Shown here: positions 1-35,707 of the stretch, piece after piece | Layout of the letters: each line of letters starts with the position of its first letter | How positions within the stretch are numbered: position 1 is the stretch's first letter | Origin: an uncultured bacterium | GTDB lineage: Bacteria; Bacillota_I; Bacilli_A; RF39; UBA660 | Assembly (NCBI GenBank): GCA_937863745.1 | Contig: CALMHN010000061.1 | Coordinates: 1 to 35,707 of the forward strand | DNA length: 35,707 nt | Direction of reading: 5' to 3' | Made by a program: the position numbers and the translations under genes | Notes under the pieces: model-generated | Told to the model about the DNA's origin: nothing | The model's database searches: none | The model's input: only the letters and a program-made list of their open reading frames with translations

Positions 1-82
1 CGACATTCATCACCCACTTATAGAAGTGGGCGACTTCTGTCGTTGATTAGGTTAATAGAATCTCTCTCCTCATCTAATGGAA

Positions 83-1696
83 CTATTGGACAGTAAGAGT
101 AATACTAATAACTTCTATTGCGCCAGTTATTTGTAGATTAATCTGTACTTGGCATCTGTTAAGCTTTTTATCATAATCGTTTGCAAATACATTTACTTTA
201 AACCATTCAAGTGCTCTCTTGGATCTTAGTTCACCAAGGAATGCAGTCACGTTACCTTTAATCAATTCCCAAGTATATTCATCATTTAGATCAAAGATAT
301 AATACTTTAAATTCCATTCAAGCACTCTCTTAATATACAATAATGTCAGAACAACATGAATATTCTGTAAAGCACTTGGCCTAGATTGAGTAGTCCAGTT
401 ACCCCATATACAATCTCCACCATTGGACCATCTCATTATTGGATTAAGTTGATTTAACTTAAACTGATCTTTATATCCACCAACCAACTTATATCTTATA
501 TCTTTAATACCATCAACAACGCCCCTGGTCAATCCAGCAGTTGGCCACCATAAATCGTAATCTCTATCTGTTTTAGCAAATGCTTTAGCAACATGATATA
601 TTGGAGAAAACCAATAATATTTACCAGTATATGCATCATATACTTTAGTATACATTTCAAATAATGCTGCTCTATAGTTGTTATAATTATGATCAGTTGT
701 TCTAGTTTGGATAGCTGCAGCAGGAGAAGGATTATCTCCATTATCCAAGAATGCAAAACAATCTGTTCTTATATCACACAAATCCACAATGGCATCTTTT
801 ACTGCAGTTGGATATCCTGCATCAAATACTACTGAAAACATTAAACACTCAGGATCAGTCAATTCATCATTTAGATTGCCAGTAAAAGGATTTGTAAGTG
901 TACCAGTATATCCTCTTACCAGAAGTTGAGTGGCAACAGTCCAATCAAGAAATCCAGTAGTTGCATTAAAGAGATTACCATCATCACCATTTTTTAAATT
1001 AAGAAAAGTTGTAAAGGGAACAGACCAATCTTTAGTAGCGTCTATATTATCAGATACTTTAACTCTCAATAATTGAGAATATTTATCTAAAACATATTCT
1101 ACAAATAGACTTTCATTAGTATAATCTACAGCATCTTTGTCAAAGGAAATCAGGAACGATTCTGCTATAACATATTCTCCTTCAGATGTCTTCTGATAAA
1201 TATCTATATTGTAGCAACTAAACAGACCAGCATATTCTGAAGACGATGTTAATTTGATAGCAACATCATTGTACCAAGATCCTCTTCCCACTGGATAAAA
1301 TATTACATCAGCATTACCATCAGTAATCTTTGTTGATATAGCATCTACTGATGCTATATTTGTTAAAAATACTGATTCAACACTATCAGCACTAGTATTA
1401 TACTTTAATCCCAAATTAGCAAATCCAGCAGTTTCTGGTAATACTCTCATTACATAAAGATTACCAAGAATACTTAAATACTGTTTTGCTACATACCAAC
1501 CTTGTCCATATTTGGCAGGATTACCTACACCATAAGTATTAATTAGATCCTGTACTGAAGTGGTCATCCTAGGTACATTATCAGGTCCTTTTTCTGAAAA
1601 TAAACAAATAAATCCAATAGTACCTGGAAGTGGCTGCATAGTGAAAGATTCATCGACTATTGTAGTATAAACTCCTGGAAAAATATTTGTTGCCAT
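83..1696 (-). CDS. Contractile tail sheath protein (T4 gp18-like)
   Basis: 537-aa ORF with an ATG start preceded by GGGAGGAA. The N-terminus MATNIFPGVYTTIVDES is a typical sheath start. The C-terminal half (WWPTAGLTRG, LNPIMRW..GGDCIWGNWTT, ALQNIHVV) parallels T4 gp18 (WMSPAGYNRG, INPVTG..GYVLYGDKT, FDRINVRR). Confidence 0.88.
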   Translation of the reverse strand: MATNIFPGVYTTIVDESFTMQPLPGTIGFICLFSEKGPDNVPRMTTSVQDLINTYGVGNPAKYGQGWYVAKQYLSILGNLYVMRVLPETAGFANLGLKYNTSADSVESVFLTNIASVDAISTKITDGNADVIFYPVGRGSWYNDVAIKLTSSSEYAGLFSCYNIDIYQKTSEGEYVIAESFLISFDKDAVDYTNESLFVEYVLDKYSQLLRVKVSDNIDATKDWSVPFTTFLNLKNGDDGNLFNATTGFLDWTVATQLLVRGYTGTLTNPFTGNLNDELTDPECLMFSVVFDAGYPTAVKDAIVDLCDIRTDCFAFLDNGDNPSPAAAIQTRTTDHNYNNYRAALFEMYTKVYDAYTGKYYWFSPIYHVAKAFAKTDRDYDLWWPTAGLTRGVVDGIKDIRYKLVGGYKDQFKLNQLNPIMRWSNGGDCIWGNWTTQSRPSALQNIHVVLTLLYIKRVLEWNLKYYIFDLNDEYTWELIKGNVTAFLGELRSKRALEWFKVNVFANDYDKKLNRCQVQINLQITGAIEVISITLTVQ

Positions 1697-1765
1697 ATTA
1701 CATTCCTCCCAATAAAATTTTGTTTTTATTACTAAACTTTTAATTACAAATAAAATAAAAGAATA

Positions 1766-2734
1766 TTATGACAAAAAAGATATCCCACGTGCACATATTG
1801 TTTGAATATTTGGATCAGCTAATAATTTAGCATTTATAGATAAAGCATAGATATATTGTGCCATAGGCTCACTTGTTACAAAAAGCTCTCTAAATATGGG
1901 CACAGGATATCTAAAATCTACCACTTTAACTGTACTTATAAGGGAATATGATGTATCTAAAGATTTAATAGATAATACTTTAAATTCATATCTATCAAGA
2001 AATTCCTGATTAAAGATCTTTAATCTGTGATTTTGATTTCTTACACATATAATAAACTCTTTAATAAATGTATCAAACCATTCTTTATATGAGTCCAAAC
2101 TTGGTTGATCTATATCACGTTGATTCAGATATTCTAAAGTATCTTTATATATTTCATTAAATAAATAGATAACTGTATTGATTGTATTCTTATTTATTTT
2201 TGACATGCCTTGAAGCATAGGTATTTCAAAATACTCAAGAATGATATTGAGATATCTTTTATACCATAATGATGCCAACATTTTAGACATTGTAGATAAT
2301 TGGGTAAATTCATAAAGTAATTTAAAAAAGAAATTCTTATAAAATGTATCATTTGATTCATAATTAATGAGAGAACCACGTTGATGGGCATTATATGCAT
2401 GGATACCACTATATAATATTGTGGCAAGGACTTTTCCAATGTTTTCTCCCATCATTCTTTTAAGTATATCTTTCTCATTTTTTAATAATATATTTTTAGC
2501 AAGAAAGTTTTTAACACTTGTAGATATATTATCTATTGCTGTAAGTATAAAAGATTCATCATAATATATTTTATTTGTTCTCCAATCAAATATAACTCCA
2601 TTAGGTGCTCTATTGCCTCTTGGATATATTCCTCCTGAATCCATTTGGCCTATAATAACTGTACTTAAAGGAGATTCTATTAATTTGTTTTCTTCAAGTT
2701 TGAGAATAAAATTTCTAAATGTTTCTGGCGTCAT
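1766..2734 (-). CDS. Hypothetical protein; possible neck or tail-completion role from its position between terminase and sheath
   Basis: 322-aa ORF with ATG preceded by AAGGAGA, co-oriented in the late operon. I recognise no motif. Confidence 0.6.
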   Translation of the reverse strand: MTPETFRNFILKLEENKLIESPLSTVIIGQMDSGGIYPRGNRAPNGVIFDWRTNKIYYDESFILTAIDNISTSVKNFLAKNILLKNEKDILKRMMGENIGKVLATILYSGIHAYNAHQRGSLINYESNDTFYKNFFFKLLYEFTQLSTMSKMLASLWYKRYLNIILEYFEIPMLQGMSKINKNTINTVIYLFNEIYKDTLEYLNQRDIDQPSLDSYKEWFDTFIKEFIICVRNQNHRLKIFNQEFLDRYEFKVLSIKSLDTSYSLISTVKVVDFRYPVPIFRELFVTSEPMAQYIYALSINAKLLADPNIQTICARGISFLS

Positions 2735-2756
2735 TTACTTTAATCTCCTTATGATC

Positions 2757-3764
2757 TCATATAGTTATATTACTGAATATTGATGATAAAATAGGATATA
2801 TCTCATTTACATAATGTGCAAAATCTATTCTATTATGCATATCATTATATGATGATAGATCAATATCATCACTGTTGATTATAGCTGTCATGTTCTTTAA
2901 CTTTAATTTTATGCTTGAGCCATCTGTAGTTTTATAAGCAAAATCTAATAATGAATCAGTATTATTAAATAAGAAAGTATCAATAATATAATCCATATCA
3001 CGTTCAGATGTAGCTAAACACAATCTGGATATTAGACTATAGAATATATTGGGGCTTAAAGAATCAAATCCTTTAAATGTAACCTGATTATTTTTGTTTA
3101 TTACACCAATCATATACTTTTGTTTAAAGAGTATCCATTTATAAACAGTTATTGATAATTGACCATATATATCATAGATATCATTTAATATTTTCATTTT
3201 ATATGGTTTTATATATGCTCCATCTACTTCACTTTTAATGATGTTCCCAATACGTTCAGCAACATACAATACATCATCATAAACCATATATCTTAGTTTA
3301 TATAATGTATCAATACCCATACAATGAATAATAATGTTTGTTAGAAAATAATTATATAAAAATTTCTTTGCTCTTTTGGGAAGATAACTTGAGGATGCTA
3401 AAATAGTACACATCTTAGTATAAAGAGCTAATGCATCTGCATCTAATACTTGTTCAGCATACGTTGTAAATGCTCTTTGCATATCTATCTTTATAATATT
3501 AGATGTAAATAATTCTTGTTTTGGATATATGTACTTTATAATAAATTCATCATTAGGTTTAGATGGTGTTGTTCTTTTAGAATATGGTTTTAATTCTTTC
3601 CAAAATAAATTAATTATATTATTATAATTGGTTAAAATATTATTTAATACATCATATGAAACAATCCAATCATAATAATGCTTTACATCATAAAGCAAAG
3701 TCTTTTCACAAACAATATATTTCATACCACATATATCTTTTAAAAAATGATAAAGGTTATACAA
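2757..3764 (-). CDS. Hypothetical protein, structural-module context
   Basis: 335-aa ORF with a TTG start 10 nt after AAGGGAGA. The nearby ATG is out of frame. I recognise no motif. Confidence 0.55.
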   Translation of the reverse strand: MYNLYHFLKDICGMKYIVCEKTLLYDVKHYYDWIVSYDVLNNILTNYNNIINLFWKELKPYSKRTTPSKPNDEFIIKYIYPKQELFTSNIIKIDMQRAFTTYAEQVLDADALALYTKMCTILASSSYLPKRAKKFLYNYFLTNIIIHCMGIDTLYKLRYMVYDDVLYVAERIGNIIKSEVDGAYIKPYKMKILNDIYDIYGQLSITVYKWILFKQKYMIGVINKNNQVTFKGFDSLSPNIFYSLISRLCLATSERDMDYIIDTFLFNNTDSLLDFAYKTTDGSSIKLKLKNMTAIINSDDIDLSSYNDMHNRIDFAHYVNEIYPILSSIFSNITI

Positions 3765-3786
3765 TAATGATCATCTCCCTTACTCT

Positions 3787-5475
3787 TTAAACAATATATC
3801 TGGCAATATCATCTTCTTCATCATTATTGTTCATAGATTTGTTCTTGTTGCCTTTTAATAAATTATACTCTGCTATAGACTTAACTAACTCTGATTTAGT
3901 ATCAGACAAAACATAGAAATCATCATTGTTAATTTGTATATTTGAGCTTCCAACTACATTTACAGTATCAAATATATCTACACCACTATTCTCAAAGTCT
4001 AGTATATCAAAATACTTTGTCAAGTTCAAATGATTTGTTACCAAGAAACACATTCCTATAGCAAATACTAAGTCATCATTTGGCTCTCCTTCTATTCGTC
4101 CTGATGATTTTCTGATAAGTGATGTTGCTTGTAATCTTAGATTTTTAGATTTAACAAGATTATCATGTCTTGTGAATAATTCATATATCTGTTCCATTAA
4201 TAAAGGTCTAGTAACTGCAGACATTGTTATACCATATTTATCTTTATTTCTGCTCAATTCATCTCGTATTATATATTTTTCATATTTTACTTTTAGCATT
4301 TCTATTGTTTGATTTCCAACTGCATTGGATTCTATTACTAATAATTTATTTTTTAATCTATCTACTATAGCTGGGATATATTGGTCACAGAATTTAATAA
4401 CTTGACATTTAAACATACCTTCAGCTACCTGTTCTCCTGTATCATAATTAATGACCTCTACTGCAGAATAATCTGTACCACTGGAAGTAGCAGTATCTAT
4501 ACCTATTATATATCTCTTATTATCATCTGGCTCCTCAAACCAGTAAATGTATCCATCAGGCATTGTTGAAGTTGATATTGGTGGATAAGAAAGCGATTCA
4601 TCTTGCAATCTTTTAATAATATCATCTGGAAATATAGAATCTGTGCTACCTAAAAATAACAGTTCATATTCCTGATTCATTGTTTTCTCATCATAGTTGT
4701 TTAAGGCTTTTTGCTTCTCATACCAAGCATTATCATATACAGGTATTTCAGACCAATGAATCTTAACTGGAATATATGCTGATCTCTCTGGATCAGTAAT
4801 GCTTTCCATCCACATCTTATAAAACTTTTCACCTTTACCAGTTCTTCCATTTGGAGTAGAAGATAAAACTACACCATAAGGTATGTTATTTTCTCTAGCT
4901 ACTTTAAACGTATATCCAGCTGCATTTAAAATAGCCTTTAAATGGTCCTCCAAATGTATAAAAGCAGCCTCATCTATCCATATAAATGTAGGTCTCAAAC
5001 CTCTACCTTTAGATGAGTTAATATCTCTAGTCTTATTACTGGCTTGTAAAATCAAAGATGAGCCATTTGACAATTTAAACTCTTCAGCTTTATTAATAGT
5101 ATATGATGGCCTCATCCAATCAGGTAATCTATTTATGATATCTTTAACTTCTTGTAAAGTTTCTCTACCCTGTTTTAGATCTCTTGTCATAAAGAGCACA
5201 TCATAATTATCATTAAATATCATTAAATATGCTATAACTGCTTCATTCATTACAGTTTTACCACATTGTCTGGATGCAAGCAAAAGAATACCATCTTTCT
5301 CTTTTTTAGTCCAAATTTCTTTTAGAGCATTGATATATTTCATCTGACTGGGATATAGATTCAAATTGACTGTTGTGCCCAACCCAGGAACAGGTATCAA
5401 TACATAATTCTTAAAGAAGTATGTTATATCATATAAACATTTAAAGAATTCTTTAGCTTGCTCTTCAGCTTTCAA
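3787..5475 (-). CDS. Terminase large subunit (T4 gp17-like)
   Basis: Walker A is ASRQCGKT and Walker B is FIWIDEAAF. Coupling motif SSTPNG and nuclease-domain motifs IIGIDTA..GTDYSA and NDDLVFAIGMCF are present. The stretch KLSNGSSLILQAS...FIWIDEAAFI parallels T4 gp17 ELDNGSSIGAYAS...MIYIDECAFI. The start is TTG, 7 nt after AAGGGAG. Confidence 0.92.
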   Translation of the reverse strand: MKAEEQAKEFFKCLYDITYFFKNYVLIPVPGLGTTVNLNLYPSQMKYINALKEIWTKKEKDGILLLASRQCGKTVMNEAVIAYLMIFNDNYDVLFMTRDLKQGRETLQEVKDIINRLPDWMRPSYTINKAEEFKLSNGSSLILQASNKTRDINSSKGRGLRPTFIWIDEAAFIHLEDHLKAILNAAGYTFKVARENNIPYGVVLSSTPNGRTGKGEKFYKMWMESITDPERSAYIPVKIHWSEIPVYDNAWYEKQKALNNYDEKTMNQEYELLFLGSTDSIFPDDIIKRLQDESLSYPPISTSTMPDGYIYWFEEPDDNKRYIIGIDTATSSGTDYSAVEVINYDTGEQVAEGMFKCQVIKFCDQYIPAIVDRLKNKLLVIESNAVGNQTIEMLKVKYEKYIIRDELSRNKDKYGITMSAVTRPLLMEQIYELFTRHDNLVKSKNLRLQATSLIRKSSGRIEGEPNDDLVFAIGMCFLVTNHLNLTKYFDILDFENSGVDIFDTVNVVGSSNIQINNDDFYVLSDTKSELVKSIAEYNLLKGNKNKSMNNNDEEDDIARYIV

Positions 5476-5492
5476 ATTGATTCTCCCTTTAT

Positions 5493-6722
5493 CTATCCAG
5501 CATATGCATCATGAGTAGATACTGCATTTAACATTACATTTATAGTACCTTGTGCCTTTTTAACCTTAGTTCGTTTGATATTAAATTGAATACCTGATAT
5601 AAAAAATGTTATTTCGCTTCCTATTTTATAGTTTATATGCTTATATTTCAATACAACTTTTCTACCTATATACCAGTGTGGAAATCTAAATGGTTGGGAA
5701 ATACGAACAGATATAGGTTTAACAGTATTCAATATTATAGATGCTATACTTTCTCTTAAAGAATATTCATTACTCTGATCTAGATATATTTTAGTATTGG
5801 GTTGTACTATCTTGTCCAAATAATTTTCAAATGAATCAACACTATCTACAAACTTCATAGAACGTATTAAACTCATTACATCTATTTCACTTTCTTTATA
5901 CAGACCAGTATCACTTTTCTTACATAGTGTTATTTTCTTTGGAATGAGTGCAGCAATACTACTAAAAGCATTTGTTAATTGAGGAAGATTTGGTAAAAAA
6001 TACTGTCCATCATCTATCCTTATTTTATCTTGTTCTTCTTGTGGTAAATCACCATACAATTCTAAAGCTTTATCTGATGTTGCTTCATTTAAGGATTTAA
6101 TATATGCTACATTATCATGCAAATTAGTATAAATGATAGGGGGAATATTGAACATCCCATATCGTTGAGATATATATGCTAAATTGATAAAGAACTTATT
6201 ATTTGGTATCCATATCTGTTCATATTTTTCAGAATTATCTAATTTGGATACATTTAATCTTAATTTTCCATGATTTGTTTTTGCCCATAAACTATTAATG
6301 ACATCTACAACTTTAACATTCTCATAAAGACCACCAACAACAGTATTAACACCAGTATATGCATCTTTAGCAACATATTCATGTCTGACATTTATTATAT
6401 CTGGTCTAGAAGATAAATCTGCTTCTCTATGTATATCAATCACAGCTTGACCAAAACTCAACCATTCACTATCTATTAAAGTTCTTTCTGTTTCACCCAT
6501 ATTCTTTTCAACAATAATAATATGAACAGTATAAGGCATAAGGAGTAAATTTCTATATCTATTATCAATTCTAAAGTTCATTTTCATACGTGGTACTAAT
6601 TTATGATTCTGCATGATAAATGCAACTTCAAGAATTTCTTCTTGCAAAACAAGAGAAGTCTTAGTAAATTTAAACTCTGCCTTTATATCAAATGCACTTT
6701 GCTTAACATCTGCATCAGGCAT
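5493..6722 (-). CDS. Hypothetical protein, structural-module context
   Basis: 409-aa ORF whose ATG lies 1 nt after the upstream stop, suggesting translational coupling. I recognise no motif. Confidence 0.6.
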   Translation of the reverse strand: MPDADVKQSAFDIKAEFKFTKTSLVLQEEILEVAFIMQNHKLVPRMKMNFRIDNRYRNLLLMPYTVHIIIVEKNMGETERTLIDSEWLSFGQAVIDIHREADLSSRPDIINVRHEYVAKDAYTGVNTVVGGLYENVKVVDVINSLWAKTNHGKLRLNVSKLDNSEKYEQIWIPNNKFFINLAYISQRYGMFNIPPIIYTNLHDNVAYIKSLNEATSDKALELYGDLPQEEQDKIRIDDGQYFLPNLPQLTNAFSSIAALIPKKITLCKKSDTGLYKESEIDVMSLIRSMKFVDSVDSFENYLDKIVQPNTKIYLDQSNEYSLRESIASIILNTVKPISVRISQPFRFPHWYIGRKVVLKYKHINYKIGSEITFFISGIQFNIKRTKVKKAQGTINVMLNAVSTHDAYAG

Positions 6723-6723
6723 G

Positions 6724-7710
6724 TTATATCATCTCTATCTCTTTGTTGTCTGATGATTGTAATAATGATTTCAACTGTGTTAATATAGCATTCTTAGCAA
6801 CTCTAATTGCACTTGGATTGATGCTTCCTATTCTTGTGTAGAATATATCTGAAGCGATATTAACAGTATTCATCATAGCTACTAATTCAAAGCCAGATGA
6901 TACACATATAGTACATGTTGCACCAAACATACGTGTGATTCTATTTCTGAAATCATCAACAGTAATATTTGGCATTATATTATATTCAGTTAATATTCTA
7001 AATATATCATTCCAACTTGAAACATCATCACTTGGTAGCTTTTCTGTTTTAATATTAAATCTAATCTTAGAATTCTCTTCTTTGGAGAAGAATCTTCTCA
7101 ATGCACCAAATGCAATTGCTTTTTCATTACCCTGAAAATCAAAATAATGTGAACATATTAACCTAGCTATAAGATAAAAAACAGTACCAAGTTCCTGATC
7201 TGAAGTCTTTAAAATATCAAAATCTCTTATATAACATCTCATTAGAAGAGAATAACAGAATGCACACGCTGCAAAATACAATGAATTTAATACTGTTTCA
7301 TTATCAATATCATACAATATTAACTTTGTTAAACCATATAATATGCATGATGCAAAATTGTTATAGTCTTGGACTATAATTTTATTTTTAGTCATATCTA
7401 AACGAGCAGAGCACACATCTATATTCAATACAATACCTTTAGATGTTGCATCTGTTACGTATATCAATGCTGGTAATAAGCTAATTGCTTGAGGAAAAAC
7501 AGATAATGATATATTGTTCAGAGTTAATTGCTTGATATATTCAGTATATGATGCTGAAAGTGCACTGGCTAATATATTATTAACTCTATCAATACCATCA
7601 AAGGGTCTATGTGGTTCTTCTAAATTAATTCTCCTATCTGGTGGGTTTCTCAATATTGGTATTGTTATATTAAATATATCTGATGGTGTATTAGTCAATC
7701 CTTTAAACAT
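6724..7710 (-). CDS. Hypothetical protein, structural-module context
   Basis: 328-aa ORF with ATG 7 nt after AAAGGGTGA. Confidence 0.6.
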   Translation of the reverse strand: MFKGLTNTPSDIFNITIPILRNPPDRRINLEEPHRPFDGIDRVNNILASALSASYTEYIKQLTLNNISLSVFPQAISLLPALIYVTDATSKGIVLNIDVCSARLDMTKNKIIVQDYNNFASCILYGLTKLILYDIDNETVLNSLYFAACAFCYSLLMRCYIRDFDILKTSDQELGTVFYLIARLICSHYFDFQGNEKAIAFGALRRFFSKEENSKIRFNIKTEKLPSDDVSSWNDIFRILTEYNIMPNITVDDFRNRITRMFGATCTICVSSGFELVAMMNTVNIASDIFYTRIGSINPSAIRVAKNAILTQLKSLLQSSDNKEIEMI

Positions 7711-7730
7711 AATTATTTCACCCTTTAATT

Positions 7731-8393
7731 TTACTTCTTAATATATTTGCTTAATATATAAACATATTGTGTGAGTTTATCCAAACCAATTTCATCTACT
7801 AACTTCTTAAACGCAGGCGTATTCTGAATATCTGTAAAGTCAAAATTGGGAATTTTAATATTAAGCCAATTGTCTATAGATGTTTCTGGATCTTTACCAT
7901 TCTTTATGTATTCTTCATATATTTCTATAAACTCTTCAGGTGATGTTATTTCCTTAGCAGTATACGAATTAGATTGTTTTTTAGATATTAATATATCCTT
8001 TATTTGTTCATTTGATAATAACTTAATGTTAGGATAATAATCTGATCTGAAGTTAGCATTAGTAGCTATTTTATTAAGTAAAAGAACTAAAATAAAGAAA
8101 GTAGTATTGTTATATTCATCATATGCTAATACTGGTGATTTATAATCCATATCAGGAGACATATTATATTGTTTTGTAGTCTCTACCACTTGATCTATCT
8201 TATCCAATAAAAAAGAAATAGATATATCTGGAACATTCAAATATGTTAGAGAATCTCCAACATATACATACTTGTATTCTTCGACTGATTTACCAGTAGC
8301 CTCTATAGTTAATTTTTCTATAACCTTACCAATTCTAAAATCACTTTCTTCTTTAACATGCTCTCTTATATCAGGAGATGTCCACATATACAA
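7731..8393 (-). CDS. Hypothetical protein
   Basis: 220-aa ORF. The start is either TTG at 8393 or the ATG two codons downstream at 8387. It is co-oriented in the operon. Confidence 0.55.
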   Translation of the reverse strand: MYMWTSPDIREHVKEESDFRIGKVIEKLTIEATGKSVEEYKYVYVGDSLTYLNVPDISISFLLDKIDQVVETTKQYNMSPDMDYKSPVLAYDEYNNTTFFILVLLLNKIATNANFRSDYYPNIKLLSNEQIKDILISKKQSNSYTAKEITSPEEFIEIYEEYIKNGKDPETSIDNWLNIKIPNFDFTDIQNTPAFKKLVDEIGLDKLTQYVYILSKYIKK

Positions 8394-8400
8394 TCATTCC

Positions 8401-10116
8401 TTATGATGGTATAAACATAACTCTGACTTGATTGGCTGATTTATTAATATTAATAATTCGACCAACTATTTGATCAGCGTATTGTTTTCGTTCTGTCTTA
8501 CTAATAACTTTTCCATAACCATTATCATCAGGTATAATATAATCTCCAATTTGAGCATCTTCAACATTTACTACATCCACCCATACATATCCAGCAGAAC
8601 ATATTGGAAGTTTTTTACCAGATTTAATTTCTTCTTCACTACCACCAGCTAGATAAGCATAGGAATCTGAAACTATACCTATTACAGATGAAGATCCTTT
8701 GCTAGCTAATGCTACAGTATCATTGTCTACTATCGATACTATTTTATTTTTTGCAGTTTCATATGAGAGGCCATCTTCAGGTATCAAGCAATCAGCAAAG
8801 TCATTATATACTGCATTATATACTCTTGTAGCATAAAAGTATCCATCTAAATTCAATCTATAAGCTGCAGTTGGTGCTGTAGATCCAGCATATAAATAAC
8901 CTTCAGCTTTAGTAGTGCCTGATATCTTCAGAGTACCAGTCATTACATCTCCAGCTTTTTTAACATATGTATTGGTAGATTCTGTTTTTGTAGCAAAGGT
9001 TGTATTAGCATATGTTCGAAGATCATTAATTCCAGTATCAACATATCGTTTTGTAGCAGCATGCAATAAGTTGGTTGGATCTGCATGGAGAGTAAGGTAA
9101 CCAGTCATGGAATCTCCAACTTTTTTAACATAAACCCCAGTTGCTTGAGTTTGTGTAACAAAATTAGTATCCACATAATTTTTTAGATTATTTACACTGG
9201 TATCAACAAAACCTTTTGTAGCTGCATGCATCGTATTGATTGGATGATCATAAAGTGTTAAAAATCCTGTCATTGTAGTACCAAGTTTAGGCACATAATC
9301 AGCAACTAATCTATTATCTATTTCTTGAGCAGCATAGTCTACATATCCTTTTGTTGCTGCTTGTTTACTACCCAAAGGATCTCTAATAGTTGATGGGTGT
9401 GCACTTAGAGTTAATACACCTGTCATAGTGTCTCCAGATTTCTTAACAAATCTATCATCATGTTGAGAATCATGATTAGCTATTACTGTATCTACATATG
9501 TTTTATTTGCTGCTTGATTTGGTTCAGTTGGAGTAACAACATAGACTACTGTATCTTCATTAATAACACCACCATATATAGGTGTAAAGCTTCCAGTTAA
9601 CCATTTGGGTAGATAAGCAGGATCTGCTCTTAAATCTTTAAAATTATCTTCATTAGCAATCCAAGTATTGAATGCTGATTCACTTGGTAAAGTTAGCCAG
9701 TTACCAGTTTTAAGATAAAACAATTTTAAATGTTTCGTCTCATTGTATGTTTCTACTGGAATAGTCTTAATAGAAGCAATTGCTAGTGGTTGTATTTTTC
9801 TATATTCGTATTCAACAACTATAAAATATTCTTTTTGATTTATTGGGCCTGCATTAGGATCTAATACTACTATGGTAGATGGTTGTTTAAATTCAATACA
9901 CACATAATTCATAACCACGATACCACTAGTCAATTGCATAACTATCTTTTGTTGTGCTGAATCATATATAAATGTATGATCTAATCCATCGATATATATA
10001 TTTTGCCTCCCAAGTATTTTTAATAATTTATTATGATTGTCAGAAAATACTGGTGAAAAAGGATCTATATTTCTTTCCTGAATAGCATCCCATTGAGTTG
10101 TAAGCACATAAGGCAT
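8401..10116 (-). CDS. Tail fibre protein with tandem fibre repeats
   Basis: There are 3.5 tandem repeats of about 50 aa of the form VKK.GD.MTG.LTL...P....AATKGYVD. Recurrences include ANKTYVD, AATKGYVD, AATKGFVD and AATKRYVD, a classic phage fibre repeat. A strong GAGGAGG SD precedes the start. Confidence 0.85.
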   Translation of the reverse strand: MPYVLTTQWDAIQERNIDPFSPVFSDNHNKLLKILGRQNIYIDGLDHTFIYDSAQQKIVMQLTSGIVVMNYVCIEFKQPSTIVVLDPNAGPINQKEYFIVVEYEYRKIQPLAIASIKTIPVETYNETKHLKLFYLKTGNWLTLPSESAFNTWIANEDNFKDLRADPAYLPKWLTGSFTPIYGGVINEDTVVYVVTPTEPNQAANKTYVDTVIANHDSQHDDRFVKKSGDTMTGVLTLSAHPSTIRDPLGSKQAATKGYVDYAAQEIDNRLVADYVPKLGTTMTGFLTLYDHPINTMHAATKGFVDTSVNNLKNYVDTNFVTQTQATGVYVKKVGDSMTGYLTLHADPTNLLHAATKRYVDTGINDLRTYANTTFATKTESTNTYVKKAGDVMTGTLKISGTTKAEGYLYAGSTAPTAAYRLNLDGYFYATRVYNAVYNDFADCLIPEDGLSYETAKNKIVSIVDNDTVALASKGSSSVIGIVSDSYAYLAGGSEEEIKSGKKLPICSAGYVWVDVVNVEDAQIGDYIIPDDNGYGKVISKTERKQYADQIVGRIININKSANQVRVMFIPS

Positions 10117-10134
10117 TATAATAACCTCCTCTAT

Positions 10135-10707
10135 TTAAAACACAAAAAACCATTCAATAATTATCTTATCCATATTAGATTTAGGAATAGAAGGAAATGT
10201 TACATGAGATAACATAACAAAATTGATTTCATTGTGATCTTCTGATGGAGCAGCATATAATCCAGCTTCATTTATGTATGTATCTATACAATCATTATAG
10301 TCAATAGTCATAGAAAATTTAGCAGTAAGATAAGCAGAGTATGATATACTGTCTATTAATTTTTTATTTTTAGTTGGATTATATAATGGTCCTCCTAAAT
10401 CATTAAATGGTAATATATTATAAAGCTCAGCATCATTATCAGTTGGCCAAGTTGGCTGAAAGGGGGCATCTATTGTGGCTGCACCATTACCTACAGAAAA
10501 CCATCGTGGAACCCATTCGTTCTTAGCATTTGTATCACTATAAGGCAAATCAAATAGTCGCTGCATGATATAATTTCTACCAGTTAATACAATTTTGTTG
10601 TTCTTATCAACTACAATATCATTGTTTTTATAGATCTTTACTCTACCCTCAAATGAATATTTATCCTTATATTTAATATTATCATATAACTTAAGATGCT
10701 TGTCCAT
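10135..10707 (-). CDS. Hypothetical baseplate- or fibre-associated protein
   Basis: 190-aa ORF with an AAGGAGGAAA SD, lying between a large wedge-like protein and the tail fibre. The call rests on context only. Confidence 0.55.
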   Translation of the reverse strand: MDKHLKLYDNIKYKDKYSFEGRVKIYKNNDIVVDKNNKIVLTGRNYIMQRLFDLPYSDTNAKNEWVPRWFSVGNGAATIDAPFQPTWPTDNDAELYNILPFNDLGGPLYNPTKNKKLIDSISYSAYLTAKFSMTIDYNDCIDTYINEAGLYAAPSEDHNEINFVMLSHVTFPSIPKSNMDKIIIEWFFVF

Positions 10708-10743
10708 ATTATATTCATTTCCTCCTTTATTTATACACTCTAT

Positions 10744-12540
10744 TTAATATATTATATTTACTGGATTATATGATATATTTGTTAGATCATATGGTATATT
10801 TGTTGGATAAGGATATATCATGTTTTTTATTCTCATATTAAACGTTACATTATTAAAACTTTTTCCACGTGGTATATATACCACAGGTATAATCCAGCCA
10901 ACATTATAAGGTAAATATGTTATATTAGCAATATCATCACAAGTCATAAACTCAGACATATCTAATACATCTGTAGGTCTAAGTTCTCTTGGATAGGGAT
11001 CTATAAATTGTGCTGAACCTATATCATATATATATGGTAACTTTTTCTTATACCAACCCACATCTTGTTTGTAACACCAACAATTGCTTAATAATTCATT
11101 ATGTCTATTATGATGATGTATTATGTTCTGTTCTGCATCAAAATTAAATGCAAATCTAACTTCAGGATCACTCTGTGCAGATATTTCTACATCAACGACA
11201 CCGTGTAATATTTTATATTTAGTTCGTCCTACCAAAATAACATCTCTATTCCAAGTATTAACAACTGTACCAGATAAATGATCCCATGTTAAATGCTCCA
11301 AATTTTGGCGTAATCTATCCACTGTATTCATTGTAGGTATATAGAATTTCCATGTAGAAGGAAAATGTCCACTGTATGATTTAGTATATATTTCTTCTTT
11401 AAATACTCTAGTTTCTTCATCTATTATTTCATCATGTATGCTAACCAACTGAGAATAATCAAAAACATTAACTACAGCACTATCATCATCTAAATTTGGC
11501 ACATATCTTATATAATCAATAATAGAATGATCTATAATTTTCTTTAAATAATCTCTTATTTTGATGAGGATATCATATAAACTATCATCTTGAGTATCAT
11601 CATAATCATACAATCTATGCATTACACCTGTGACAATCTGTTTAGTTATTATTCTAGATATATAGTCTGATGTTGTTACAGATTCATCTATATTACCATC
11701 TATTCGTAGTATGGGTGCAGTTTGTAAATTATAAGCATGATAAGGTTTTACAAAGTCAACAATTATTTTCATATATATCTTGTATAGATAAGAGAAAATG
11801 GCATATATACGTAATGGAAACATCTTCTTTGTAAAACTATATAGTATCTGTTCTAATACAGCTAAAAAAGATAAATAGAATCTATTCCCATCAAGTAATG
11901 CTTTATTAAATAGATTTAAATCATCATCAATTGGTGTATATTGACTATCAAAGAATTTAGCAAAAGGCTTAATATCAAATATATAATCTCTCGACACTCT
12001 AGTAATCATAGTAACTGAATTTAAAGCATCTTCAATAGCTTGTAGTTTTGCTTCTATCCAATTATAAAAAGGTTCATTCATTGTTTTTAATACTTCATAT
12101 GTTGAATAATTTAAAAAATTTGGGCCTGGTTTATAAAACCATTTCTCAATTGTCTGCATACGTAGAAACTTTTCATCAGTGTCAAATACATTAGCAGAAA
12201 GTTCATCAAACATCTCCAATGCCATTGGAATATCAACATATGGATTATCAACAGGTCCATTCCACCCTATTGATGATATCCCTACACTCTCTTGAACTTC
12301 TGGAGGGAAACCCCAATATAATCTATCAAATACCATCCACAATCCTAAACATAATTCATTGAAGGATATAAATTCTCCATATCCTTCTATTGATAGTACT
12401 CTAGTATTATATCCATGCAGTTCCTGATAATCATAATATTGTTTGACTATATCTAATGCAATAGATGCTTCTTGTATTATATATGTTGTTAAGAAGTTAT
12501 TTATTGAAAAATATGATGTTCGTTGTGGAAAATTAGACAT
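10744..12540 (-). CDS. Hypothetical large baseplate protein
   Basis: 598-aa ORF with a TAGGAGAT SD, placed in the baseplate block downstream of the gp25-like gene. Confidence 0.6.
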   Translation of the reverse strand: MSNFPQRTSYFSINNFLTTYIIQEASIALDIVKQYYDYQELHGYNTRVLSIEGYGEFISFNELCLGLWMVFDRLYWGFPPEVQESVGISSIGWNGPVDNPYVDIPMALEMFDELSANVFDTDEKFLRMQTIEKWFYKPGPNFLNYSTYEVLKTMNEPFYNWIEAKLQAIEDALNSVTMITRVSRDYIFDIKPFAKFFDSQYTPIDDDLNLFNKALLDGNRFYLSFLAVLEQILYSFTKKMFPLRIYAIFSYLYKIYMKIIVDFVKPYHAYNLQTAPILRIDGNIDESVTTSDYISRIITKQIVTGVMHRLYDYDDTQDDSLYDILIKIRDYLKKIIDHSIIDYIRYVPNLDDDSAVVNVFDYSQLVSIHDEIIDEETRVFKEEIYTKSYSGHFPSTWKFYIPTMNTVDRLRQNLEHLTWDHLSGTVVNTWNRDVILVGRTKYKILHGVVDVEISAQSDPEVRFAFNFDAEQNIIHHHNRHNELLSNCWCYKQDVGWYKKKLPYIYDIGSAQFIDPYPRELRPTDVLDMSEFMTCDDIANITYLPYNVGWIIPVVYIPRGKSFNNVTFNMRIKNMIYPYPTNIPYDLTNISYNPVNIIY

Positions 12541-12569
12541 TAATAATTCATCTCCTATCTACGCAACTA

Positions 12570-14834
12570 TTATAATAAAACAATTTCATTATAATGTTGA
12601 GGATCCAATAAAGGCCCAATCTGAAGAGGCTCGTAGGTTGTAATTATTAAATTAGGCGTATTATAGCTTAACCAATCGTAGTAAGCTAAATCTAATATTG
12701 GTTTGAAAGTAATTATAAATTGAGTGTCAACTTTATAATACATATTACCATATAAAAACAATTGCCATTTGAAATTGTTATCATCTATACATCTTAAGTT
12801 ACCCATACAATCCATACCAATTATCCTCAATAATGATCCAGAATGTAATACCTGAATAGATCTCTCTAAATACATATCATAGCATATACACATATAGTCA
12901 TCTACAAAAGATCTATAATTTGATGAATTATAATCATAATTTGCAACTTTACCACTAACATATAGTTTTTTATCTCTACCAATGAAAAACGAGATATTAT
13001 CATCCAAATAAAACTCGTCTATGTCATACATAAATATATCATTACTTAGATTTTGAGTAAATACTTCTCTTTCAGGTAAAGTATTTAATAATGAACATTG
13101 TTCTACATAGTTTTCCAATTTATAAACATCAAATCCAATAACACCTGAAGCATTATCTATAAAATACATAAAGTTGTTAGTACACATAAACTTGTTTAAT
13201 GGTCTTGATCCAAGATCAATATTAAATGTAATAGTTAGCTTATCTAAGAGATCATATTTCATTGAAAACCATGTATTGTTGGCTTTATTAATAACTATTA
13301 TATCATTTGAAAACAAAATAAATAAAAATTCATTATAATCATAACTCTGTTCAATATGCAATGAATTATCATTTAAATAATCTGTTAATGACATATTGTT
13401 TATAATATGAACTATATTATTAAAACTTAATGTTGAAACGACATTGCGAAACGTATCTATCATCATACCATTAGTGTTGTCATCACTACTTGTAAACAAT
13501 AGATATTTATCAGACATAAAAGCACATGCTATATCTGATAGATGAGAACAATTAAATGCTGAGATATAATTATTTTTGACCCACCAGTTGCTTTCAACAC
13601 GAACGTCTATCCACGTTGGTTCACCATCTTGATTATAATTAAATGTAGTTCCAGATAGATGTGTTCTAATACATTCTTTTGGTACACCATTATGAATAAC
13701 TATACTACCAACTAGATATTGTGTGTTTGGTTGCCATGTACTATAAGCATCAAGATATTCTTGTAAATAATAATCATACCATTCTTGATCATATAATACA
13801 TATTTTGTTTCAATATTGTTGTTTTTAGTATTTATTATGTAACATATTGTTTTGGTCTTAAATTGTGGTGGTCCAGATATATCAGCTACTGGTTTGGTAG
13901 CCATAACATTACCATGACCATCTTCTACATCATAGGATATTCTAAACTTATTTAAGGGTATATTATCGTGATCTACTGAAACAGGATAATCTAATTTAAC
14001 TACAACAGCAGCCTTATTTGTAAAGGAATTAAAATTGAAACTCCCTACTTCTTTAATAGATATATAATCTGGTAAGTTTAGATATTTCTGTAAATGTTTA
14101 AAATTATCTAGATTGTATGTACATAACCAGTTTTTTGGATATATAAATGTGTTTTTCAAAGCTATACTATCTAATGTCTGCTCATCTAAATACCATAATA
14201 TATCATCCACTTCACTAAGTTTTATATCATTAGCTACTAATACATTTTTATATTGTTTAGCCACATCAGAATAATATACTGTATCTGGAACTAGATACCA
14301 TTCATCCAATGTTCTATTCAGATCATATTCGTTTATTGTAAAAAACGTATAACCTAGTTGAACTAAAAAGTCTCCCAATAAATTTGGTGTACCTTTTTTG
14401 CGCAAAAAAGAATATATTTTGTATGCTATATTCTGCCTAGAATTAAAATCGAATATATCGTATATATCGAACCCATATGATATTAATATATCATTGATGA
14501 TATCACTATCCAATTCATACACATTAGTTATATTTCTTCTTGTAGTAACTAATGTATTTATGACAGAAAATAATTTAGTAATTAAAAGTATTATATTATT
14601 ATAATCTTCATGGTTGTATATATTCTGATACACTACATTATCAATATGTGTTGTAACCAGATCTTCAGACTGAAAATATCGCTCTTTCATCATTGTTTGT
14701 GATATTTTGGAAAAGTCATTAGTTCTAATTGCATCTAATAACAGTTTAAACATAACAATAGGTACATTAAGTGTAGAAAGAGAAGCCTCTAACTCTTGCA
14801 ATGAGGATGTGTTTTTTAAATTGATATTATTCAT
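12570..14834 (-). CDS. Hypothetical large baseplate or receptor-binding protein with an internal CBM5/12-like motif
   Basis: 754-aa ORF. Residues about 365-411, STWQPNTQYLVGSIVIHNGVPKECIRTHLSGTTFNYNQDGEPTWIDV, fit the carbohydrate-binding W...Y..G..V...G..Y.C...H.S......P..W pattern. Confidence 0.6.
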   Translation of the reverse strand: MNNINLKNTSSLQELEASLSTLNVPIVMFKLLLDAIRTNDFSKISQTMMKERYFQSEDLVTTHIDNVVYQNIYNHEDYNNIILLITKLFSVINTLVTTRRNITNVYELDSDIINDILISYGFDIYDIFDFNSRQNIAYKIYSFLRKKGTPNLLGDFLVQLGYTFFTINEYDLNRTLDEWYLVPDTVYYSDVAKQYKNVLVANDIKLSEVDDILWYLDEQTLDSIALKNTFIYPKNWLCTYNLDNFKHLQKYLNLPDYISIKEVGSFNFNSFTNKAAVVVKLDYPVSVDHDNIPLNKFRISYDVEDGHGNVMATKPVADISGPPQFKTKTICYIINTKNNNIETKYVLYDQEWYDYYLQEYLDAYSTWQPNTQYLVGSIVIHNGVPKECIRTHLSGTTFNYNQDGEPTWIDVRVESNWWVKNNYISAFNCSHLSDIACAFMSDKYLLFTSSDDNTNGMMIDTFRNVVSTLSFNNIVHIINNMSLTDYLNDNSLHIEQSYDYNEFLFILFSNDIIVINKANNTWFSMKYDLLDKLTITFNIDLGSRPLNKFMCTNNFMYFIDNASGVIGFDVYKLENYVEQCSLLNTLPEREVFTQNLSNDIFMYDIDEFYLDDNISFFIGRDKKLYVSGKVANYDYNSSNYRSFVDDYMCICYDMYLERSIQVLHSGSLLRIIGMDCMGNLRCIDDNNFKWQLFLYGNMYYKVDTQFIITFKPILDLAYYDWLSYNTPNLIITTYEPLQIGPLLDPQHYNEIVLL

Positions 14835-14854
14835 TATTCAATCTCCATCTATTG

Positions 14855-16024
14855 TTAGAAATTAATACTAATTTGAGACAACGTATGTAACTTCCTGGAT
14901 ATAATAATAAATTCCAATGTTGCTTCTAATAGATTAGTTGCTTTCATATCAGAAGATGTTTCAGTTATATCATTAACTGGATCAACTGAATTTAAAAGAT
15001 ATAAAAACTCTCTTAACAATGCTGTTAACATCAATTCATTTTGGGGAATATCTAATGTAGGATTGGATATAGCTTCTTTAAAAGCATTTATTGATAATTT
15101 AGCTTCTAATACTTTATCTGGATAGAAAGACTCTATTACATCTATATCATATGTATCTGTAATAGAAGTAGTATATTCTTGATAATCTAAAAACAGTTTT
15201 ATTCTTGGATTAAAACTTGATCTTGTAAACTTATAATTAATTTCATCTGCATTAAACATATGTGGTAAAAACAATAAATTAAAAACACTACTATTAATAA
15301 TATGATCTACATATTTTTCTGATAGCAAGGTTACATTTGGAGGAATTATTGTTTCATAAGTATTAAGTATAAAATCAATCTCAGGAAATGAATGTTTATT
15401 ATCATTAAAATGTGCACATATATTTGTATGATATAACGAATTTAAATAGTTAATTACTTTCTCAAGACGTGATAATAATATTAAGAATGTCTGTCCTTGA
15501 GAGAATGGCAAAATAGATTTTAAATATTCTATGAATATATATTCACCATTTATATTATATTGTTCCCAATTTGCAAATGGTCTAAACTGTTCAACTACAC
15601 ATCTATAATAAGCTCTATTTAATGCTGCTGAACGTTCTATATTAACTATCATCCAATATACATAATCTCCATCTATATTAAAATGCAATATATCTCCAAC
15701 TGTTGGTACAACATTAGTAGAAGGATCTATAACAATAGATGTCTGCGTATCTTGAGAGTAATTAACTCCTCTTTCAGAGGAATTCATAGCAGGTAATACC
15801 TGCTGAATAAATGTTATTGGAAGCATATATATCTTATGCCATTTTCTACCAGATAACTCACCTGTAGTTCTATATGTTTGAATGTAATTTTCATCAAATA
15901 CTGTATTTTGATAATCTAATTTATAATACGTAGAGTATATAACATTGTTCCAATCAGCATAATCATTATATACTAATTTCTGATACTCATCAGCATAATT
16001 TGTTAATCTAATAGTAGGTTGCAT
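14855..16024 (-). CDS. Hypothetical baseplate protein
   Basis: 389-aa ORF whose ATG is 1 nt from the stop of the gp25-like gene, suggesting translational coupling. Confidence 0.6.
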   Translation of the reverse strand: MQPTIRLTNYADEYQKLVYNDYADWNNVIYSTYYKLDYQNTVFDENYIQTYRTTGELSGRKWHKIYMLPITFIQQVLPAMNSSERGVNYSQDTQTSIVIDPSTNVVPTVGDILHFNIDGDYVYWMIVNIERSAALNRAYYRCVVEQFRPFANWEQYNINGEYIFIEYLKSILPFSQGQTFLILLSRLEKVINYLNSLYHTNICAHFNDNKHSFPEIDFILNTYETIIPPNVTLLSEKYVDHIINSSVFNLLFLPHMFNADEINYKFTRSSFNPRIKLFLDYQEYTTSITDTYDIDVIESFYPDKVLEAKLSINAFKEAISNPTLDIPQNELMLTALLREFLYLLNSVDPVNDITETSSDMKATNLLEATLEFIIISRKLHTLSQISINF

Positions 16025-16025
16025 T

Positions 16026-16463
16026 TTAATCCTCTACTCTTTCTTCTTTAACTGTTTTTAATTCATATAATGACTGGCTTAATAAATCTATATTATCTAA
16101 TATAGGAAATCTATAAGTATAATCTCTATCAGCATAATTAAATCTAATAGTTATACCAATACCTTTATTATATCTATCTCCTATGAATTCACTTTGTACG
16201 TCCAATACTCTAATTCTAGGTTCCCATTTTTCTAATGCATATCTAACTTCTTGATTTGCTTCAGTTAGTATATCATCAGTTTCCAAAGAAAATAAAAGTT
16301 TAGTTACATTACAACCAAACTCAGGTTGCCATATCCTACTACCAGGAGGAGTAGCAAGAATGACAAATATGGACTGCAGAATAACACCAATATTTCTACT
16401 CTCATAAAAGTCTCCATTTGGTGATAATTCTGGTAAACATCCAATCAACTCTTGATATGCCAT
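16026..16463 (-). CDS. Baseplate wedge protein, gp25/GPW lysozyme-like family
   Basis: ILQSIFVILATPPGSRIWQPEFGCNVTKLLF...ALEKWEPRI parallels T4 gp25 IKNSLLGIITTRKGSRPFDPEFGCDLSDQLF...AVRNYEPRI. A strong TAGGAGGAG SD precedes the start. Confidence 0.88.
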   Translation of the reverse strand: MAYQELIGCLPELSPNGDFYESRNIGVILQSIFVILATPPGSRIWQPEFGCNVTKLLFSLETDDILTEANQEVRYALEKWEPRIRVLDVQSEFIGDRYNKGIGITIRFNYADRDYTYRFPILDNIDLLSQSLYELKTVKEERVED

Positions 16464-16487
16464 TATTTGCTACTCCTCCTATTTTAA

Positions 16488-16676
16488 TTATTTCTTTTTC
16501 ATTGATGTTGCTTTTTGCCTGGACAATTCTTCTTCTACTCTTTGTTGCTTGGTTTCTTCATATTTTACTCTCCAATTTAAGATAGCATCAAGTTTACCTA
16601 CTGGCATTGCCATAATATCACTATATGGTACTCCTCCAAATAGGGTCATAAATAATGCTACCTTTTCAGTAAGCAT
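16488..16676 (-). CDS. Small hypothetical protein
   Basis: 62-aa ORF co-oriented in the operon, but with only a weak SD. Confidence 0.4.
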   Translation of the reverse strand: MLTEKVALFMTLFGGVPYSDIMAMPVGKLDAILNWRVKYEETKQQRVEEELSRQKATSMKKK

Positions 16677-16704
16677 CTTTTTGTATGTTTCTTGTGCTTT
16701 AGGA

Positions 16705-17571
16705 TTACTGTGATAAGCGAAAAAGCTCAGCTATTAAGCTGACTGGATTCTCCTCTGACTTCCCACAATTGGGACATGTTCCTCTAACATATAAATCTAT
16801 ACCATAATTTCCATATGCTTCATTCCATGCTTTTCTAATAGCTATTTTATCTCTTGATGGTAGGTTACGTAGATAAGAATATATTTCAAACACATTTTTA
16901 ACAACCAAATATTTCTTATCATCTTCACTATTATTTGTTGATGATTCATTTTCTATATTCTCATCTGGTTTCTGCTTCATTGCTACTTGTTTCTGTGGAA
17001 TATGTAATTCTCTTATAATAATATAACTATCTGCTCTTCGTAAGATTTCCTGAGATATTCCTTTACTCGTTGCAAACTCACGTTCATCTTTTAAAGTAGG
17101 TAGGCAAAGCACAGCCTTATATTTACTTATAGGTAATGTTACATCCACTGTCTTTGCAATTAAACTTTCTCTTCCCTCATATAATCTTATATCAACATTT
17201 TCAGTGATATTCTCTTTAACAGTGTATTGAAAATCACAAGCAGAGCAATTGATTGTAAAGTCTTGTTCTTCACCATATGATGCTACTAATATTCCATAAA
17301 GCAAAGCTTCTCTGTCTATTATAGAAATATTGCGTTCAAAATTATAAATAGTATCTAAAGGTGGTTCCTTTTCAGTAATACATTCATATACTGTTTGATT
17401 AAGTAATGCTGTTGCTTTAGCAGCAGTAAGAGCAGATTCCCTTAATCTCTCTTCCTGTGCTACTGTAAGAGACCTAACAGTTAAATGTAATTTACTATGT
17501 GGTGTTATAACCTCAAACGTAGGAAACTGAAAATCCTCAAATTTTGGTAAATCTTTTGCTTGATAAGCCAT
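16705..17571 (-). CDS. Zinc-ribbon protein; possible baseplate-hub or assembly factor
   Basis: Two CxxC pairs are present (NCSACD and TCPNCG). I place the start at ATG 17571, 9 nt after AGGAGG, rather than at the TTG at 17577 used by the ORF track. The gene sits just upstream of the gp25-like gene, as T4 gene 26 sits next to gene 25. That positional analogy is the only functional evidence. Confidence 0.6.
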   Translation of the reverse strand: MAYQAKDLPKFEDFQFPTFEVITPHSKLHLTVRSLTVAQEERLRESALTAAKATALLNQTVYECITEKEPPLDTIYNFERNISIIDREALLYGILVASYGEEQDFTINCSACDFQYTVKENITENVDIRLYEGRESLIAKTVDVTLPISKYKAVLCLPTLKDEREFATSKGISQEILRRADSYIIIRELHIPQKQVAMKQKPDENIENESSTNNSEDDKKYLVVKNVFEIYSYLRNLPSRDKIAIRKAWNEAYGNYGIDLYVRGTCPNCGKSEENPVSLIAELFRLSQ

Positions 17572-17639
17572 TAACAAAATCCTCCTTGTAATTAATTATT
17601 ATTTGTCATTATATTTTACATCATTCTGTACAAAAATGC

Positions 17640-17683
17640 AATACAAAAATATATTGGTCTCCCTTTATCAGGGAGACCAATAT
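17640..17683 (-). terminator. Rho-independent terminator downstream of the major capsid gene
   Basis: A perfect 13-bp stem (ATATTGGTCTCCC / GGGAGACCAATAT) with a 7-nt loop is followed on the minus strand by ATTTTTGTATTGCATTTTTG. Confidence 0.8.
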
Positions 17684-17732
17684 GAAATGGTATTACGTAT
17701 TACATTAAATTTAAATGTGGTTTAATATAGAA

Positions 17733-19211
17733 TTAGTTGGTTATCTCAATAAGCCCTACGCCTTCATGCCTTATAAACTTAGCAGCATACCTGCTAAGGA
17801 AGGTCATGACTGGCTTCCTGCCAAGAGGGAATGGCGTAATGGTTAGTGGCCTATATGGTGCAAACACAAACACAGCGTGATCAGGATTCTCAGGCTTCAA
17901 CAATACTATCATTTTACCCTGAGGAACTACAGGAGAGCTGAGAACTTTCCACGTATCATCCAGTACACCTGCTATAGGTGAACTACCAAATGCTCCACCA
18001 CCAACAGTATTACCCTTGAAAGAATAATCAGAAGTAGTTTTCAGAATAGCAACATCAAGAGGATTGGCTACTATAGTATTGGCTACACCAATATTAGTAT
18101 CAACATAAATCTGGTTGCTTACTTCATTCAGCTGAACTACAATCTGGTTGTACCATTCTTTTCTACCAAATGCAAAATTAGCATCAGGTGTCTTGGAGAA
18201 AGTTTTTATTGCATTGGGATGGAAAATGCTTGTTTCCCTAATAAGGGCATTAATAAGTTTTCTATCAATATCCAATGCTATAACATTTCCAAACGTGTCT
18301 ACCAACTGAGCCTGGACGTCCATATCAAAATATGCTTTGACGTCCTGCTCATACTGAATCGTCCATTCAGCCTGCACTTCATGGTCAATAGCATTCATTC
18401 TAATCTTAAGATGTTTAAAACTAATTTTATTAGCATACATTTCCTCAAATCCAGAAATGCTTGCTACTATGGATATACCAGTTACTCTTTCAGCTTCTCC
18501 TGCTCTAGTATTAGATACAGTTACTGTTCCTTTGAAATAGTCTACATTACCAGATACATGATCTACAAAACCACTAGTTCCAAGTTCAACATCAAAATTA
18601 AACATACCTTCTTCATTAGGTTCAACCAATACATCTACATCAGTAGTGGTACTACCATTATCAATAGTATAAGTAACACTAACAATCTGAAAATCTCTCT
18701 GTAGATGAGCCTTAGAAGAATCTAATCCTTGGGCTGCCAGTAAATCAGTAACAGATGGAACAACAACAAGAGCAGGAGCAGTTACTCCTATTTGAGTTGC
18801 ACTAGAAACATCCCTCTGTAGATTAGGCAGATCAAACTCTTCATTACCAACTTTAGCTACAGCAATCAAAAATGGCCTTATAATTTCAGGCTGATCCATT
18901 GGCAATACAGTCAATGCTTCCCTTGCAACCAACGCAGGCCACATTTTCCTAAATACAGGAAGAATTAGCTGAGCCTGTGGTTTAAATCCATAAACAGTTT
19001 CAGCAAGTATTCCTTCCCTAACCAGACCAGACATAGTCTTGAACTCATCTTTCATATTTGGTTCAAGACCCTCTGAAAGAGCATCTACATAGTAATCAAA
19101 AAGGGCATCATCAGCCAGTATCTGTGGATAGTTTGCTACTACATCCACACCCTGCTTCTTCATAGACTTTGCAGTTTCCTGCAACAACGATTTTACAGCA
19201 CTATATTGCAT
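17733..19211 (-). CDS. Major capsid protein (T4 gp23-like)
   Basis: LILPVFRKMWPALVAREALTVLPMDQP parallels gp23 AVMGMVRRAIPNLIAFDICGVQPMNSP. AEWTIQYEQDVKAYFDMDVQAQL parallels gp23 AAYSIELAQDLRAVHGMDADAEL. C-terminal FAPYRPLT...VMTFLSRY parallels gp23 YAPYVALT...VMGFKTRY. GC content is much higher than in neighbouring genes, and the gene has a strong SD and its own terminator. Confidence 0.92.
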   Translation of the reverse strand: MQYSAVKSLLQETAKSMKKQGVDVVANYPQILADDALFDYYVDALSEGLEPNMKDEFKTMSGLVREGILAETVYGFKPQAQLILPVFRKMWPALVAREALTVLPMDQPEIIRPFLIAVAKVGNEEFDLPNLQRDVSSATQIGVTAPALVVVPSVTDLLAAQGLDSSKAHLQRDFQIVSVTYTIDNGSTTTDVDVLVEPNEEGMFNFDVELGTSGFVDHVSGNVDYFKGTVTVSNTRAGEAERVTGISIVASISGFEEMYANKISFKHLKIRMNAIDHEVQAEWTIQYEQDVKAYFDMDVQAQLVDTFGNVIALDIDRKLINALIRETSIFHPNAIKTFSKTPDANFAFGRKEWYNQIVVQLNEVSNQIYVDTNIGVANTIVANPLDVAILKTTSDYSFKGNTVGGGAFGSSPIAGVLDDTWKVLSSPVVPQGKMIVLLKPENPDHAVFVFAPYRPLTITPFPLGRKPVMTFLSRYAAKFIRHEGVGLIEITN

Positions 19212-19316
19212 TTATTTTTACCTCCATATTAAAAGTGTTTATAATATACTCCCAAATAAATCATTATCTTCTGTCTACTATACTTCATATCTTCTTAGTT
19301 TATTATATTTCTCATC

Positions 19317-19742
19317 TTAACAATAAGAAATATAACCACTTATCTTATTAGTACTACCATTATCATTAACTATTATCAGTTTTCTAAGTAAATTACTTTG
19401 AATATTATTGAATACATATCTTCCAGCTTTTAAATAAGCAGGAGTAGAATTTATAGAATTAAAGTATAATCTTAAATTGGATTCACATTCTATAACGACA
19501 TTTAATCTATACATTGACGACATCTTTTCAATTGGTAATTCAATTGTAAATTGATCAACTAAGTTATCTTCTTTAAAACTATAAAGAATAGGAGAAACTG
19601 GTGGATCATCTGAAATAAATTCTATATATTTGTTAAGCTCTGCTTTAGAAAGATATCTACTAAGTGTAAATGTAGAATTACCTTTTGCGATAAAATCACC
19701 AACAACTACATCTTTAGGATTGTGATTCTTATAAGTAGGCAT
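19317..19742 (-). CDS. Hypothetical head-module protein
   Basis: 141-aa ORF with an AGAGAGGT SD, lying between the protease and the capsid gene. Confidence 0.55.
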   Translation of the reverse strand: MPTYKNHNPKDVVVGDFIAKGNSTFTLSRYLSKAELNKYIEFISDDPPVSPILYSFKEDNLVDQFTIELPIEKMSSMYRLNVVIECESNLRLYFNSINSTPAYLKAGRYVFNNIQSNLLRKLIIVNDNGSTNKISGYISYC

Positions 19743-19771
19743 TATTCTTTTTACCTCTCTTTAGATAATAA

Positions 19772-20665
19772 TTATTTTATCCCAAAATATTTTTTGAATA
19801 GGGTATCAATTGGTTCTCTGGTATTTACATAATCATTGAGAAAATCTACAAGATTCTTTTCTTTCTTATATTCTTCTTCATCATATAGATAATTCTCAAT
19901 TAATTTATCTACAGTATCTTCTGCTTCCATTAATTTGTTATGTTTCAAATTAATTTCTAGCAGTTCCAATAAAGTTTCAAAATCATTCTTTACTTTATTT
20001 TCAGCTAATGGTTTAGAATTAAACATACCATTAACAATATCAAATCTATCTACCAGAATATTGGATTCTGTCAAATATGATGCTCTCTTTTTAGTATTTG
20101 CAAAATGTTCTTTGACAATCTCAATCATACGTGCCTTTTCATGTGAAGGATTACTAACACAATCATATGTTATGATTTCAAATGGGGCTGTTATTTCAGT
20201 AATTCCATCAGATCTTGGTTTACATTCACCTACTGCTCTAACTGAAAATCCTACCTTAACACCATCCATTATTAAACCAGCTAATTTATATCCATTATCA
20301 GTAGACGTGGTCTCAATCTCTCCCAAGACCATATTACCATCCATCCACATTTTATTTATTATATGAGAGACATTATCATATAATACAACAAAATGCCTAT
20401 ATTCATCTACTTCAGTATTACCAGTAAGCACAGGATGATCCAGTTCTCCAAGCAATGTCCTTGCTTGAATAAGTGGTTGTAAGGAATTAATCGCTTTCTC
20501 AACTAGATATTTAGGATACATACGTTTATTAAAATTAACATCATCAGTAGTCTGCAATACAGTTCTAATTTTAACTTTTGGCATCCTGGCACCCATATAC
20601 TTTGAATCAACTACTTCAGTATATAGGTTAGTTTTATCTATACCATTATCCAAATATATATACAT
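19772..20665 (-). CDS. Prohead core protease (T4 gp21-like)
   Basis: FNKRMYPKYLVEKAI....LLGELDHP parallels T4 gp21 RNKRLYPKRILEKAV....ALGELNHP, which holds the catalytic His. GFSVRAVG parallels gp21 GVSSRGLG, which holds the catalytic Ser. I place the start at ATG 20665 after AGGAGG. The ORF track's TTG at 20689 would add 8 aa and overlap the upstream gene. Confidence 0.88.
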   Translation of the reverse strand: MYIYLDNGIDKTNLYTEVVDSKYMGARMPKVKIRTVLQTTDDVNFNKRMYPKYLVEKAINSLQPLIQARTLLGELDHPVLTGNTEVDEYRHFVVLYDNVSHIINKMWMDGNMVLGEIETTSTDNGYKLAGLIMDGVKVGFSVRAVGECKPRSDGITEITAPFEIITYDCVSNPSHEKARMIEIVKEHFANTKKRASYLTESNILVDRFDIVNGMFNSKPLAENKVKNDFETLLELLEINLKHNKLMEAEDTVDKLIENYLYDEEEYKKEKNLVDFLNDYVNTREPIDTLFKKYFGIK

Positions 20666-20681
20666 TATGTTTTTGAACCTC

Positions 20682-21467
20682 CTAACCAATTGTATTTAAT
20701 AAAGAGTCTATATCATTATCTTGTTCTTTTTCTGGAGAACTAGATAATTGATTATCCTTATCAGATATATTATCTTCTTCACTATTAGTTGCACTGTTAT
20801 CTTCATCACTCTTTTTGTTATCATTATTATCATTATCCTGATTATCTTGTGATAAGGTTTCATCATCAGAATTATATTTCTTCAGTATCTCTATAGCTTG
20901 TTTTACAACTTCTGCAGAAAATTCCTCCAGCTTTTTATTAACTTCATCTAGATTATCTTTCTCATATATGCTATCACCAATAGTTGCAATTGTTTGTAAA
21001 ACTTTGTTTACATACTTTATTAAAGGAGTAAAATCAGCATCTCTTGTTTTAGTAGATGCCATATTGAGCAAATCTCTGATTCTGATTAATTGTTTAAGAT
21101 TAAATAAAAATTTATCTTTGATACTCTCAGCATCTTGTTCATCTCCAGAATCTATCTCAGGAGTTTCTGGGATATCAGTATCAGAGACATCTGGAATGTT
21201 TTGATCATTGGTATTTAAGATATCTTCTGGTGTAACATCATTGATATTGGTATCATTTTGACCAGTAATATCAGAAGGTTCATTATTTAACTCATCATCA
21301 TTAATTTGTTGATCATCTGTTTCATTTTGATCATCATCTTCTTCATCTAACAAATCATCTACTTCAAATAAAACATCGTTTTCAGTATAATTATCGATAT
21401 CATATATCTTATTCAATAATTCATCAATATTCTCATACTTACTATATAATATATTGTCAATAGTCAT
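20682..21467 (-). CDS. Highly acidic D/E/N-rich protein, scaffold-like
   Basis: 261-aa low-complexity acidic protein between portal and prohead protease, with a TGGAGGT SD. The scaffold role is inferred from position and composition. Confidence 0.6.
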   Translation of the reverse strand: MTIDNILYSKYENIDELLNKIYDIDNYTENDVLFEVDDLLDEEDDDQNETDDQQINDDELNNEPSDITGQNDTNINDVTPEDILNTNDQNIPDVSDTDIPETPEIDSGDEQDAESIKDKFLFNLKQLIRIRDLLNMASTKTRDADFTPLIKYVNKVLQTIATIGDSIYEKDNLDEVNKKLEEFSAEVVKQAIEILKKYNSDDETLSQDNQDNDNNDNKKSDEDNSATNSEEDNISDKDNQLSSSPEKEQDNDIDSLLNTIG

Positions 21468-21495
21468 TTTATACTATAACCTCCATCAATATTAC

Positions 21496-23556
21496 TTATA
21501 ATATGTTATTAAGAGTCTCTGGAGCTGGTGTTTCTTCTCCTCCAAACAGATCTGATGAGAGTTCTCCACCACCCATGTCTTCTTCATTGGATTCTTCTCT
21601 TGATTTCTCCAGCTGTTCCAGATAGAATTCATCAAAATCATATTCTGGTAAGAATCTCCTCAATATCTTCTCTTCAGGCACATTCATTTCTTTAAGTGCA
21701 TTATATATATCTCTAATTTCAGTGTACATTTTTGATAATGCCTCTGTAATAATACCTCGTGGAGGCATAAACGTTAGAGATATATTATGATAATTACTAT
21801 TTAGATCATCATCATCTGAATGTACTAATATATATATTTTATGCATTAACTCTGTAAAGTATTCAGAGAACATCTTTTGATATCTGATAACTGATCTTGC
21901 AAATAACATACTTTCTTGCGCAAGGGTTGCTTTAGTTGAATTGAATTCTTCTATACCTAGATAAGATGGTGGAATTTCAATACCAGTTAGTATATTCTTT
22001 ATGAGTGTTGTATCTTCACCCTGTCTGGTATCTGAATAGGATCCCATATCAAGTGTATCCATTTCAACATATCTTTTTCCATCTTTAGCAGGTAAATAAT
22101 AATCTTCAAAGGTAGATACAATAGAAGGAATAGTTTCTATATCATTTAAATCAGATACCTTTACTTCTCTACTTTTAACTGCCCTTTTAACATTCTCTAT
22201 TCTACTTGCTGCATCTCTAGTGCCTGATACATCTACAGTAAATATCATATGCTTTCCTGCTCTAGAAAGCATATATATCGTAGATGATACTAATCTGGCA
22301 AGATATAGCCTAAATATAAATTCAAGATCTGCAAATATAGATTCTCCATATACTTCATCTTTAAGACTTATATTCTTAAAATGAATCATATTGCTTTCAG
22401 GCACATATCTTACATTGACAGATTTAATAGAACTAATTTTATTATAACCTTTTATAATATTAATTAGAACATCCTTTATATCATCAGATAATGAATTTAC
22501 ATCTATTTGTTTGAGATATGAAGAAATAACAGCATACACTTTGTTTATAATAGTATTAAATGCCTCTTTTTCAGAGTCCATCTGCATCTTAGAAAAGGAT
22601 CCTACATTACCCATTCTTGGACCTGCTGCTTCTTGAGCACTTGTTTCACTATCAATAACTAAATAACCAAGACATATATTATAACGTTGTATCTTAATTA
22701 CATTATGTGGTTGATGAAATATTAACGAAACATCCTCATATGTTATATTATCATTATTATTTTTTTCAACATCTTTATTTGATTCATCTTCAGTAATAAG
22801 ATAATCTTCTGTGATATTATCTTCTTTATATTCTCTTAATTCCTTTGATACTAAATCATTTTCTATTAAATTATGTCTGCGAATATGTTTTATATCCTCT
22901 GTTTCTAATAACTTGACTGATATCTGTTTATCTTTAAATAACTTATTATTTATTTCAGAAAGATTAATCTTTTCTTCTCTGATGACACCACCAAACACAT
23001 TCTCCATTTCACGCTGTCTGGTAGTTAATTCAACAAAGAAATCACCAAACAATAAAGTATTCTGAATAATATAATCAGCTTTCTTATCTATAGCTAATAC
23101 TTTCATAGCATTTCTAAATTCTTGTTTAAGAAGATCTATTTCAGTCTCTATACCTTCAATATCATCTAATTCAGATATTACATTCAAAGATCGTTTATTA
23201 ATATCATCTGGTGAAAGAATATTATCAGCCCATATACGTAATGCTTTTCCTAATATAGGTATTCTATCTTTAACAGCAAGTATATTCTTATAACTATCTA
23301 ATCTTTTCTTAGATGGTGTAAATTGAGAATATCCAGCATTAAATGAACTCAATACATTGTCTATAACATCTGATTCTTTTCCATTGTTAGATTTATTAAC
23401 AACAGCATTAACCAAATCAATCCAGTCTTTTTTCCTATAGGGACTTAATAAATCAGCACTATTAACATCATCTAGATGACGTTCGAAATCAATAGTTAGA
23501 TCTCCACTTTTATTAATACTATATAGTAAATTTCTAAATGTATCTTTAATGGACAA
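21496..23556 (-). CDS. Portal protein (T4 gp20-like)
   Basis: [44 protein letters not shown] parallels gp20 [66 protein letters not shown] parallels gp20 [20 protein letters not shown]. The start is TTG, 9 nt after GAGAGGTG. Confidence 0.9.
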   Translation of the reverse strand: [686 protein letters not shown]

Positions 23557-23588
23557 TTAATAATACACCTCTCAGTGTGAAATCAATC

Positions 23589-23963
23589 TTATCTAATAAC
23601 GTTATAAATCATATTCAAATGTCTATATATTTCTCTAGATATAAAATCAAAGTATTGATCCTTGGTCATAAATACCAAGGATTCTCTTTGTAATTTTCTA
23701 GGTATATTTTTCACAATATATGCAAATGCTTCTTTGTATATCATAAAGTATTCTTCAGTATTTAAATCCAAATTATTAACAAGTGCATCGTGTACACCTT
23801 TTTCTTGCATGAAAAAATCTATCAATGATGATATTGTATCTGAAAGCATAGAAAGAGTATTTCTCATTGATTTAATTCTATTTCGCTCTCTTATTGATGA
23901 CAGTAATCTAGACAGTATGAATGTTAAGTATAATAGCATAAAAATTATAATATATTTTATCAT
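23589..23963 (-). CDS. Small membrane-anchored hypothetical protein
   Basis: 124-aa ORF with N-terminal hydrophobic helix IKYIIIFMLLYLTFILSRLL and a GAGAGGAG SD. Confidence 0.6.
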   Translation of the reverse strand: MIKYIIIFMLLYLTFILSRLLSSIRERNRIKSMRNTLSMLSDTISSLIDFFMQEKGVHDALVNNLDLNTEEYFMIYKEAFAYIVKNIPRKLQRESLVFMTKDQYFDFISREIYRHLNMIYNVIR

Positions 23964-23993
23964 TTATGAAAAACTCCTCTCTCTTATTATCAT

Positions 23994-24042
23994 AATCAAT
24001 CGAGTTGCAATGATTTAATTTGACATTGCAACTCGATTGATT
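23994..24042 (-). terminator. Long perfect hairpin, either a terminator or a regulatory structure
   Basis: An 18-bp perfect inverted repeat, AATCAATCGAGTTGCAAT / ATTGCAACTCGATTGATT, with a 13-nt loop lies in the intergenic gap. No clear U-tract follows on the minus strand. Confidence 0.45.
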
Positions 24043-24070
24043 ACAAATGAGAATATTTTATTTGGTTTTA

Positions 24071-24367
24071 CTATTCATCTTCAGAACATTCATCATCAGA
24101 ATAATCCTCAACCCCACCTCTTACATGTTGTTTTTTAGTGGTGGCATAGAAAAACACAAGATCTTTCTTATTAAGTAATAAGACATCTTGTTCTCTGGTT
24201 GGTATGTCAAGCAACACAAAATCAGTCTTACTCTCTGCAATTTTTTCAGCTATACGATGAATATCTTGTTTGGTGACATTCTCTGCAGTGAGAACTGATT
24301 TAGTGTTATTAATATACCCAAATACCAACCTAATAGCACATGTTTTTTCCTTAACCTGATTTTCCAT
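24071..24367 (-). CDS. Small hypothetical protein with an acidic C-terminal tail
   Basis: I place the start at ATG 24367, 7 nt after GGAGGG. The ORF track's TTG at 24382 lies inside that SD. The protein ends in GGVEDYSDDECSEDE. Confidence 0.55.
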   Translation of the reverse strand: MENQVKEKTCAIRLVFGYINNTKSVLTAENVTKQDIHRIAEKIAESKTDFVLLDIPTREQDVLLLNKKDLVFFYATTKKQHVRGGVEDYSDDECSEDE

Positions 24368-24456
24368 AATTATACCCTCCAATATTCTTAGAATGATTTT
24401 ATCTTTTCTTTTTGATTATATATGACATTTTGTGAAAAATCAAGTAGTTAATAAAA

Positions 24457-24681
24457 CTACTTTCCAATTTCTTCACTTTCTGGTTGTAATGATTTAGATT
24501 TCTTACCTGTGCTTTCTTGAGTGTTATCTATAATCTCATATTGTACTCCTTGCACATCCAAAAGCAATAGCTGGTGTTCATATAATTCAACAATAGCTGG
24601 AGTTCTAAGGGAGTTAAATCCAAATGCATTTAATGTGCCAGGAGATTTTATATTGACAAGTACCTTCTTTCTAGTATACAT
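24457..24681 (-). CDS. Small hypothetical protein
   Basis: 74-aa ORF with an AAAGGAGA SD. Confidence 0.55.
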   Translation of the reverse strand: MYTRKKVLVNIKSPGTLNAFGFNSLRTPAIVELYEHQLLLLDVQGVQYEIIDNTQESTGKKSKSLQPESEEIGK

Positions 24682-24720
24682 GGCTGTAATCTCCTTTTAT
24701 ATAATAATGAACAAACAATA

Positions 24721-26154
24721 TTACTTATTATCATTTGCAAGTTTACGCAAGACCATGGCTGGATCAAATTCTTCATATGTGCTATAGATGCTCAATAATC
24801 CTGAAGATTCTCTAAACTTAAGATTACCTTCCTGCGATTCAGCTTCCTTCCAAGGTATAAGCATACCAAGCTGTTCGAGATATTTCTCCAGCTTTTGCCT
24901 CACTTCTTTAACTACATTTTCATTAACCTTTAAAGCTTTAAGGGTAGCATCATTAGCAAATACATCAGTTAGGGTTTTAATAGCACCTGGTATTGCATAA
25001 AGTTTTCCATCAATAATATCTGCTATGGGATACTGATATGCATCTATATCATTTTCCTTACCAGGTTCAACATATAGATGAGCTTGTTTTATTAATTCAA
25101 AATTTACAGTATCAGTCTTAACTGCAGCTTCAAGTATTCTCTTACTAGAATTGACAGGAGACCAAGTAGCATTAACAGCAATTGGAAGTGGAACATAAGA
25201 TTCAGTCTGTTTCTCTGGAGTTTCTGCTTCTTTATCTGGTGCTTTTTTATTTACTTCTGCTTCTTTTTTCTTACATTTTGCCTCTTCAGGCATCTCATCA
25301 CTTACATCTTCTAGTTTGTCAATATCTCTTAATATAGCATCCAAATCAGAATCTTCTGCTTCAGTTGTTTTTACCATATCCTTTTTCTTTTCAGCATCAG
25401 GATCTTCAAAATTCTTTGATACTTTGTCCATAGCCTTATCTACACTAGTTTTTGCTGCTTCAACCTGATATATGAAATGCTCTACAGTAGAAAGTGTCTT
25501 GTCAAGATCAAATTCATCTTCAGATCCAACTTCTGGTTCTAAATCAACCTCAGGTTCAGTTTCCTGTTCTGGCTCAACTTCTTCAGGCTCTTCTACTGGT
25601 TCTTCTTGAGGTTCCTCCAAAGATACAATGTTATCTAGAAATTCACTTATAATAGACATAAGAACATCTGTACCATTGTCTCCATATACATCAGACATAT
25701 CAGCAGGTTCCTCAACAGATACTACAGATTGAACTACATTATCATCATCTGCAGGCGTATCAATTGTAGAAGCAACAACAACAGGTTCTTCCTCATCTTC
25801 CTGTTCTTTTAAAGCTGTAAGTAAATTACGTAGTTCAGTAACATCATCAGATTTCTTGCTTACTGACTCTTTGATAGCGTTGTCAACTTGTTTAGCACTC
25901 TTTTTAGGTTTAGACTCAGCAACAGAGACCATCTTCTGAGAAACTATATCCTCAACCATAGCATTAAGTTTCTCAGCTTCCTTTGTTAACTTTGCTTTAA
26001 TATCAACAGTAATATCAACAGGAACTATATTACTCTTTTCAAGATCCTTAATAATCCTACTAGAAAACAATTCACTTGCAATATCATTCATTGCAGGTTC
26101 CTTTGAAAACTCCATTTCTTGAACCATTTTATTCTTCTTCTTCTCGTTTGTCAT
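24721..26154 (-). CDS. Large highly acidic protein with a Pro/Glu-rich centre; function unknown
   Basis: 477-aa ORF with a TAGGAGGT SD. The central tract reads EEPQEEPVEEPEEVEPEQETEPEVDLEPEVGSEDE. The C-terminal 120 aa look globular (WSPVNSS...AHLYVEPGKENDIDAYQYPIADIIDGKLY...). Confidence 0.7.
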   Translation of the reverse strand: MTNEKKKNKMVQEMEFSKEPAMNDIASELFSSRIIKDLEKSNIVPVDITVDIKAKLTKEAEKLNAMVEDIVSQKMVSVAESKPKKSAKQVDNAIKESVSKKSDDVTELRNLLTALKEQEDEEEPVVVASTIDTPADDDNVVQSVVSVEEPADMSDVYGDNGTDVLMSIISEFLDNIVSLEEPQEEPVEEPEEVEPEQETEPEVDLEPEVGSEDEFDLDKTLSTVEHFIYQVEAAKTSVDKAMDKVSKNFEDPDAEKKKDMVKTTEAEDSDLDAILRDIDKLEDVSDEMPEEAKCKKKEAEVNKKAPDKEAETPEKQTESYVPLPIAVNATWSPVNSSKRILEAAVKTDTVNFELIKQAHLYVEPGKENDIDAYQYPIADIIDGKLYAIPGAIKTLTDVFANDATLKALKVNENVVKEVRQKLEKYLEQLGMLIPWKEAESQEGNLKFRESSGLLSIYSTYEEFDPAMVLRKLANDNK

Positions 26155-26189
26155 TTTTAAATGACCTCCTATTTTAATATTTTCTTATT

Positions 26190-27068
26190 TTATGAAACAA
26201 GAGCAGATGTTGCTCCTGATCCCAATAGTGCTAAAATTGAAGATATTGATAATATTATACCAACTGGTTTAAACAATGCTTTAAGATACATAAGTTTCTC
26301 ATTAAGTTCTTCACTTAATCTATAAGCTATAACTGCCTTAAGAAATAAAACAAATAAACCACCCATGATTATATTAAGACTAGCTTGCTCATTAACAGTA
26401 TCTTCTTTAACAATAGTAAATAATATATTGGGTACTTCTGGTACTGGAGGAGTTAATTCTTCAGGAAGTGGTTCTGGTTTTTTCCCTCGTAGATTATTAT
26501 ATATCTCTTTTGCATAACTTTTGATTTTACCTAACCAACTCTCCTTATCCTTAACATTGATAGATGTTAATTTTTCATTAGCTCTATTTAACCATATTGA
26601 AAGTGCTATCAATATAACACAAGCAGTTAATCCTCCAGTTAATCCAGCTAGTGATAAGGAAATTCCTGTCACTACTCCACCTACTGCTAATTTATCCACC
26701 ATATTACTGGTAGCCAGTTTATTGCCAATATATCTACTTATACTTTTAATAATATTATAAGCTAAATTGAGAGCAGCTTTGGCTGATTTTAAAATTAAAA
26801 TAAGAAGAGATTTAAACCATTCTTTATCTACTACATTTTCTATTTCTGCACCAATATGGACATGTTTAACATATTCCTTTATTATGTTCTTTGGGTTTTC
26901 AAGAACATTAGTAACTATTTTTTTACAACTTGGATATTTGCTTATAACATCATTTACAAATTCCTTAAAATTAGGAAGATCTACATTTAAATATTTGCCT
27001 TTTTGTTTTGCATTTAATTCTACTTGTTGCATAATACGACTACGTTCTCTTTTATTTAGAAGTAACAT
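26190..27068 (-). CDS. Multi-pass membrane protein, function unknown
   Basis: 292-aa ORF with an AAAGGAGGAA SD. Hydrophobic segments are LAVGGVVTGISLSLAGLTGGLTACVILIALSIW, IIMGGLFVLFLKAVIAY and VGIILSISSILALLGSGA. Confidence 0.7.
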   Translation of the reverse strand: MLLLNKRERSRIMQQVELNAKQKGKYLNVDLPNFKEFVNDVISKYPSCKKIVTNVLENPKNIIKEYVKHVHIGAEIENVVDKEWFKSLLILILKSAKAALNLAYNIIKSISRYIGNKLATSNMVDKLAVGGVVTGISLSLAGLTGGLTACVILIALSIWLNRANEKLTSINVKDKESWLGKIKSYAKEIYNNLRGKKPEPLPEELTPPVPEVPNILFTIVKEDTVNEQASLNIIMGGLFVLFLKAVIAYRLSEELNEKLMYLKALFKPVGIILSISSILALLGSGATSALVS

Positions 27069-27273
27069 TTTATCAATGATTCCTCCTTTTCATTATATCA
27101 AAATAATAATTGGTATTGTAATTCATATGAAATTATGATATAGTTTGTTTAATTATATCATATTGTATCATTTATTTGTTATGATTTCTTTTAGAATATG
27201 AGAACAAATAATTGAATGGATATGAACAAAATATAACCCAAATAACAATAAATAATATAGGAGGTAATAAATA

Positions 27274-28050
27274 ATGGAAATACAGGAAAGATTTTATGGA
27301 AATTTGGATAAGATACTTGTTGATGTAAAATCAGGAGATCTAGAAAAAATGCTCCGATGGATGAAAGTGTTTGGATTGACTACATTTGCTGCTATATCAG
27401 GTTTTTTAACAAGCATAATTAGTTCTTTAAAAGATATAACAAGTAAAGGATTGGATACTATAAGTGGCGTCATCCCTGTGGATCAAATACCTGAAGGAAT
27501 AGCAACATTCTTTCAAAATGCATATGCTAGTCTTATGCAGGTACTAAGTAATATAGTGTCTCATCTAACTGGTGCTGCTAAAGCAATAGCTACAAACGTA
27601 CCAGCTACTGTAACTGTTGGTGTTGTAACTATATCAACTGCTCATCTTATCCTTGGTGGTGTTGCTGCTTCTATAGTATTGCTAGCTTTATTTAAACTAT
27701 TTAATAATCTTAAAGCACAGCCATCTGAAAATACGTTTAGTGATGCTATGGATATATTTAATGAGATGCCTCTATTTGCAGAGAGTATTAGCAAACATCT
27801 ATCTGAAGAAAATGGAGAACCATCCAAGATGGGTAAAGTTATTTCTTCCATCCTTAATAAAGGTAAAGAAGTAGCAGATAAAGTTGTCGATATGCTCTCT
27901 TCTGGTGTAGATAAGTTGGAAGGTGCAGCGAAAGTACTTCTTAGTTCCAAAACAGTACGTGTCTTGCTTGGAGTATGTGTTCTGTTGATTTCTGTTGGTT
28001 TCATGTTATTATCTGGTGAAGGTGGAATTCCTGAATTATCTGCTGTCTAA
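27274..28050 (+). CDS. Multi-pass membrane protein, function unknown; one of the few plus-strand genes
   Basis: 258-aa ORF with ATG 9 nt after TAGGAGG. Hydrophobic segments are FGLTTFAAISGFLTSIISS, VTVGVVTISTAHLILGGVAASIVLLALF and VRVLLGVCVLLISVGFMLL. A perfect hairpin follows the stop. Confidence 0.7.
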   Translation: MEIQERFYGNLDKILVDVKSGDLEKMLRWMKVFGLTTFAAISGFLTSIISSLKDITSKGLDTISGVIPVDQIPEGIATFFQNAYASLMQVLSNIVSHLTGAAKAIATNVPATVTVGVVTISTAHLILGGVAASIVLLALFKLFNNLKAQPSENTFSDAMDIFNEMPLFAESISKHLSEENGEPSKMGKVISSILNKGKEVADKVVDMLSSGVDKLEGAAKVLLSSKTVRVLLGVCVLLISVGFMLLSGEGGIPELSAV

Positions 28051-28070
28051 ATCACTGTAAGAAGTAACAA

Positions 28071-28115
28071 AAATAAATATAGCACTCAGGTATTTCCTGA
28101 GTGCTATATTTATTT
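28071..28115. terminator. Bidirectional terminator between convergent genes
   Basis: A perfect 20-bp stem, AAATAAATATAGCACTCAGG / CCTGAGTGCTATATTTATTT, with loop TATTT. The A/T-rich arms supply U-tracts in both directions. Confidence 0.8.
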
Positions 28116-28117
28116 GT

Positions 28118-29851
28118 TTATATCAAAGTATCTATATCAACTTTCCACAAATCCTCTGTTTCTTCTTCATCAGTTGTGACTACTTCTTGCTCTTCTTCAT
28201 TAATATCTTGAGTATTAACAGAAACCTTATACTTAGCTAATTTAACTGTGCTTGGGTCTTCATCAAATATGATACTAATCCTTTCTGGAATATCAAACAT
28301 TCTACAAACAGTATAATCAATCCTCATTAAAAATCTTATATTGCTAGGACCATCTCTATTTTTATCTATAATACCCCAAACTTCTTTATAGTTCTTATAA
28401 TTATCTATATTGTTTAATATATCATCCACATCTAATGTATTATAATCAATTACAGTTTCTTCAACTTTAGAGAAATCAAATAGAACTAATACATCAGCAT
28501 TTTCTCTCTTCCTAATAGAGCCAGCTATTTTATCTCCTTTTATGTTTTCTCCATATCCACTTCTATTTACCTGTGTAACAGTTACAACAGGGATATTAAA
28601 TTCAACACTCATGGCTTTTAAATCATCTACAATCTTTCCTAGATCTATCCATTCTTGACCTGTCTTACTCTCTGTAGTTGCAGCCAATTTATCAGCATAA
28701 TCTATAAATACTATCTTTATTTTAGTGCCATATGTACGTTCAATATCATTTATTAATGACATAATATCAAAAGTATTAATTGATCCAGGTGATCTCCATA
28801 CTATGAATATTTCAGTACTATTTGGCTTGACAAATACCTGATCATATTTTTCTTTTACATAATTATAGTTATTTAATCTATAAGATGATTCAAATTCATG
28901 TTTGGCTATTCCAGTGGCACAACTTACAAATCTTGCTTGTGTTTCTTCTTTACCATTTTCTAATGTTAAATACAATACACCCCATTTTTCTGATTCAGGT
29001 ATATTGTCCAGCTTTCTTCTTTCATCAAGAGATATCTTAGCAGTGTAAGCTAAATTAATTAATACTAGTGATTTACCTCCACCAGAAATACCTCCCATAA
29101 TGTAAACCCTTCCATTTTCAAAGCCACCATTAAAAGCATAATCAAATACTTTGTATCTAGTAGGTATGTGCTCTTTATTAAGTTCTTGGAGAATATAATC
29201 TTCAAAATTAGAAGTAGAAAGACTTAGAATATCTCCTCTTGATAATTCACTTATTTTAGTTTTGACTACAGTCTCATCTATAATCTTATTAAAAATGCTC
29301 ATATATTCATCTAAATCTTTACATGTCTTGTAATCTTTAATGATGAAATTCATTAGTACTTGATGTTGTTCAAATATATTAAATAGACATTTCCTATATG
29401 TAAATTTCTCTTCAATAAGATTAATGACATCCATGGAAAGAACATCTTGAGCTACACAATATCTGGAAAGAATTTCATTTTGAATAGATGCTAATCTTGA
29501 ATCTGATTGGAGTATCTTTTTGAAATCCTCTAAACATATATCTCCATCTATGTACTTCTTTCTACTATCTATGCATTTATCAAGGATATTGACTGTAGCT
29601 GAAGCTATATCATCAAAAGCCAAAAATTTAATATTATATTCCTTTTCCTTTGATTTAATCATATTGATAAAGGTCTTAAATTCTTTGGCCAAAAGGGAAG
29701 CTATCTCCATAACATCTTTATCTGGTTTCTTACCAAATGCACATCTAGTATAATATGCTACAAACTCATTACCCATAAATACTTTATCTGTTTCTATTAT
29801 TCTTTTCAGTTCTTGAAACAACATATCTGGTGATATATTATCAGTAATCAT
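28118..29851 (-). CDS. DnaB-family replicative DNA helicase
   Basis: Walker A is MGGISGGGKS within FDYAFNGGFENGRVYIMGG. Also present are YLTLE (H1a), Walker B IVFIDYADKL and the arginine-finger region VTQVNRSG. The protein ends in an acidic tail, EEEQEVVTTDEEETEDLW. Confidence 0.85.
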   Translation of the reverse strand: MITDNISPDMLFQELKRIIETDKVFMGNEFVAYYTRCAFGKKPDKDVMEIASLLAKEFKTFINMIKSKEKEYNIKFLAFDDIASATVNILDKCIDSRKKYIDGDICLEDFKKILQSDSRLASIQNEILSRYCVAQDVLSMDVINLIEEKFTYRKCLFNIFEQHQVLMNFIIKDYKTCKDLDEYMSIFNKIIDETVVKTKISELSRGDILSLSTSNFEDYILQELNKEHIPTRYKVFDYAFNGGFENGRVYIMGGISGGGKSLVLINLAYTAKISLDERRKLDNIPESEKWGVLYLTLENGKEETQARFVSCATGIAKHEFESSYRLNNYNYVKEKYDQVFVKPNSTEIFIVWRSPGSINTFDIMSLINDIERTYGTKIKIVFIDYADKLAATTESKTGQEWIDLGKIVDDLKAMSVEFNIPVVTVTQVNRSGYGENIKGDKIAGSIRKRENADVLVLFDFSKVEETVIDYNTLDVDDILNNIDNYKNYKEVWGIIDKNRDGPSNIRFLMRIDYTVCRMFDIPERISIIFDEDPSTVKLAKYKVSVNTQDINEEEQEVVTTDEEETEDLWKVDIDTLI

Positions 29852-29884
29852 AATATAAAAATACCTCCCTTTTATTTATCTTTC

Positions 29885-30874
29885 TTACCAAGTTAAATTA
29901 TCCATATGATCAATATTAATTCCAAATATATCTATAATTGGTTCTAGTCTCTTATATATTGCAATATCAAGCATAGCATCTATATCTGGATAAAAAATAG
30001 AGGTATCTAAATTAACTCCTTCAGGTACTGTAATAACATCAATCTGATCGTTTTTAATTAGCAAACCCTCAACACGCATTTGCTTTAATTTCTTATCATA
30101 ATCTTTGATCTTGCTACCATCTACTTTACTTATGGTAAATGTATATCCTCTATCTCCTTCATAAAAGGTAGGACCATATATGACATTGTATATTTTCATG
30201 CCTCTTATAGTCTTTGTCAATACTTTATATTCTCTAGCACCCCATCCACCTGGTACTCCTAAAGTATAATCACCAGCCATAAGTCTGGTTTTATATTCGT
30301 CTATATATTTGTCTATCAGATTTAAAATTTGAAAAGAACTATATTCTTCTCTTAATATCTTATCTATAACATCTTGTAACATCTGTTTGGTAAATCTTGG
30401 GAAATCTGCTCTAACCACCTCCATACCCGTGATACTTAGATCGTCTATTTTCTTTCCTTCTTTGTTGATGATCCATAATGCATACTTCTTCTTTGCATCT
30501 AAGAACATAGCTCTCTTAATAACTAATTCTTCCTTAAATGTAAAGTTATATTTAGTGGCAAGCTCAGAATCACCAGCATTATGCCTTTTAAGCATTTCAG
30601 GAATGATATATGTATTAATATATTCAGAACATTTTCTAACAATCTTTAAAGTAGCTTCTGTCTTTTCATCTTCACTTATTGAATCATATTTATCACCATA
30701 TAAAGATTTGAGCACTGGTTCAATAAAGAGAAACATTGAATCAGTATTATGTACTAAAATGTCATTAGCAAAAAACATATGGTTATTATCAACTTCGATA
30801 TCATATACATACTCTGGTATATTGTTTTCAATTTTCTCAACAGATGTTATTCTTTCCTTTACTATAGACATCAT
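29885..30874 (-). CDS. Family-B DNA polymerase C-terminal fragment: split-intein C-half followed by the motif C / thumb extein
   Basis: The first 43 aa end EYVYDIEVDNNHMFFANDILVHN, matching intein blocks F/G with terminal His-Asn. They are followed by TDSMFLFIEP, the second half of PolB motif C (YGDTDS). The gene has its own GGAGG SD and ATG. Confidence 0.9.
   Translation of the reverse strand: MMSIVKERITSVEKIENNIPEYVYDIEVDNNHMFFANDILVHNTDSMFLFIEPVLKSLYGDKYDSISEDEKTEATLKIVRKCSEYINTYIIPEMLKRHNAGDSELATKYNFTFKEELVIKRAMFLDAKKKYALWIINKEGKKIDDLSITGMEVVRADFPRFTKQMLQDVIDKILREEYSSFQILNLIDKYIDEYKTRLMAGDYTLGVPGGWGAREYKVLTKTIRGMKIYNVIYGPTFYEGDRGYTFTISKVDGSKIKDYDKKLKQMRVEGLLIKNDQIDVITVPEGVNLDTSIFYPDIDAMLDIAIYKRLEPIIDIFGINIDHMDNLTW
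30746..30874 (-). mobile_element. Split intein C-fragment (Int-C, 43 aa)
   Basis: Block F is VYDIEVDNNHMFFAN and block G is ILVHN, followed by +1 Thr (codon 30743-30745). Confidence 0.85.
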
Positions 30875-30893
30875 CTAATACCTCCTCAAAATA

Positions 30894-30915
30894 TACATAT
30901 ATATTATTATAATGA
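30894..30915 (+). promoter_or_regulatory. Promoter-like 22-nt repeat, copy 1 (contains TATAAT)
   Basis: TACATATATATTATTATAATGA is identical to the copy at 31104-31125. TATAAT can be read on both strands here (plus 30908-30913, minus 30906-30911). Confidence 0.5.
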
Positions 30916-31019
30916 TATGGAGTAATCCATATCAATCATATAACATTGCCACAGCAGAACCACCAGGCTCCCTAATAATATATCACATCTGGAGATATAT
31001 ATCTCCAAATTTTTTTAAT
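30916..31019 (+). ncRNA. Candidate small RNA of about 100 nt, hypothetical
   Basis: It starts just after repeat copy 1. It has a 5' hairpin ATATGGA-GTAA-TCCATAT and a comparatively GC-rich core GCCACAGCAGAACCACCAGGCTCCC. A 3' hairpin TGGAGAT-ATAT-ATCTCCA is followed by AAATTTTTTT. No SD-led ORF is present. Confidence 0.25.
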
Positions 31020-31103
31020 TGTCTTTATGGATTAAGTGTAGCATAATATCTCTCACTTATCAAGCATATCAATATTAATTATTACTTTAATAATATAAAA
31101 ATT

Positions 31104-31125
31104 TACATATATATTATTATAATGA
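31104..31125 (+). promoter_or_regulatory. Promoter-like 22-nt repeat, copy 2, upstream of the plus-strand cassette
   Basis: It matches copy 1 exactly over 22 nt and lies 74 nt upstream of the ATG at 31199. Confidence 0.5.
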
Positions 31126-31198
31126 AAGAAGAAGTTTGTAGCTATGTGTTACGAGCTTTTTTCTTTCAAATATTTTTTACTTTTAGGGAGGTATTAGC

Positions 31199-31420
31199 AT
31201 GTTTAAAGTTGTTGTTGAGTCCTTGTTTAATGACAGGTATGGAAAAGGTAAGAGGAAAGAATTTGTTGTCTTAAGCAAAGCTATTGCTATTCAAAAAGCA
31301 ATGGGGTTTAGTAAACATGCTTGTGTAGAAGTTGTAGATGATCTCCATAAACAATGTGTTGCTTATGGTGATCCAATAATAGGATTCAAGGAGATTGAGA
31401 ATTATGAGCACAATTTGTAA
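31199..31420 (+). CDS. Small hypothetical protein, first gene of the plus-strand cassette
   Basis: 73-aa ORF with ATG 7 nt after AGGGAGG. It overlaps the start of the next gene by 17 nt. Confidence 0.6.
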   Translation: MFKVVVESLFNDRYGKGKRKEFVVLSKAIAIQKAMGFSKHACVEVVDDLHKQCVAYGDPIIGFKEIENYEHNL

Positions 31421-31739
31421 TAAGATGTATAAAGCAGTACTGCCAACTACAGTATTGCCAAAAGATGGAATTTATCAGGTAAGGACACTTGAGACCTTAC
31501 CTGATATCACTGGGGTGCCTCATTATATAGGGCATCCTGCAACGAAGGTAATTGTAGAACAGCTTGGAGCAGTTGAAGCTTCCTCCAAGCTGTTCCAAGG
31601 ATTGGATGTTGGCGAAGCTGTTGTATGTTTTGCCATCAAGCAAGGAAGAAGTACTAGAAAGGATGATGGGTTCACAACTCCTCATCAAGAAGTTAACATT
31701 GATGATCTTTCTGTAAGAGAGATCATCAGATTAGAGTAA
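31404..31739 (+). CDS. DUF1874 family protein (AcrIII-1 / STIV B116 / YddF-like); candidate cyclic-oligoadenylate ring nuclease
   Basis: YKAVLPTTVLPKDGIYQV...HYIGHPATKVIVEQLG......VGEAVVCFAIKQGRSTRKDDG...VREIIRLE follows the DUF1874 pattern seen in SIRV1 gp29 and B116. That pattern is N..SINML...(I/A)IGHDSTI.L(I/V)N.LCG...., then (E/G)D(K/E)(L/A), a hydrophobic run and QRLEEGK. I place the start at ATG 31404, 10 nt after AAGGAG. The ORF track's TTG at 31395 is less likely. GC is about 40-47% against about 25% in the flanks. Confidence 0.65.
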   Translation: MSTICNKMYKAVLPTTVLPKDGIYQVRTLETLPDITGVPHYIGHPATKVIVEQLGAVEASSKLFQGLDVGEAVVCFAIKQGRSTRKDDGFTTPHQEVNIDDLSVREIIRLE

Positions 31740-31745
31740 TAGAAA

Positions 31746-31781
31746 ATGGAAATGATCTGAGAATACTCAGGTCATTTCCAT
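31746..31781 (+). terminator. Hairpin downstream of the DUF1874 gene, terminator or attenuator
   Basis: A 16-bp stem, ATGGAAATGATCTGAG / CTCAGGTCATTTCCAT, with one mismatch and loop AATA. The U-tract is weak. Confidence 0.45.
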
Positions 31782-31814
31782 AAATACATAATTAAGAATA
31801 AGGAGATGACAATA

Positions 31815-32306
31815 ATGAAAAAATTAACAAAATTATTTGTTTTATCTTTTATTATAAGCTACTTCTGTATAAATACAGGATTAGCATATGGGAATAATCT
31901 ACATTTAGGAACAATTCCAAATGTAGATTATAAAATAGCTGAAAATAATGGTAATAATACTATCACCATCAATGAAAGTGGTACATCTAACATTGATGTA
32001 GTGTTAGATGAATATGGTGATGTTTGCTTTAATATTAATAAAATAAATCTCTATTTTACTGCAAATATATTTGCTGTGTTAGATATCTTAACACAGCTTG
32101 ATGTAATTGAGCCAGGCTCATATAGAAATATGATTTTGGATGACAATGGAGTGACATTTGAAGTTGGTGTCAACTCTGTGAAAAAGGATAACGTCATGAT
32201 GTGCATTAGTAATCAAGATATATCACTAATTCTAGACATTAAAACACCTAAACAGTTTCAATGTCTAGAAGATATAGAAAACAATATTCGCTCCTTATTT
32301 AAATGA
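31815..32306 (+). CDS. Secreted protein of unknown function (signal peptide)
   Basis: I place the start at ATG 31815, 9 nt after AAGGAG. The N-terminus MKKLTKLFVLSFIISYFCINTGLAYG-NN is a classic signal peptide. Confidence 0.65.
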   Translation: MKKLTKLFVLSFIISYFCINTGLAYGNNLHLGTIPNVDYKIAENNGNNTITINESGTSNIDVVLDEYGDVCFNINKINLYFTANIFAVLDILTQLDVIEPGSYRNMILDDNGVTFEVGVNSVKKDNVMMCISNQDISLILDIKTPKQFQCLEDIENNIRSLFK

Positions 32307-32313
32307 AATAGAT

Positions 32314-32356
32314 AAAGATATCAAGCGTGATTAAATGAATCACGCTTGATATCTTT
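32314..32356. terminator. Bidirectional terminator between the cassette and the polymerase N-fragment
   Basis: A perfect 19-bp stem, AAAGATATCAAGCGTGATT / AATCACGCTTGATATCTTT, with loop AAATG and T-rich flanks on both strands. Confidence 0.8.
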
Positions 32357-32382
32357 TATTTAAGTAGTATATTTCACTATAT

Positions 32383-35300
32383 TTATTTTTGGTTTGTCAA
32401 TACAAGATCAGAATCCAATATCTCATTTGGTTTAACTTGCATTAATTGTCCGTCTCTCTCAACCATAATAGAATGGTCTTCAGTTACAATTAATTCTTTT
32501 CCACTTTCAGTTCTGATTCTATACATTGGTTTATTAACTTTATGTCGTGACATATTATTTATTGGTCTATATACAGCATCAGAATCTTCATATGTAAGTA
32601 CTTTGTCATTTGCAAAGATATATTCTCTTCCTATATAATTCATAAGTTTGTATTCCTTATGCCTTTCAAATAGATCTTTGATTGGTATACCTTCTGGATA
32701 TTGTTCAGTATTTATTTTTGTATTTTCATCAACAGAATCACCATACACTATATTCTCCAGTACATCAGCATCAAGAAATTTTGTATCAAATTCATATGGT
32801 TCAATATCCATCTTATGAGCATCTCTCATTTTATTTAAATACTGATGAATATGATATGCACCCATTGTTACTATTTCTCTTCCAGATGCAGTTATAGTCT
32901 CTGCAGATGGAAAATGAAACAGTCGAAAATATTGATTAGCAATTCCACCATATAGTGAGTTAGTAAGAACCTTATAAGTAAATTGCCAGTTATTATATCT
33001 TTCTGCTAACATATGATTATTATTCTCAATAGCTTTAAACATTTCATTTTTATATCGTTTGCGTTCTCTAATAAGCATATCTATAATTTCATAATAAACT
33101 GATAATTTTGTATTATGATTGACATACATTGTACCCATTATTGTTATTATTAAATTGTATTTAGTTATAGTCTCATGTAATTTCTGTACTGTTATCTGTT
33201 TAACATTTAAATTCTTATCTTCATAATTAATAAGTCTATCTGGTTGAGATAATAATTCATCTCTATTATAGATATACTCACGAGCTATATATTCATCTAC
33301 CTTACCAACATAGGTGTCAATAGAAATATTATATCGTGCTATGATATATGGATATAGAGAAGAAAGATCCAAATCAGCCAACCAGTTATATAATCCTTTT
33401 AATGGTTTTCTTACAAAAGCACCTTTGAGCTTTTCTGTTTTCTGATCATTATCTTTATCATATTCATATTTTTTACATATAACTGTCTTATTTTGTTTAT
33501 CTAATGTTGTAAATAGAATACCATCTATAATTGGAAGTGTGCTGAATGATTCCTCCCAACTGATGTTGGTAGCTCTTATAATGTTAAATTGAATATCAAT
33601 ATATTTAAGTTTATTGTCCAACTTTCTAACAAGATGAACATCATTAATATTATAAGCAATGAATCTATTGGGATCTGATAACCACATATCATCAAATCGT
33701 TTGTCAAGAGACAGTTTCTTTATACCAAGTTCAAATTCAGCAATAAAACCAAGTGTATAAGATTCTCTTTTACTAAATGTTCTTTTCTTATACAAGGTTA
33801 AATAATCACATTCCACGACATATGGAATGTATGGTTTATTAGTTCTCTCATTAATAAAAATACGACCATATTTGTTTTTACATTCTATTCCAAGATATTG
33901 TGATCTATTAATAATAAATGGCCAGTCAAATGCTGATGAGTTCCATCCTGTTACAAGATCAGGATCTATTTCATCAAATTTTTGAATAAAACCATTCAAC
34001 ATCTTTCTTTCATCATTATATACAAATATTTCAATATTACACTCATCTTTATATTCTAGATGTTTTATTATTTTTTGTTTATCAATGTTCAAATTGAATG
34101 AGTTGTTTATAAATGTATAATAGGTATCAGTATAGTTATCATACAGAGTTATCAACGATATAGCATATCTCTTTGCAGCTGCCATCATGTCATCGAGAAG
34201 CATCATATTGCCATTGAGAAACAATTCTATATCTATAGCAGCAATTCTTAATGGTTGTTCAGTCTCTGTATAAGTGTTTCTAAACTGAATATTCTTATAT
34301 ACTGATAGATTCATATCTCCAAAGACATTAAACCCTTTACTCTTCAAATCATTTATTACATTTATTCTATCTTTAAACGGTACAACTTTGAGCTTTAATT
34401 TATCCTTGTATTCAACAGTATTGTTTGATTTACCATAATACAAAGCATATTTATCATCTGTGGTATGAATTATTTTATCTTGTCCTCTTCTTAATATATA
34501 ATTAACTTCAGATTTAAGATAATTGTATACTGTATTGACTAACATTATATTATCTGATGTATTACTTGTGGTATCAGTATCACTCTTATTGTCATTAACT
34601 GTTTCATATTTAGTATTGTTAGGAATAGGAAATAACTTCCTCACATCATCAGTAGTATAAGACATATGTGGTTGAACATTATCTTTTGATTCTACAGCAT
34701 ATCTTATTTGTTTTAACCTATTAGCAAAAATATCGTATCTGGACATATTTCTGCATATTGCTGATGGATGAATACATGGCAATAATAGATGATCATTATA
34801 TTTATATATCTTTGTCATAGCATCAGTTATCTTATCTGTTATACCAAATCTACTACATGGATAATTACCAAGTGGAACTATAACAGCATCAGCAGGTAAT
34901 TTAGAAATGATTAACTCTAGATTGTCAAAACAATATGCTATCTCATCTTTCATTGGTGGGTTTGATGGTTGATGAAAACATAAACAAACATTCATAACAC
35001 CCCAATGAATATCATTAAAACCAGTATTATCTAATGTTTGTCTTAATAACTGTCCTGCACGTCCAACAAAGGGTTTTCCTTCTTTAATTTCATTGACAGC
35101 TGGTGCTTCTCCAACAAATAATACTTTAACTTGAGATATATCATTTGTTGTAAAATCAAAAATAGTTCTTTGTACATCATCTTTATTAGATTTGCATAAT
35201 GCACATTGTGTAATGAGTCTCTTTTCTATCTCATCTTTCAATGGAGAAATAGTATCTATAGTATCTTCAACATTATTGGAAGAAACAATAGATTCTTGAT

Positions 35301-35667
35301 TAAAACTCTCAGCATTATTTTTTATCATAAGATATGTTTTGATATCTTTTTCTGATAAATAGGGATACTTTAGTTTTAATTGATTTATTTCATCAGTAGT
35401 TTTCTTTGATTTGTTTGACATAAATTGTATTTGTTTGGATCTGTTAATATATCTGTGAAATTCAGATAATTTATCAAAAGGTACATTTCGTGCAAGTATA
35501 GGATTAGTATTAATCAACTGATCTAAGTATATACAAGATAGCACATCATCTTCAGATATATTTAATATTGTGGATACATTAAGTTGCTTGACTGTATCAT
35601 CCAATGAATCAGTCTTATGTTGTATATAATAAATATATTTGGTTAGTGGTGATAACTCTTTTGCCAT
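32383..35667 (-). CDS. Family-B DNA polymerase N-terminal fragment: UDG-like domain, 3'-5' exonuclease, palm motifs A and B, first half of motif C, then split-intein N-half
   Basis: Motifs present are Exo I IAAIDIELF, Exo II GWNSSAFDWPFI, Exo III YNINDVHLV, motif A DLDLSSLYPYII and motif B KVLTNSLYGG. After ...ENIVYGD the sequence continues directly into intein sequence rather than TDS. Confidence 0.92.
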   Translation of the reverse strand: MAKELSPLTKYIYYIQHKTDSLDDTVKQLNVSTILNISEDDVLSCIYLDQLINTNPILARNVPFDKLSEFHRYINRSKQIQFMSNKSKKTTDEINQLKLKYPYLSEKDIKTYLMIKNNAESFNQESIVSSNNVEDTIDTISPLKDEIEKRLITQCALCKSNKDDVQRTIFDFTTNDISQVKVLFVGEAPAVNEIKEGKPFVGRAGQLLRQTLDNTGFNDIHWGVMNVCLCFHQPSNPPMKDEIAYCFDNLELIISKLPADAVIVPLGNYPCSRFGITDKITDAMTKIYKYNDHLLLPCIHPSAICRNMSRYDIFANRLKQIRYAVESKDNVQPHMSYTTDDVRKLFPIPNNTKYETVNDNKSDTDTTSNTSDNIMLVNTVYNYLKSEVNYILRRGQDKIIHTTDDKYALYYGKSNNTVEYKDKLKLKVVPFKDRINVINDLKSKGFNVFGDMNLSVYKNIQFRNTYTETEQPLRIAAIDIELFLNGNMMLLDDMMAAAKRYAISLITLYDNYTDTYYTFINNSFNLNIDKQKIIKHLEYKDECNIEIFVYNDERKMLNGFIQKFDEIDPDLVTGWNSSAFDWPFIINRSQYLGIECKNKYGRIFINERTNKPYIPYVVECDYLTLYKKRTFSKRESYTLGFIAEFELGIKKLSLDKRFDDMWLSDPNRFIAYNINDVHLVRKLDNKLKYIDIQFNIIRATNISWEESFSTLPIIDGILFTTLDKQNKTVICKKYEYDKDNDQKTEKLKGAFVRKPLKGLYNWLADLDLSSLYPYIIARYNISIDTYVGKVDEYIAREYIYNRDELLSQPDRLINYEDKNLNVKQITVQKLHETITKYNLIITIMGTMYVNHNTKLSVYYEIIDMLIRERKRYKNEMFKAIENNNHMLAERYNNWQFTYKVLTNSLYGGIANQYFRLFHFPSAETITASGREIVTMGAYHIHQYLNKMRDAHKMDIEPYEFDTKFLDADVLENIVYGDSVDENTKINTEQYPEGIPIKDLFERHKEYKLMNYIGREYIFANDKVLTYEDSDAVYRPINNMSRHKVNKPMYRIRTESGKELIVTEDHSIMVERDGQLMQVKPNEILDSDLVLTNQK
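32386..32736 (-). mobile_element. Split intein N-fragment (Int-N, 117 aa)
   Basis: It begins with Ser (codon 32734-32736) in SVDENTKI, matching block A. GKELIVTEDHSIMV matches block B (TxxH). The ORF then stops, and there is no endonuclease domain. Confidence 0.85.
34690..35235 (-). other. Family-4 uracil-DNA-glycosylase-like domain fused to the polymerase N-terminus
   Basis: Motif A is GEAPAVNEIKEGKPFVGRAGQLL and motif B is CIHPSAICRN. Four Cys sit at Fe-S-cluster-like positions (QCALCKS and NVCLCFHQPSNPPMKDEIAYC). Confidence 0.75.
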
Positions 35668-35707
35668 GAATTAAAATCCCCCATCATATAATAATCATAT
35701 GGACAAT

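Follow-up and report, generated by a model that had tools for sequence, protein, structure and literature searches.

The window, that is, the whole stretch of DNA that was analyzed, spans 35,707 nt of the uncultured-bacterium assembly GCA_937863745.1 (contig CALMHN010000061.1, positions 1 to 35,707, forward strand), for which the GTDB lineage is given as Bacteria; Bacillota_I; Bacilli_A; RF39; UBA660. Because tail sheath, terminase, major head, portal, and baseplate proteins are encoded in it, we assign the locus to an uncultured contractile-tailed phage. Its family B DNA polymerase (PolB) is encoded by two minus-strand open reading frames (ORFs), an N-half of 1,094 aa (32383-35667) and a C-half of 329 aa (29885-30874), both exactly where an earlier note on this DNA had placed them. 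A DnaB-like helicase gene adjoins the split locus, the setting being a replication module (Pfam, PHROGs), and the 1.5-kb gap between the halves holds a convergent operon of three plus-strand genes.

Most of the N-half gene encodes a 977-aa N-extein (32737-35667, minus strand), recognized from Pfam matches (UDG, DNA_pol_B_exo1, DNA_pol_B), motif positions, and a match to the PHROG 262 DNA polymerase (E 6e-97). An N-terminal region is followed by a family-4 UDG domain (aa 177-315), the exonuclease with 3'-5' exonuclease motifs I-III, and the polymerase, in which motifs A and B are present together with the first half of motif C, the last residues being ENIVYGD. The remaining 117 aa form the N-intein (32386-32736, minus strand), SVDENTKI...LIVTEDHSIMV...LTNQK, which ends at a TAA stop (32383-32385). 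Its block A, SVDENTKI, is opened by Ser1, its block B is VTEDHS (TxxH), and its NX motif, defined for Ser1 inteins as a His preceded by Arg or Lys (PMC10189870), is MSRHKV.

The C-half gene has its own GAGGAGG Shine-Dalgarno sequence (30887-30881) and ATG start, as the earlier note had read them. It opens with a 43-aa C-intein (30746-30874, minus strand), running from MMSIV to VYDIEVDNNHMFFANDILVHN, with block F VYDIEVDNNHMFFAN and block G ILVHN; the closing His-Asn is directly followed by Thr+1. The C-extein (286 aa plus stop, 29885-30745, minus strand) begins with this residue (TDSMFLFIEP) and supplies the rest of motif C, the KKKY motif, and the thumb domain; it matches Pfam DNA_pol_B at positions 269-356 and PHROG 262 at positions 575-847. 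PolB is thus broken inside motif C. Joined, the exteins give a protein of 1,263 aa that reads YGDTDS at the junction and has UDG motifs, Exo I-III, and polymerase motifs A, B, and C, which bears out the UDG-Exo-Pol product described previously.

Both intein fragments scored well above the cut-offs of curated models: 48.6 bits against 24.5 for TIGR01445 intein_Nterm (N-ORF residues 979-1069) and 32.4 bits against 15.6 for TIGR01443 intein_Cterm (C-ORF residues 22-44). Their matches to Pfam Intein_splicing were complementary (profile positions 11-93 and 119-155), and while each half alone fell below the gathering score, as expected for halves, the fused 160-aa intein cleared it with 55.9 bits (gathering score 35.8; PF14890, positions 10-155 of 155). 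The fused sequence also matched many solved inteins, best of all 9HTH (E 7e-21, 42.5% identity), and the fragment sizes of 117 and 43 aa agree with the approximately 100-120 and 35-45 aa expected of split inteins. These matches are not due to chance, and the canonical split mini-intein that the earlier note had recognized is upheld. Blocks A and B, blocks F and G with HN and Thr+1, a complete fused domain, and a restored host site place it among class 1 split inteins, in which the Hint domain is divided where an endonuclease would be inserted; Ser1, Thr+1, an NX His after Arg, and the absence of Cys from all 160 residues place it in the cysteine-less (Ser1) subgroup. Simple charge complementarity, as described for some split inteins, was not evident between the C-terminal lobe of IntN (net charge 0) and IntC (-5).

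The splice residues, all present in the window, were also conserved in relatives. Among 26 C-halves (33-98% identity), Y24, D25, N37, L40, V41, H42, and N43 of the C-intein were invariant, as were T44, D45, and S46 after it. Ser1, R/K-H (NX), and TxxH were conserved in all N-halves read (L003, L006, L007, P0124, and Aes516), the window's MSRHKV aligning with the K-H of Aes516 and TxxH being TADH in Aes516 and otherwise TEDH. Relative to L007, dN/dS was 0.26 for the N-intein, 0.13 for the C-intein, and 0.05-0.10 for the exteins, rough values with synonymous sites near saturation. Judged from these comparisons, the splice residues are under purifying selection.

The insertion lies after the first Asp of motif C (YGD|TDS, with Thr+1) in the window and the whole clade. 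Contiguous polymerases agree with this position: relative P0126 reads ITGDTDSVF there, and Salicola phage SCTP-2 carries a contiguous mini-intein at YGD|S...KN|TDS. Aes516 and the Lak-B5 megaphage have the insertion at DTD|S, and intein sequences are homologous across the two sites (42-51% identity). Six assemblies, made independently from different samples and with different assemblers, showed an identical layout of the PolB halves, so we rule out an assembly artifact, and the split arrangement also occurs on contigs in IMG/VR (47 and 112 kb). Relatives keep the split with gaps of 1.3 to 7.8 kb (1.5 kb in L007, 1.3 kb in L006, 6.6 kb in L003, and 4.1-7.8 kb in jumbo-phage relatives). In this phage clade, the split dates far back and has been inherited stably.

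Several elements point to separate transcription units for the two halves, as the earlier note had proposed. Upstream of the C-half gene (30895-30935, minus strand), a promoter-like site with -35 TTGATA (30935-30930) and -10 TATAAT (30911-30906) separated by an 18-nt spacer gave 11/12 sigma-70-like matches, the best in the region. The same stretch holds the first copy of an exact 21-nt direct repeat, ACATATATATTATTATAATGA, which starts at 30895 and again at 31105 (two copies, 0.08 expected by chance); this is the element previously called a promoter-like repeat. The second copy (31105-31125, plus strand) includes TATAAT about 75 nt upstream of the first cargo gene and is likely, from its sequence and position, the promoter of the cargo operon. 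Both the repeat and the C-half Shine-Dalgarno sequence are conserved in L007. The presumed bidirectional terminator corresponds to a hairpin with a 19-bp stem (32314-32356), placed between the 3' ends of the minus-strand N-half gene and the plus-strand cargo operon. A terminator scan found seven hairpins (1.5 expected in shuffles), of which this one has the longest stem, and an Rfam search with it gave chance-level matches only. It probably terminates transcription from both sides.

The gap ORFs sit on the plus strand, where the GC skew changes sign. The first, g73 (31199-31420), is a small-protein gene with an AGGGAGG Shine-Dalgarno sequence, a 52% identical counterpart in L007, and a gene call in six other assemblies. 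The second, g111 (31404-31739), encodes a divergent DUF1874 / STIV B116 / AcrIII-1-like protein. Its AF2 model (pLDDT 86.8) gave best Foldseek matches to Crn2, AFV3-109, SIRV1 ORF114, AcrIII-1 (6scf), and STIV B116, with TM about 0.55 and E only 1e-3 to 1e-2. Using hhalign, g111 matched a DUF1874 gene in the L003 gap with 92% probability; that gene in turn matches STIV B116 (E 5e-13), its GH aligning to the catalytic His47. Through this two-step alignment, His44, which is invariant in the g111 family and lies in a conserved I-G-H-x-x-T motif, reaches His47 of SIRV1 gp29. Pfam PF08960 did not match g111 and matched only 3/30 family members weakly, and searching PDB sequences with a profile gave no match. 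In size, predicted fold, and conserved His motif, g111 is like the AcrIII-1 / DUF1874 viral ring nucleases, from which it differs in the missing PF08960 match and the modest Foldseek E values; it looks like a candidate cyclic-tetra-adenylate ring nuclease (anti-type-III-CRISPR).

The product of the third, g163 (31815-32306), is predicted to have a signal or membrane helix at its N terminus and to form a beta-sandwich with a C-terminal helix (AF2 pLDDT 71). It had no Pfam, PHROG, or NCBIfam match; of 1.84 billion representatives, just 2 were real homologues, and it evolves fast (36% identity to its L007 counterpart). Its fold matches were weak and PH-like (TM 0.3-0.4), with no nuclease fold among them. 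HNH, GIY-YIG, LAGLIDADG, and Vsr domains were likewise not matched in any of the three ORFs (Pfam, PHROGs, NCBIfam), the check by fold covering g111, which is DUF1874-like, and g163, with g73 covered by sequence. The gap holds no recognizable homing endonuclease, in keeping with the cargo genes reported there earlier.

We consider it highly probable that a class 1 intein (Ser1/Thr+1), naturally split and free of cysteine, interrupts PolB motif C and trans-splices to an intact replicase, the endonuclease having been lost and the gap having gathered accessory genes. That the two halves trans-splice we infer from homology to the Aes123 PolB1 intein (9HTH), a natural split intein without cysteine whose trans-splicing has been demonstrated experimentally (PMC11923092), and from the purifying selection on the splice residues. 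The 1,094-aa and 329-aa precursors would be made from separate mRNAs, and their 117-aa and 43-aa intein halves would associate into a single Hint domain. Ser1 would undergo an N-O acyl shift and Thr+1 would attack the resulting ester; cyclization of the terminal Asn would then release the intein, and an O-N shift would leave a normal peptide bond. The product would be the 1,263-aa UDG-Exo-Pol with an intact YGDTDS metal-binding motif and the junction peptide FLDADVLENIVYGDTDSMFLFIEPVLK. Since the native Aes123 intein splices to only about 30% in vitro (PMC11923092), efficiency here cannot be assumed. The endonuclease that presumably made the split would since have been lost, and the space between the halves now behaves like any variable part of the genome, taking up accessory genes, among them the AcrIII-1-like gene.

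Separate promoters could also make the split a regulatory gate, in which active replicase forms only when both halves are expressed, replication is timed post-translationally, and the convergent cargo operon may modulate that timing. The promoter-like site and Shine-Dalgarno sequence of the C-half, the hairpin and convergent genes after the N-half gene, and the retention of the arrangement over long evolutionary distances are consistent with such a role. In L006, however, the gap genes lie on the polymerase strand and stop just short of the C-half (about 50 nt), so that co-transcription is possible, and the persistence of the arrangement could just as well reflect how hard a split intein is to undo. 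We regard a gate as unlikely, and it would add to a trans-splicing split intein rather than replace it.

The chances are slimmer still that the halves assemble non-covalently into a two-chain enzyme lacking a new peptide bond, with the intein fragments serving only as a dimerization module. Intein-free split PolB and NrdA do work as complexes in T4-like phages and archaea (PMC2677866), and the PolB of LR756508 is broken without an intein. Here, though, the two catalytic Asp of motif C lie on opposite sides of the break, so that a 160-aa Hint domain left in place would occupy the active site; the residues that serve the chemistry alone (Ser1, penultimate His, terminal Asn, Thr+1, NX His) do not vary within the clade; and the closest relatives splice, with the Aes123, CP21, and LCGC14 inteins on record. 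Least credible, and already largely refuted, is a decaying polymerase gene or assembly chimera in a phage that replicates with another polymerase. The window covers 35.7 kb and the genome measures at least 112 kb, which leaves room for one, but both ORFs are intact with low extein dN/dS, no polymerase or exonuclease motif is missing, different assemblers gave the same layout, and the locus lies within the replication module beside the helicase gene.

The literature already contains split PolB inteins at motif C (Aes123, CP21, MIJ3, and Nanoarchaeum), and those of phages are in biotechnology use; on this point the earlier note rated novelty too high, also because the fractured-gene model predicts separation of the halves with no endonuclease. 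Distinctive here are Thr+1, the lack of cysteine, and a gap with cargo genes and no endonuclease. The PolB1 inteins of the T4-like Aeromonas phages Aes123 and Aes516 (gp43B1/gp43B2) are, like that of the window, split, cysteine-less Ser1 class 1 inteins in motif C, with an IntN of about 120 aa and an IntC of about 39 aa. Their site lies two residues downstream (YIDTD|S, Ser+1), so the window, with neither a DTD|S insertion nor Ser+1, does not carry an Aes123-type PolB1 allele; their gp43 halves are adjacent, overlapping genes, whereas those of the window are 1.5 kb apart with opposite-strand genes between them. The intein blocks of jumbo-phage PolB (SVDGST..., VTEDHSIMV, VYD..., NILVHN) are very similar to those found here (PMC6892783). 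In Pseudomonas phage MIJ3 the gap of the split PolB is occupied by an HNH homing endonuclease gene, and Ser is quoted as the residue following HN; in the window the gap has no endonuclease and HN is followed by Thr. The roughly 2-kb gap of Lak-B5 holds an ORF with a Vsr/EDxHD-like motif that lacks family-model support.

The window resembles the fractured genes of Dassa et al. (2009): in those, too, an intein divides a gene essential for replication or nucleotide metabolism into two ORFs of one locus, each with half of the intein at its end. Those genes have a free-standing homing endonuclease between the halves (PMC2677866), which the window lacks. In step IV of the model the endonuclease is lost and the halves start uncoupling (PMC2677866), and the window fits this endonuclease-less end stage. 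Nanoarchaeum equitans PolB and cyanobacterial DnaE are likewise replicative polymerases made from two unlinked genes whose products a split intein unites, again with no endonuclease, but their halves lie far apart in cellular genomes and Neq Pol is thermophilic, whereas the window is from a phage. Neq Pol is cysteine-less, as is the intein of the window, and its D|T site and Thr+1 we take to be identical. SCTP-2 shares the insertion point (YGD|S...N|TDS) and Thr+1 with the window, its intein being unsplit and that of the window split.

The family B DNA polymerase (PolB) of this phage is encoded by two separate minus-strand ORFs, an N-half of 1,094 aa (32383-35667) and a C-half of 329 aa (29885-30874), parted by 1.5 kb with three plus-strand ORFs. 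In Pfam, the N-half matches uracil-DNA glycosylase (UDG; aa 177-315) and the PolB exonuclease and polymerase domains, and its C-terminus corresponds to positions 11-93 of the 155 in the Intein_splicing profile; the C-half opens with positions 119-155 of that profile and continues as distal DNA_pol_B. Both ORFs are covered by PHROG DNA-polymerase families, of which 262 and 1918 each match both. Dissection yielded an N-extein of 977 aa ending in VYGD, an N-intein of 117 aa, a C-intein of 43 aa ending in VHN, and a C-extein of 286 aa starting with TDS. The joined exteins total 1,263 aa and contain the UDG motifs GEAPA and HPS, Exo I-III, polymerase motifs A (DLSSLYP), B (KVLTNSLYG), and C (YGDTDS), and KKKY; the tryptic junction peptide predicted for the ligated product is FLDADVLENIVYGDTDSMFLFIEPVLK. 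ORF calls, Pfam, dissection, and motifs agreed in every detail with the earlier note's description of the two ORFs and their intein halves, and the dissection and motif positions upheld its claim that joining the exteins restores YGD-TDS within a UDG-Exo-Pol protein of this length.

The UDG domain (34723-35139, minus strand; N-half residues 177-315, motifs GEAPA and HPS) belongs to family 4. It is fused N-terminal to the exonuclease-polymerase module and preceded by ~170 aa of no known role; the same UDG-PolB fusion was observed in two relatives (L006 and L007).

The intein halves first recognized by motif were recovered by curated models, which exceeded their cut-offs on both fragments: NCBIfam intein_Nterm scored 48.6 bits on the N-half (cut-off 24.5) and intein_Cterm 32.4 bits on the C-half (cut-off 15.6), while the intein fused in silico reached 55.9 bits against the whole Pfam profile (gathering score 35.8). 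A search of the PDB with the intein placed 9HTH on top (E 7e-21), followed by the gp41-1, cell-division-control-protein (CDC21-type), PI-PkoII, TFIIB, RadA, PolII, PolB16, and NrdJ-1 inteins. The 9HTH structure shows an intein of T4-like Aeromonas phages, Aes123 PolB1, that lacks cysteine, occurs in nature as two pieces (120 + 39 aa), and has demonstrated trans-splicing activity (PMC11923092). The window intein has zero cysteines, and the alignment revealed the R-H 'NX' motif, a signature of Ser1 inteins (PMC10189870). From these sequence features we infer that canonical class 1 protein trans-splicing via oxyester intermediates would, with high probability, restore YGDTDS.

A search with the C-half returned ~24 clusters of 325-330-aa proteins (38-98% identity), every one opening with a C-intein. 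Across a 26-sequence alignment, Y24, D25, N37, L40, V41, H42, N43, T44, D45, and S46 were invariant, and YGD|S...VTEDHS (the bar marks the splice point) was present in the N-halves of all four relatives read. Compared with L007, a relative 79% identical, the exteins gave a dN/dS of 0.05-0.10, against 0.26 in the N-intein and 0.13 in the C-intein; these are rough values given that synonymous sites are near saturation.

An assembly artefact, in which the halves would be contiguous in reality, was excluded because exactly the same gene order occurs in six assemblies that differ in sample and assembler, and IMG/VR contigs of 47 and 112 kb (the longer being IMGVR_UViG_3300033998_000095) share it. 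Readthrough of the N-half stop under an alternative genetic code was likewise rejected, as the codon is TAA, with a hairpin and antisense genes behind it. The insertion point within motif C, as proposed in the earlier note, held up on alignment to contiguous PolB: P0126, at 33% identity the nearest unsplit polymerase recovered, reads ITGDTDSVF over the junction.

Elsewhere in the window lie genes for tail sheath, baseplate proteins, large terminase, portal, head protease, and major head protein, which identify a contractile-tailed phage; a DnaB-like helicase gene adjoins the C-half and phage G+C content is ~29%. The 5.8-kb region had no megablast match among 50,697 phage records, hence no close cultured relative, and more distant clade members (41% identity) lie on jumbo-phage contigs of 275-284 kb. 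NCBI files a homologous protein, P0002, from contig L007 (ENA ERZ795051 NODE_4754) under 'MAG: Candidatus Diapherotrites archaeon'. The close kinship of L007 to the window, together with the myovirus structural genes of the latter, suggests that this label is probably a binning error that put a phage contig into an archaeal MAG.

The C-half has a GAGGAGG Shine-Dalgarno sequence, and just upstream lies the best promoter-like site of the region (TTGATA-18-TATAAT). The N-half gene is followed by a hairpin with a 19-bp stem (32314-32356), for which Rfam gave chance-level matches only, and ARAGORN detected no tRNA. A 21-nt repeat, which contains TATAAT on both strands, has just two exact copies, at 30895 and 31105; this repeat, a noncoding block, and a small hairpin are all kept in L007. 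The 15-nt core of the repeat was rejected as a genome-wide promoter motif, as exact matches to it are confined to the two copies in the gap and more relaxed ones are no commoner than chance. The noncoding block and the small hairpin lie just downstream of the first repeat copy (30916-31015, plus strand), between the start of the C-half and the cargo operon; the hairpin (30990-31007) is palindromic and, with the T-run that follows it, spans 30990-31015. In L007 the block persists although its indels are not multiples of three. The folding z-score is -2.25 and Rfam has no match; the element could be a small RNA of ~90 nt that has a promoter and terminator of its own, or else serve as a leader or in regulation.

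The three plus-strand gap ORFs, named here by length as g73 (31199-31420), g111 (31404-31739), and g163 (31815-32306), are annotated genes in every one of the six assemblies, and GC skew reverses where they lie. None could be assigned to any family, homing endonucleases included, in Pfam, PHROGs, or NCBIfam. Their L007 counterparts share 52%, 87%, and 36% identity, respectively, and g163 is fast-evolving beside its neighbor g111. The latter represents a widespread family, members of which are 55-69% identical and share an invariant IGHPxT motif. A fold search with its AF2 model (pLDDT 86.8) was topped by Crn2, AFV3-109, SIRV1 ORF114, AcrIII-1, and STIV B116, and profile comparison linked it with 92% probability to a gene at the equivalent place in the relative L003 (3176-3478, minus strand). 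That gene is a clear DUF1874 member (E 5e-13 to B116), and its GH falls on the catalytic His47 of AcrIII-1 in the alignment. The DUF1874 link of g111 came only from the fold search and profile comparison, and the family profile had no match among PDB sequences; g111 is, on that modeled basis, a candidate viral ring nuclease, a divergent relative of DUF1874/STIV B116/AcrIII-1. The near-orphan g163 had two real homologues in an exhaustive HMMER search of 1.84 billion representatives. A signal or membrane helix at its N-terminus is accompanied by a generic beta-sandwich, the model giving only generic PH-like fold matches; a role at the cell surface or in exclusion is no more than conceivable.

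Across the clade the split is constant and the gap is variable. Gap length is 1.3 kb in L006 (same-strand DUF6557 and ThyX genes), 1.5 kb in L007 (contents as in the window) and in L015 and L016 (length only read), 4.1-4.8 kb in L018-L020 (several genes including ThyX), 6.6 kb in L003 (11 genes, including DUF1874, SLT, ThyX, and QueT), and 7.8 kb in L021-L025 (ThyX, a CoiA-like gene, and a Cas12f-like gene with a CRISPR-like array). In L021 (7628-9961; the same region in L022, L023, and L025, all IMG/VR jumbo-phage contigs of up to 284 kb), a 494-aa ORF matched the Cas12f1-like TNB domain (38.5 bits, cut-off 26.3) and, weakly, OrfB_IS605. It is followed by ~10 copies of a 36-nt repeat with a 66-nt period, degenerating towards the C-half; together they resemble a compact type V CRISPR locus carried by a phage. 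The gene thyX (Thy1) lies in the gap of most relatives (L003, L006, L018-L021) and is not in that of the window or L007. In L005 it sits just upstream of the C-half (2894-4480) and itself holds an intein (Pfam Thy1-Intein_splicing-Thy1); the L005 N-half was found neither in the 4.9 kb available upstream nor in the 10 kb downstream.

The candidate AcrIII-1-like gene and the cargo of relatives point to the gap being an accessory-gene hotspot. A bolder reading, which we regard as improbable when taken whole, would make it a long-lived accessory island moving with the replicase and repeatedly loaded with counter-defence or defence cargo; would have the separate promoters of the halves turn replicase assembly into a post-translational timing gate; and would add a rarely documented 'sliding' of the insertion point, which seems moved by two residues relative to the nearest relatives, from DTD|S with Ser at +1 (the first C-extein residue) to GD|TDS with Thr+1. 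The island component draws on g111, on the bona fide DUF1874 gene of a 60%-identical relative, and on the Cas12f-like gene and CRISPR-like array of the 284-kb jumbo-phage relatives.

Taken together, related viral contigs cover every step of the proposed gene-breaking route at a single insertion site, the multi-gene gap included. Beyond the clade, viral contigs carry the HN|TDS allele in several forms. Contiguous mini-inteins occur in L026-29, L031, and L038, and in the Salicola phage SCTP-2 at the same site as in the window; contiguous inteins with a ~250-aa insert in L030, L033, L039, and L040; adjacent split genes in L041-43 and, similarly, in L032, whose N-ORF runs on for an extra ~0.55 kb past the N-intein match; and split genes ~1 kb apart in L035-37. 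A 312-aa intein at YTD|S...HN|TDS in L002 (LR756508.1) has LAGLIDADG-like motifs read by eye. This series matches the model of Dassa et al. (PMC2677866), in which endonuclease loss leads to uncoupling of the halves. In L002, a 484-kb uncultured phage, PolB (1048-8972 and 10363-11757) carries one intein in its first piece; the break that follows, between motifs B and C, has none, and ~3 kb of genes part the pieces; a nearby clamp-loader-like gene has an apparent mini-intein in its Walker A motif (GTGK|C...VCHN|TS).

The locus is a well-supported natural example of an essential replicase predicted to depend on protein trans-splicing in a large and diverse uncultured phage clade. Its significance rests mainly on the candidate cysteine-free Thr+1 intein, the one-site evolutionary series, and the accessory and counter-defence cargo accumulated between the halves. 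Protein engineers would have a candidate orthogonal ligation tool in this Ser1/Thr+1 cysteine-free natural split intein, whose phage is presumably mesophilic; fully cysteine-free natural split inteins have been called very rare, and the natural phage PolB examples characterized to date (Aes123, CP21, LCGC14, and GOM-OPS-1) are Ser+1 (PMC12707363).

Split inteins in motif C of phage PolB have been published before, namely, Aes123 PolB1, CP21 PolB1, LCGC14 PolB2, and GOM-OPS-1 PolB2, all Ser1/Ser+1 (PMC12707363), as well as PolB16 (PMC10189870). The Pseudomonas jumbo phage MIJ3 has a split PolB intein with an HNH gene between the halves (PMC6892783), and GenBank labels the Aes516 halves as N- and C-intein precursors. 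Lak megaphages have a DTD|S split intein in PolB with a gap of ~2 kb. In the Prevotella phage Lak-B5 (L014, 4202-7966) the related split intein is cysteine-free (AGDTD|S...AHN|S), and within the gap lies an ORF of 233 aa that shows the Vsr/EDxHD-like motif IEFYGDFYH and has no Pfam match. With only ~147 extein residues in its N-piece, the Lak-B5 gene must have at least one further break upstream, which another ORF with a weak Vsr match adjoins. In comparison with its nearest relatives, Lak-B5 (51% identity) and Aes516 (42.5%), the window intein splices two residues upstream (GD|TDS, Thr+1), and a plain Aes123 allele was rejected on the same two-residue difference. Among the known systems it also stands apart in being entirely cysteine-free and in a gap that carries accessory genes and no recognizable endonuclease. 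The novelty that the earlier note had attached to an endonuclease-free gap was overrated, since unlinked halves without an endonuclease are already known from cyanobacterial DnaE and Nanoarchaeum PolB (PMC2677866). Neither the site shift, the lack of cysteine, nor the endonuclease-free gap alters the kind of system.

Follow-up and report, generated by a model that had tools for sequence, protein, structure and literature searches.

What lies between the halves of a split DNA polymerase gene, and does the break itself decide what collects there? The question is raised by a 35,707-nt stretch of DNA (contig CALMHN010000061.1; hereafter the window), in which three small plus-strand genes lie exactly between two minus-strand PolB genes that each carry part of an intein. 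A first-pass annotation had read these genes as recently acquired accessory cargo, possibly of anti-defence function, and the intein break as a possible landing site for such genes. Most of the features that it described are present where it placed them.

A plus-strand unit between the halves of a fractured polymerase gene

The features of the locus are as follows.

29885-30874, minus strand: PolB-C, 329 aa; intein C-part first, then an extein beginning TDS
30746-30874, minus strand: intein C-part, aa 1-43 of PolB-C, ending ...VHN
30875-32382: gap between the PolB halves, 1,508 bp, holding a plus-strand unit of three ORFs
30888-30915, plus strand: copy 1 of a 28-nt promoter-like repeat, with TATAAT at 30908-30913
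30916-31017, plus strand: candidate small transcript of ~100 nt, with a 5' hairpin, a conserved core (CAGCAGAACCACCAGG) and a terminator-like hairpin
31098-31125, plus strand: second copy of the same 28-nt repeat, ~75 nt ahead of ORF1
31199-31420, plus strand: ORF1, 73 aa, overlapping the start of ORF2 by 17 nt
31404-31739, plus strand: ORF2, 111 aa, divergent DUF1874/AcrIII-1/Crn2 fold, putative cA4 ring nuclease
31746-31781, plus strand: hairpin between ORF2 and ORF3, 16 bp, 94% complementary, without a T-run
31815-32306, plus strand: ORF3, 163 aa from the ATG at 31815, the likelier start (166 aa from 31806)
32314-32356, no strand assigned: terminal hairpin of 19 perfect bp with a 5-nt loop, between the converging cassette and PolB-N
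32383-35667, minus strand: PolB-N, 1094 aa; UDG, exonuclease and polymerase domain up to YGD, then the intein N-part
32386-32736, minus strand: intein N-part, aa 978-1094 of PolB-N, Ser as first residue and TEDH as block B

As expected of a fractured gene, PolB is encoded in two ORFs that part at a single place within a conserved motif. The break falls inside polymerase motif C (YGDTDS, here YGD/TDS, with the slash marking the break), and the junction sequences are ...VYGD/SVDEN... in PolB-N and ...ILVHN/TDSMF... in PolB-C. PolB-N matches the Pfam families UDG (8.6e-20), DNA_pol_B_exo1 (4.9e-19) and DNA_pol_B (1.8e-24), while PolB-C matches DNA_pol_B (1.7e-7) and a DNA polymerase PHROG. Both halves match Intein_splicing below its 35.8-bit cut-off (PolB-N 9.9e-8, 32.4 bits; PolB-C 2.1e-5, 24.8 bits), and both bear intein hallmarks (Ser1, TEDH, VHN/T), with trans-splicing predicted from the sequence. 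The intein parts measure 117 aa (N) and 43 aa (C), a division presumably at the place where inteins usually carry their endonuclease. The fracture is old, because PolB-C relatives down to 33% identity share the same YGD/TDS break.

Split gp43 polymerases of T4-related phages work as two subunits and are not known to contain an intein, whereas the split intein of the window would rejoin the PolB halves. As described in PMC2677866 (citing Petrov and Karam), PolB of some T4-related phages lies in two genes with 2-3 kb of inserted DNA between them, which in one case contains a GIY-YIG endonuclease gene; the portal found in relatives of the window is of T4 type. In the fractured genes of Dassa et al. 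(2009), a free-standing homing endonuclease gene stands between the halves of a host gene cut by a split intein (PMC2677866). The locus resembles these in having an essential replication gene as two ORFs with an intein half each, separate control elements and intervening genes, but its gap holds three non-endonuclease genes on the opposite strand, while the most distant related lineage, L102, keeps an endonuclease-like gene. One fractured locus without an endonuclease, gp41-7, has been reported (PMC2677866). The first-pass annotation had recognised no homing endonuclease in the window's gap, and searches of ORF1-3 against Pfam, PHROGs and NCBIfam likewise recognised none; the endonuclease-like gene of L102 fits the described pattern of fractured genes.

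The three ORFs have good Shine-Dalgarno sites (GGGAGG for ORF1, AAGGAG for ORF2 and AAGGAG for ORF3), as had been noted. The unit had been called the only plus-strand operon in this part of the DNA, which needs the qualification that another plus-strand gene lies 3 kb away (27274-28050). The promoter-like repeat upstream was also recovered: its two copies are in direct orientation and identical at 27/28 bases, and its 22-nt core occurs twice against 0.03 copies expected by chance. The motif contains a perfect TATAAT but has no -35 box at 16-18 nt spacing, and copy 1 overlaps, on the minus strand, the best sigma-70-like match of the region, a PolB-C-facing TTGATA-18-TATAAT (30935 to 30906). The sister lineage L010 keeps both copies with the same two substitutions. 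The orientation of the motif is supported by a third copy in a 112-kb relative, because this stands upstream of same-strand genes, a run of small genes resembling an early region. From this pattern we infer that the repeat may act as a phage-specific promoter from which transcription would start.

Between the repeat copies, the candidate ~100-nt RNA carries an intrinsic-terminator-like hairpin (30990-31007) followed by a T7 run; the terminator scan gave five terminator-like sites against 0.5 expected. It has a fold z-score of -2.5 and is conserved in the window and L010 lineages, its 5' stem being maintained by different sequence. A metagenome scan returned the same two lineages only, and Rfam gave no convincing match. 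The candidate RNA was also considered as a CRISPR-repeat mimic, and this was rejected on finding only single scattered matches to the core, and no arrays, in 596 Gb of genomes. The hairpin between ORF2 and ORF3 could serve in attenuation or in RNA processing; L010, in which only 4 nt separate the counterparts of the two genes, lacks it. The perfect 19-bp hairpin that had been reported as closing the unit is present, and by its position is probably a bidirectional terminator.

ORF2 as a divergent member of the DUF1874 fold

Direct sequence searches with ORF2 gave nothing in Pfam at E up to 0.1, and hence no direct PF08960 match, and nothing above threshold in NCBIfam or the PDB. The AF2 model (pLDDT 86) was more informative. 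In a Foldseek search of the PDB its top 16 matches were all DUF1874 structures (probabilities 0.72-1.00 for matches 1-15 and 0.41 for the sixteenth; TM 0.46-0.58), with the next match at probability 0.04. These structures include Csx1-Crn2 (8y7f/8y7g), AFV3-109 (2j6b), SIRV1 gp29 (2x4i/6scf) and STIV B116 (2j85); the scores are modest (E ~1e-3 to 1e-1, TM ~0.55), and ORF2 is 13-19% identical to the solved DUF1874 structures. Matches of the model in BFVD included a protein of phage THSA-485A (probability 0.99), a rudivirus and STIV. The duf1874 gene of THSA-485A, possibly the one that encodes the matched protein, abolished cA4-based immunity.

Profile comparisons gave the same family. A first family profile (A1) matched FeoB only, by chance (E 0.4), and a broader profile was then used, which matched 2j6b at E 1.3e-4 and, more weakly, 2x4i at E 0.15; the latter alignment sets the family's GH..T on H47/T50. 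PF08960 is matched by 7 of the 37 ORF2-family members (best 4.6e-19), and hhalign against a bona fide PF08960 protein gave 94% probability (E 1e-7) with GHPxT and R85 aligned. In SIRV1 gp29, H47 is the absolutely conserved general acid, and R85 and T50 contact cA4 (10.1101/778746). H44 of ORF2, which aligns with this H47, is the sole invariant column in the 37-sequence family alignment. Among the cA4-contacting residues (T50, R85, R66, N8, S11, N13 and Q81), T50 aligns with ORF2 T47 and R66 with K62, and the counterpart of ORF2 R85 is the CRLPEGK/SQRLEEGK loop Arg; the catalytic His, the Thr and the 'lock' Arg are conserved in ORF2 (H44, T47, R85). The invariant His and the retained T50 and R85 equivalents point to selection on the active site. 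The N-terminal motif of the family is rich in Ser and Thr, and the window has P14 at a position that is Ser in at least 90% of the family. The equivalent in SIRV1 gp29 would be the cA4-contacting N8, a residue beyond the aligned stretches, and P14 could alter the putative activity.

Judged by modelled fold and profiles together, ORF2 is a divergent member of the DUF1874/AcrIII-1/Crn2 fold, and its membership is transitive because it runs through these two lines of evidence and not through a direct threshold-level sequence match. Like the AcrIII-1/Crn2 proteins SIRV1 gp29, the THSA-485A protein, B. subtilis YddF and Marinitoga Csx1-Crn2, it has ~110 aa, the same fold, GH..T with the catalytic His, a conserved lid-loop Arg and the distribution of a lone accessory phage gene; it differs in its divergent subfamily, in the Pro at a near-invariant Ser and in being known from sequence alone. 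The subfamily comprises ~119 clusters at 50% identity, mostly missed by the Pfam PF08960 model. Unrelated phages (Moorella, Parageobacillus and 18 IMG/VR contigs) carry a member of the family singly, a distribution that is accessory-gene-like. ORF2 itself is the best-conserved segment of the region, being 85% identical to its L010 counterpart with a dN/dS of 0.11. The suggestion that the cassette carries accessory anti-defence cargo is reasonable in view of this fold and family.

The two neighbours of ORF2 are more obscure. ORF1 and ORF3 match no family in Pfam, PHROGs or NCBIfam and no phage record. ORF1 is a fast-evolving, clade-restricted orphan (53% identical in the sister lineage), and in 27 other loci with ORF2-family genes no ORF1 homologue adjoins them. 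ORF3, another clade-restricted orphan, is 31-39% identical to a 183-aa gene of the sister lineage, and no ORF3 homologues were found beside ORF2-family genes elsewhere. It has a signal-peptide-like or membrane-anchor N-terminus, a beta-rich domain and a C-terminal helix, and its product is probably exported or membrane-anchored; its AF2 model (pLDDT 70.7) gave generic PH-like fold matches only (query-normalised TM <=0.40). Kinship of ORF1 and ORF3 with the 58-aa and 169-aa gap genes of lineage L022/23 was rejected (hhalign probabilities <=1%).

Foreign composition and the age of the cassette

The middle gene had been described as far above its flanks in GC. At 40.5% GC and 31% GC3, ORF2 is at the top of the 31 genes (means of 30.0 +/- 3.8% and 19 +/- 4.5%, respectively), and its GC is within the top 1.2% of 336-bp windows. 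The flanking polymerase DNA has 28-30% GC and not the 25% estimated by eye, and the cassette is otherwise not markedly GC-rich: ORF2 is its only clearly GC-rich gene, and ORF3, at 27.5%, is native. Codon-usage z-scores are -3.9 for ORF2, -2.35 for ORF3 and -1.9 for ORF1. GC1 and GC2 of ORF2 are high too, while GC3 is in general largely free of protein constraint. A deviant composition is also seen in the major head gene (17733-19211; z -5.1), which departs further than ORF2, as expected of a highly expressed gene.

Foreign composition had been taken as a sign of recent horizontal acquisition. The composition stands but the recency does not, since L010, whose flanking genes differ from those of the window by dS 1.1-2.4, has homologues of all three cassette genes in the same order and place (PolB 75-79% identical, ORF1 53% and ORF3 31%). 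These conserved counterparts are themselves foreign in composition, with GC3 of 39-48% against 18-27% in the flanks. The pattern extends to most, not all, of the opposite-strand gap genes examined in relatives: those of L023 have GC3 of 31-48% against a backbone of 13-19%, and one in L028 reaches 62% against 11-12%, while 3/4 of the opposite-strand gap genes of L028 have native GC3. Same-strand gap genes of relatives (ThyX, SLT and QueT) are native in composition.

Gap content across lineages and strains

Comparison with relatives showed different cargo by lineage, the gap holding 2 to 11 genes in seven states. Lineage L022/23 has a 6.6-kb gap of 11 genes, including an opposite-strand PF08960 gene; L024 has DUF6557 and ThyX; L101 has six genes; and L102 has two, one of them homing-endonuclease-like by a single PHROG match (PHROG 3339, E 1.3e-6) with no Pfam or PDB match. 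Two lineages hold DUF1874 genes of different subfamilies, ~22% identical, in the gap. Between the window and L010, the two closest lineages, all breaks in nucleotide collinearity over ~9 kb lie in the gap. Across a sample of about seven lineages, these comparisons support the gap as a variable accessory-gene island with conserved flanks. It resembles phage anti-defence islands in its conserved flanks, lineage-specific small orphans, foreign composition and anti-defence family member, but its flanks are halves of one gene and the anti-defence assignment concerns one gene only.

Near-identical strains also differ in the gap. Strains L015-L019 carry a 1.9-kb insertion in ORF2, at a hairpin within the gene, with a bona fide NhaC antiporter gene. 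Since these strains form a population with an interrupted ORF2, the gene appears dispensable in some settings. The insertion was also considered as a self-splicing intron or as riboswitch-controlled, and both were rejected because it carries NhaC and has no Rfam match at E up to 0.5. In other close strains, though not in the window, an IS200/IS605-family IscB with HEARO (omega) RNA lies in the gap: a full IscB gene (NCBIfam, 363 bits) and HEARO RNA (154 bits) directly follow the cassette terminator, and another strain retains an IscB remnant of ~50 nt beside it, the 32314-32356 hairpin being the insertion boundary of the element. One variant strain has two IscB copies, both at convergent gene junctions, and the junction of one is not in the gap but next to DnaB. 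Because IscB sits at convergent junctions and NhaC at the ORF2-internal hairpin, it is hairpins or terminators that appear to be targeted, and not the intein. Of the proposal that the intein break is a landing site or hotspot, the variability of the gap is supported, both clade-wide and between near-identical strains, while no observation points to the break itself as attracting DNA. An apparent case of identical ORF2 in a different context (L013) proved to be this same locus, broken within the third gene. In the contigs of L013 and L015 no PolB-N follows the cassette, which may reflect either a rearrangement or a chimeric assembly.

Discussion

We consider it probable, though well short of established, that the gap opened by an old split intein serves as a variable island, filled here by a self-contained unit with ORF2 as its cA4-destroying counter-defence core. 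An old intergenic space would then be used by the phage clade for accessory genes. Repeat copy 1 would drive the candidate ~100-nt RNA and copy 2 would drive ORF1-ORF2-ORF3, with the unit ending at the hairpin shared with the converging PolB-N. A dimer of ORF2 would bind cyclic tetra-adenylate and cleave it with His44 as general acid, enclosing the cA4 and yielding A2>P if it behaves as an AcrIII-1 enzyme, and the loss of cA4 would switch off the host's cA4-activated type III CRISPR-Cas effectors or other cA4-dependent defences; this putative activity and the anti-CRISPR function in vivo are read from family and motif. ORF1 and ORF3 would be fast-evolving partners of ORF2, and the split intein would rejoin the PolB halves. 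As to history, a homing endonuclease may have fractured the gene and later been replaced by cargo.

The function of ORF2 could be other than this. It may have the DUF1874 fold and bind DNA or inhibit a host protein, roles proposed for STIV B116 and SIRV2 gp37, or it may be a cA4 nuclease made too late, in which case it would not be an anti-CRISPR in vivo and the cassette would be a host-takeover operon. The native role of the family is disputed: SIRV2 gp37, a DUF1874 protein, was in native infection expressed too late to act as an anti-CRISPR and inhibited a host lysine methyltransferase (10.1101/2023.01.10.523387); P14 at a nearly invariant Ser and the strain population with disrupted ORF2 also fit such a role. 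Against it stand the catalytic His as sole invariant residue of a divergent family, with the T50 and R85 equivalents kept, the strong purifying selection on ORF2 and its place behind its own copy of a promoter motif that also precedes a small-gene run resembling an early region, and we regard this reading as distinctly unlikely. The position may likewise be incidental: the cassette would be a vertically inherited moron-like operon, any junction of conserved genes would collect such genes, the intein break would be no landing site and the GC of ORF2 would reflect amino-acid and codon constraint. This accommodates the same three genes in the sister lineage, the high GC1 and GC2 of ORF2, a major head gene that deviates more without being foreign, the IscB insertion beside DnaB and the native same-strand gap genes. 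It fits poorly with an ORF2 GC3 that is the highest of all genes, with the many opposite-strand gap genes of relatives far above backbone, with two DUF1874 subfamilies in the gaps of two lineages and with collinearity breaks confined to the gap, and we judge it rather unlikely.

The cassette could also descend from, or have replaced, the mobile element that fractured the gene, namely a free-standing homing endonuclease that brought along a promoter and a terminator. Cargo would later have taken the place of the endonuclease gene and reused these elements, and homing-type repair would spread it between co-infecting phages. The 117/43-aa break, presumably at the usual endonuclease insertion point, agrees with this, as do the endonuclease-like gene in L102 and the RNA-guided nuclease element IscB, found whole or as a remnant in this gap in close strains. 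The fractured-gene model moreover requires imported control elements (PMC2677866), but the promoter motif occurs elsewhere in the genome, which makes it the phage's own and not imported. The window's gap holds neither an endonuclease nor a remnant by Pfam, PHROGs and NCBIfam, the L102 assignment is one PHROG match, and homing-driven mobility of cargo is pure inference; we think this account unlikely. Returning to the preferred variable-island reading, one extension of it is quite improbable and is put forward as speculation: the gap would be a protected, heritable 'safe harbour' into which foreign counter-defence genes (among them two DUF1874 subfamilies) are repeatedly swapped, nuclease-driven repair (homing endonuclease, IscB) would move cargo between co-infecting phages, and the ~100-nt RNA would be part of the unit.

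To our knowledge, no enzymatic family other than AcrIII-1/DUF1874 inhibits type III CRISPR. An active ORF2 would add to that family a divergent, Pfam-invisible branch, present in low-GC tailed phages so far recovered only from metagenome assemblies. The clade would also be a source of natural split inteins at the PolB YGD/TDS site. For fractured genes more broadly, the locus suggests that after fracture the gap ceases to be reserved for a homing endonuclease and becomes a site of foreign-gene turnover, flanked on either side by part of an essential gene whose halves must be co-inherited. Opposite-strand, GC-deviant orphans between split-intein halves may thus offer a searchable signature for counter-defence genes.

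A fractured polymerase gene with a plus-strand cassette in its gap

The window is tailed-phage sequence (GC 29.5%) with almost every gene on the minus strand; a T4-type portal was found in relatives of this phage, one of which is a 112-kb IMG/VR contig. The family-B DNA polymerase gene is in two pieces, PolB-N and PolB-C, and the break lies inside motif C (YGDTDS), since PolB-N reads to ...VYGD and the PolB-C extein opens with TDSMF.... The intein N-part begins with Ser and contains TEDH, and the N- and C-parts are proportioned as in a natural split intein. Pfam matches to the intein (32.4 and 24.8 bits) fall under the gathering score of 35.8, but the intein block motifs are nonetheless present. 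PolB-N also carries an N-terminally fused UDG superfamily domain (residues 177–315, window 34700–35200; Pfam UDG, 8.6e-20), a fusion kept in relatives. All cassette elements lie on the plus strand of the 1,508-bp gap between the halves.

Features of the polymerase halves and the cassette
29885–30874, minus strand: PolB-C, 329 aa; 43-aa intein C-part ending ...ILVHN, then TDSMF...
30888–30915, plus strand: 28-nt repeat, copy 1, with 27 of 28 bases the same as copy 2
30916–31017, plus strand: candidate small RNA, ~100 nt, between repeat copy 1 and a terminator-like hairpin
31098–31125, plus strand: 28-nt repeat, copy 2, with ORF1 downstream
31199–31420, plus strand: ORF1, 73 aa, overlapping ORF2 by 17 nt
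31404–31739, plus strand: ORF2, 111 aa
31815–32306, plus strand: ORF3, 163 aa from the ATG at 31815
32314–32356: perfect 19-bp hairpin ending the cassette unit and facing the converging PolB-N gene
32383–35667, minus strand: PolB-N, 1094 aa; N-terminal UDG, exonuclease and polymerase domain to ...VYGD, then 117-aa intein N-part

The ATG at 31815, the start called in relatives, is most likely that of ORF3, and a 16-bp hairpin separates ORF2 from ORF3. The 22-nt core of the 28-nt repeat occurs twice (0.03 expected), and the motif, in which TATAAT is perfect but a −35 box at standard spacing is missing, is probably a promoter reading rightwards. Its exact 19-mer is found only three times in the 112-kb relative, twice in the gap and once upstream of small same-strand genes that include a ThyX-like gene, while both copies in the gap of the sister lineage (L010 and L031) share two identical substitutions. 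The region's best sigma-70-like site (TTGATA-18-TATAAT) overlaps copy 1 but lies on the minus strand, oriented toward PolB-C, a gene requiring its own promoter. Centred just past copy 1 is a 21-nt imperfect palindrome (30901–30946) covering the −10 box of the plus strand and the −35 box of the minus strand, which could be an operator for divergent PolB-C and cassette promoters.

The candidate small RNA contains two hairpins, a 5' one and one that is terminator-like and followed by a T7 run (30990–31017). Its core, CAGCAGARCCAYCAGG, is conserved across lineages ~75% identical, and the 5' stem is retained in the other lineage through different sequence. It had no Rfam match, and CRISPR-repeat-like arrays sought in the genomes were not found.

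Identity of the cassette proteins

Direct searches with ORF2 against Pfam, NCBIfam and PDB gave no match, and an exhaustive profile search for its family returned only 119 clusters; the subfamily is therefore small and divergent. Among 52 homologues in a large protein database, two carry PF08960 (STIV_B116-like, DUF1874), the AcrIII-1/Crn2 ring-nuclease family. A model built with AF2 from the family alignment (pLDDT 86) gave DUF1874 structures throughout its top 16 PDB matches (Csx1-Crn2, AFV3-109, SIRV1 gp29/AcrIII-1 and STIV B116; TM 0.46–0.58), with probabilities of 0.72–1.00 down to the fifteenth, 0.41 for the sixteenth and 0.04 for the unrelated folds that follow. Its matches among viral models include a protein of phage THSA-485A, which may be the product of that phage's duf1874 gene, a gene that abolished immunity dependent on cyclic tetra-adenylate (cA4).

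Sequence comparison at family level points the same way. The 37-member alignment matches AFV3-109 (E 1.3e-4) and, weakly, SIRV1 gp29 (E 0.15), the latter with GH..T in register; seven of the 37 members reach PF08960 directly. The sole invariant column, H44, aligns with the catalytic H47, the general acid of an enzyme in which R85 and T50 contact cA4 (Athukoralage et al., 10.1101/778746). Comparison by hhalign with a bona fide PF08960 protein of a related phage (probability 94%, E 1e-7) brings GHPxT and the lid-loop Arg into alignment. Given its motifs and modelled fold, ORF2 is a putative cA4 ring nuclease and the conserved core of the window's island, behind its own predicted promoter. In the window sub-lineage (at least 10 assemblies), codon 14 (31443–31445) reads CCA for TCA and encodes Pro, at a position where Ser is nearly invariant in the family and present in the close strains L035 and L015; by our reading this position, which lies beyond the alignments made, would be that of a cA4-contacting residue of SIRV1 gp29. 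The in vivo anti-CRISPR role of DUF1874 proteins depends on when they are expressed and is disputed for SIRV2 (10.1101/2023.01.10.523387).

ORF1 and ORF3 had no match to any family or deposited phage and were absent beside ORF2-family genes at 27 other loci. ORF3 homologues form only four clusters, each from close relatives, and its model (pLDDT 70.7) has an N-terminal hydrophobic helix followed by a beta-rich domain and a C-terminal helix, with only generic PH-like fold matches (query-normalised TM ≤0.40).

Composition and age of the cassette

The first-pass annotation had described a higher-GC cassette and taken this to suggest recent acquisition. The first part holds for the middle gene, as ORF2 has the highest GC (40.5%) and GC3 (31%) of the 31 genes (means 30.0 ± 3.8% and 19 ± 4.5%), but was overstated for the whole, as ORF3 is native in overall GC (27.5%). 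The z-scores for synonymous codon usage are −3.9 for ORF2, −2.35 for ORF3 and −1.9 for ORF1; ORF2 is exceeded only by the major head gene (z −5.1), as expected from high expression.

Recent acquisition is not supported. The same three genes are present in the near-identical strains L001–L009, L020 and L021, and the sister lineage has homologues of all three in unchanged order, between flanks that have diverged to dS 1.1–2.4 (identities of 79% for PolB-C, 75% for PolB-N and 87% for DnaB). The cassette is older than the lineage split and therefore not recent. Between the lineages ORF2 is 85% identical (dN/dS 0.11, dS 0.69), ORF1 53% and ORF3 31% over the full alignment or 39% over a 90-residue local match. 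The sister-lineage cassette is strongly foreign throughout (GC 42–48% and GC3 39–48%, against 28–31% and 18–27% in the flanks). The source of the cassette was a pool richer in GC, and the fact that amelioration was unequal suggests one or more re-acquisitions or exchanges since then.

Gap content in more distant phages

The YGD|TDS fracture is common to more distant phages, in which the gap is filled differently.

Gap content of more distant relatives, with PolB-C identity to the window
L022/23 (60%): 6.6 kb, 11 genes; opposite-strand block converging on PolB-N
L024 (48%): DUF6557 and ThyX genes, same strand
L101 (47%): six genes
L028 (53%): at least four opposite-strand genes, the one adjoining PolB-C of 55% GC
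L102 (33%): two genes, one homing-endonuclease-like (PHROG 3339, E 1.3e-6)

The L022/23 block includes a canonical PF08960 gene (84.5 bits; ~22% identical to ORF2), and the same gap holds SLT, ThyX and QueT genes of native composition. Foreign GC3 is frequent in opposite-strand gap genes (31–48% against 13–19% in L023; 62% against 11–12% for one L028 gene, the other three of four being native in GC3); same-strand ones look mostly native, with the exception of one L101 gene (GC3 46%). The L028 gene directly upstream of PolB-C (2007–2822, minus strand) is a 271-aa orphan with no Pfam or PHROG match and the most extreme foreign gene among all gaps seen (GC 55.5%, GC3 62%, genome GC3 ~11%). In the 6110–8990 region of L102, the most distant relative, an additional cut divides the polymerase, with a 232-aa piece carrying the palm region and intein N-part; the gap genes there encode 113 and 261 aa, the latter being the homing-endonuclease-like protein, which had no Pfam or PDB match. 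Four lineages have ThyX within or next to the polymerase gap, and the L027 ThyX gene adjoining PolB-C (2894–4480) has its own intein (Thy1–Intein_splicing–Thy1, 528 aa).

Strain-level insertions

Strains L015–L019, which share 96–97% identity with the window, have ORF2 broken after codon 31 by a 1.9-kb segment (41% GC; L015 3579–5497) replacing 15 bp (window 31494–31508) within a 12-bp perfect hairpin (31473–31506). It holds a full, bona fide NhaC Na+/H+ antiporter gene (TIGR00931, 486 bits) with ~300 nt of GC-rich sequence upstream. Target duplication was absent, and neither introns nor riboswitches were matched. Immediately 3' of the cassette terminator, these strains also have an IscB gene with HEARO/omega RNA, a junction seen in four assemblies, and in L021 (~6460–6510) a ~50-nt remnant, consisting of the element's two ends, occupies the same spot and is followed by an intact PolB-N stop. 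A second IscB copy follows DnaB. The L015 coordinates of the two elements are 6353–7975 and 1–192, and their HEARO copies share 83% identity. Because the second copy, outside the gap, is likewise at a convergent junction, hairpins and not the intein gap seem to be the element's target. The proposal that the break itself attracts DNA is not supported.

Other irregularities were seen among these strains. Strain L020 carries another IscB-like gene, upstream of PolB-N. Window 1–56 recurs in the L020 sequence (14869–14924, 98% identical) within a ~195-nt insertion at the equivalent of window 24014, and may represent a small repeat or a mobile sequence. L015 (8012–13728) and L013 (2009–5218) depart from the expected gene order shortly after or within the cassette, continuing into glycosyltransferase and epimerase genes and a DUF4815 structural gene, respectively, rather than PolB-N, which could reflect either true rearrangement or chimeric assembly at repeats.

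A probable accessory island in an old gene fracture

The best explanation is that the PolB fracture is old and its gap has since turned into a variable accessory island. Dassa et al. 2009 (PMC2677866) describe fractured genes with a homing endonuclease between the halves, whereas the window gap has three other genes; by analogy the ancestral gap may have held one, as L102 still hints. With the DUF1874 assignment of ORF2 and gap content varying among relatives, the suggestion of anti-defence cargo at a hotspot is in substance supported. The locus combines known kinds, a fractured gene, a member of the AcrIII-1 family and a phage accessory island, with functions predicted from sequence.

Follow-up and report, generated by a model that had tools for sequence, protein, structure and literature searches.

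A divergent DUF1874/AcrIII-1-fold protein, candidate ring nuclease, encoded between the N- and C-terminal parts of a split-intein phage DNA polymerase

The window (the whole stretch of DNA that was analysed, 35,707 nucleotides) carries a cassette of three genes, on either side of which lies one half of a DNA polymerase with a split intein. An earlier note, made from the sequence alone, had proposed that the second gene of this cassette encodes a DUF1874/AcrIII-1-like viral ring nuclease. The following features were annotated at this locus:

29885..30874, - strand: C-terminal part of a family-B DNA polymerase, opening with the C-terminal split-intein piece (...NDILVHN/TDS); PF00136 and PF14890, both weak
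31087..31115, + strand: weak sigma-70-like promoter match (9/12) 5' of the cassette; the regional promoter count is not above chance
31199..31420, + strand: upstream ORF of 73 aa, overlapping the candidate start by 17 nt, of no known family
31388..31393, + strand: Shine-Dalgarno-like AAGGAG, 10 nt 5' of the candidate ATG, read from the sequence
31404..31739, + strand: candidate CDS of 111 aa, divergent DUF1874/AcrIII-1-fold protein and candidate ring nuclease (ORF, homologues, hhalign, Foldseek, dN/dS)
31746..31781, no strand: perfect 16-bp hairpin directly after the candidate stop codon (-23.9 kcal/mol, z = -8.0)
31806..32306, + strand: third cassette ORF, 166 aa, with a signal-peptide-like hydrophobic N-terminus, of no known family
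32314..32356, no strand: 19-bp hairpin with a terminator-like score, between the convergent cassette and N-terminal polymerase gene
32383..35667, - strand: UDG domain and N-terminal part of the family-B DNA polymerase, with the N-terminal split-intein piece at its end (...YGD/SVDENT...TEDHS...); PF03167, PF03104, PF00136, PF14890 weak

The candidate gene runs from an ATG at 31404 to a TAA at 31737-31739 on the + strand. This start was picked by independent gene callers on 8 contigs, and the MST(I/F) N-terminus conserved among the closest relatives supports it over a second ATG at 31425 (MYKAV...), which matches the usual N-terminus of relatives but lacks a ribosome-binding site and was rejected. 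The protein was identical on 9 contigs from independent metagenome samples. Comparison of the gene with a 93%-identical sister lineage gave a dN/dS of 0.135, and purifying selection acts on it. The homologues described below, the AAGGAG motif, this dN/dS value and the agreement of independent callers on the start uphold the claim that the ORF is a real gene. Its GC content of 40.5%, against 29.5% across the window, suggests that it was horizontally acquired. The earlier note had called the cassette moron-like, and the gene does look acquired.

The 73-aa ORF is probably co-transcribed with the candidate gene. Both it and the 166-aa ORF are confined to this phage lineage, and neither adjoins any other member of the family; a functional tie of the candidate to these neighbours was rejected, since the pairing is absent elsewhere. 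The hairpin that follows the candidate stop codon has no U-run on the + strand but carries a U-rich tail on the side of the - strand. Assignment to a T4-type phage was borne out by a Portal_T4 match, a gp23-like head protein, a tail sheath and a gp43-like polymerase, with the reservation that the closest cultured phages share only about 24-27% identity in head protein and polymerase. No tRNAs were found in the phage sequence.

Homologues of the candidate protein were numerous. A search of a 5.8-billion-protein set yielded 52 of them at E<=0.01, and the family HMM retrieved from a set of 1.84 billion representatives no fewer than 119 clusters (50% identity, E<=0.001). The family is almost wholly located on phages or mobile elements, and its divergence reaches ~30% identity. 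When 50,697 phage genomes were searched by tblastn with the window protein, two relatives were obtained, one from a Parageobacillus phage and the other from a Moorella phage. Ten longer relatives (211-330 aa) showed no Pfam domain in their fused parts, so that most of their N-terminal extensions are probably mis-called starts, and the sole recurrent addition was a C-terminal or internal zinc ribbon. Some database records give homologues the name 'DNA binding protein'.

Direct sequence searches detected no match of the window protein in Pfam, PHROG, NCBIfam or, by phmmer, PDB, and PF08960 was not reached even at E<=1 (Pfam gathering cut-off, 26 bits). Only four of 40 relatives matched this model, all weakly, the best of them (P0043) scoring 16.9 bits (E 0.0069). 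Likewise, the family profile did not reach the DUF1874 chains among PDB sequences, where it gave chance matches to ComR and flagellin (E>0.5). Profile-profile and fold comparisons were needed because HMM-to-sequence searches were too insensitive. Alignment of the family with 32 canonical PF08960 proteins by hhalign gave a probability of 93.9% (E 1.6e-7, 84 columns), which rose with a deeper family alignment to 96.9% (E 1.6e-10) over 103 columns, nearly the full length. A sequence bridge was also found, as the family HMM picked up at E 4.6e-4, among the 1.84 billion representatives, a true PF08960 member (P0168, 68.9 bits). The N-terminal pattern (N/S)T(A/T)(I/V)LPxDG(T/L)Y is common to the candidate family and to bacterial-type canonical members (P0168, L031), the motif NTTVLPNDGLY of the family recurring in the canonical DUF1874 protein of L031.

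Two AlphaFold (AF2) monomer models were compared with known structures, with pLDDT values of 85.0 and 87.4. For both models, the top 16 Foldseek matches in the PDB were all DUF1874 chains (8y7f/8y7g Csx1-Crn2, 2j6b, 2x4i, 6scf, 2j85; probability 0.77-1.0, TM 0.45-0.58), and these included structures of SIRV1 gp29/AcrIII-1 with and without cA4. The best PDB match was the Crn2 domain of Csx1-Crn2 (E 1.2e-3, probability 1.0). In BFVD, the second match was the protein of phage THSA-485A (probability 1.0, TM 0.55-0.59), and SRV and STIV proteins were also retrieved. Matches beyond DUF1874 were at noise level (probability <0.1, TM ~0.2). The fold match itself was moderate, with a TM of ~0.55, an RMSD of 4-7 A and no Foldseek E-value better than about 1e-3. 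As the second model, built from the deeper alignment, brought no better match (TM still ~0.55), the moderate similarity is real divergence and not the product of a poor model. The pLDDT dips to 67-74 across residues 81-100, consistent with a mobile loop.

Homology to DUF1874/AcrIII-1 is therefore solid: it combines the hhalign probabilities of 93.9-96.9%, Foldseek matches to DUF1874 only and motifs in register, and the candidate family is a sister clade of Pfam PF08960 that has no name of its own and is carried mostly by phages. The proposal that the protein follows the DUF1874 pattern holds for the IGH..T and R-x-x-D-G motifs, which are in register, but it has to be qualified in that the sequence fails the Pfam model and carries altered residues. 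Of the checks suggested earlier, the fold comparison returned only DUF1874/AcrIII-1 structures for the monomer models, and the profile check against DUF1874 succeeded by hhalign and failed by direct Pfam HMM search. The motifs on which the proposal had been built were found in the protein, namely YKAVLPTTVL (residues 9-18), HYIGHPATKVIVEQLG (40-55), GEAVVCFAI (70-78) and, for the R..R..DG loop, RSTRKDDG (82-89). The guessed secondary structure agreed with the AF2 models, which place beta-strands at residues 9-13 and 72-78 and begin a helix (45-53) at His44.

Comparison with SIRV1 gp29 allowed the putative active-site positions to be located as follows:

31443..31445, + strand: Pro14 codon (CCA), aligned to gp29 Asn8 (alignment)
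31527..31544, + strand: IGH..T motif codons, I42-G43-H44-P45-A46-T47 (hhalign register, family conservation)
31587..31589, + strand: Lys62 codon, possible substitute for gp29 Arg66 (alignment ambiguous by one column)
31644..31670, + strand: GRSTRKDDG codons, G81-G89, with a 4-residue insertion followed by R85-K-D-D88-G89

His44 (codon 31533-31535) matched the catalytic gp29 residue His47 in both hhalign runs and in the MAFFT alignment, and Thr47 aligned with gp29 Thr50, a cA4 contact present in 32/32 canonical proteins. Neither residue varied among family members (40/40 and 60/60) or when these were aligned together with canonical proteins. The segment R85-K-D-D88-G89 corresponds to the mobile cA4-locking loop of gp29 (R85-L-E-E88-G89), in which R85 locks cA4 and E88 supports the catalytic His. 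In the core family alignment, R85 and G89 were each found in 40/40 members, and position 88 was acidic in 34/40 and non-acidic in the other 6; the 4-residue insertion before R85 was placed at 80-83 or 81-84 depending on the alignment. Other positions have changed. Where gp29 has Asn8, 38 of the 40 members and the sister phage lineage have Ser, and Pro14 was found solely in the present lineage, as the single Pro among the 40. The Asn-Arg pair (gp29 N65-R66), found in 31/32 canonical proteins, is absent, with Ser/Thr-Lys as its apparent replacement and Lys62 as at best a stand-in for Arg66. Lys62 paired with N65 in the first hhalign run and with R66 in the deeper one; this position is basic in 36/40 members (K32/R4/N4) and is followed by an invariant Leu63. 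Relative to canonical DUF1874 proteins, the family also displays invariant residues of its own (H40, Y41, D21, G22, Q80, S83, R105), among which H40 is a second His four residues before H44, where canonical proteins have Ser or Asn. Mutagenesis of Crn2 has shown that N451, H495, R514 and E536, equivalent to gp29 N8, H47, R66 and E88, matter for cA4 cleavage, N451A and R514A strongly lowering it. Of these four residues, the candidate keeps only the His and the acidic residue unchanged. The active site is remodelled, and because of these changes (Ser/Pro14, Ser/Thr-Lys, His40 and the other new invariants) its rate and specificity may differ from those of canonical enzymes.

The relatives were distributed over 17 IMG/VR loci, two cultured phages and five MAG loci, mostly in anaerobic and thermophilic Firmicutes-type settings. 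Those on phages were placed in early or replication regions outside cas loci; of two MAG loci examined, one adjoins an integrase and the other lies near TnpB. Such a location on viruses and mobile elements fits AcrIII-1, which is viral, rather than Crn2, a host off-switch found in type III loci. No cas10, csm or cmr gene was present in the five homologue neighbourhoods examined, and a guilt-by-association link with type III CRISPR was rejected on this basis. On one phage contig, a Cas6-like gene lies 8.5 kb from a homologue, too weak an observation to be used. The earlier claim that the host uses cA4-based immunity did not find support in type III cas linkage near the homologues examined, and it is speculative.

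Taken together, these data are best explained by a small, probably homodimeric protein of the DUF1874 (AcrIII-1/Crn2) fold, from a sister clade of PF08960, acting as a cyclic-oligoadenylate ring nuclease with cA4 as its most probable substrate; we give this reading a probability of about 0.6. Ring-nuclease activity is considered likely, and dimerisation, the ligand, catalysis and an anti-CRISPR effect during infection are inferred; the proposed mechanism takes SIRV1 gp29, Crn2 and the THSA-485A protein as its precedents. A cyclic oligoadenylate of two-fold symmetry, with cA4 the most probable one, would be enclosed where the two subunits of the dimer meet, and the loop bearing R85, D88 and G89 would close over this ligand. 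His44, where helix 45-53 begins, would serve as general acid in a metal-independent cleavage yielding linear A2>P. Type III CRISPR would thereby lose the second messenger that activates its CARF/SAVED effectors. The changed Asn8 and Asn-Arg positions, the six members without an acidic residue at position 88, the moderate fold match and a preprint that reports no anti-CRISPR effect of the canonical homologue SIRV2 gp37 in native infection count against this reading.

The alternative with the most in its favour, unlikely as we consider it, keeps the fold and the dimeric pocket but assigns them another job: cleavage or mere sequestration of a different nucleotide signal with two-fold symmetry (cA6, c-di-AMP or a product of the CBASS type), or a role as cA4 sponge without efficient cleavage. 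It draws on the loss of two out of four residues that Crn2 requires to cleave cA4 and on the family's own invariant polar residues, absent from canonical DUF1874 and including the second His at -4; a site remodelled at Ser/Pro14, Lys62, His40, Gln80, Ser83 and Arg105 would account for a different job. Firmicutes phages and MAGs are the source of several relatives, and the paper describing AcrIII-1 remarks that cA6 signalling is known chiefly from some bacterial phyla, Firmicutes and Actinobacteria among them. However, the core of the cA4 site (His, Thr and the R-x-x-E/D-G loop) is in register, and both exchanges, Asn to Ser and Arg to Lys, are conservative in chemical terms. We also know of no member of the DUF1874 fold that acts on a ligand other than cA4. 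A more specific proposal, which we hold to be rather improbable, considers the 'PHYIGHP' clade as a functionally distinct offshoot of the AcrIII-1 fold with a rebuilt site (His at -4, Ser-Thr-Thr for Asn, Lys for Asn-Arg, a longer lid loop), which would target a non-cA4 signal, for instance the cA6 of Firmicutes-type Csm6 systems or some other cyclic nucleotide, or use a different, two-His chemistry.

It is quite improbable that the fold serves a non-nucleotide role, such as inhibition of a host protein or nucleic-acid binding, with the His as a leftover or repurposed residue. A precedent is offered by a preprint on the canonical homologue SIRV2 gp37, which reported that this protein binds and inhibits a lysine methyltransferase, put its lack of an anti-CRISPR effect in native infection down to middle/late expression, and doubted a native anti-CRISPR role (10.1101/2023.01.10.523387). 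The 'DNA binding protein' names of some homologue records and the position of the gene inside a replication module, not in a recognisable anti-defence island, point the same way. Against this, the methyltransferase partner is limited to Crenarchaeota, and the invariance of His44/Thr47 and the conservation of R85/G89 (40/40) in a family diverged to ~30% identity are typical of an enzyme or ligand site and less so of a protein-protein surface.

We attach a very low probability to the idea that the allele of this phage lineage has been weakened, the change from Ser14 to Pro having cut or abolished activity and left the gene as a passenger. Pro14 is unique among the 40 members, the 93%-identical sister lineage retains Ser14, and N451A at the equivalent position of Crn2 strongly lowers cleavage. 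On the other side, the Pro14 allele is intact and the same on 9 contigs that come from different samples, and the dN/dS against the sister lineage is 0.135; in addition, gp29 Asn8 also touches cA4 through its main chain, a contact that Pro might preserve. Finally, a chance ORF in the AT-rich intergenic gap between the polymerase halves, to which only the small size and the lack of direct database family matches would lend credit, is refuted by the 52 close and 119 representative homologues, the ribosome-binding site, purifying selection and a confident predicted fold.

AcrIII-1 is, to our knowledge, the only widespread anti-CRISPR that acts by destroying a second messenger, and the number of phages carrying it has been estimated with the PF08960 model. 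The candidate family escapes PF08960, PHROGs and NCBIfam; if it is active, ring-nuclease counter-defence has been under-counted. The natural changes at two Crn2-critical positions (Asn to Ser/Pro and Arg to Lys) offer a ready test of the catalytic needs and ligand choice of the fold. Were the clade inactive on cA4, it would be the first of the DUF1874 fold with another function, and if a non-cA4 signal is its target, viral ring-nuclease counter-defence would extend to signals now thought to escape AcrIII-1. The practical consequence for this phage is modest.

Among known systems, the candidate resembles the archaeal AcrIII-1 proteins (SIRV1 gp29, 2X4I/6SCF; STIV B116, 2J85; AFV3-109, 2J6B) in its size (~110 aa), overall fold and virus-borne location, as well as in the (I/V)GH..T motif that opens the central helix (His47/Thr50) and the R-x-x-E/D-G loop (R85/E88/G89). 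It differs from them by its identity of only ~11-19%, its position below the Pfam cut-off, Ser/Pro in place of Asn8, an apparent Ser/Thr-Lys in place of Asn65-Arg66, the 4-residue insertion before R85 and, in the models, a missing helix between strands 2 and 3; its host is bacterial, whereas that of the AcrIII-1 proteins named is archaeal. Bacterial-type relatives of the fold have also been studied, as B. subtilis YddF was assayed for cA4 cleavage and the protein of Thermoanaerobacterium phage THSA-485A (UniProt I3VYU1) was found by experiment to abolish type III immunity that relies on cA4 but not that relying on cA6. The latter is phage-borne, as is the candidate, and was its second-best BFVD structural match; it was nevertheless not found by tblastn of the window protein and belongs to a separate clade at the sequence level. 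Crn2 of Csx1-Crn2 (Marinitoga, 8Y7F/8Y7G) shares counterparts of H495 and E536 with the candidate, whereas N451 and R514, required in Crn2, are not conserved. Moreover, the candidate is a free-standing, phage-borne protein, whereas Crn2 is encoded by the host, forms a fusion with Csx1 and works from within type III loci as a self-limiting off-switch. According to the literature, Crn1, Crn3/Csx3 and CARF-type ring nucleases have folds (CARF or Csx3) unrelated to DUF1874, and none of these folds was among the Foldseek matches to the candidate models; their likeness to the candidate would lie in the same proposed output, the metal-independent degradation of cyclic oligoadenylates.

The 111-aa product of the candidate gene is best read as a phage-borne, divergent ring nuclease of the AcrIII-1 type, an interpretation to which we assign a probability of about 0.6. 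The earlier note had claimed a DUF1874 pattern, and the four strings quoted in its support were all found in the protein (residues 9-18, 40-55, 70-78 and 82-89). The pattern proved to reflect homology and not Pfam membership. The protein matched no family in Pfam, PHROG or NCBIfam and no PDB sequence, and an HMM of the family formed with its sequence relatives did not reach the DUF1874 chains among PDB sequences. Only 4 of 40 relatives matched PF08960, with a top score of 16.9 bits against a cut-off of 26 bits; by Pfam's own criterion, the candidate is not a DUF1874 member. The proposed profile check thus failed as an HMM search of the single protein but succeeded as an hhalign comparison of the family profile with an alignment of 32 canonical PF08960 proteins, built around SIRV1 gp29 (sequence 100% identical to 2X4I chain A). 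This gave Prob 93.9% and E 1.6e-7, and with a deeper family alignment (60 sequences) Prob 96.9% and E 1.6e-10, the 103 aligned columns spanning nearly the full length. Bridging sequences were also found: the family HMM reached a true PF08960 protein (P0168, 68.9 bits) over its full length with E 4.6e-4, and the canonical protein of locus L031 (SAVGH...NR...QRLPEGK) carried the family-type N-terminal motif NTTVLPNDGLY. Profile-profile comparison, bridging sequences and fold agree that the candidate is a DUF1874 homologue.

Two AlphaFold2 models, computed from family-only alignments, had pLDDT values of 85.0 and 87.4 and pTM values of 0.75 and 0.78. Both matched DUF1874 structures in Foldseek searches: the top PDB matches were the same 16 chains (Csx1-Crn2 8Y7F/8Y7G, AFV3-109 2J6B, SIRV1 gp29 2X4I apo and 6SCF with cA4, STIV B116 2J85), with probabilities of 0.77-1.0 and TM scores of 0.45-0.58, subsequent matches falling below 0.1 and to TM ~0.2. 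The match of the predicted fold is clear but moderate, and since the TM score did not improve with the deeper alignment, the divergence from the DUF1874 fold is real. The second BFVD match was a protein of Thermoanaerobacterium phage THSA-485A, a bacteriophage DUF1874 protein that experimentally abolishes cA4-dependent, not cA6-dependent, immunity. The lowest pLDDT values were those of residues 81-100, corresponding to the lid loop, for which the AcrIII-1 paper describes mobility in gp29.

The same paper lists N8, S11, N13, H47, S49, T50, R66, I69, Q81, R85 and L92 as cA4 contacts, with H47 as general acid. In Csx1-Crn2, N451A, H495A, R514A and E536A each markedly lower cleavage; these residues are equivalent to N8, H47, R66 and E88 of gp29.

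Residues at gp29 positions in alignments of 32 canonical proteins and 40 family members.
N8: canonical 30/32; family Ser 38/40, Thr 1, Pro 1 (window protein)
H47: canonical 31/32; family H44, 40/40
T50: canonical 32/32; family T47, 40/40
N65: canonical 31/32; family no Asn, position 61 Ser/Thr 39/40
R66: canonical 31/32; family position 62 K32/R4/N4, Leu63 40/40
R85: canonical 32/32; family 40/40
E88: canonical 31/32; family E22/D12/other 6
G89: canonical 30/32; family 40/40

The core of the predicted site (His, Thr, Arg, acidic residue and Gly) is retained in the family, and two phosphate-stabilising residues are swapped for chemically similar ones. Lys62 fell on N65 in the first hhalign run and on R66 in the deeper one; a Lys-for-Arg replacement is therefore plausible, not certain. 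A 4-residue insertion just before R85 (81-84 or 80-83, depending on the run) was specific to the family, as were the invariant residues T15, P19, D21, G22, Y41, P45, L63, F64, G66, I78, Q80, S83 and R105 and the near-invariant H40, Q95 and R109. H40, four residues ahead of the catalytic His, is Ser or Asn in canonical proteins.

With such a site, cA4 would be enclosed in a dimer and covered by the closing R85/D88 loop, with His44 as the general acid in cleavage to A2>P; cA4 loss would silence cA4-activated type III CRISPR effectors. That the same pocket serves another ligand, or sponge-like binding, is possible, if unlikely. A non-nucleotide role such as binding of a host protein is less probable still; host-protein binding has been reported for SIRV2 gp37, which had no anti-CRISPR effect in native infection (preprint 10.1101/2023.01.10.523387). 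Slightly more doubtful again is a weakened allele in the window phage, which has a unique Pro14 at one of the two replaced phosphate-stabilising positions; its sister lineage (L016) retains Ser14 and Glu88.

A spurious ORF can be dismissed as hardly credible, since the candidate is a real gene under purifying selection. An AAGGAG box precedes its ATG with a spacing of 10 nt, and this start agrees with the one chosen by independent gene callers on eight further contigs. A collection of 5.8 billion proteins held 52 homologues at E<=0.01, and among 1.84 billion representatives the family profile retrieved 119 clusters at E<=0.001, with 102 at <1e-10. The protein was identical on 9 contigs from different samples and 93% identical to that of the sister lineage, with 14 synonymous and 7 non-synonymous differences (dN/dS = 0.135).

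The window, with 29.5% GC, is a fragment of an uncultured tailed phage. Besides a DnaB-like helicase and a family-B polymerase, it encodes a tail sheath, large terminase, gp23-like head protein and T4-type portal; a search for tRNA genes was negative. The hallmark genes bear out its earlier description as T4-type, at superfamily level only, because identity to any cultured phage was just 24-27%. The candidate is the middle one of three plus-strand ORFs flanked by two minus-strand polymerase genes:

29885-30874, minus strand, C-terminal part of the family-B polymerase, starting MMSIVKER...NDILVHN/TDS
31199-31420, plus strand, 73-aa ORF overlapping the candidate start by 17 nt
31404-31739, plus strand, candidate CDS, 111 aa
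31746-31781, perfect 16-bp hairpin directly after the candidate stop codon, -23.9 kcal/mol, z = -8
31806-32306, plus strand, 166-aa ORF with a hydrophobic, signal-peptide-like N-terminus MKKLTKLFVLSFIISYFCINTGLAYG
32383-35667, minus strand, N-terminal part of the family-B polymerase, ending YGD/SVDENT...TEDHS...LTNQK-stop

Together, the two minus-strand genes encode a single DNA polymerase, which a split intein interrupts within the YGDTDS motif, and weak Intein_splicing Pfam matches were recorded for both parts. The 1.5-kb gap between them (30875-32382), with its three opposite-strand ORFs, contained no recognisable homing endonuclease, and the arrangement was kept on all related contigs. The N-terminal third of the 32383-35667 product contains a uracil-DNA-glycosylase domain (PF03167, motif GEAPA), which precedes the exonuclease and polymerase domains in the fusion.

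GC content was 40.5% for the candidate gene and 27-33% for the flanking ORFs, suggesting acquisition from a higher-GC source. The 73-aa and 166-aa ORFs were never found beside other family members; together with the higher GC, this makes the candidate look like an independently acquired passenger. The 73-aa ORF is lineage-restricted (three protein clusters in 5.8 billion sequences) and diverges faster, with 84% identity to the sister lineage versus 93-98% for its neighbours. The 166-aa ORF, confined to the window phage lineage and matching no Pfam, PHROG or NCBIfam family, may encode a secreted or membrane-associated moron product. The 16-bp hairpin lacks a U-run on the plus strand, though the minus strand shows a TTTTCTATT tail; its role may be to shield from antisense read-through coming from the polymerase gene or to stabilise mRNA. 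A 19-bp hairpin lies between the cassette and the convergent polymerase gene.

The family is carried mostly on phages and mobile elements. Relatives occurred at 17 IMG/VR loci and in five MAGs (Syntrophopropionicum, Firmicutes UBA4795, Anaerolineae, Chromatiaceae and a gammaproteobacterium), and phage relatives, including those of Moorella phage MTATph1 and a Parageobacillus phage, sat among small genes of the early/replication region. Of two MAG neighbourhoods read, one was near a TnpB gene and the other adjoined a phage integrase; in the latter (UBA4795, L011 10001-11557) the homologue lies between the host genes nrdD, nrdG and yunB and the integrase gene, therefore at the very edge of the integrated element. 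None of the five neighbourhoods of relatives read showed type III cas genes, and the earlier note's proposal that the phage host relies on cA4-based immunity is speculative. On a phage-like contig (L032), a family member is located among replication and recombination genes (UvrD, ParB, SSB, RecT and PD-(D/E)XK), and ~8.5 kb downstream, at 15348-16016, lies a gene whose product has a Cas6 C-terminal domain (PF01881). Many members (P0006, P0019, P0030, P0041, P0042, P0044, P0047, P0049, P0051; loci L010, L024, L027) bear a zinc ribbon that either extends the C-terminus (CPxCG...CxxCG) or is inserted between strands 2 and 3; the canonical DUF1874 set showed none.

The wide distribution of AcrIII-1 across Caudovirales and bacterial genomes has already been reported, and a further phage copy is in itself unsurprising. 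A full-text literature search on AcrIII-1-like and DUF1874-like proteins returned no title or abstract indicating a clade such as this one. What is new is a sizeable unnamed sister clade, overlooked by Pfam, PHROG and NCBIfam models alike, with substitutions at two positions proven important and conserved residues of its own.
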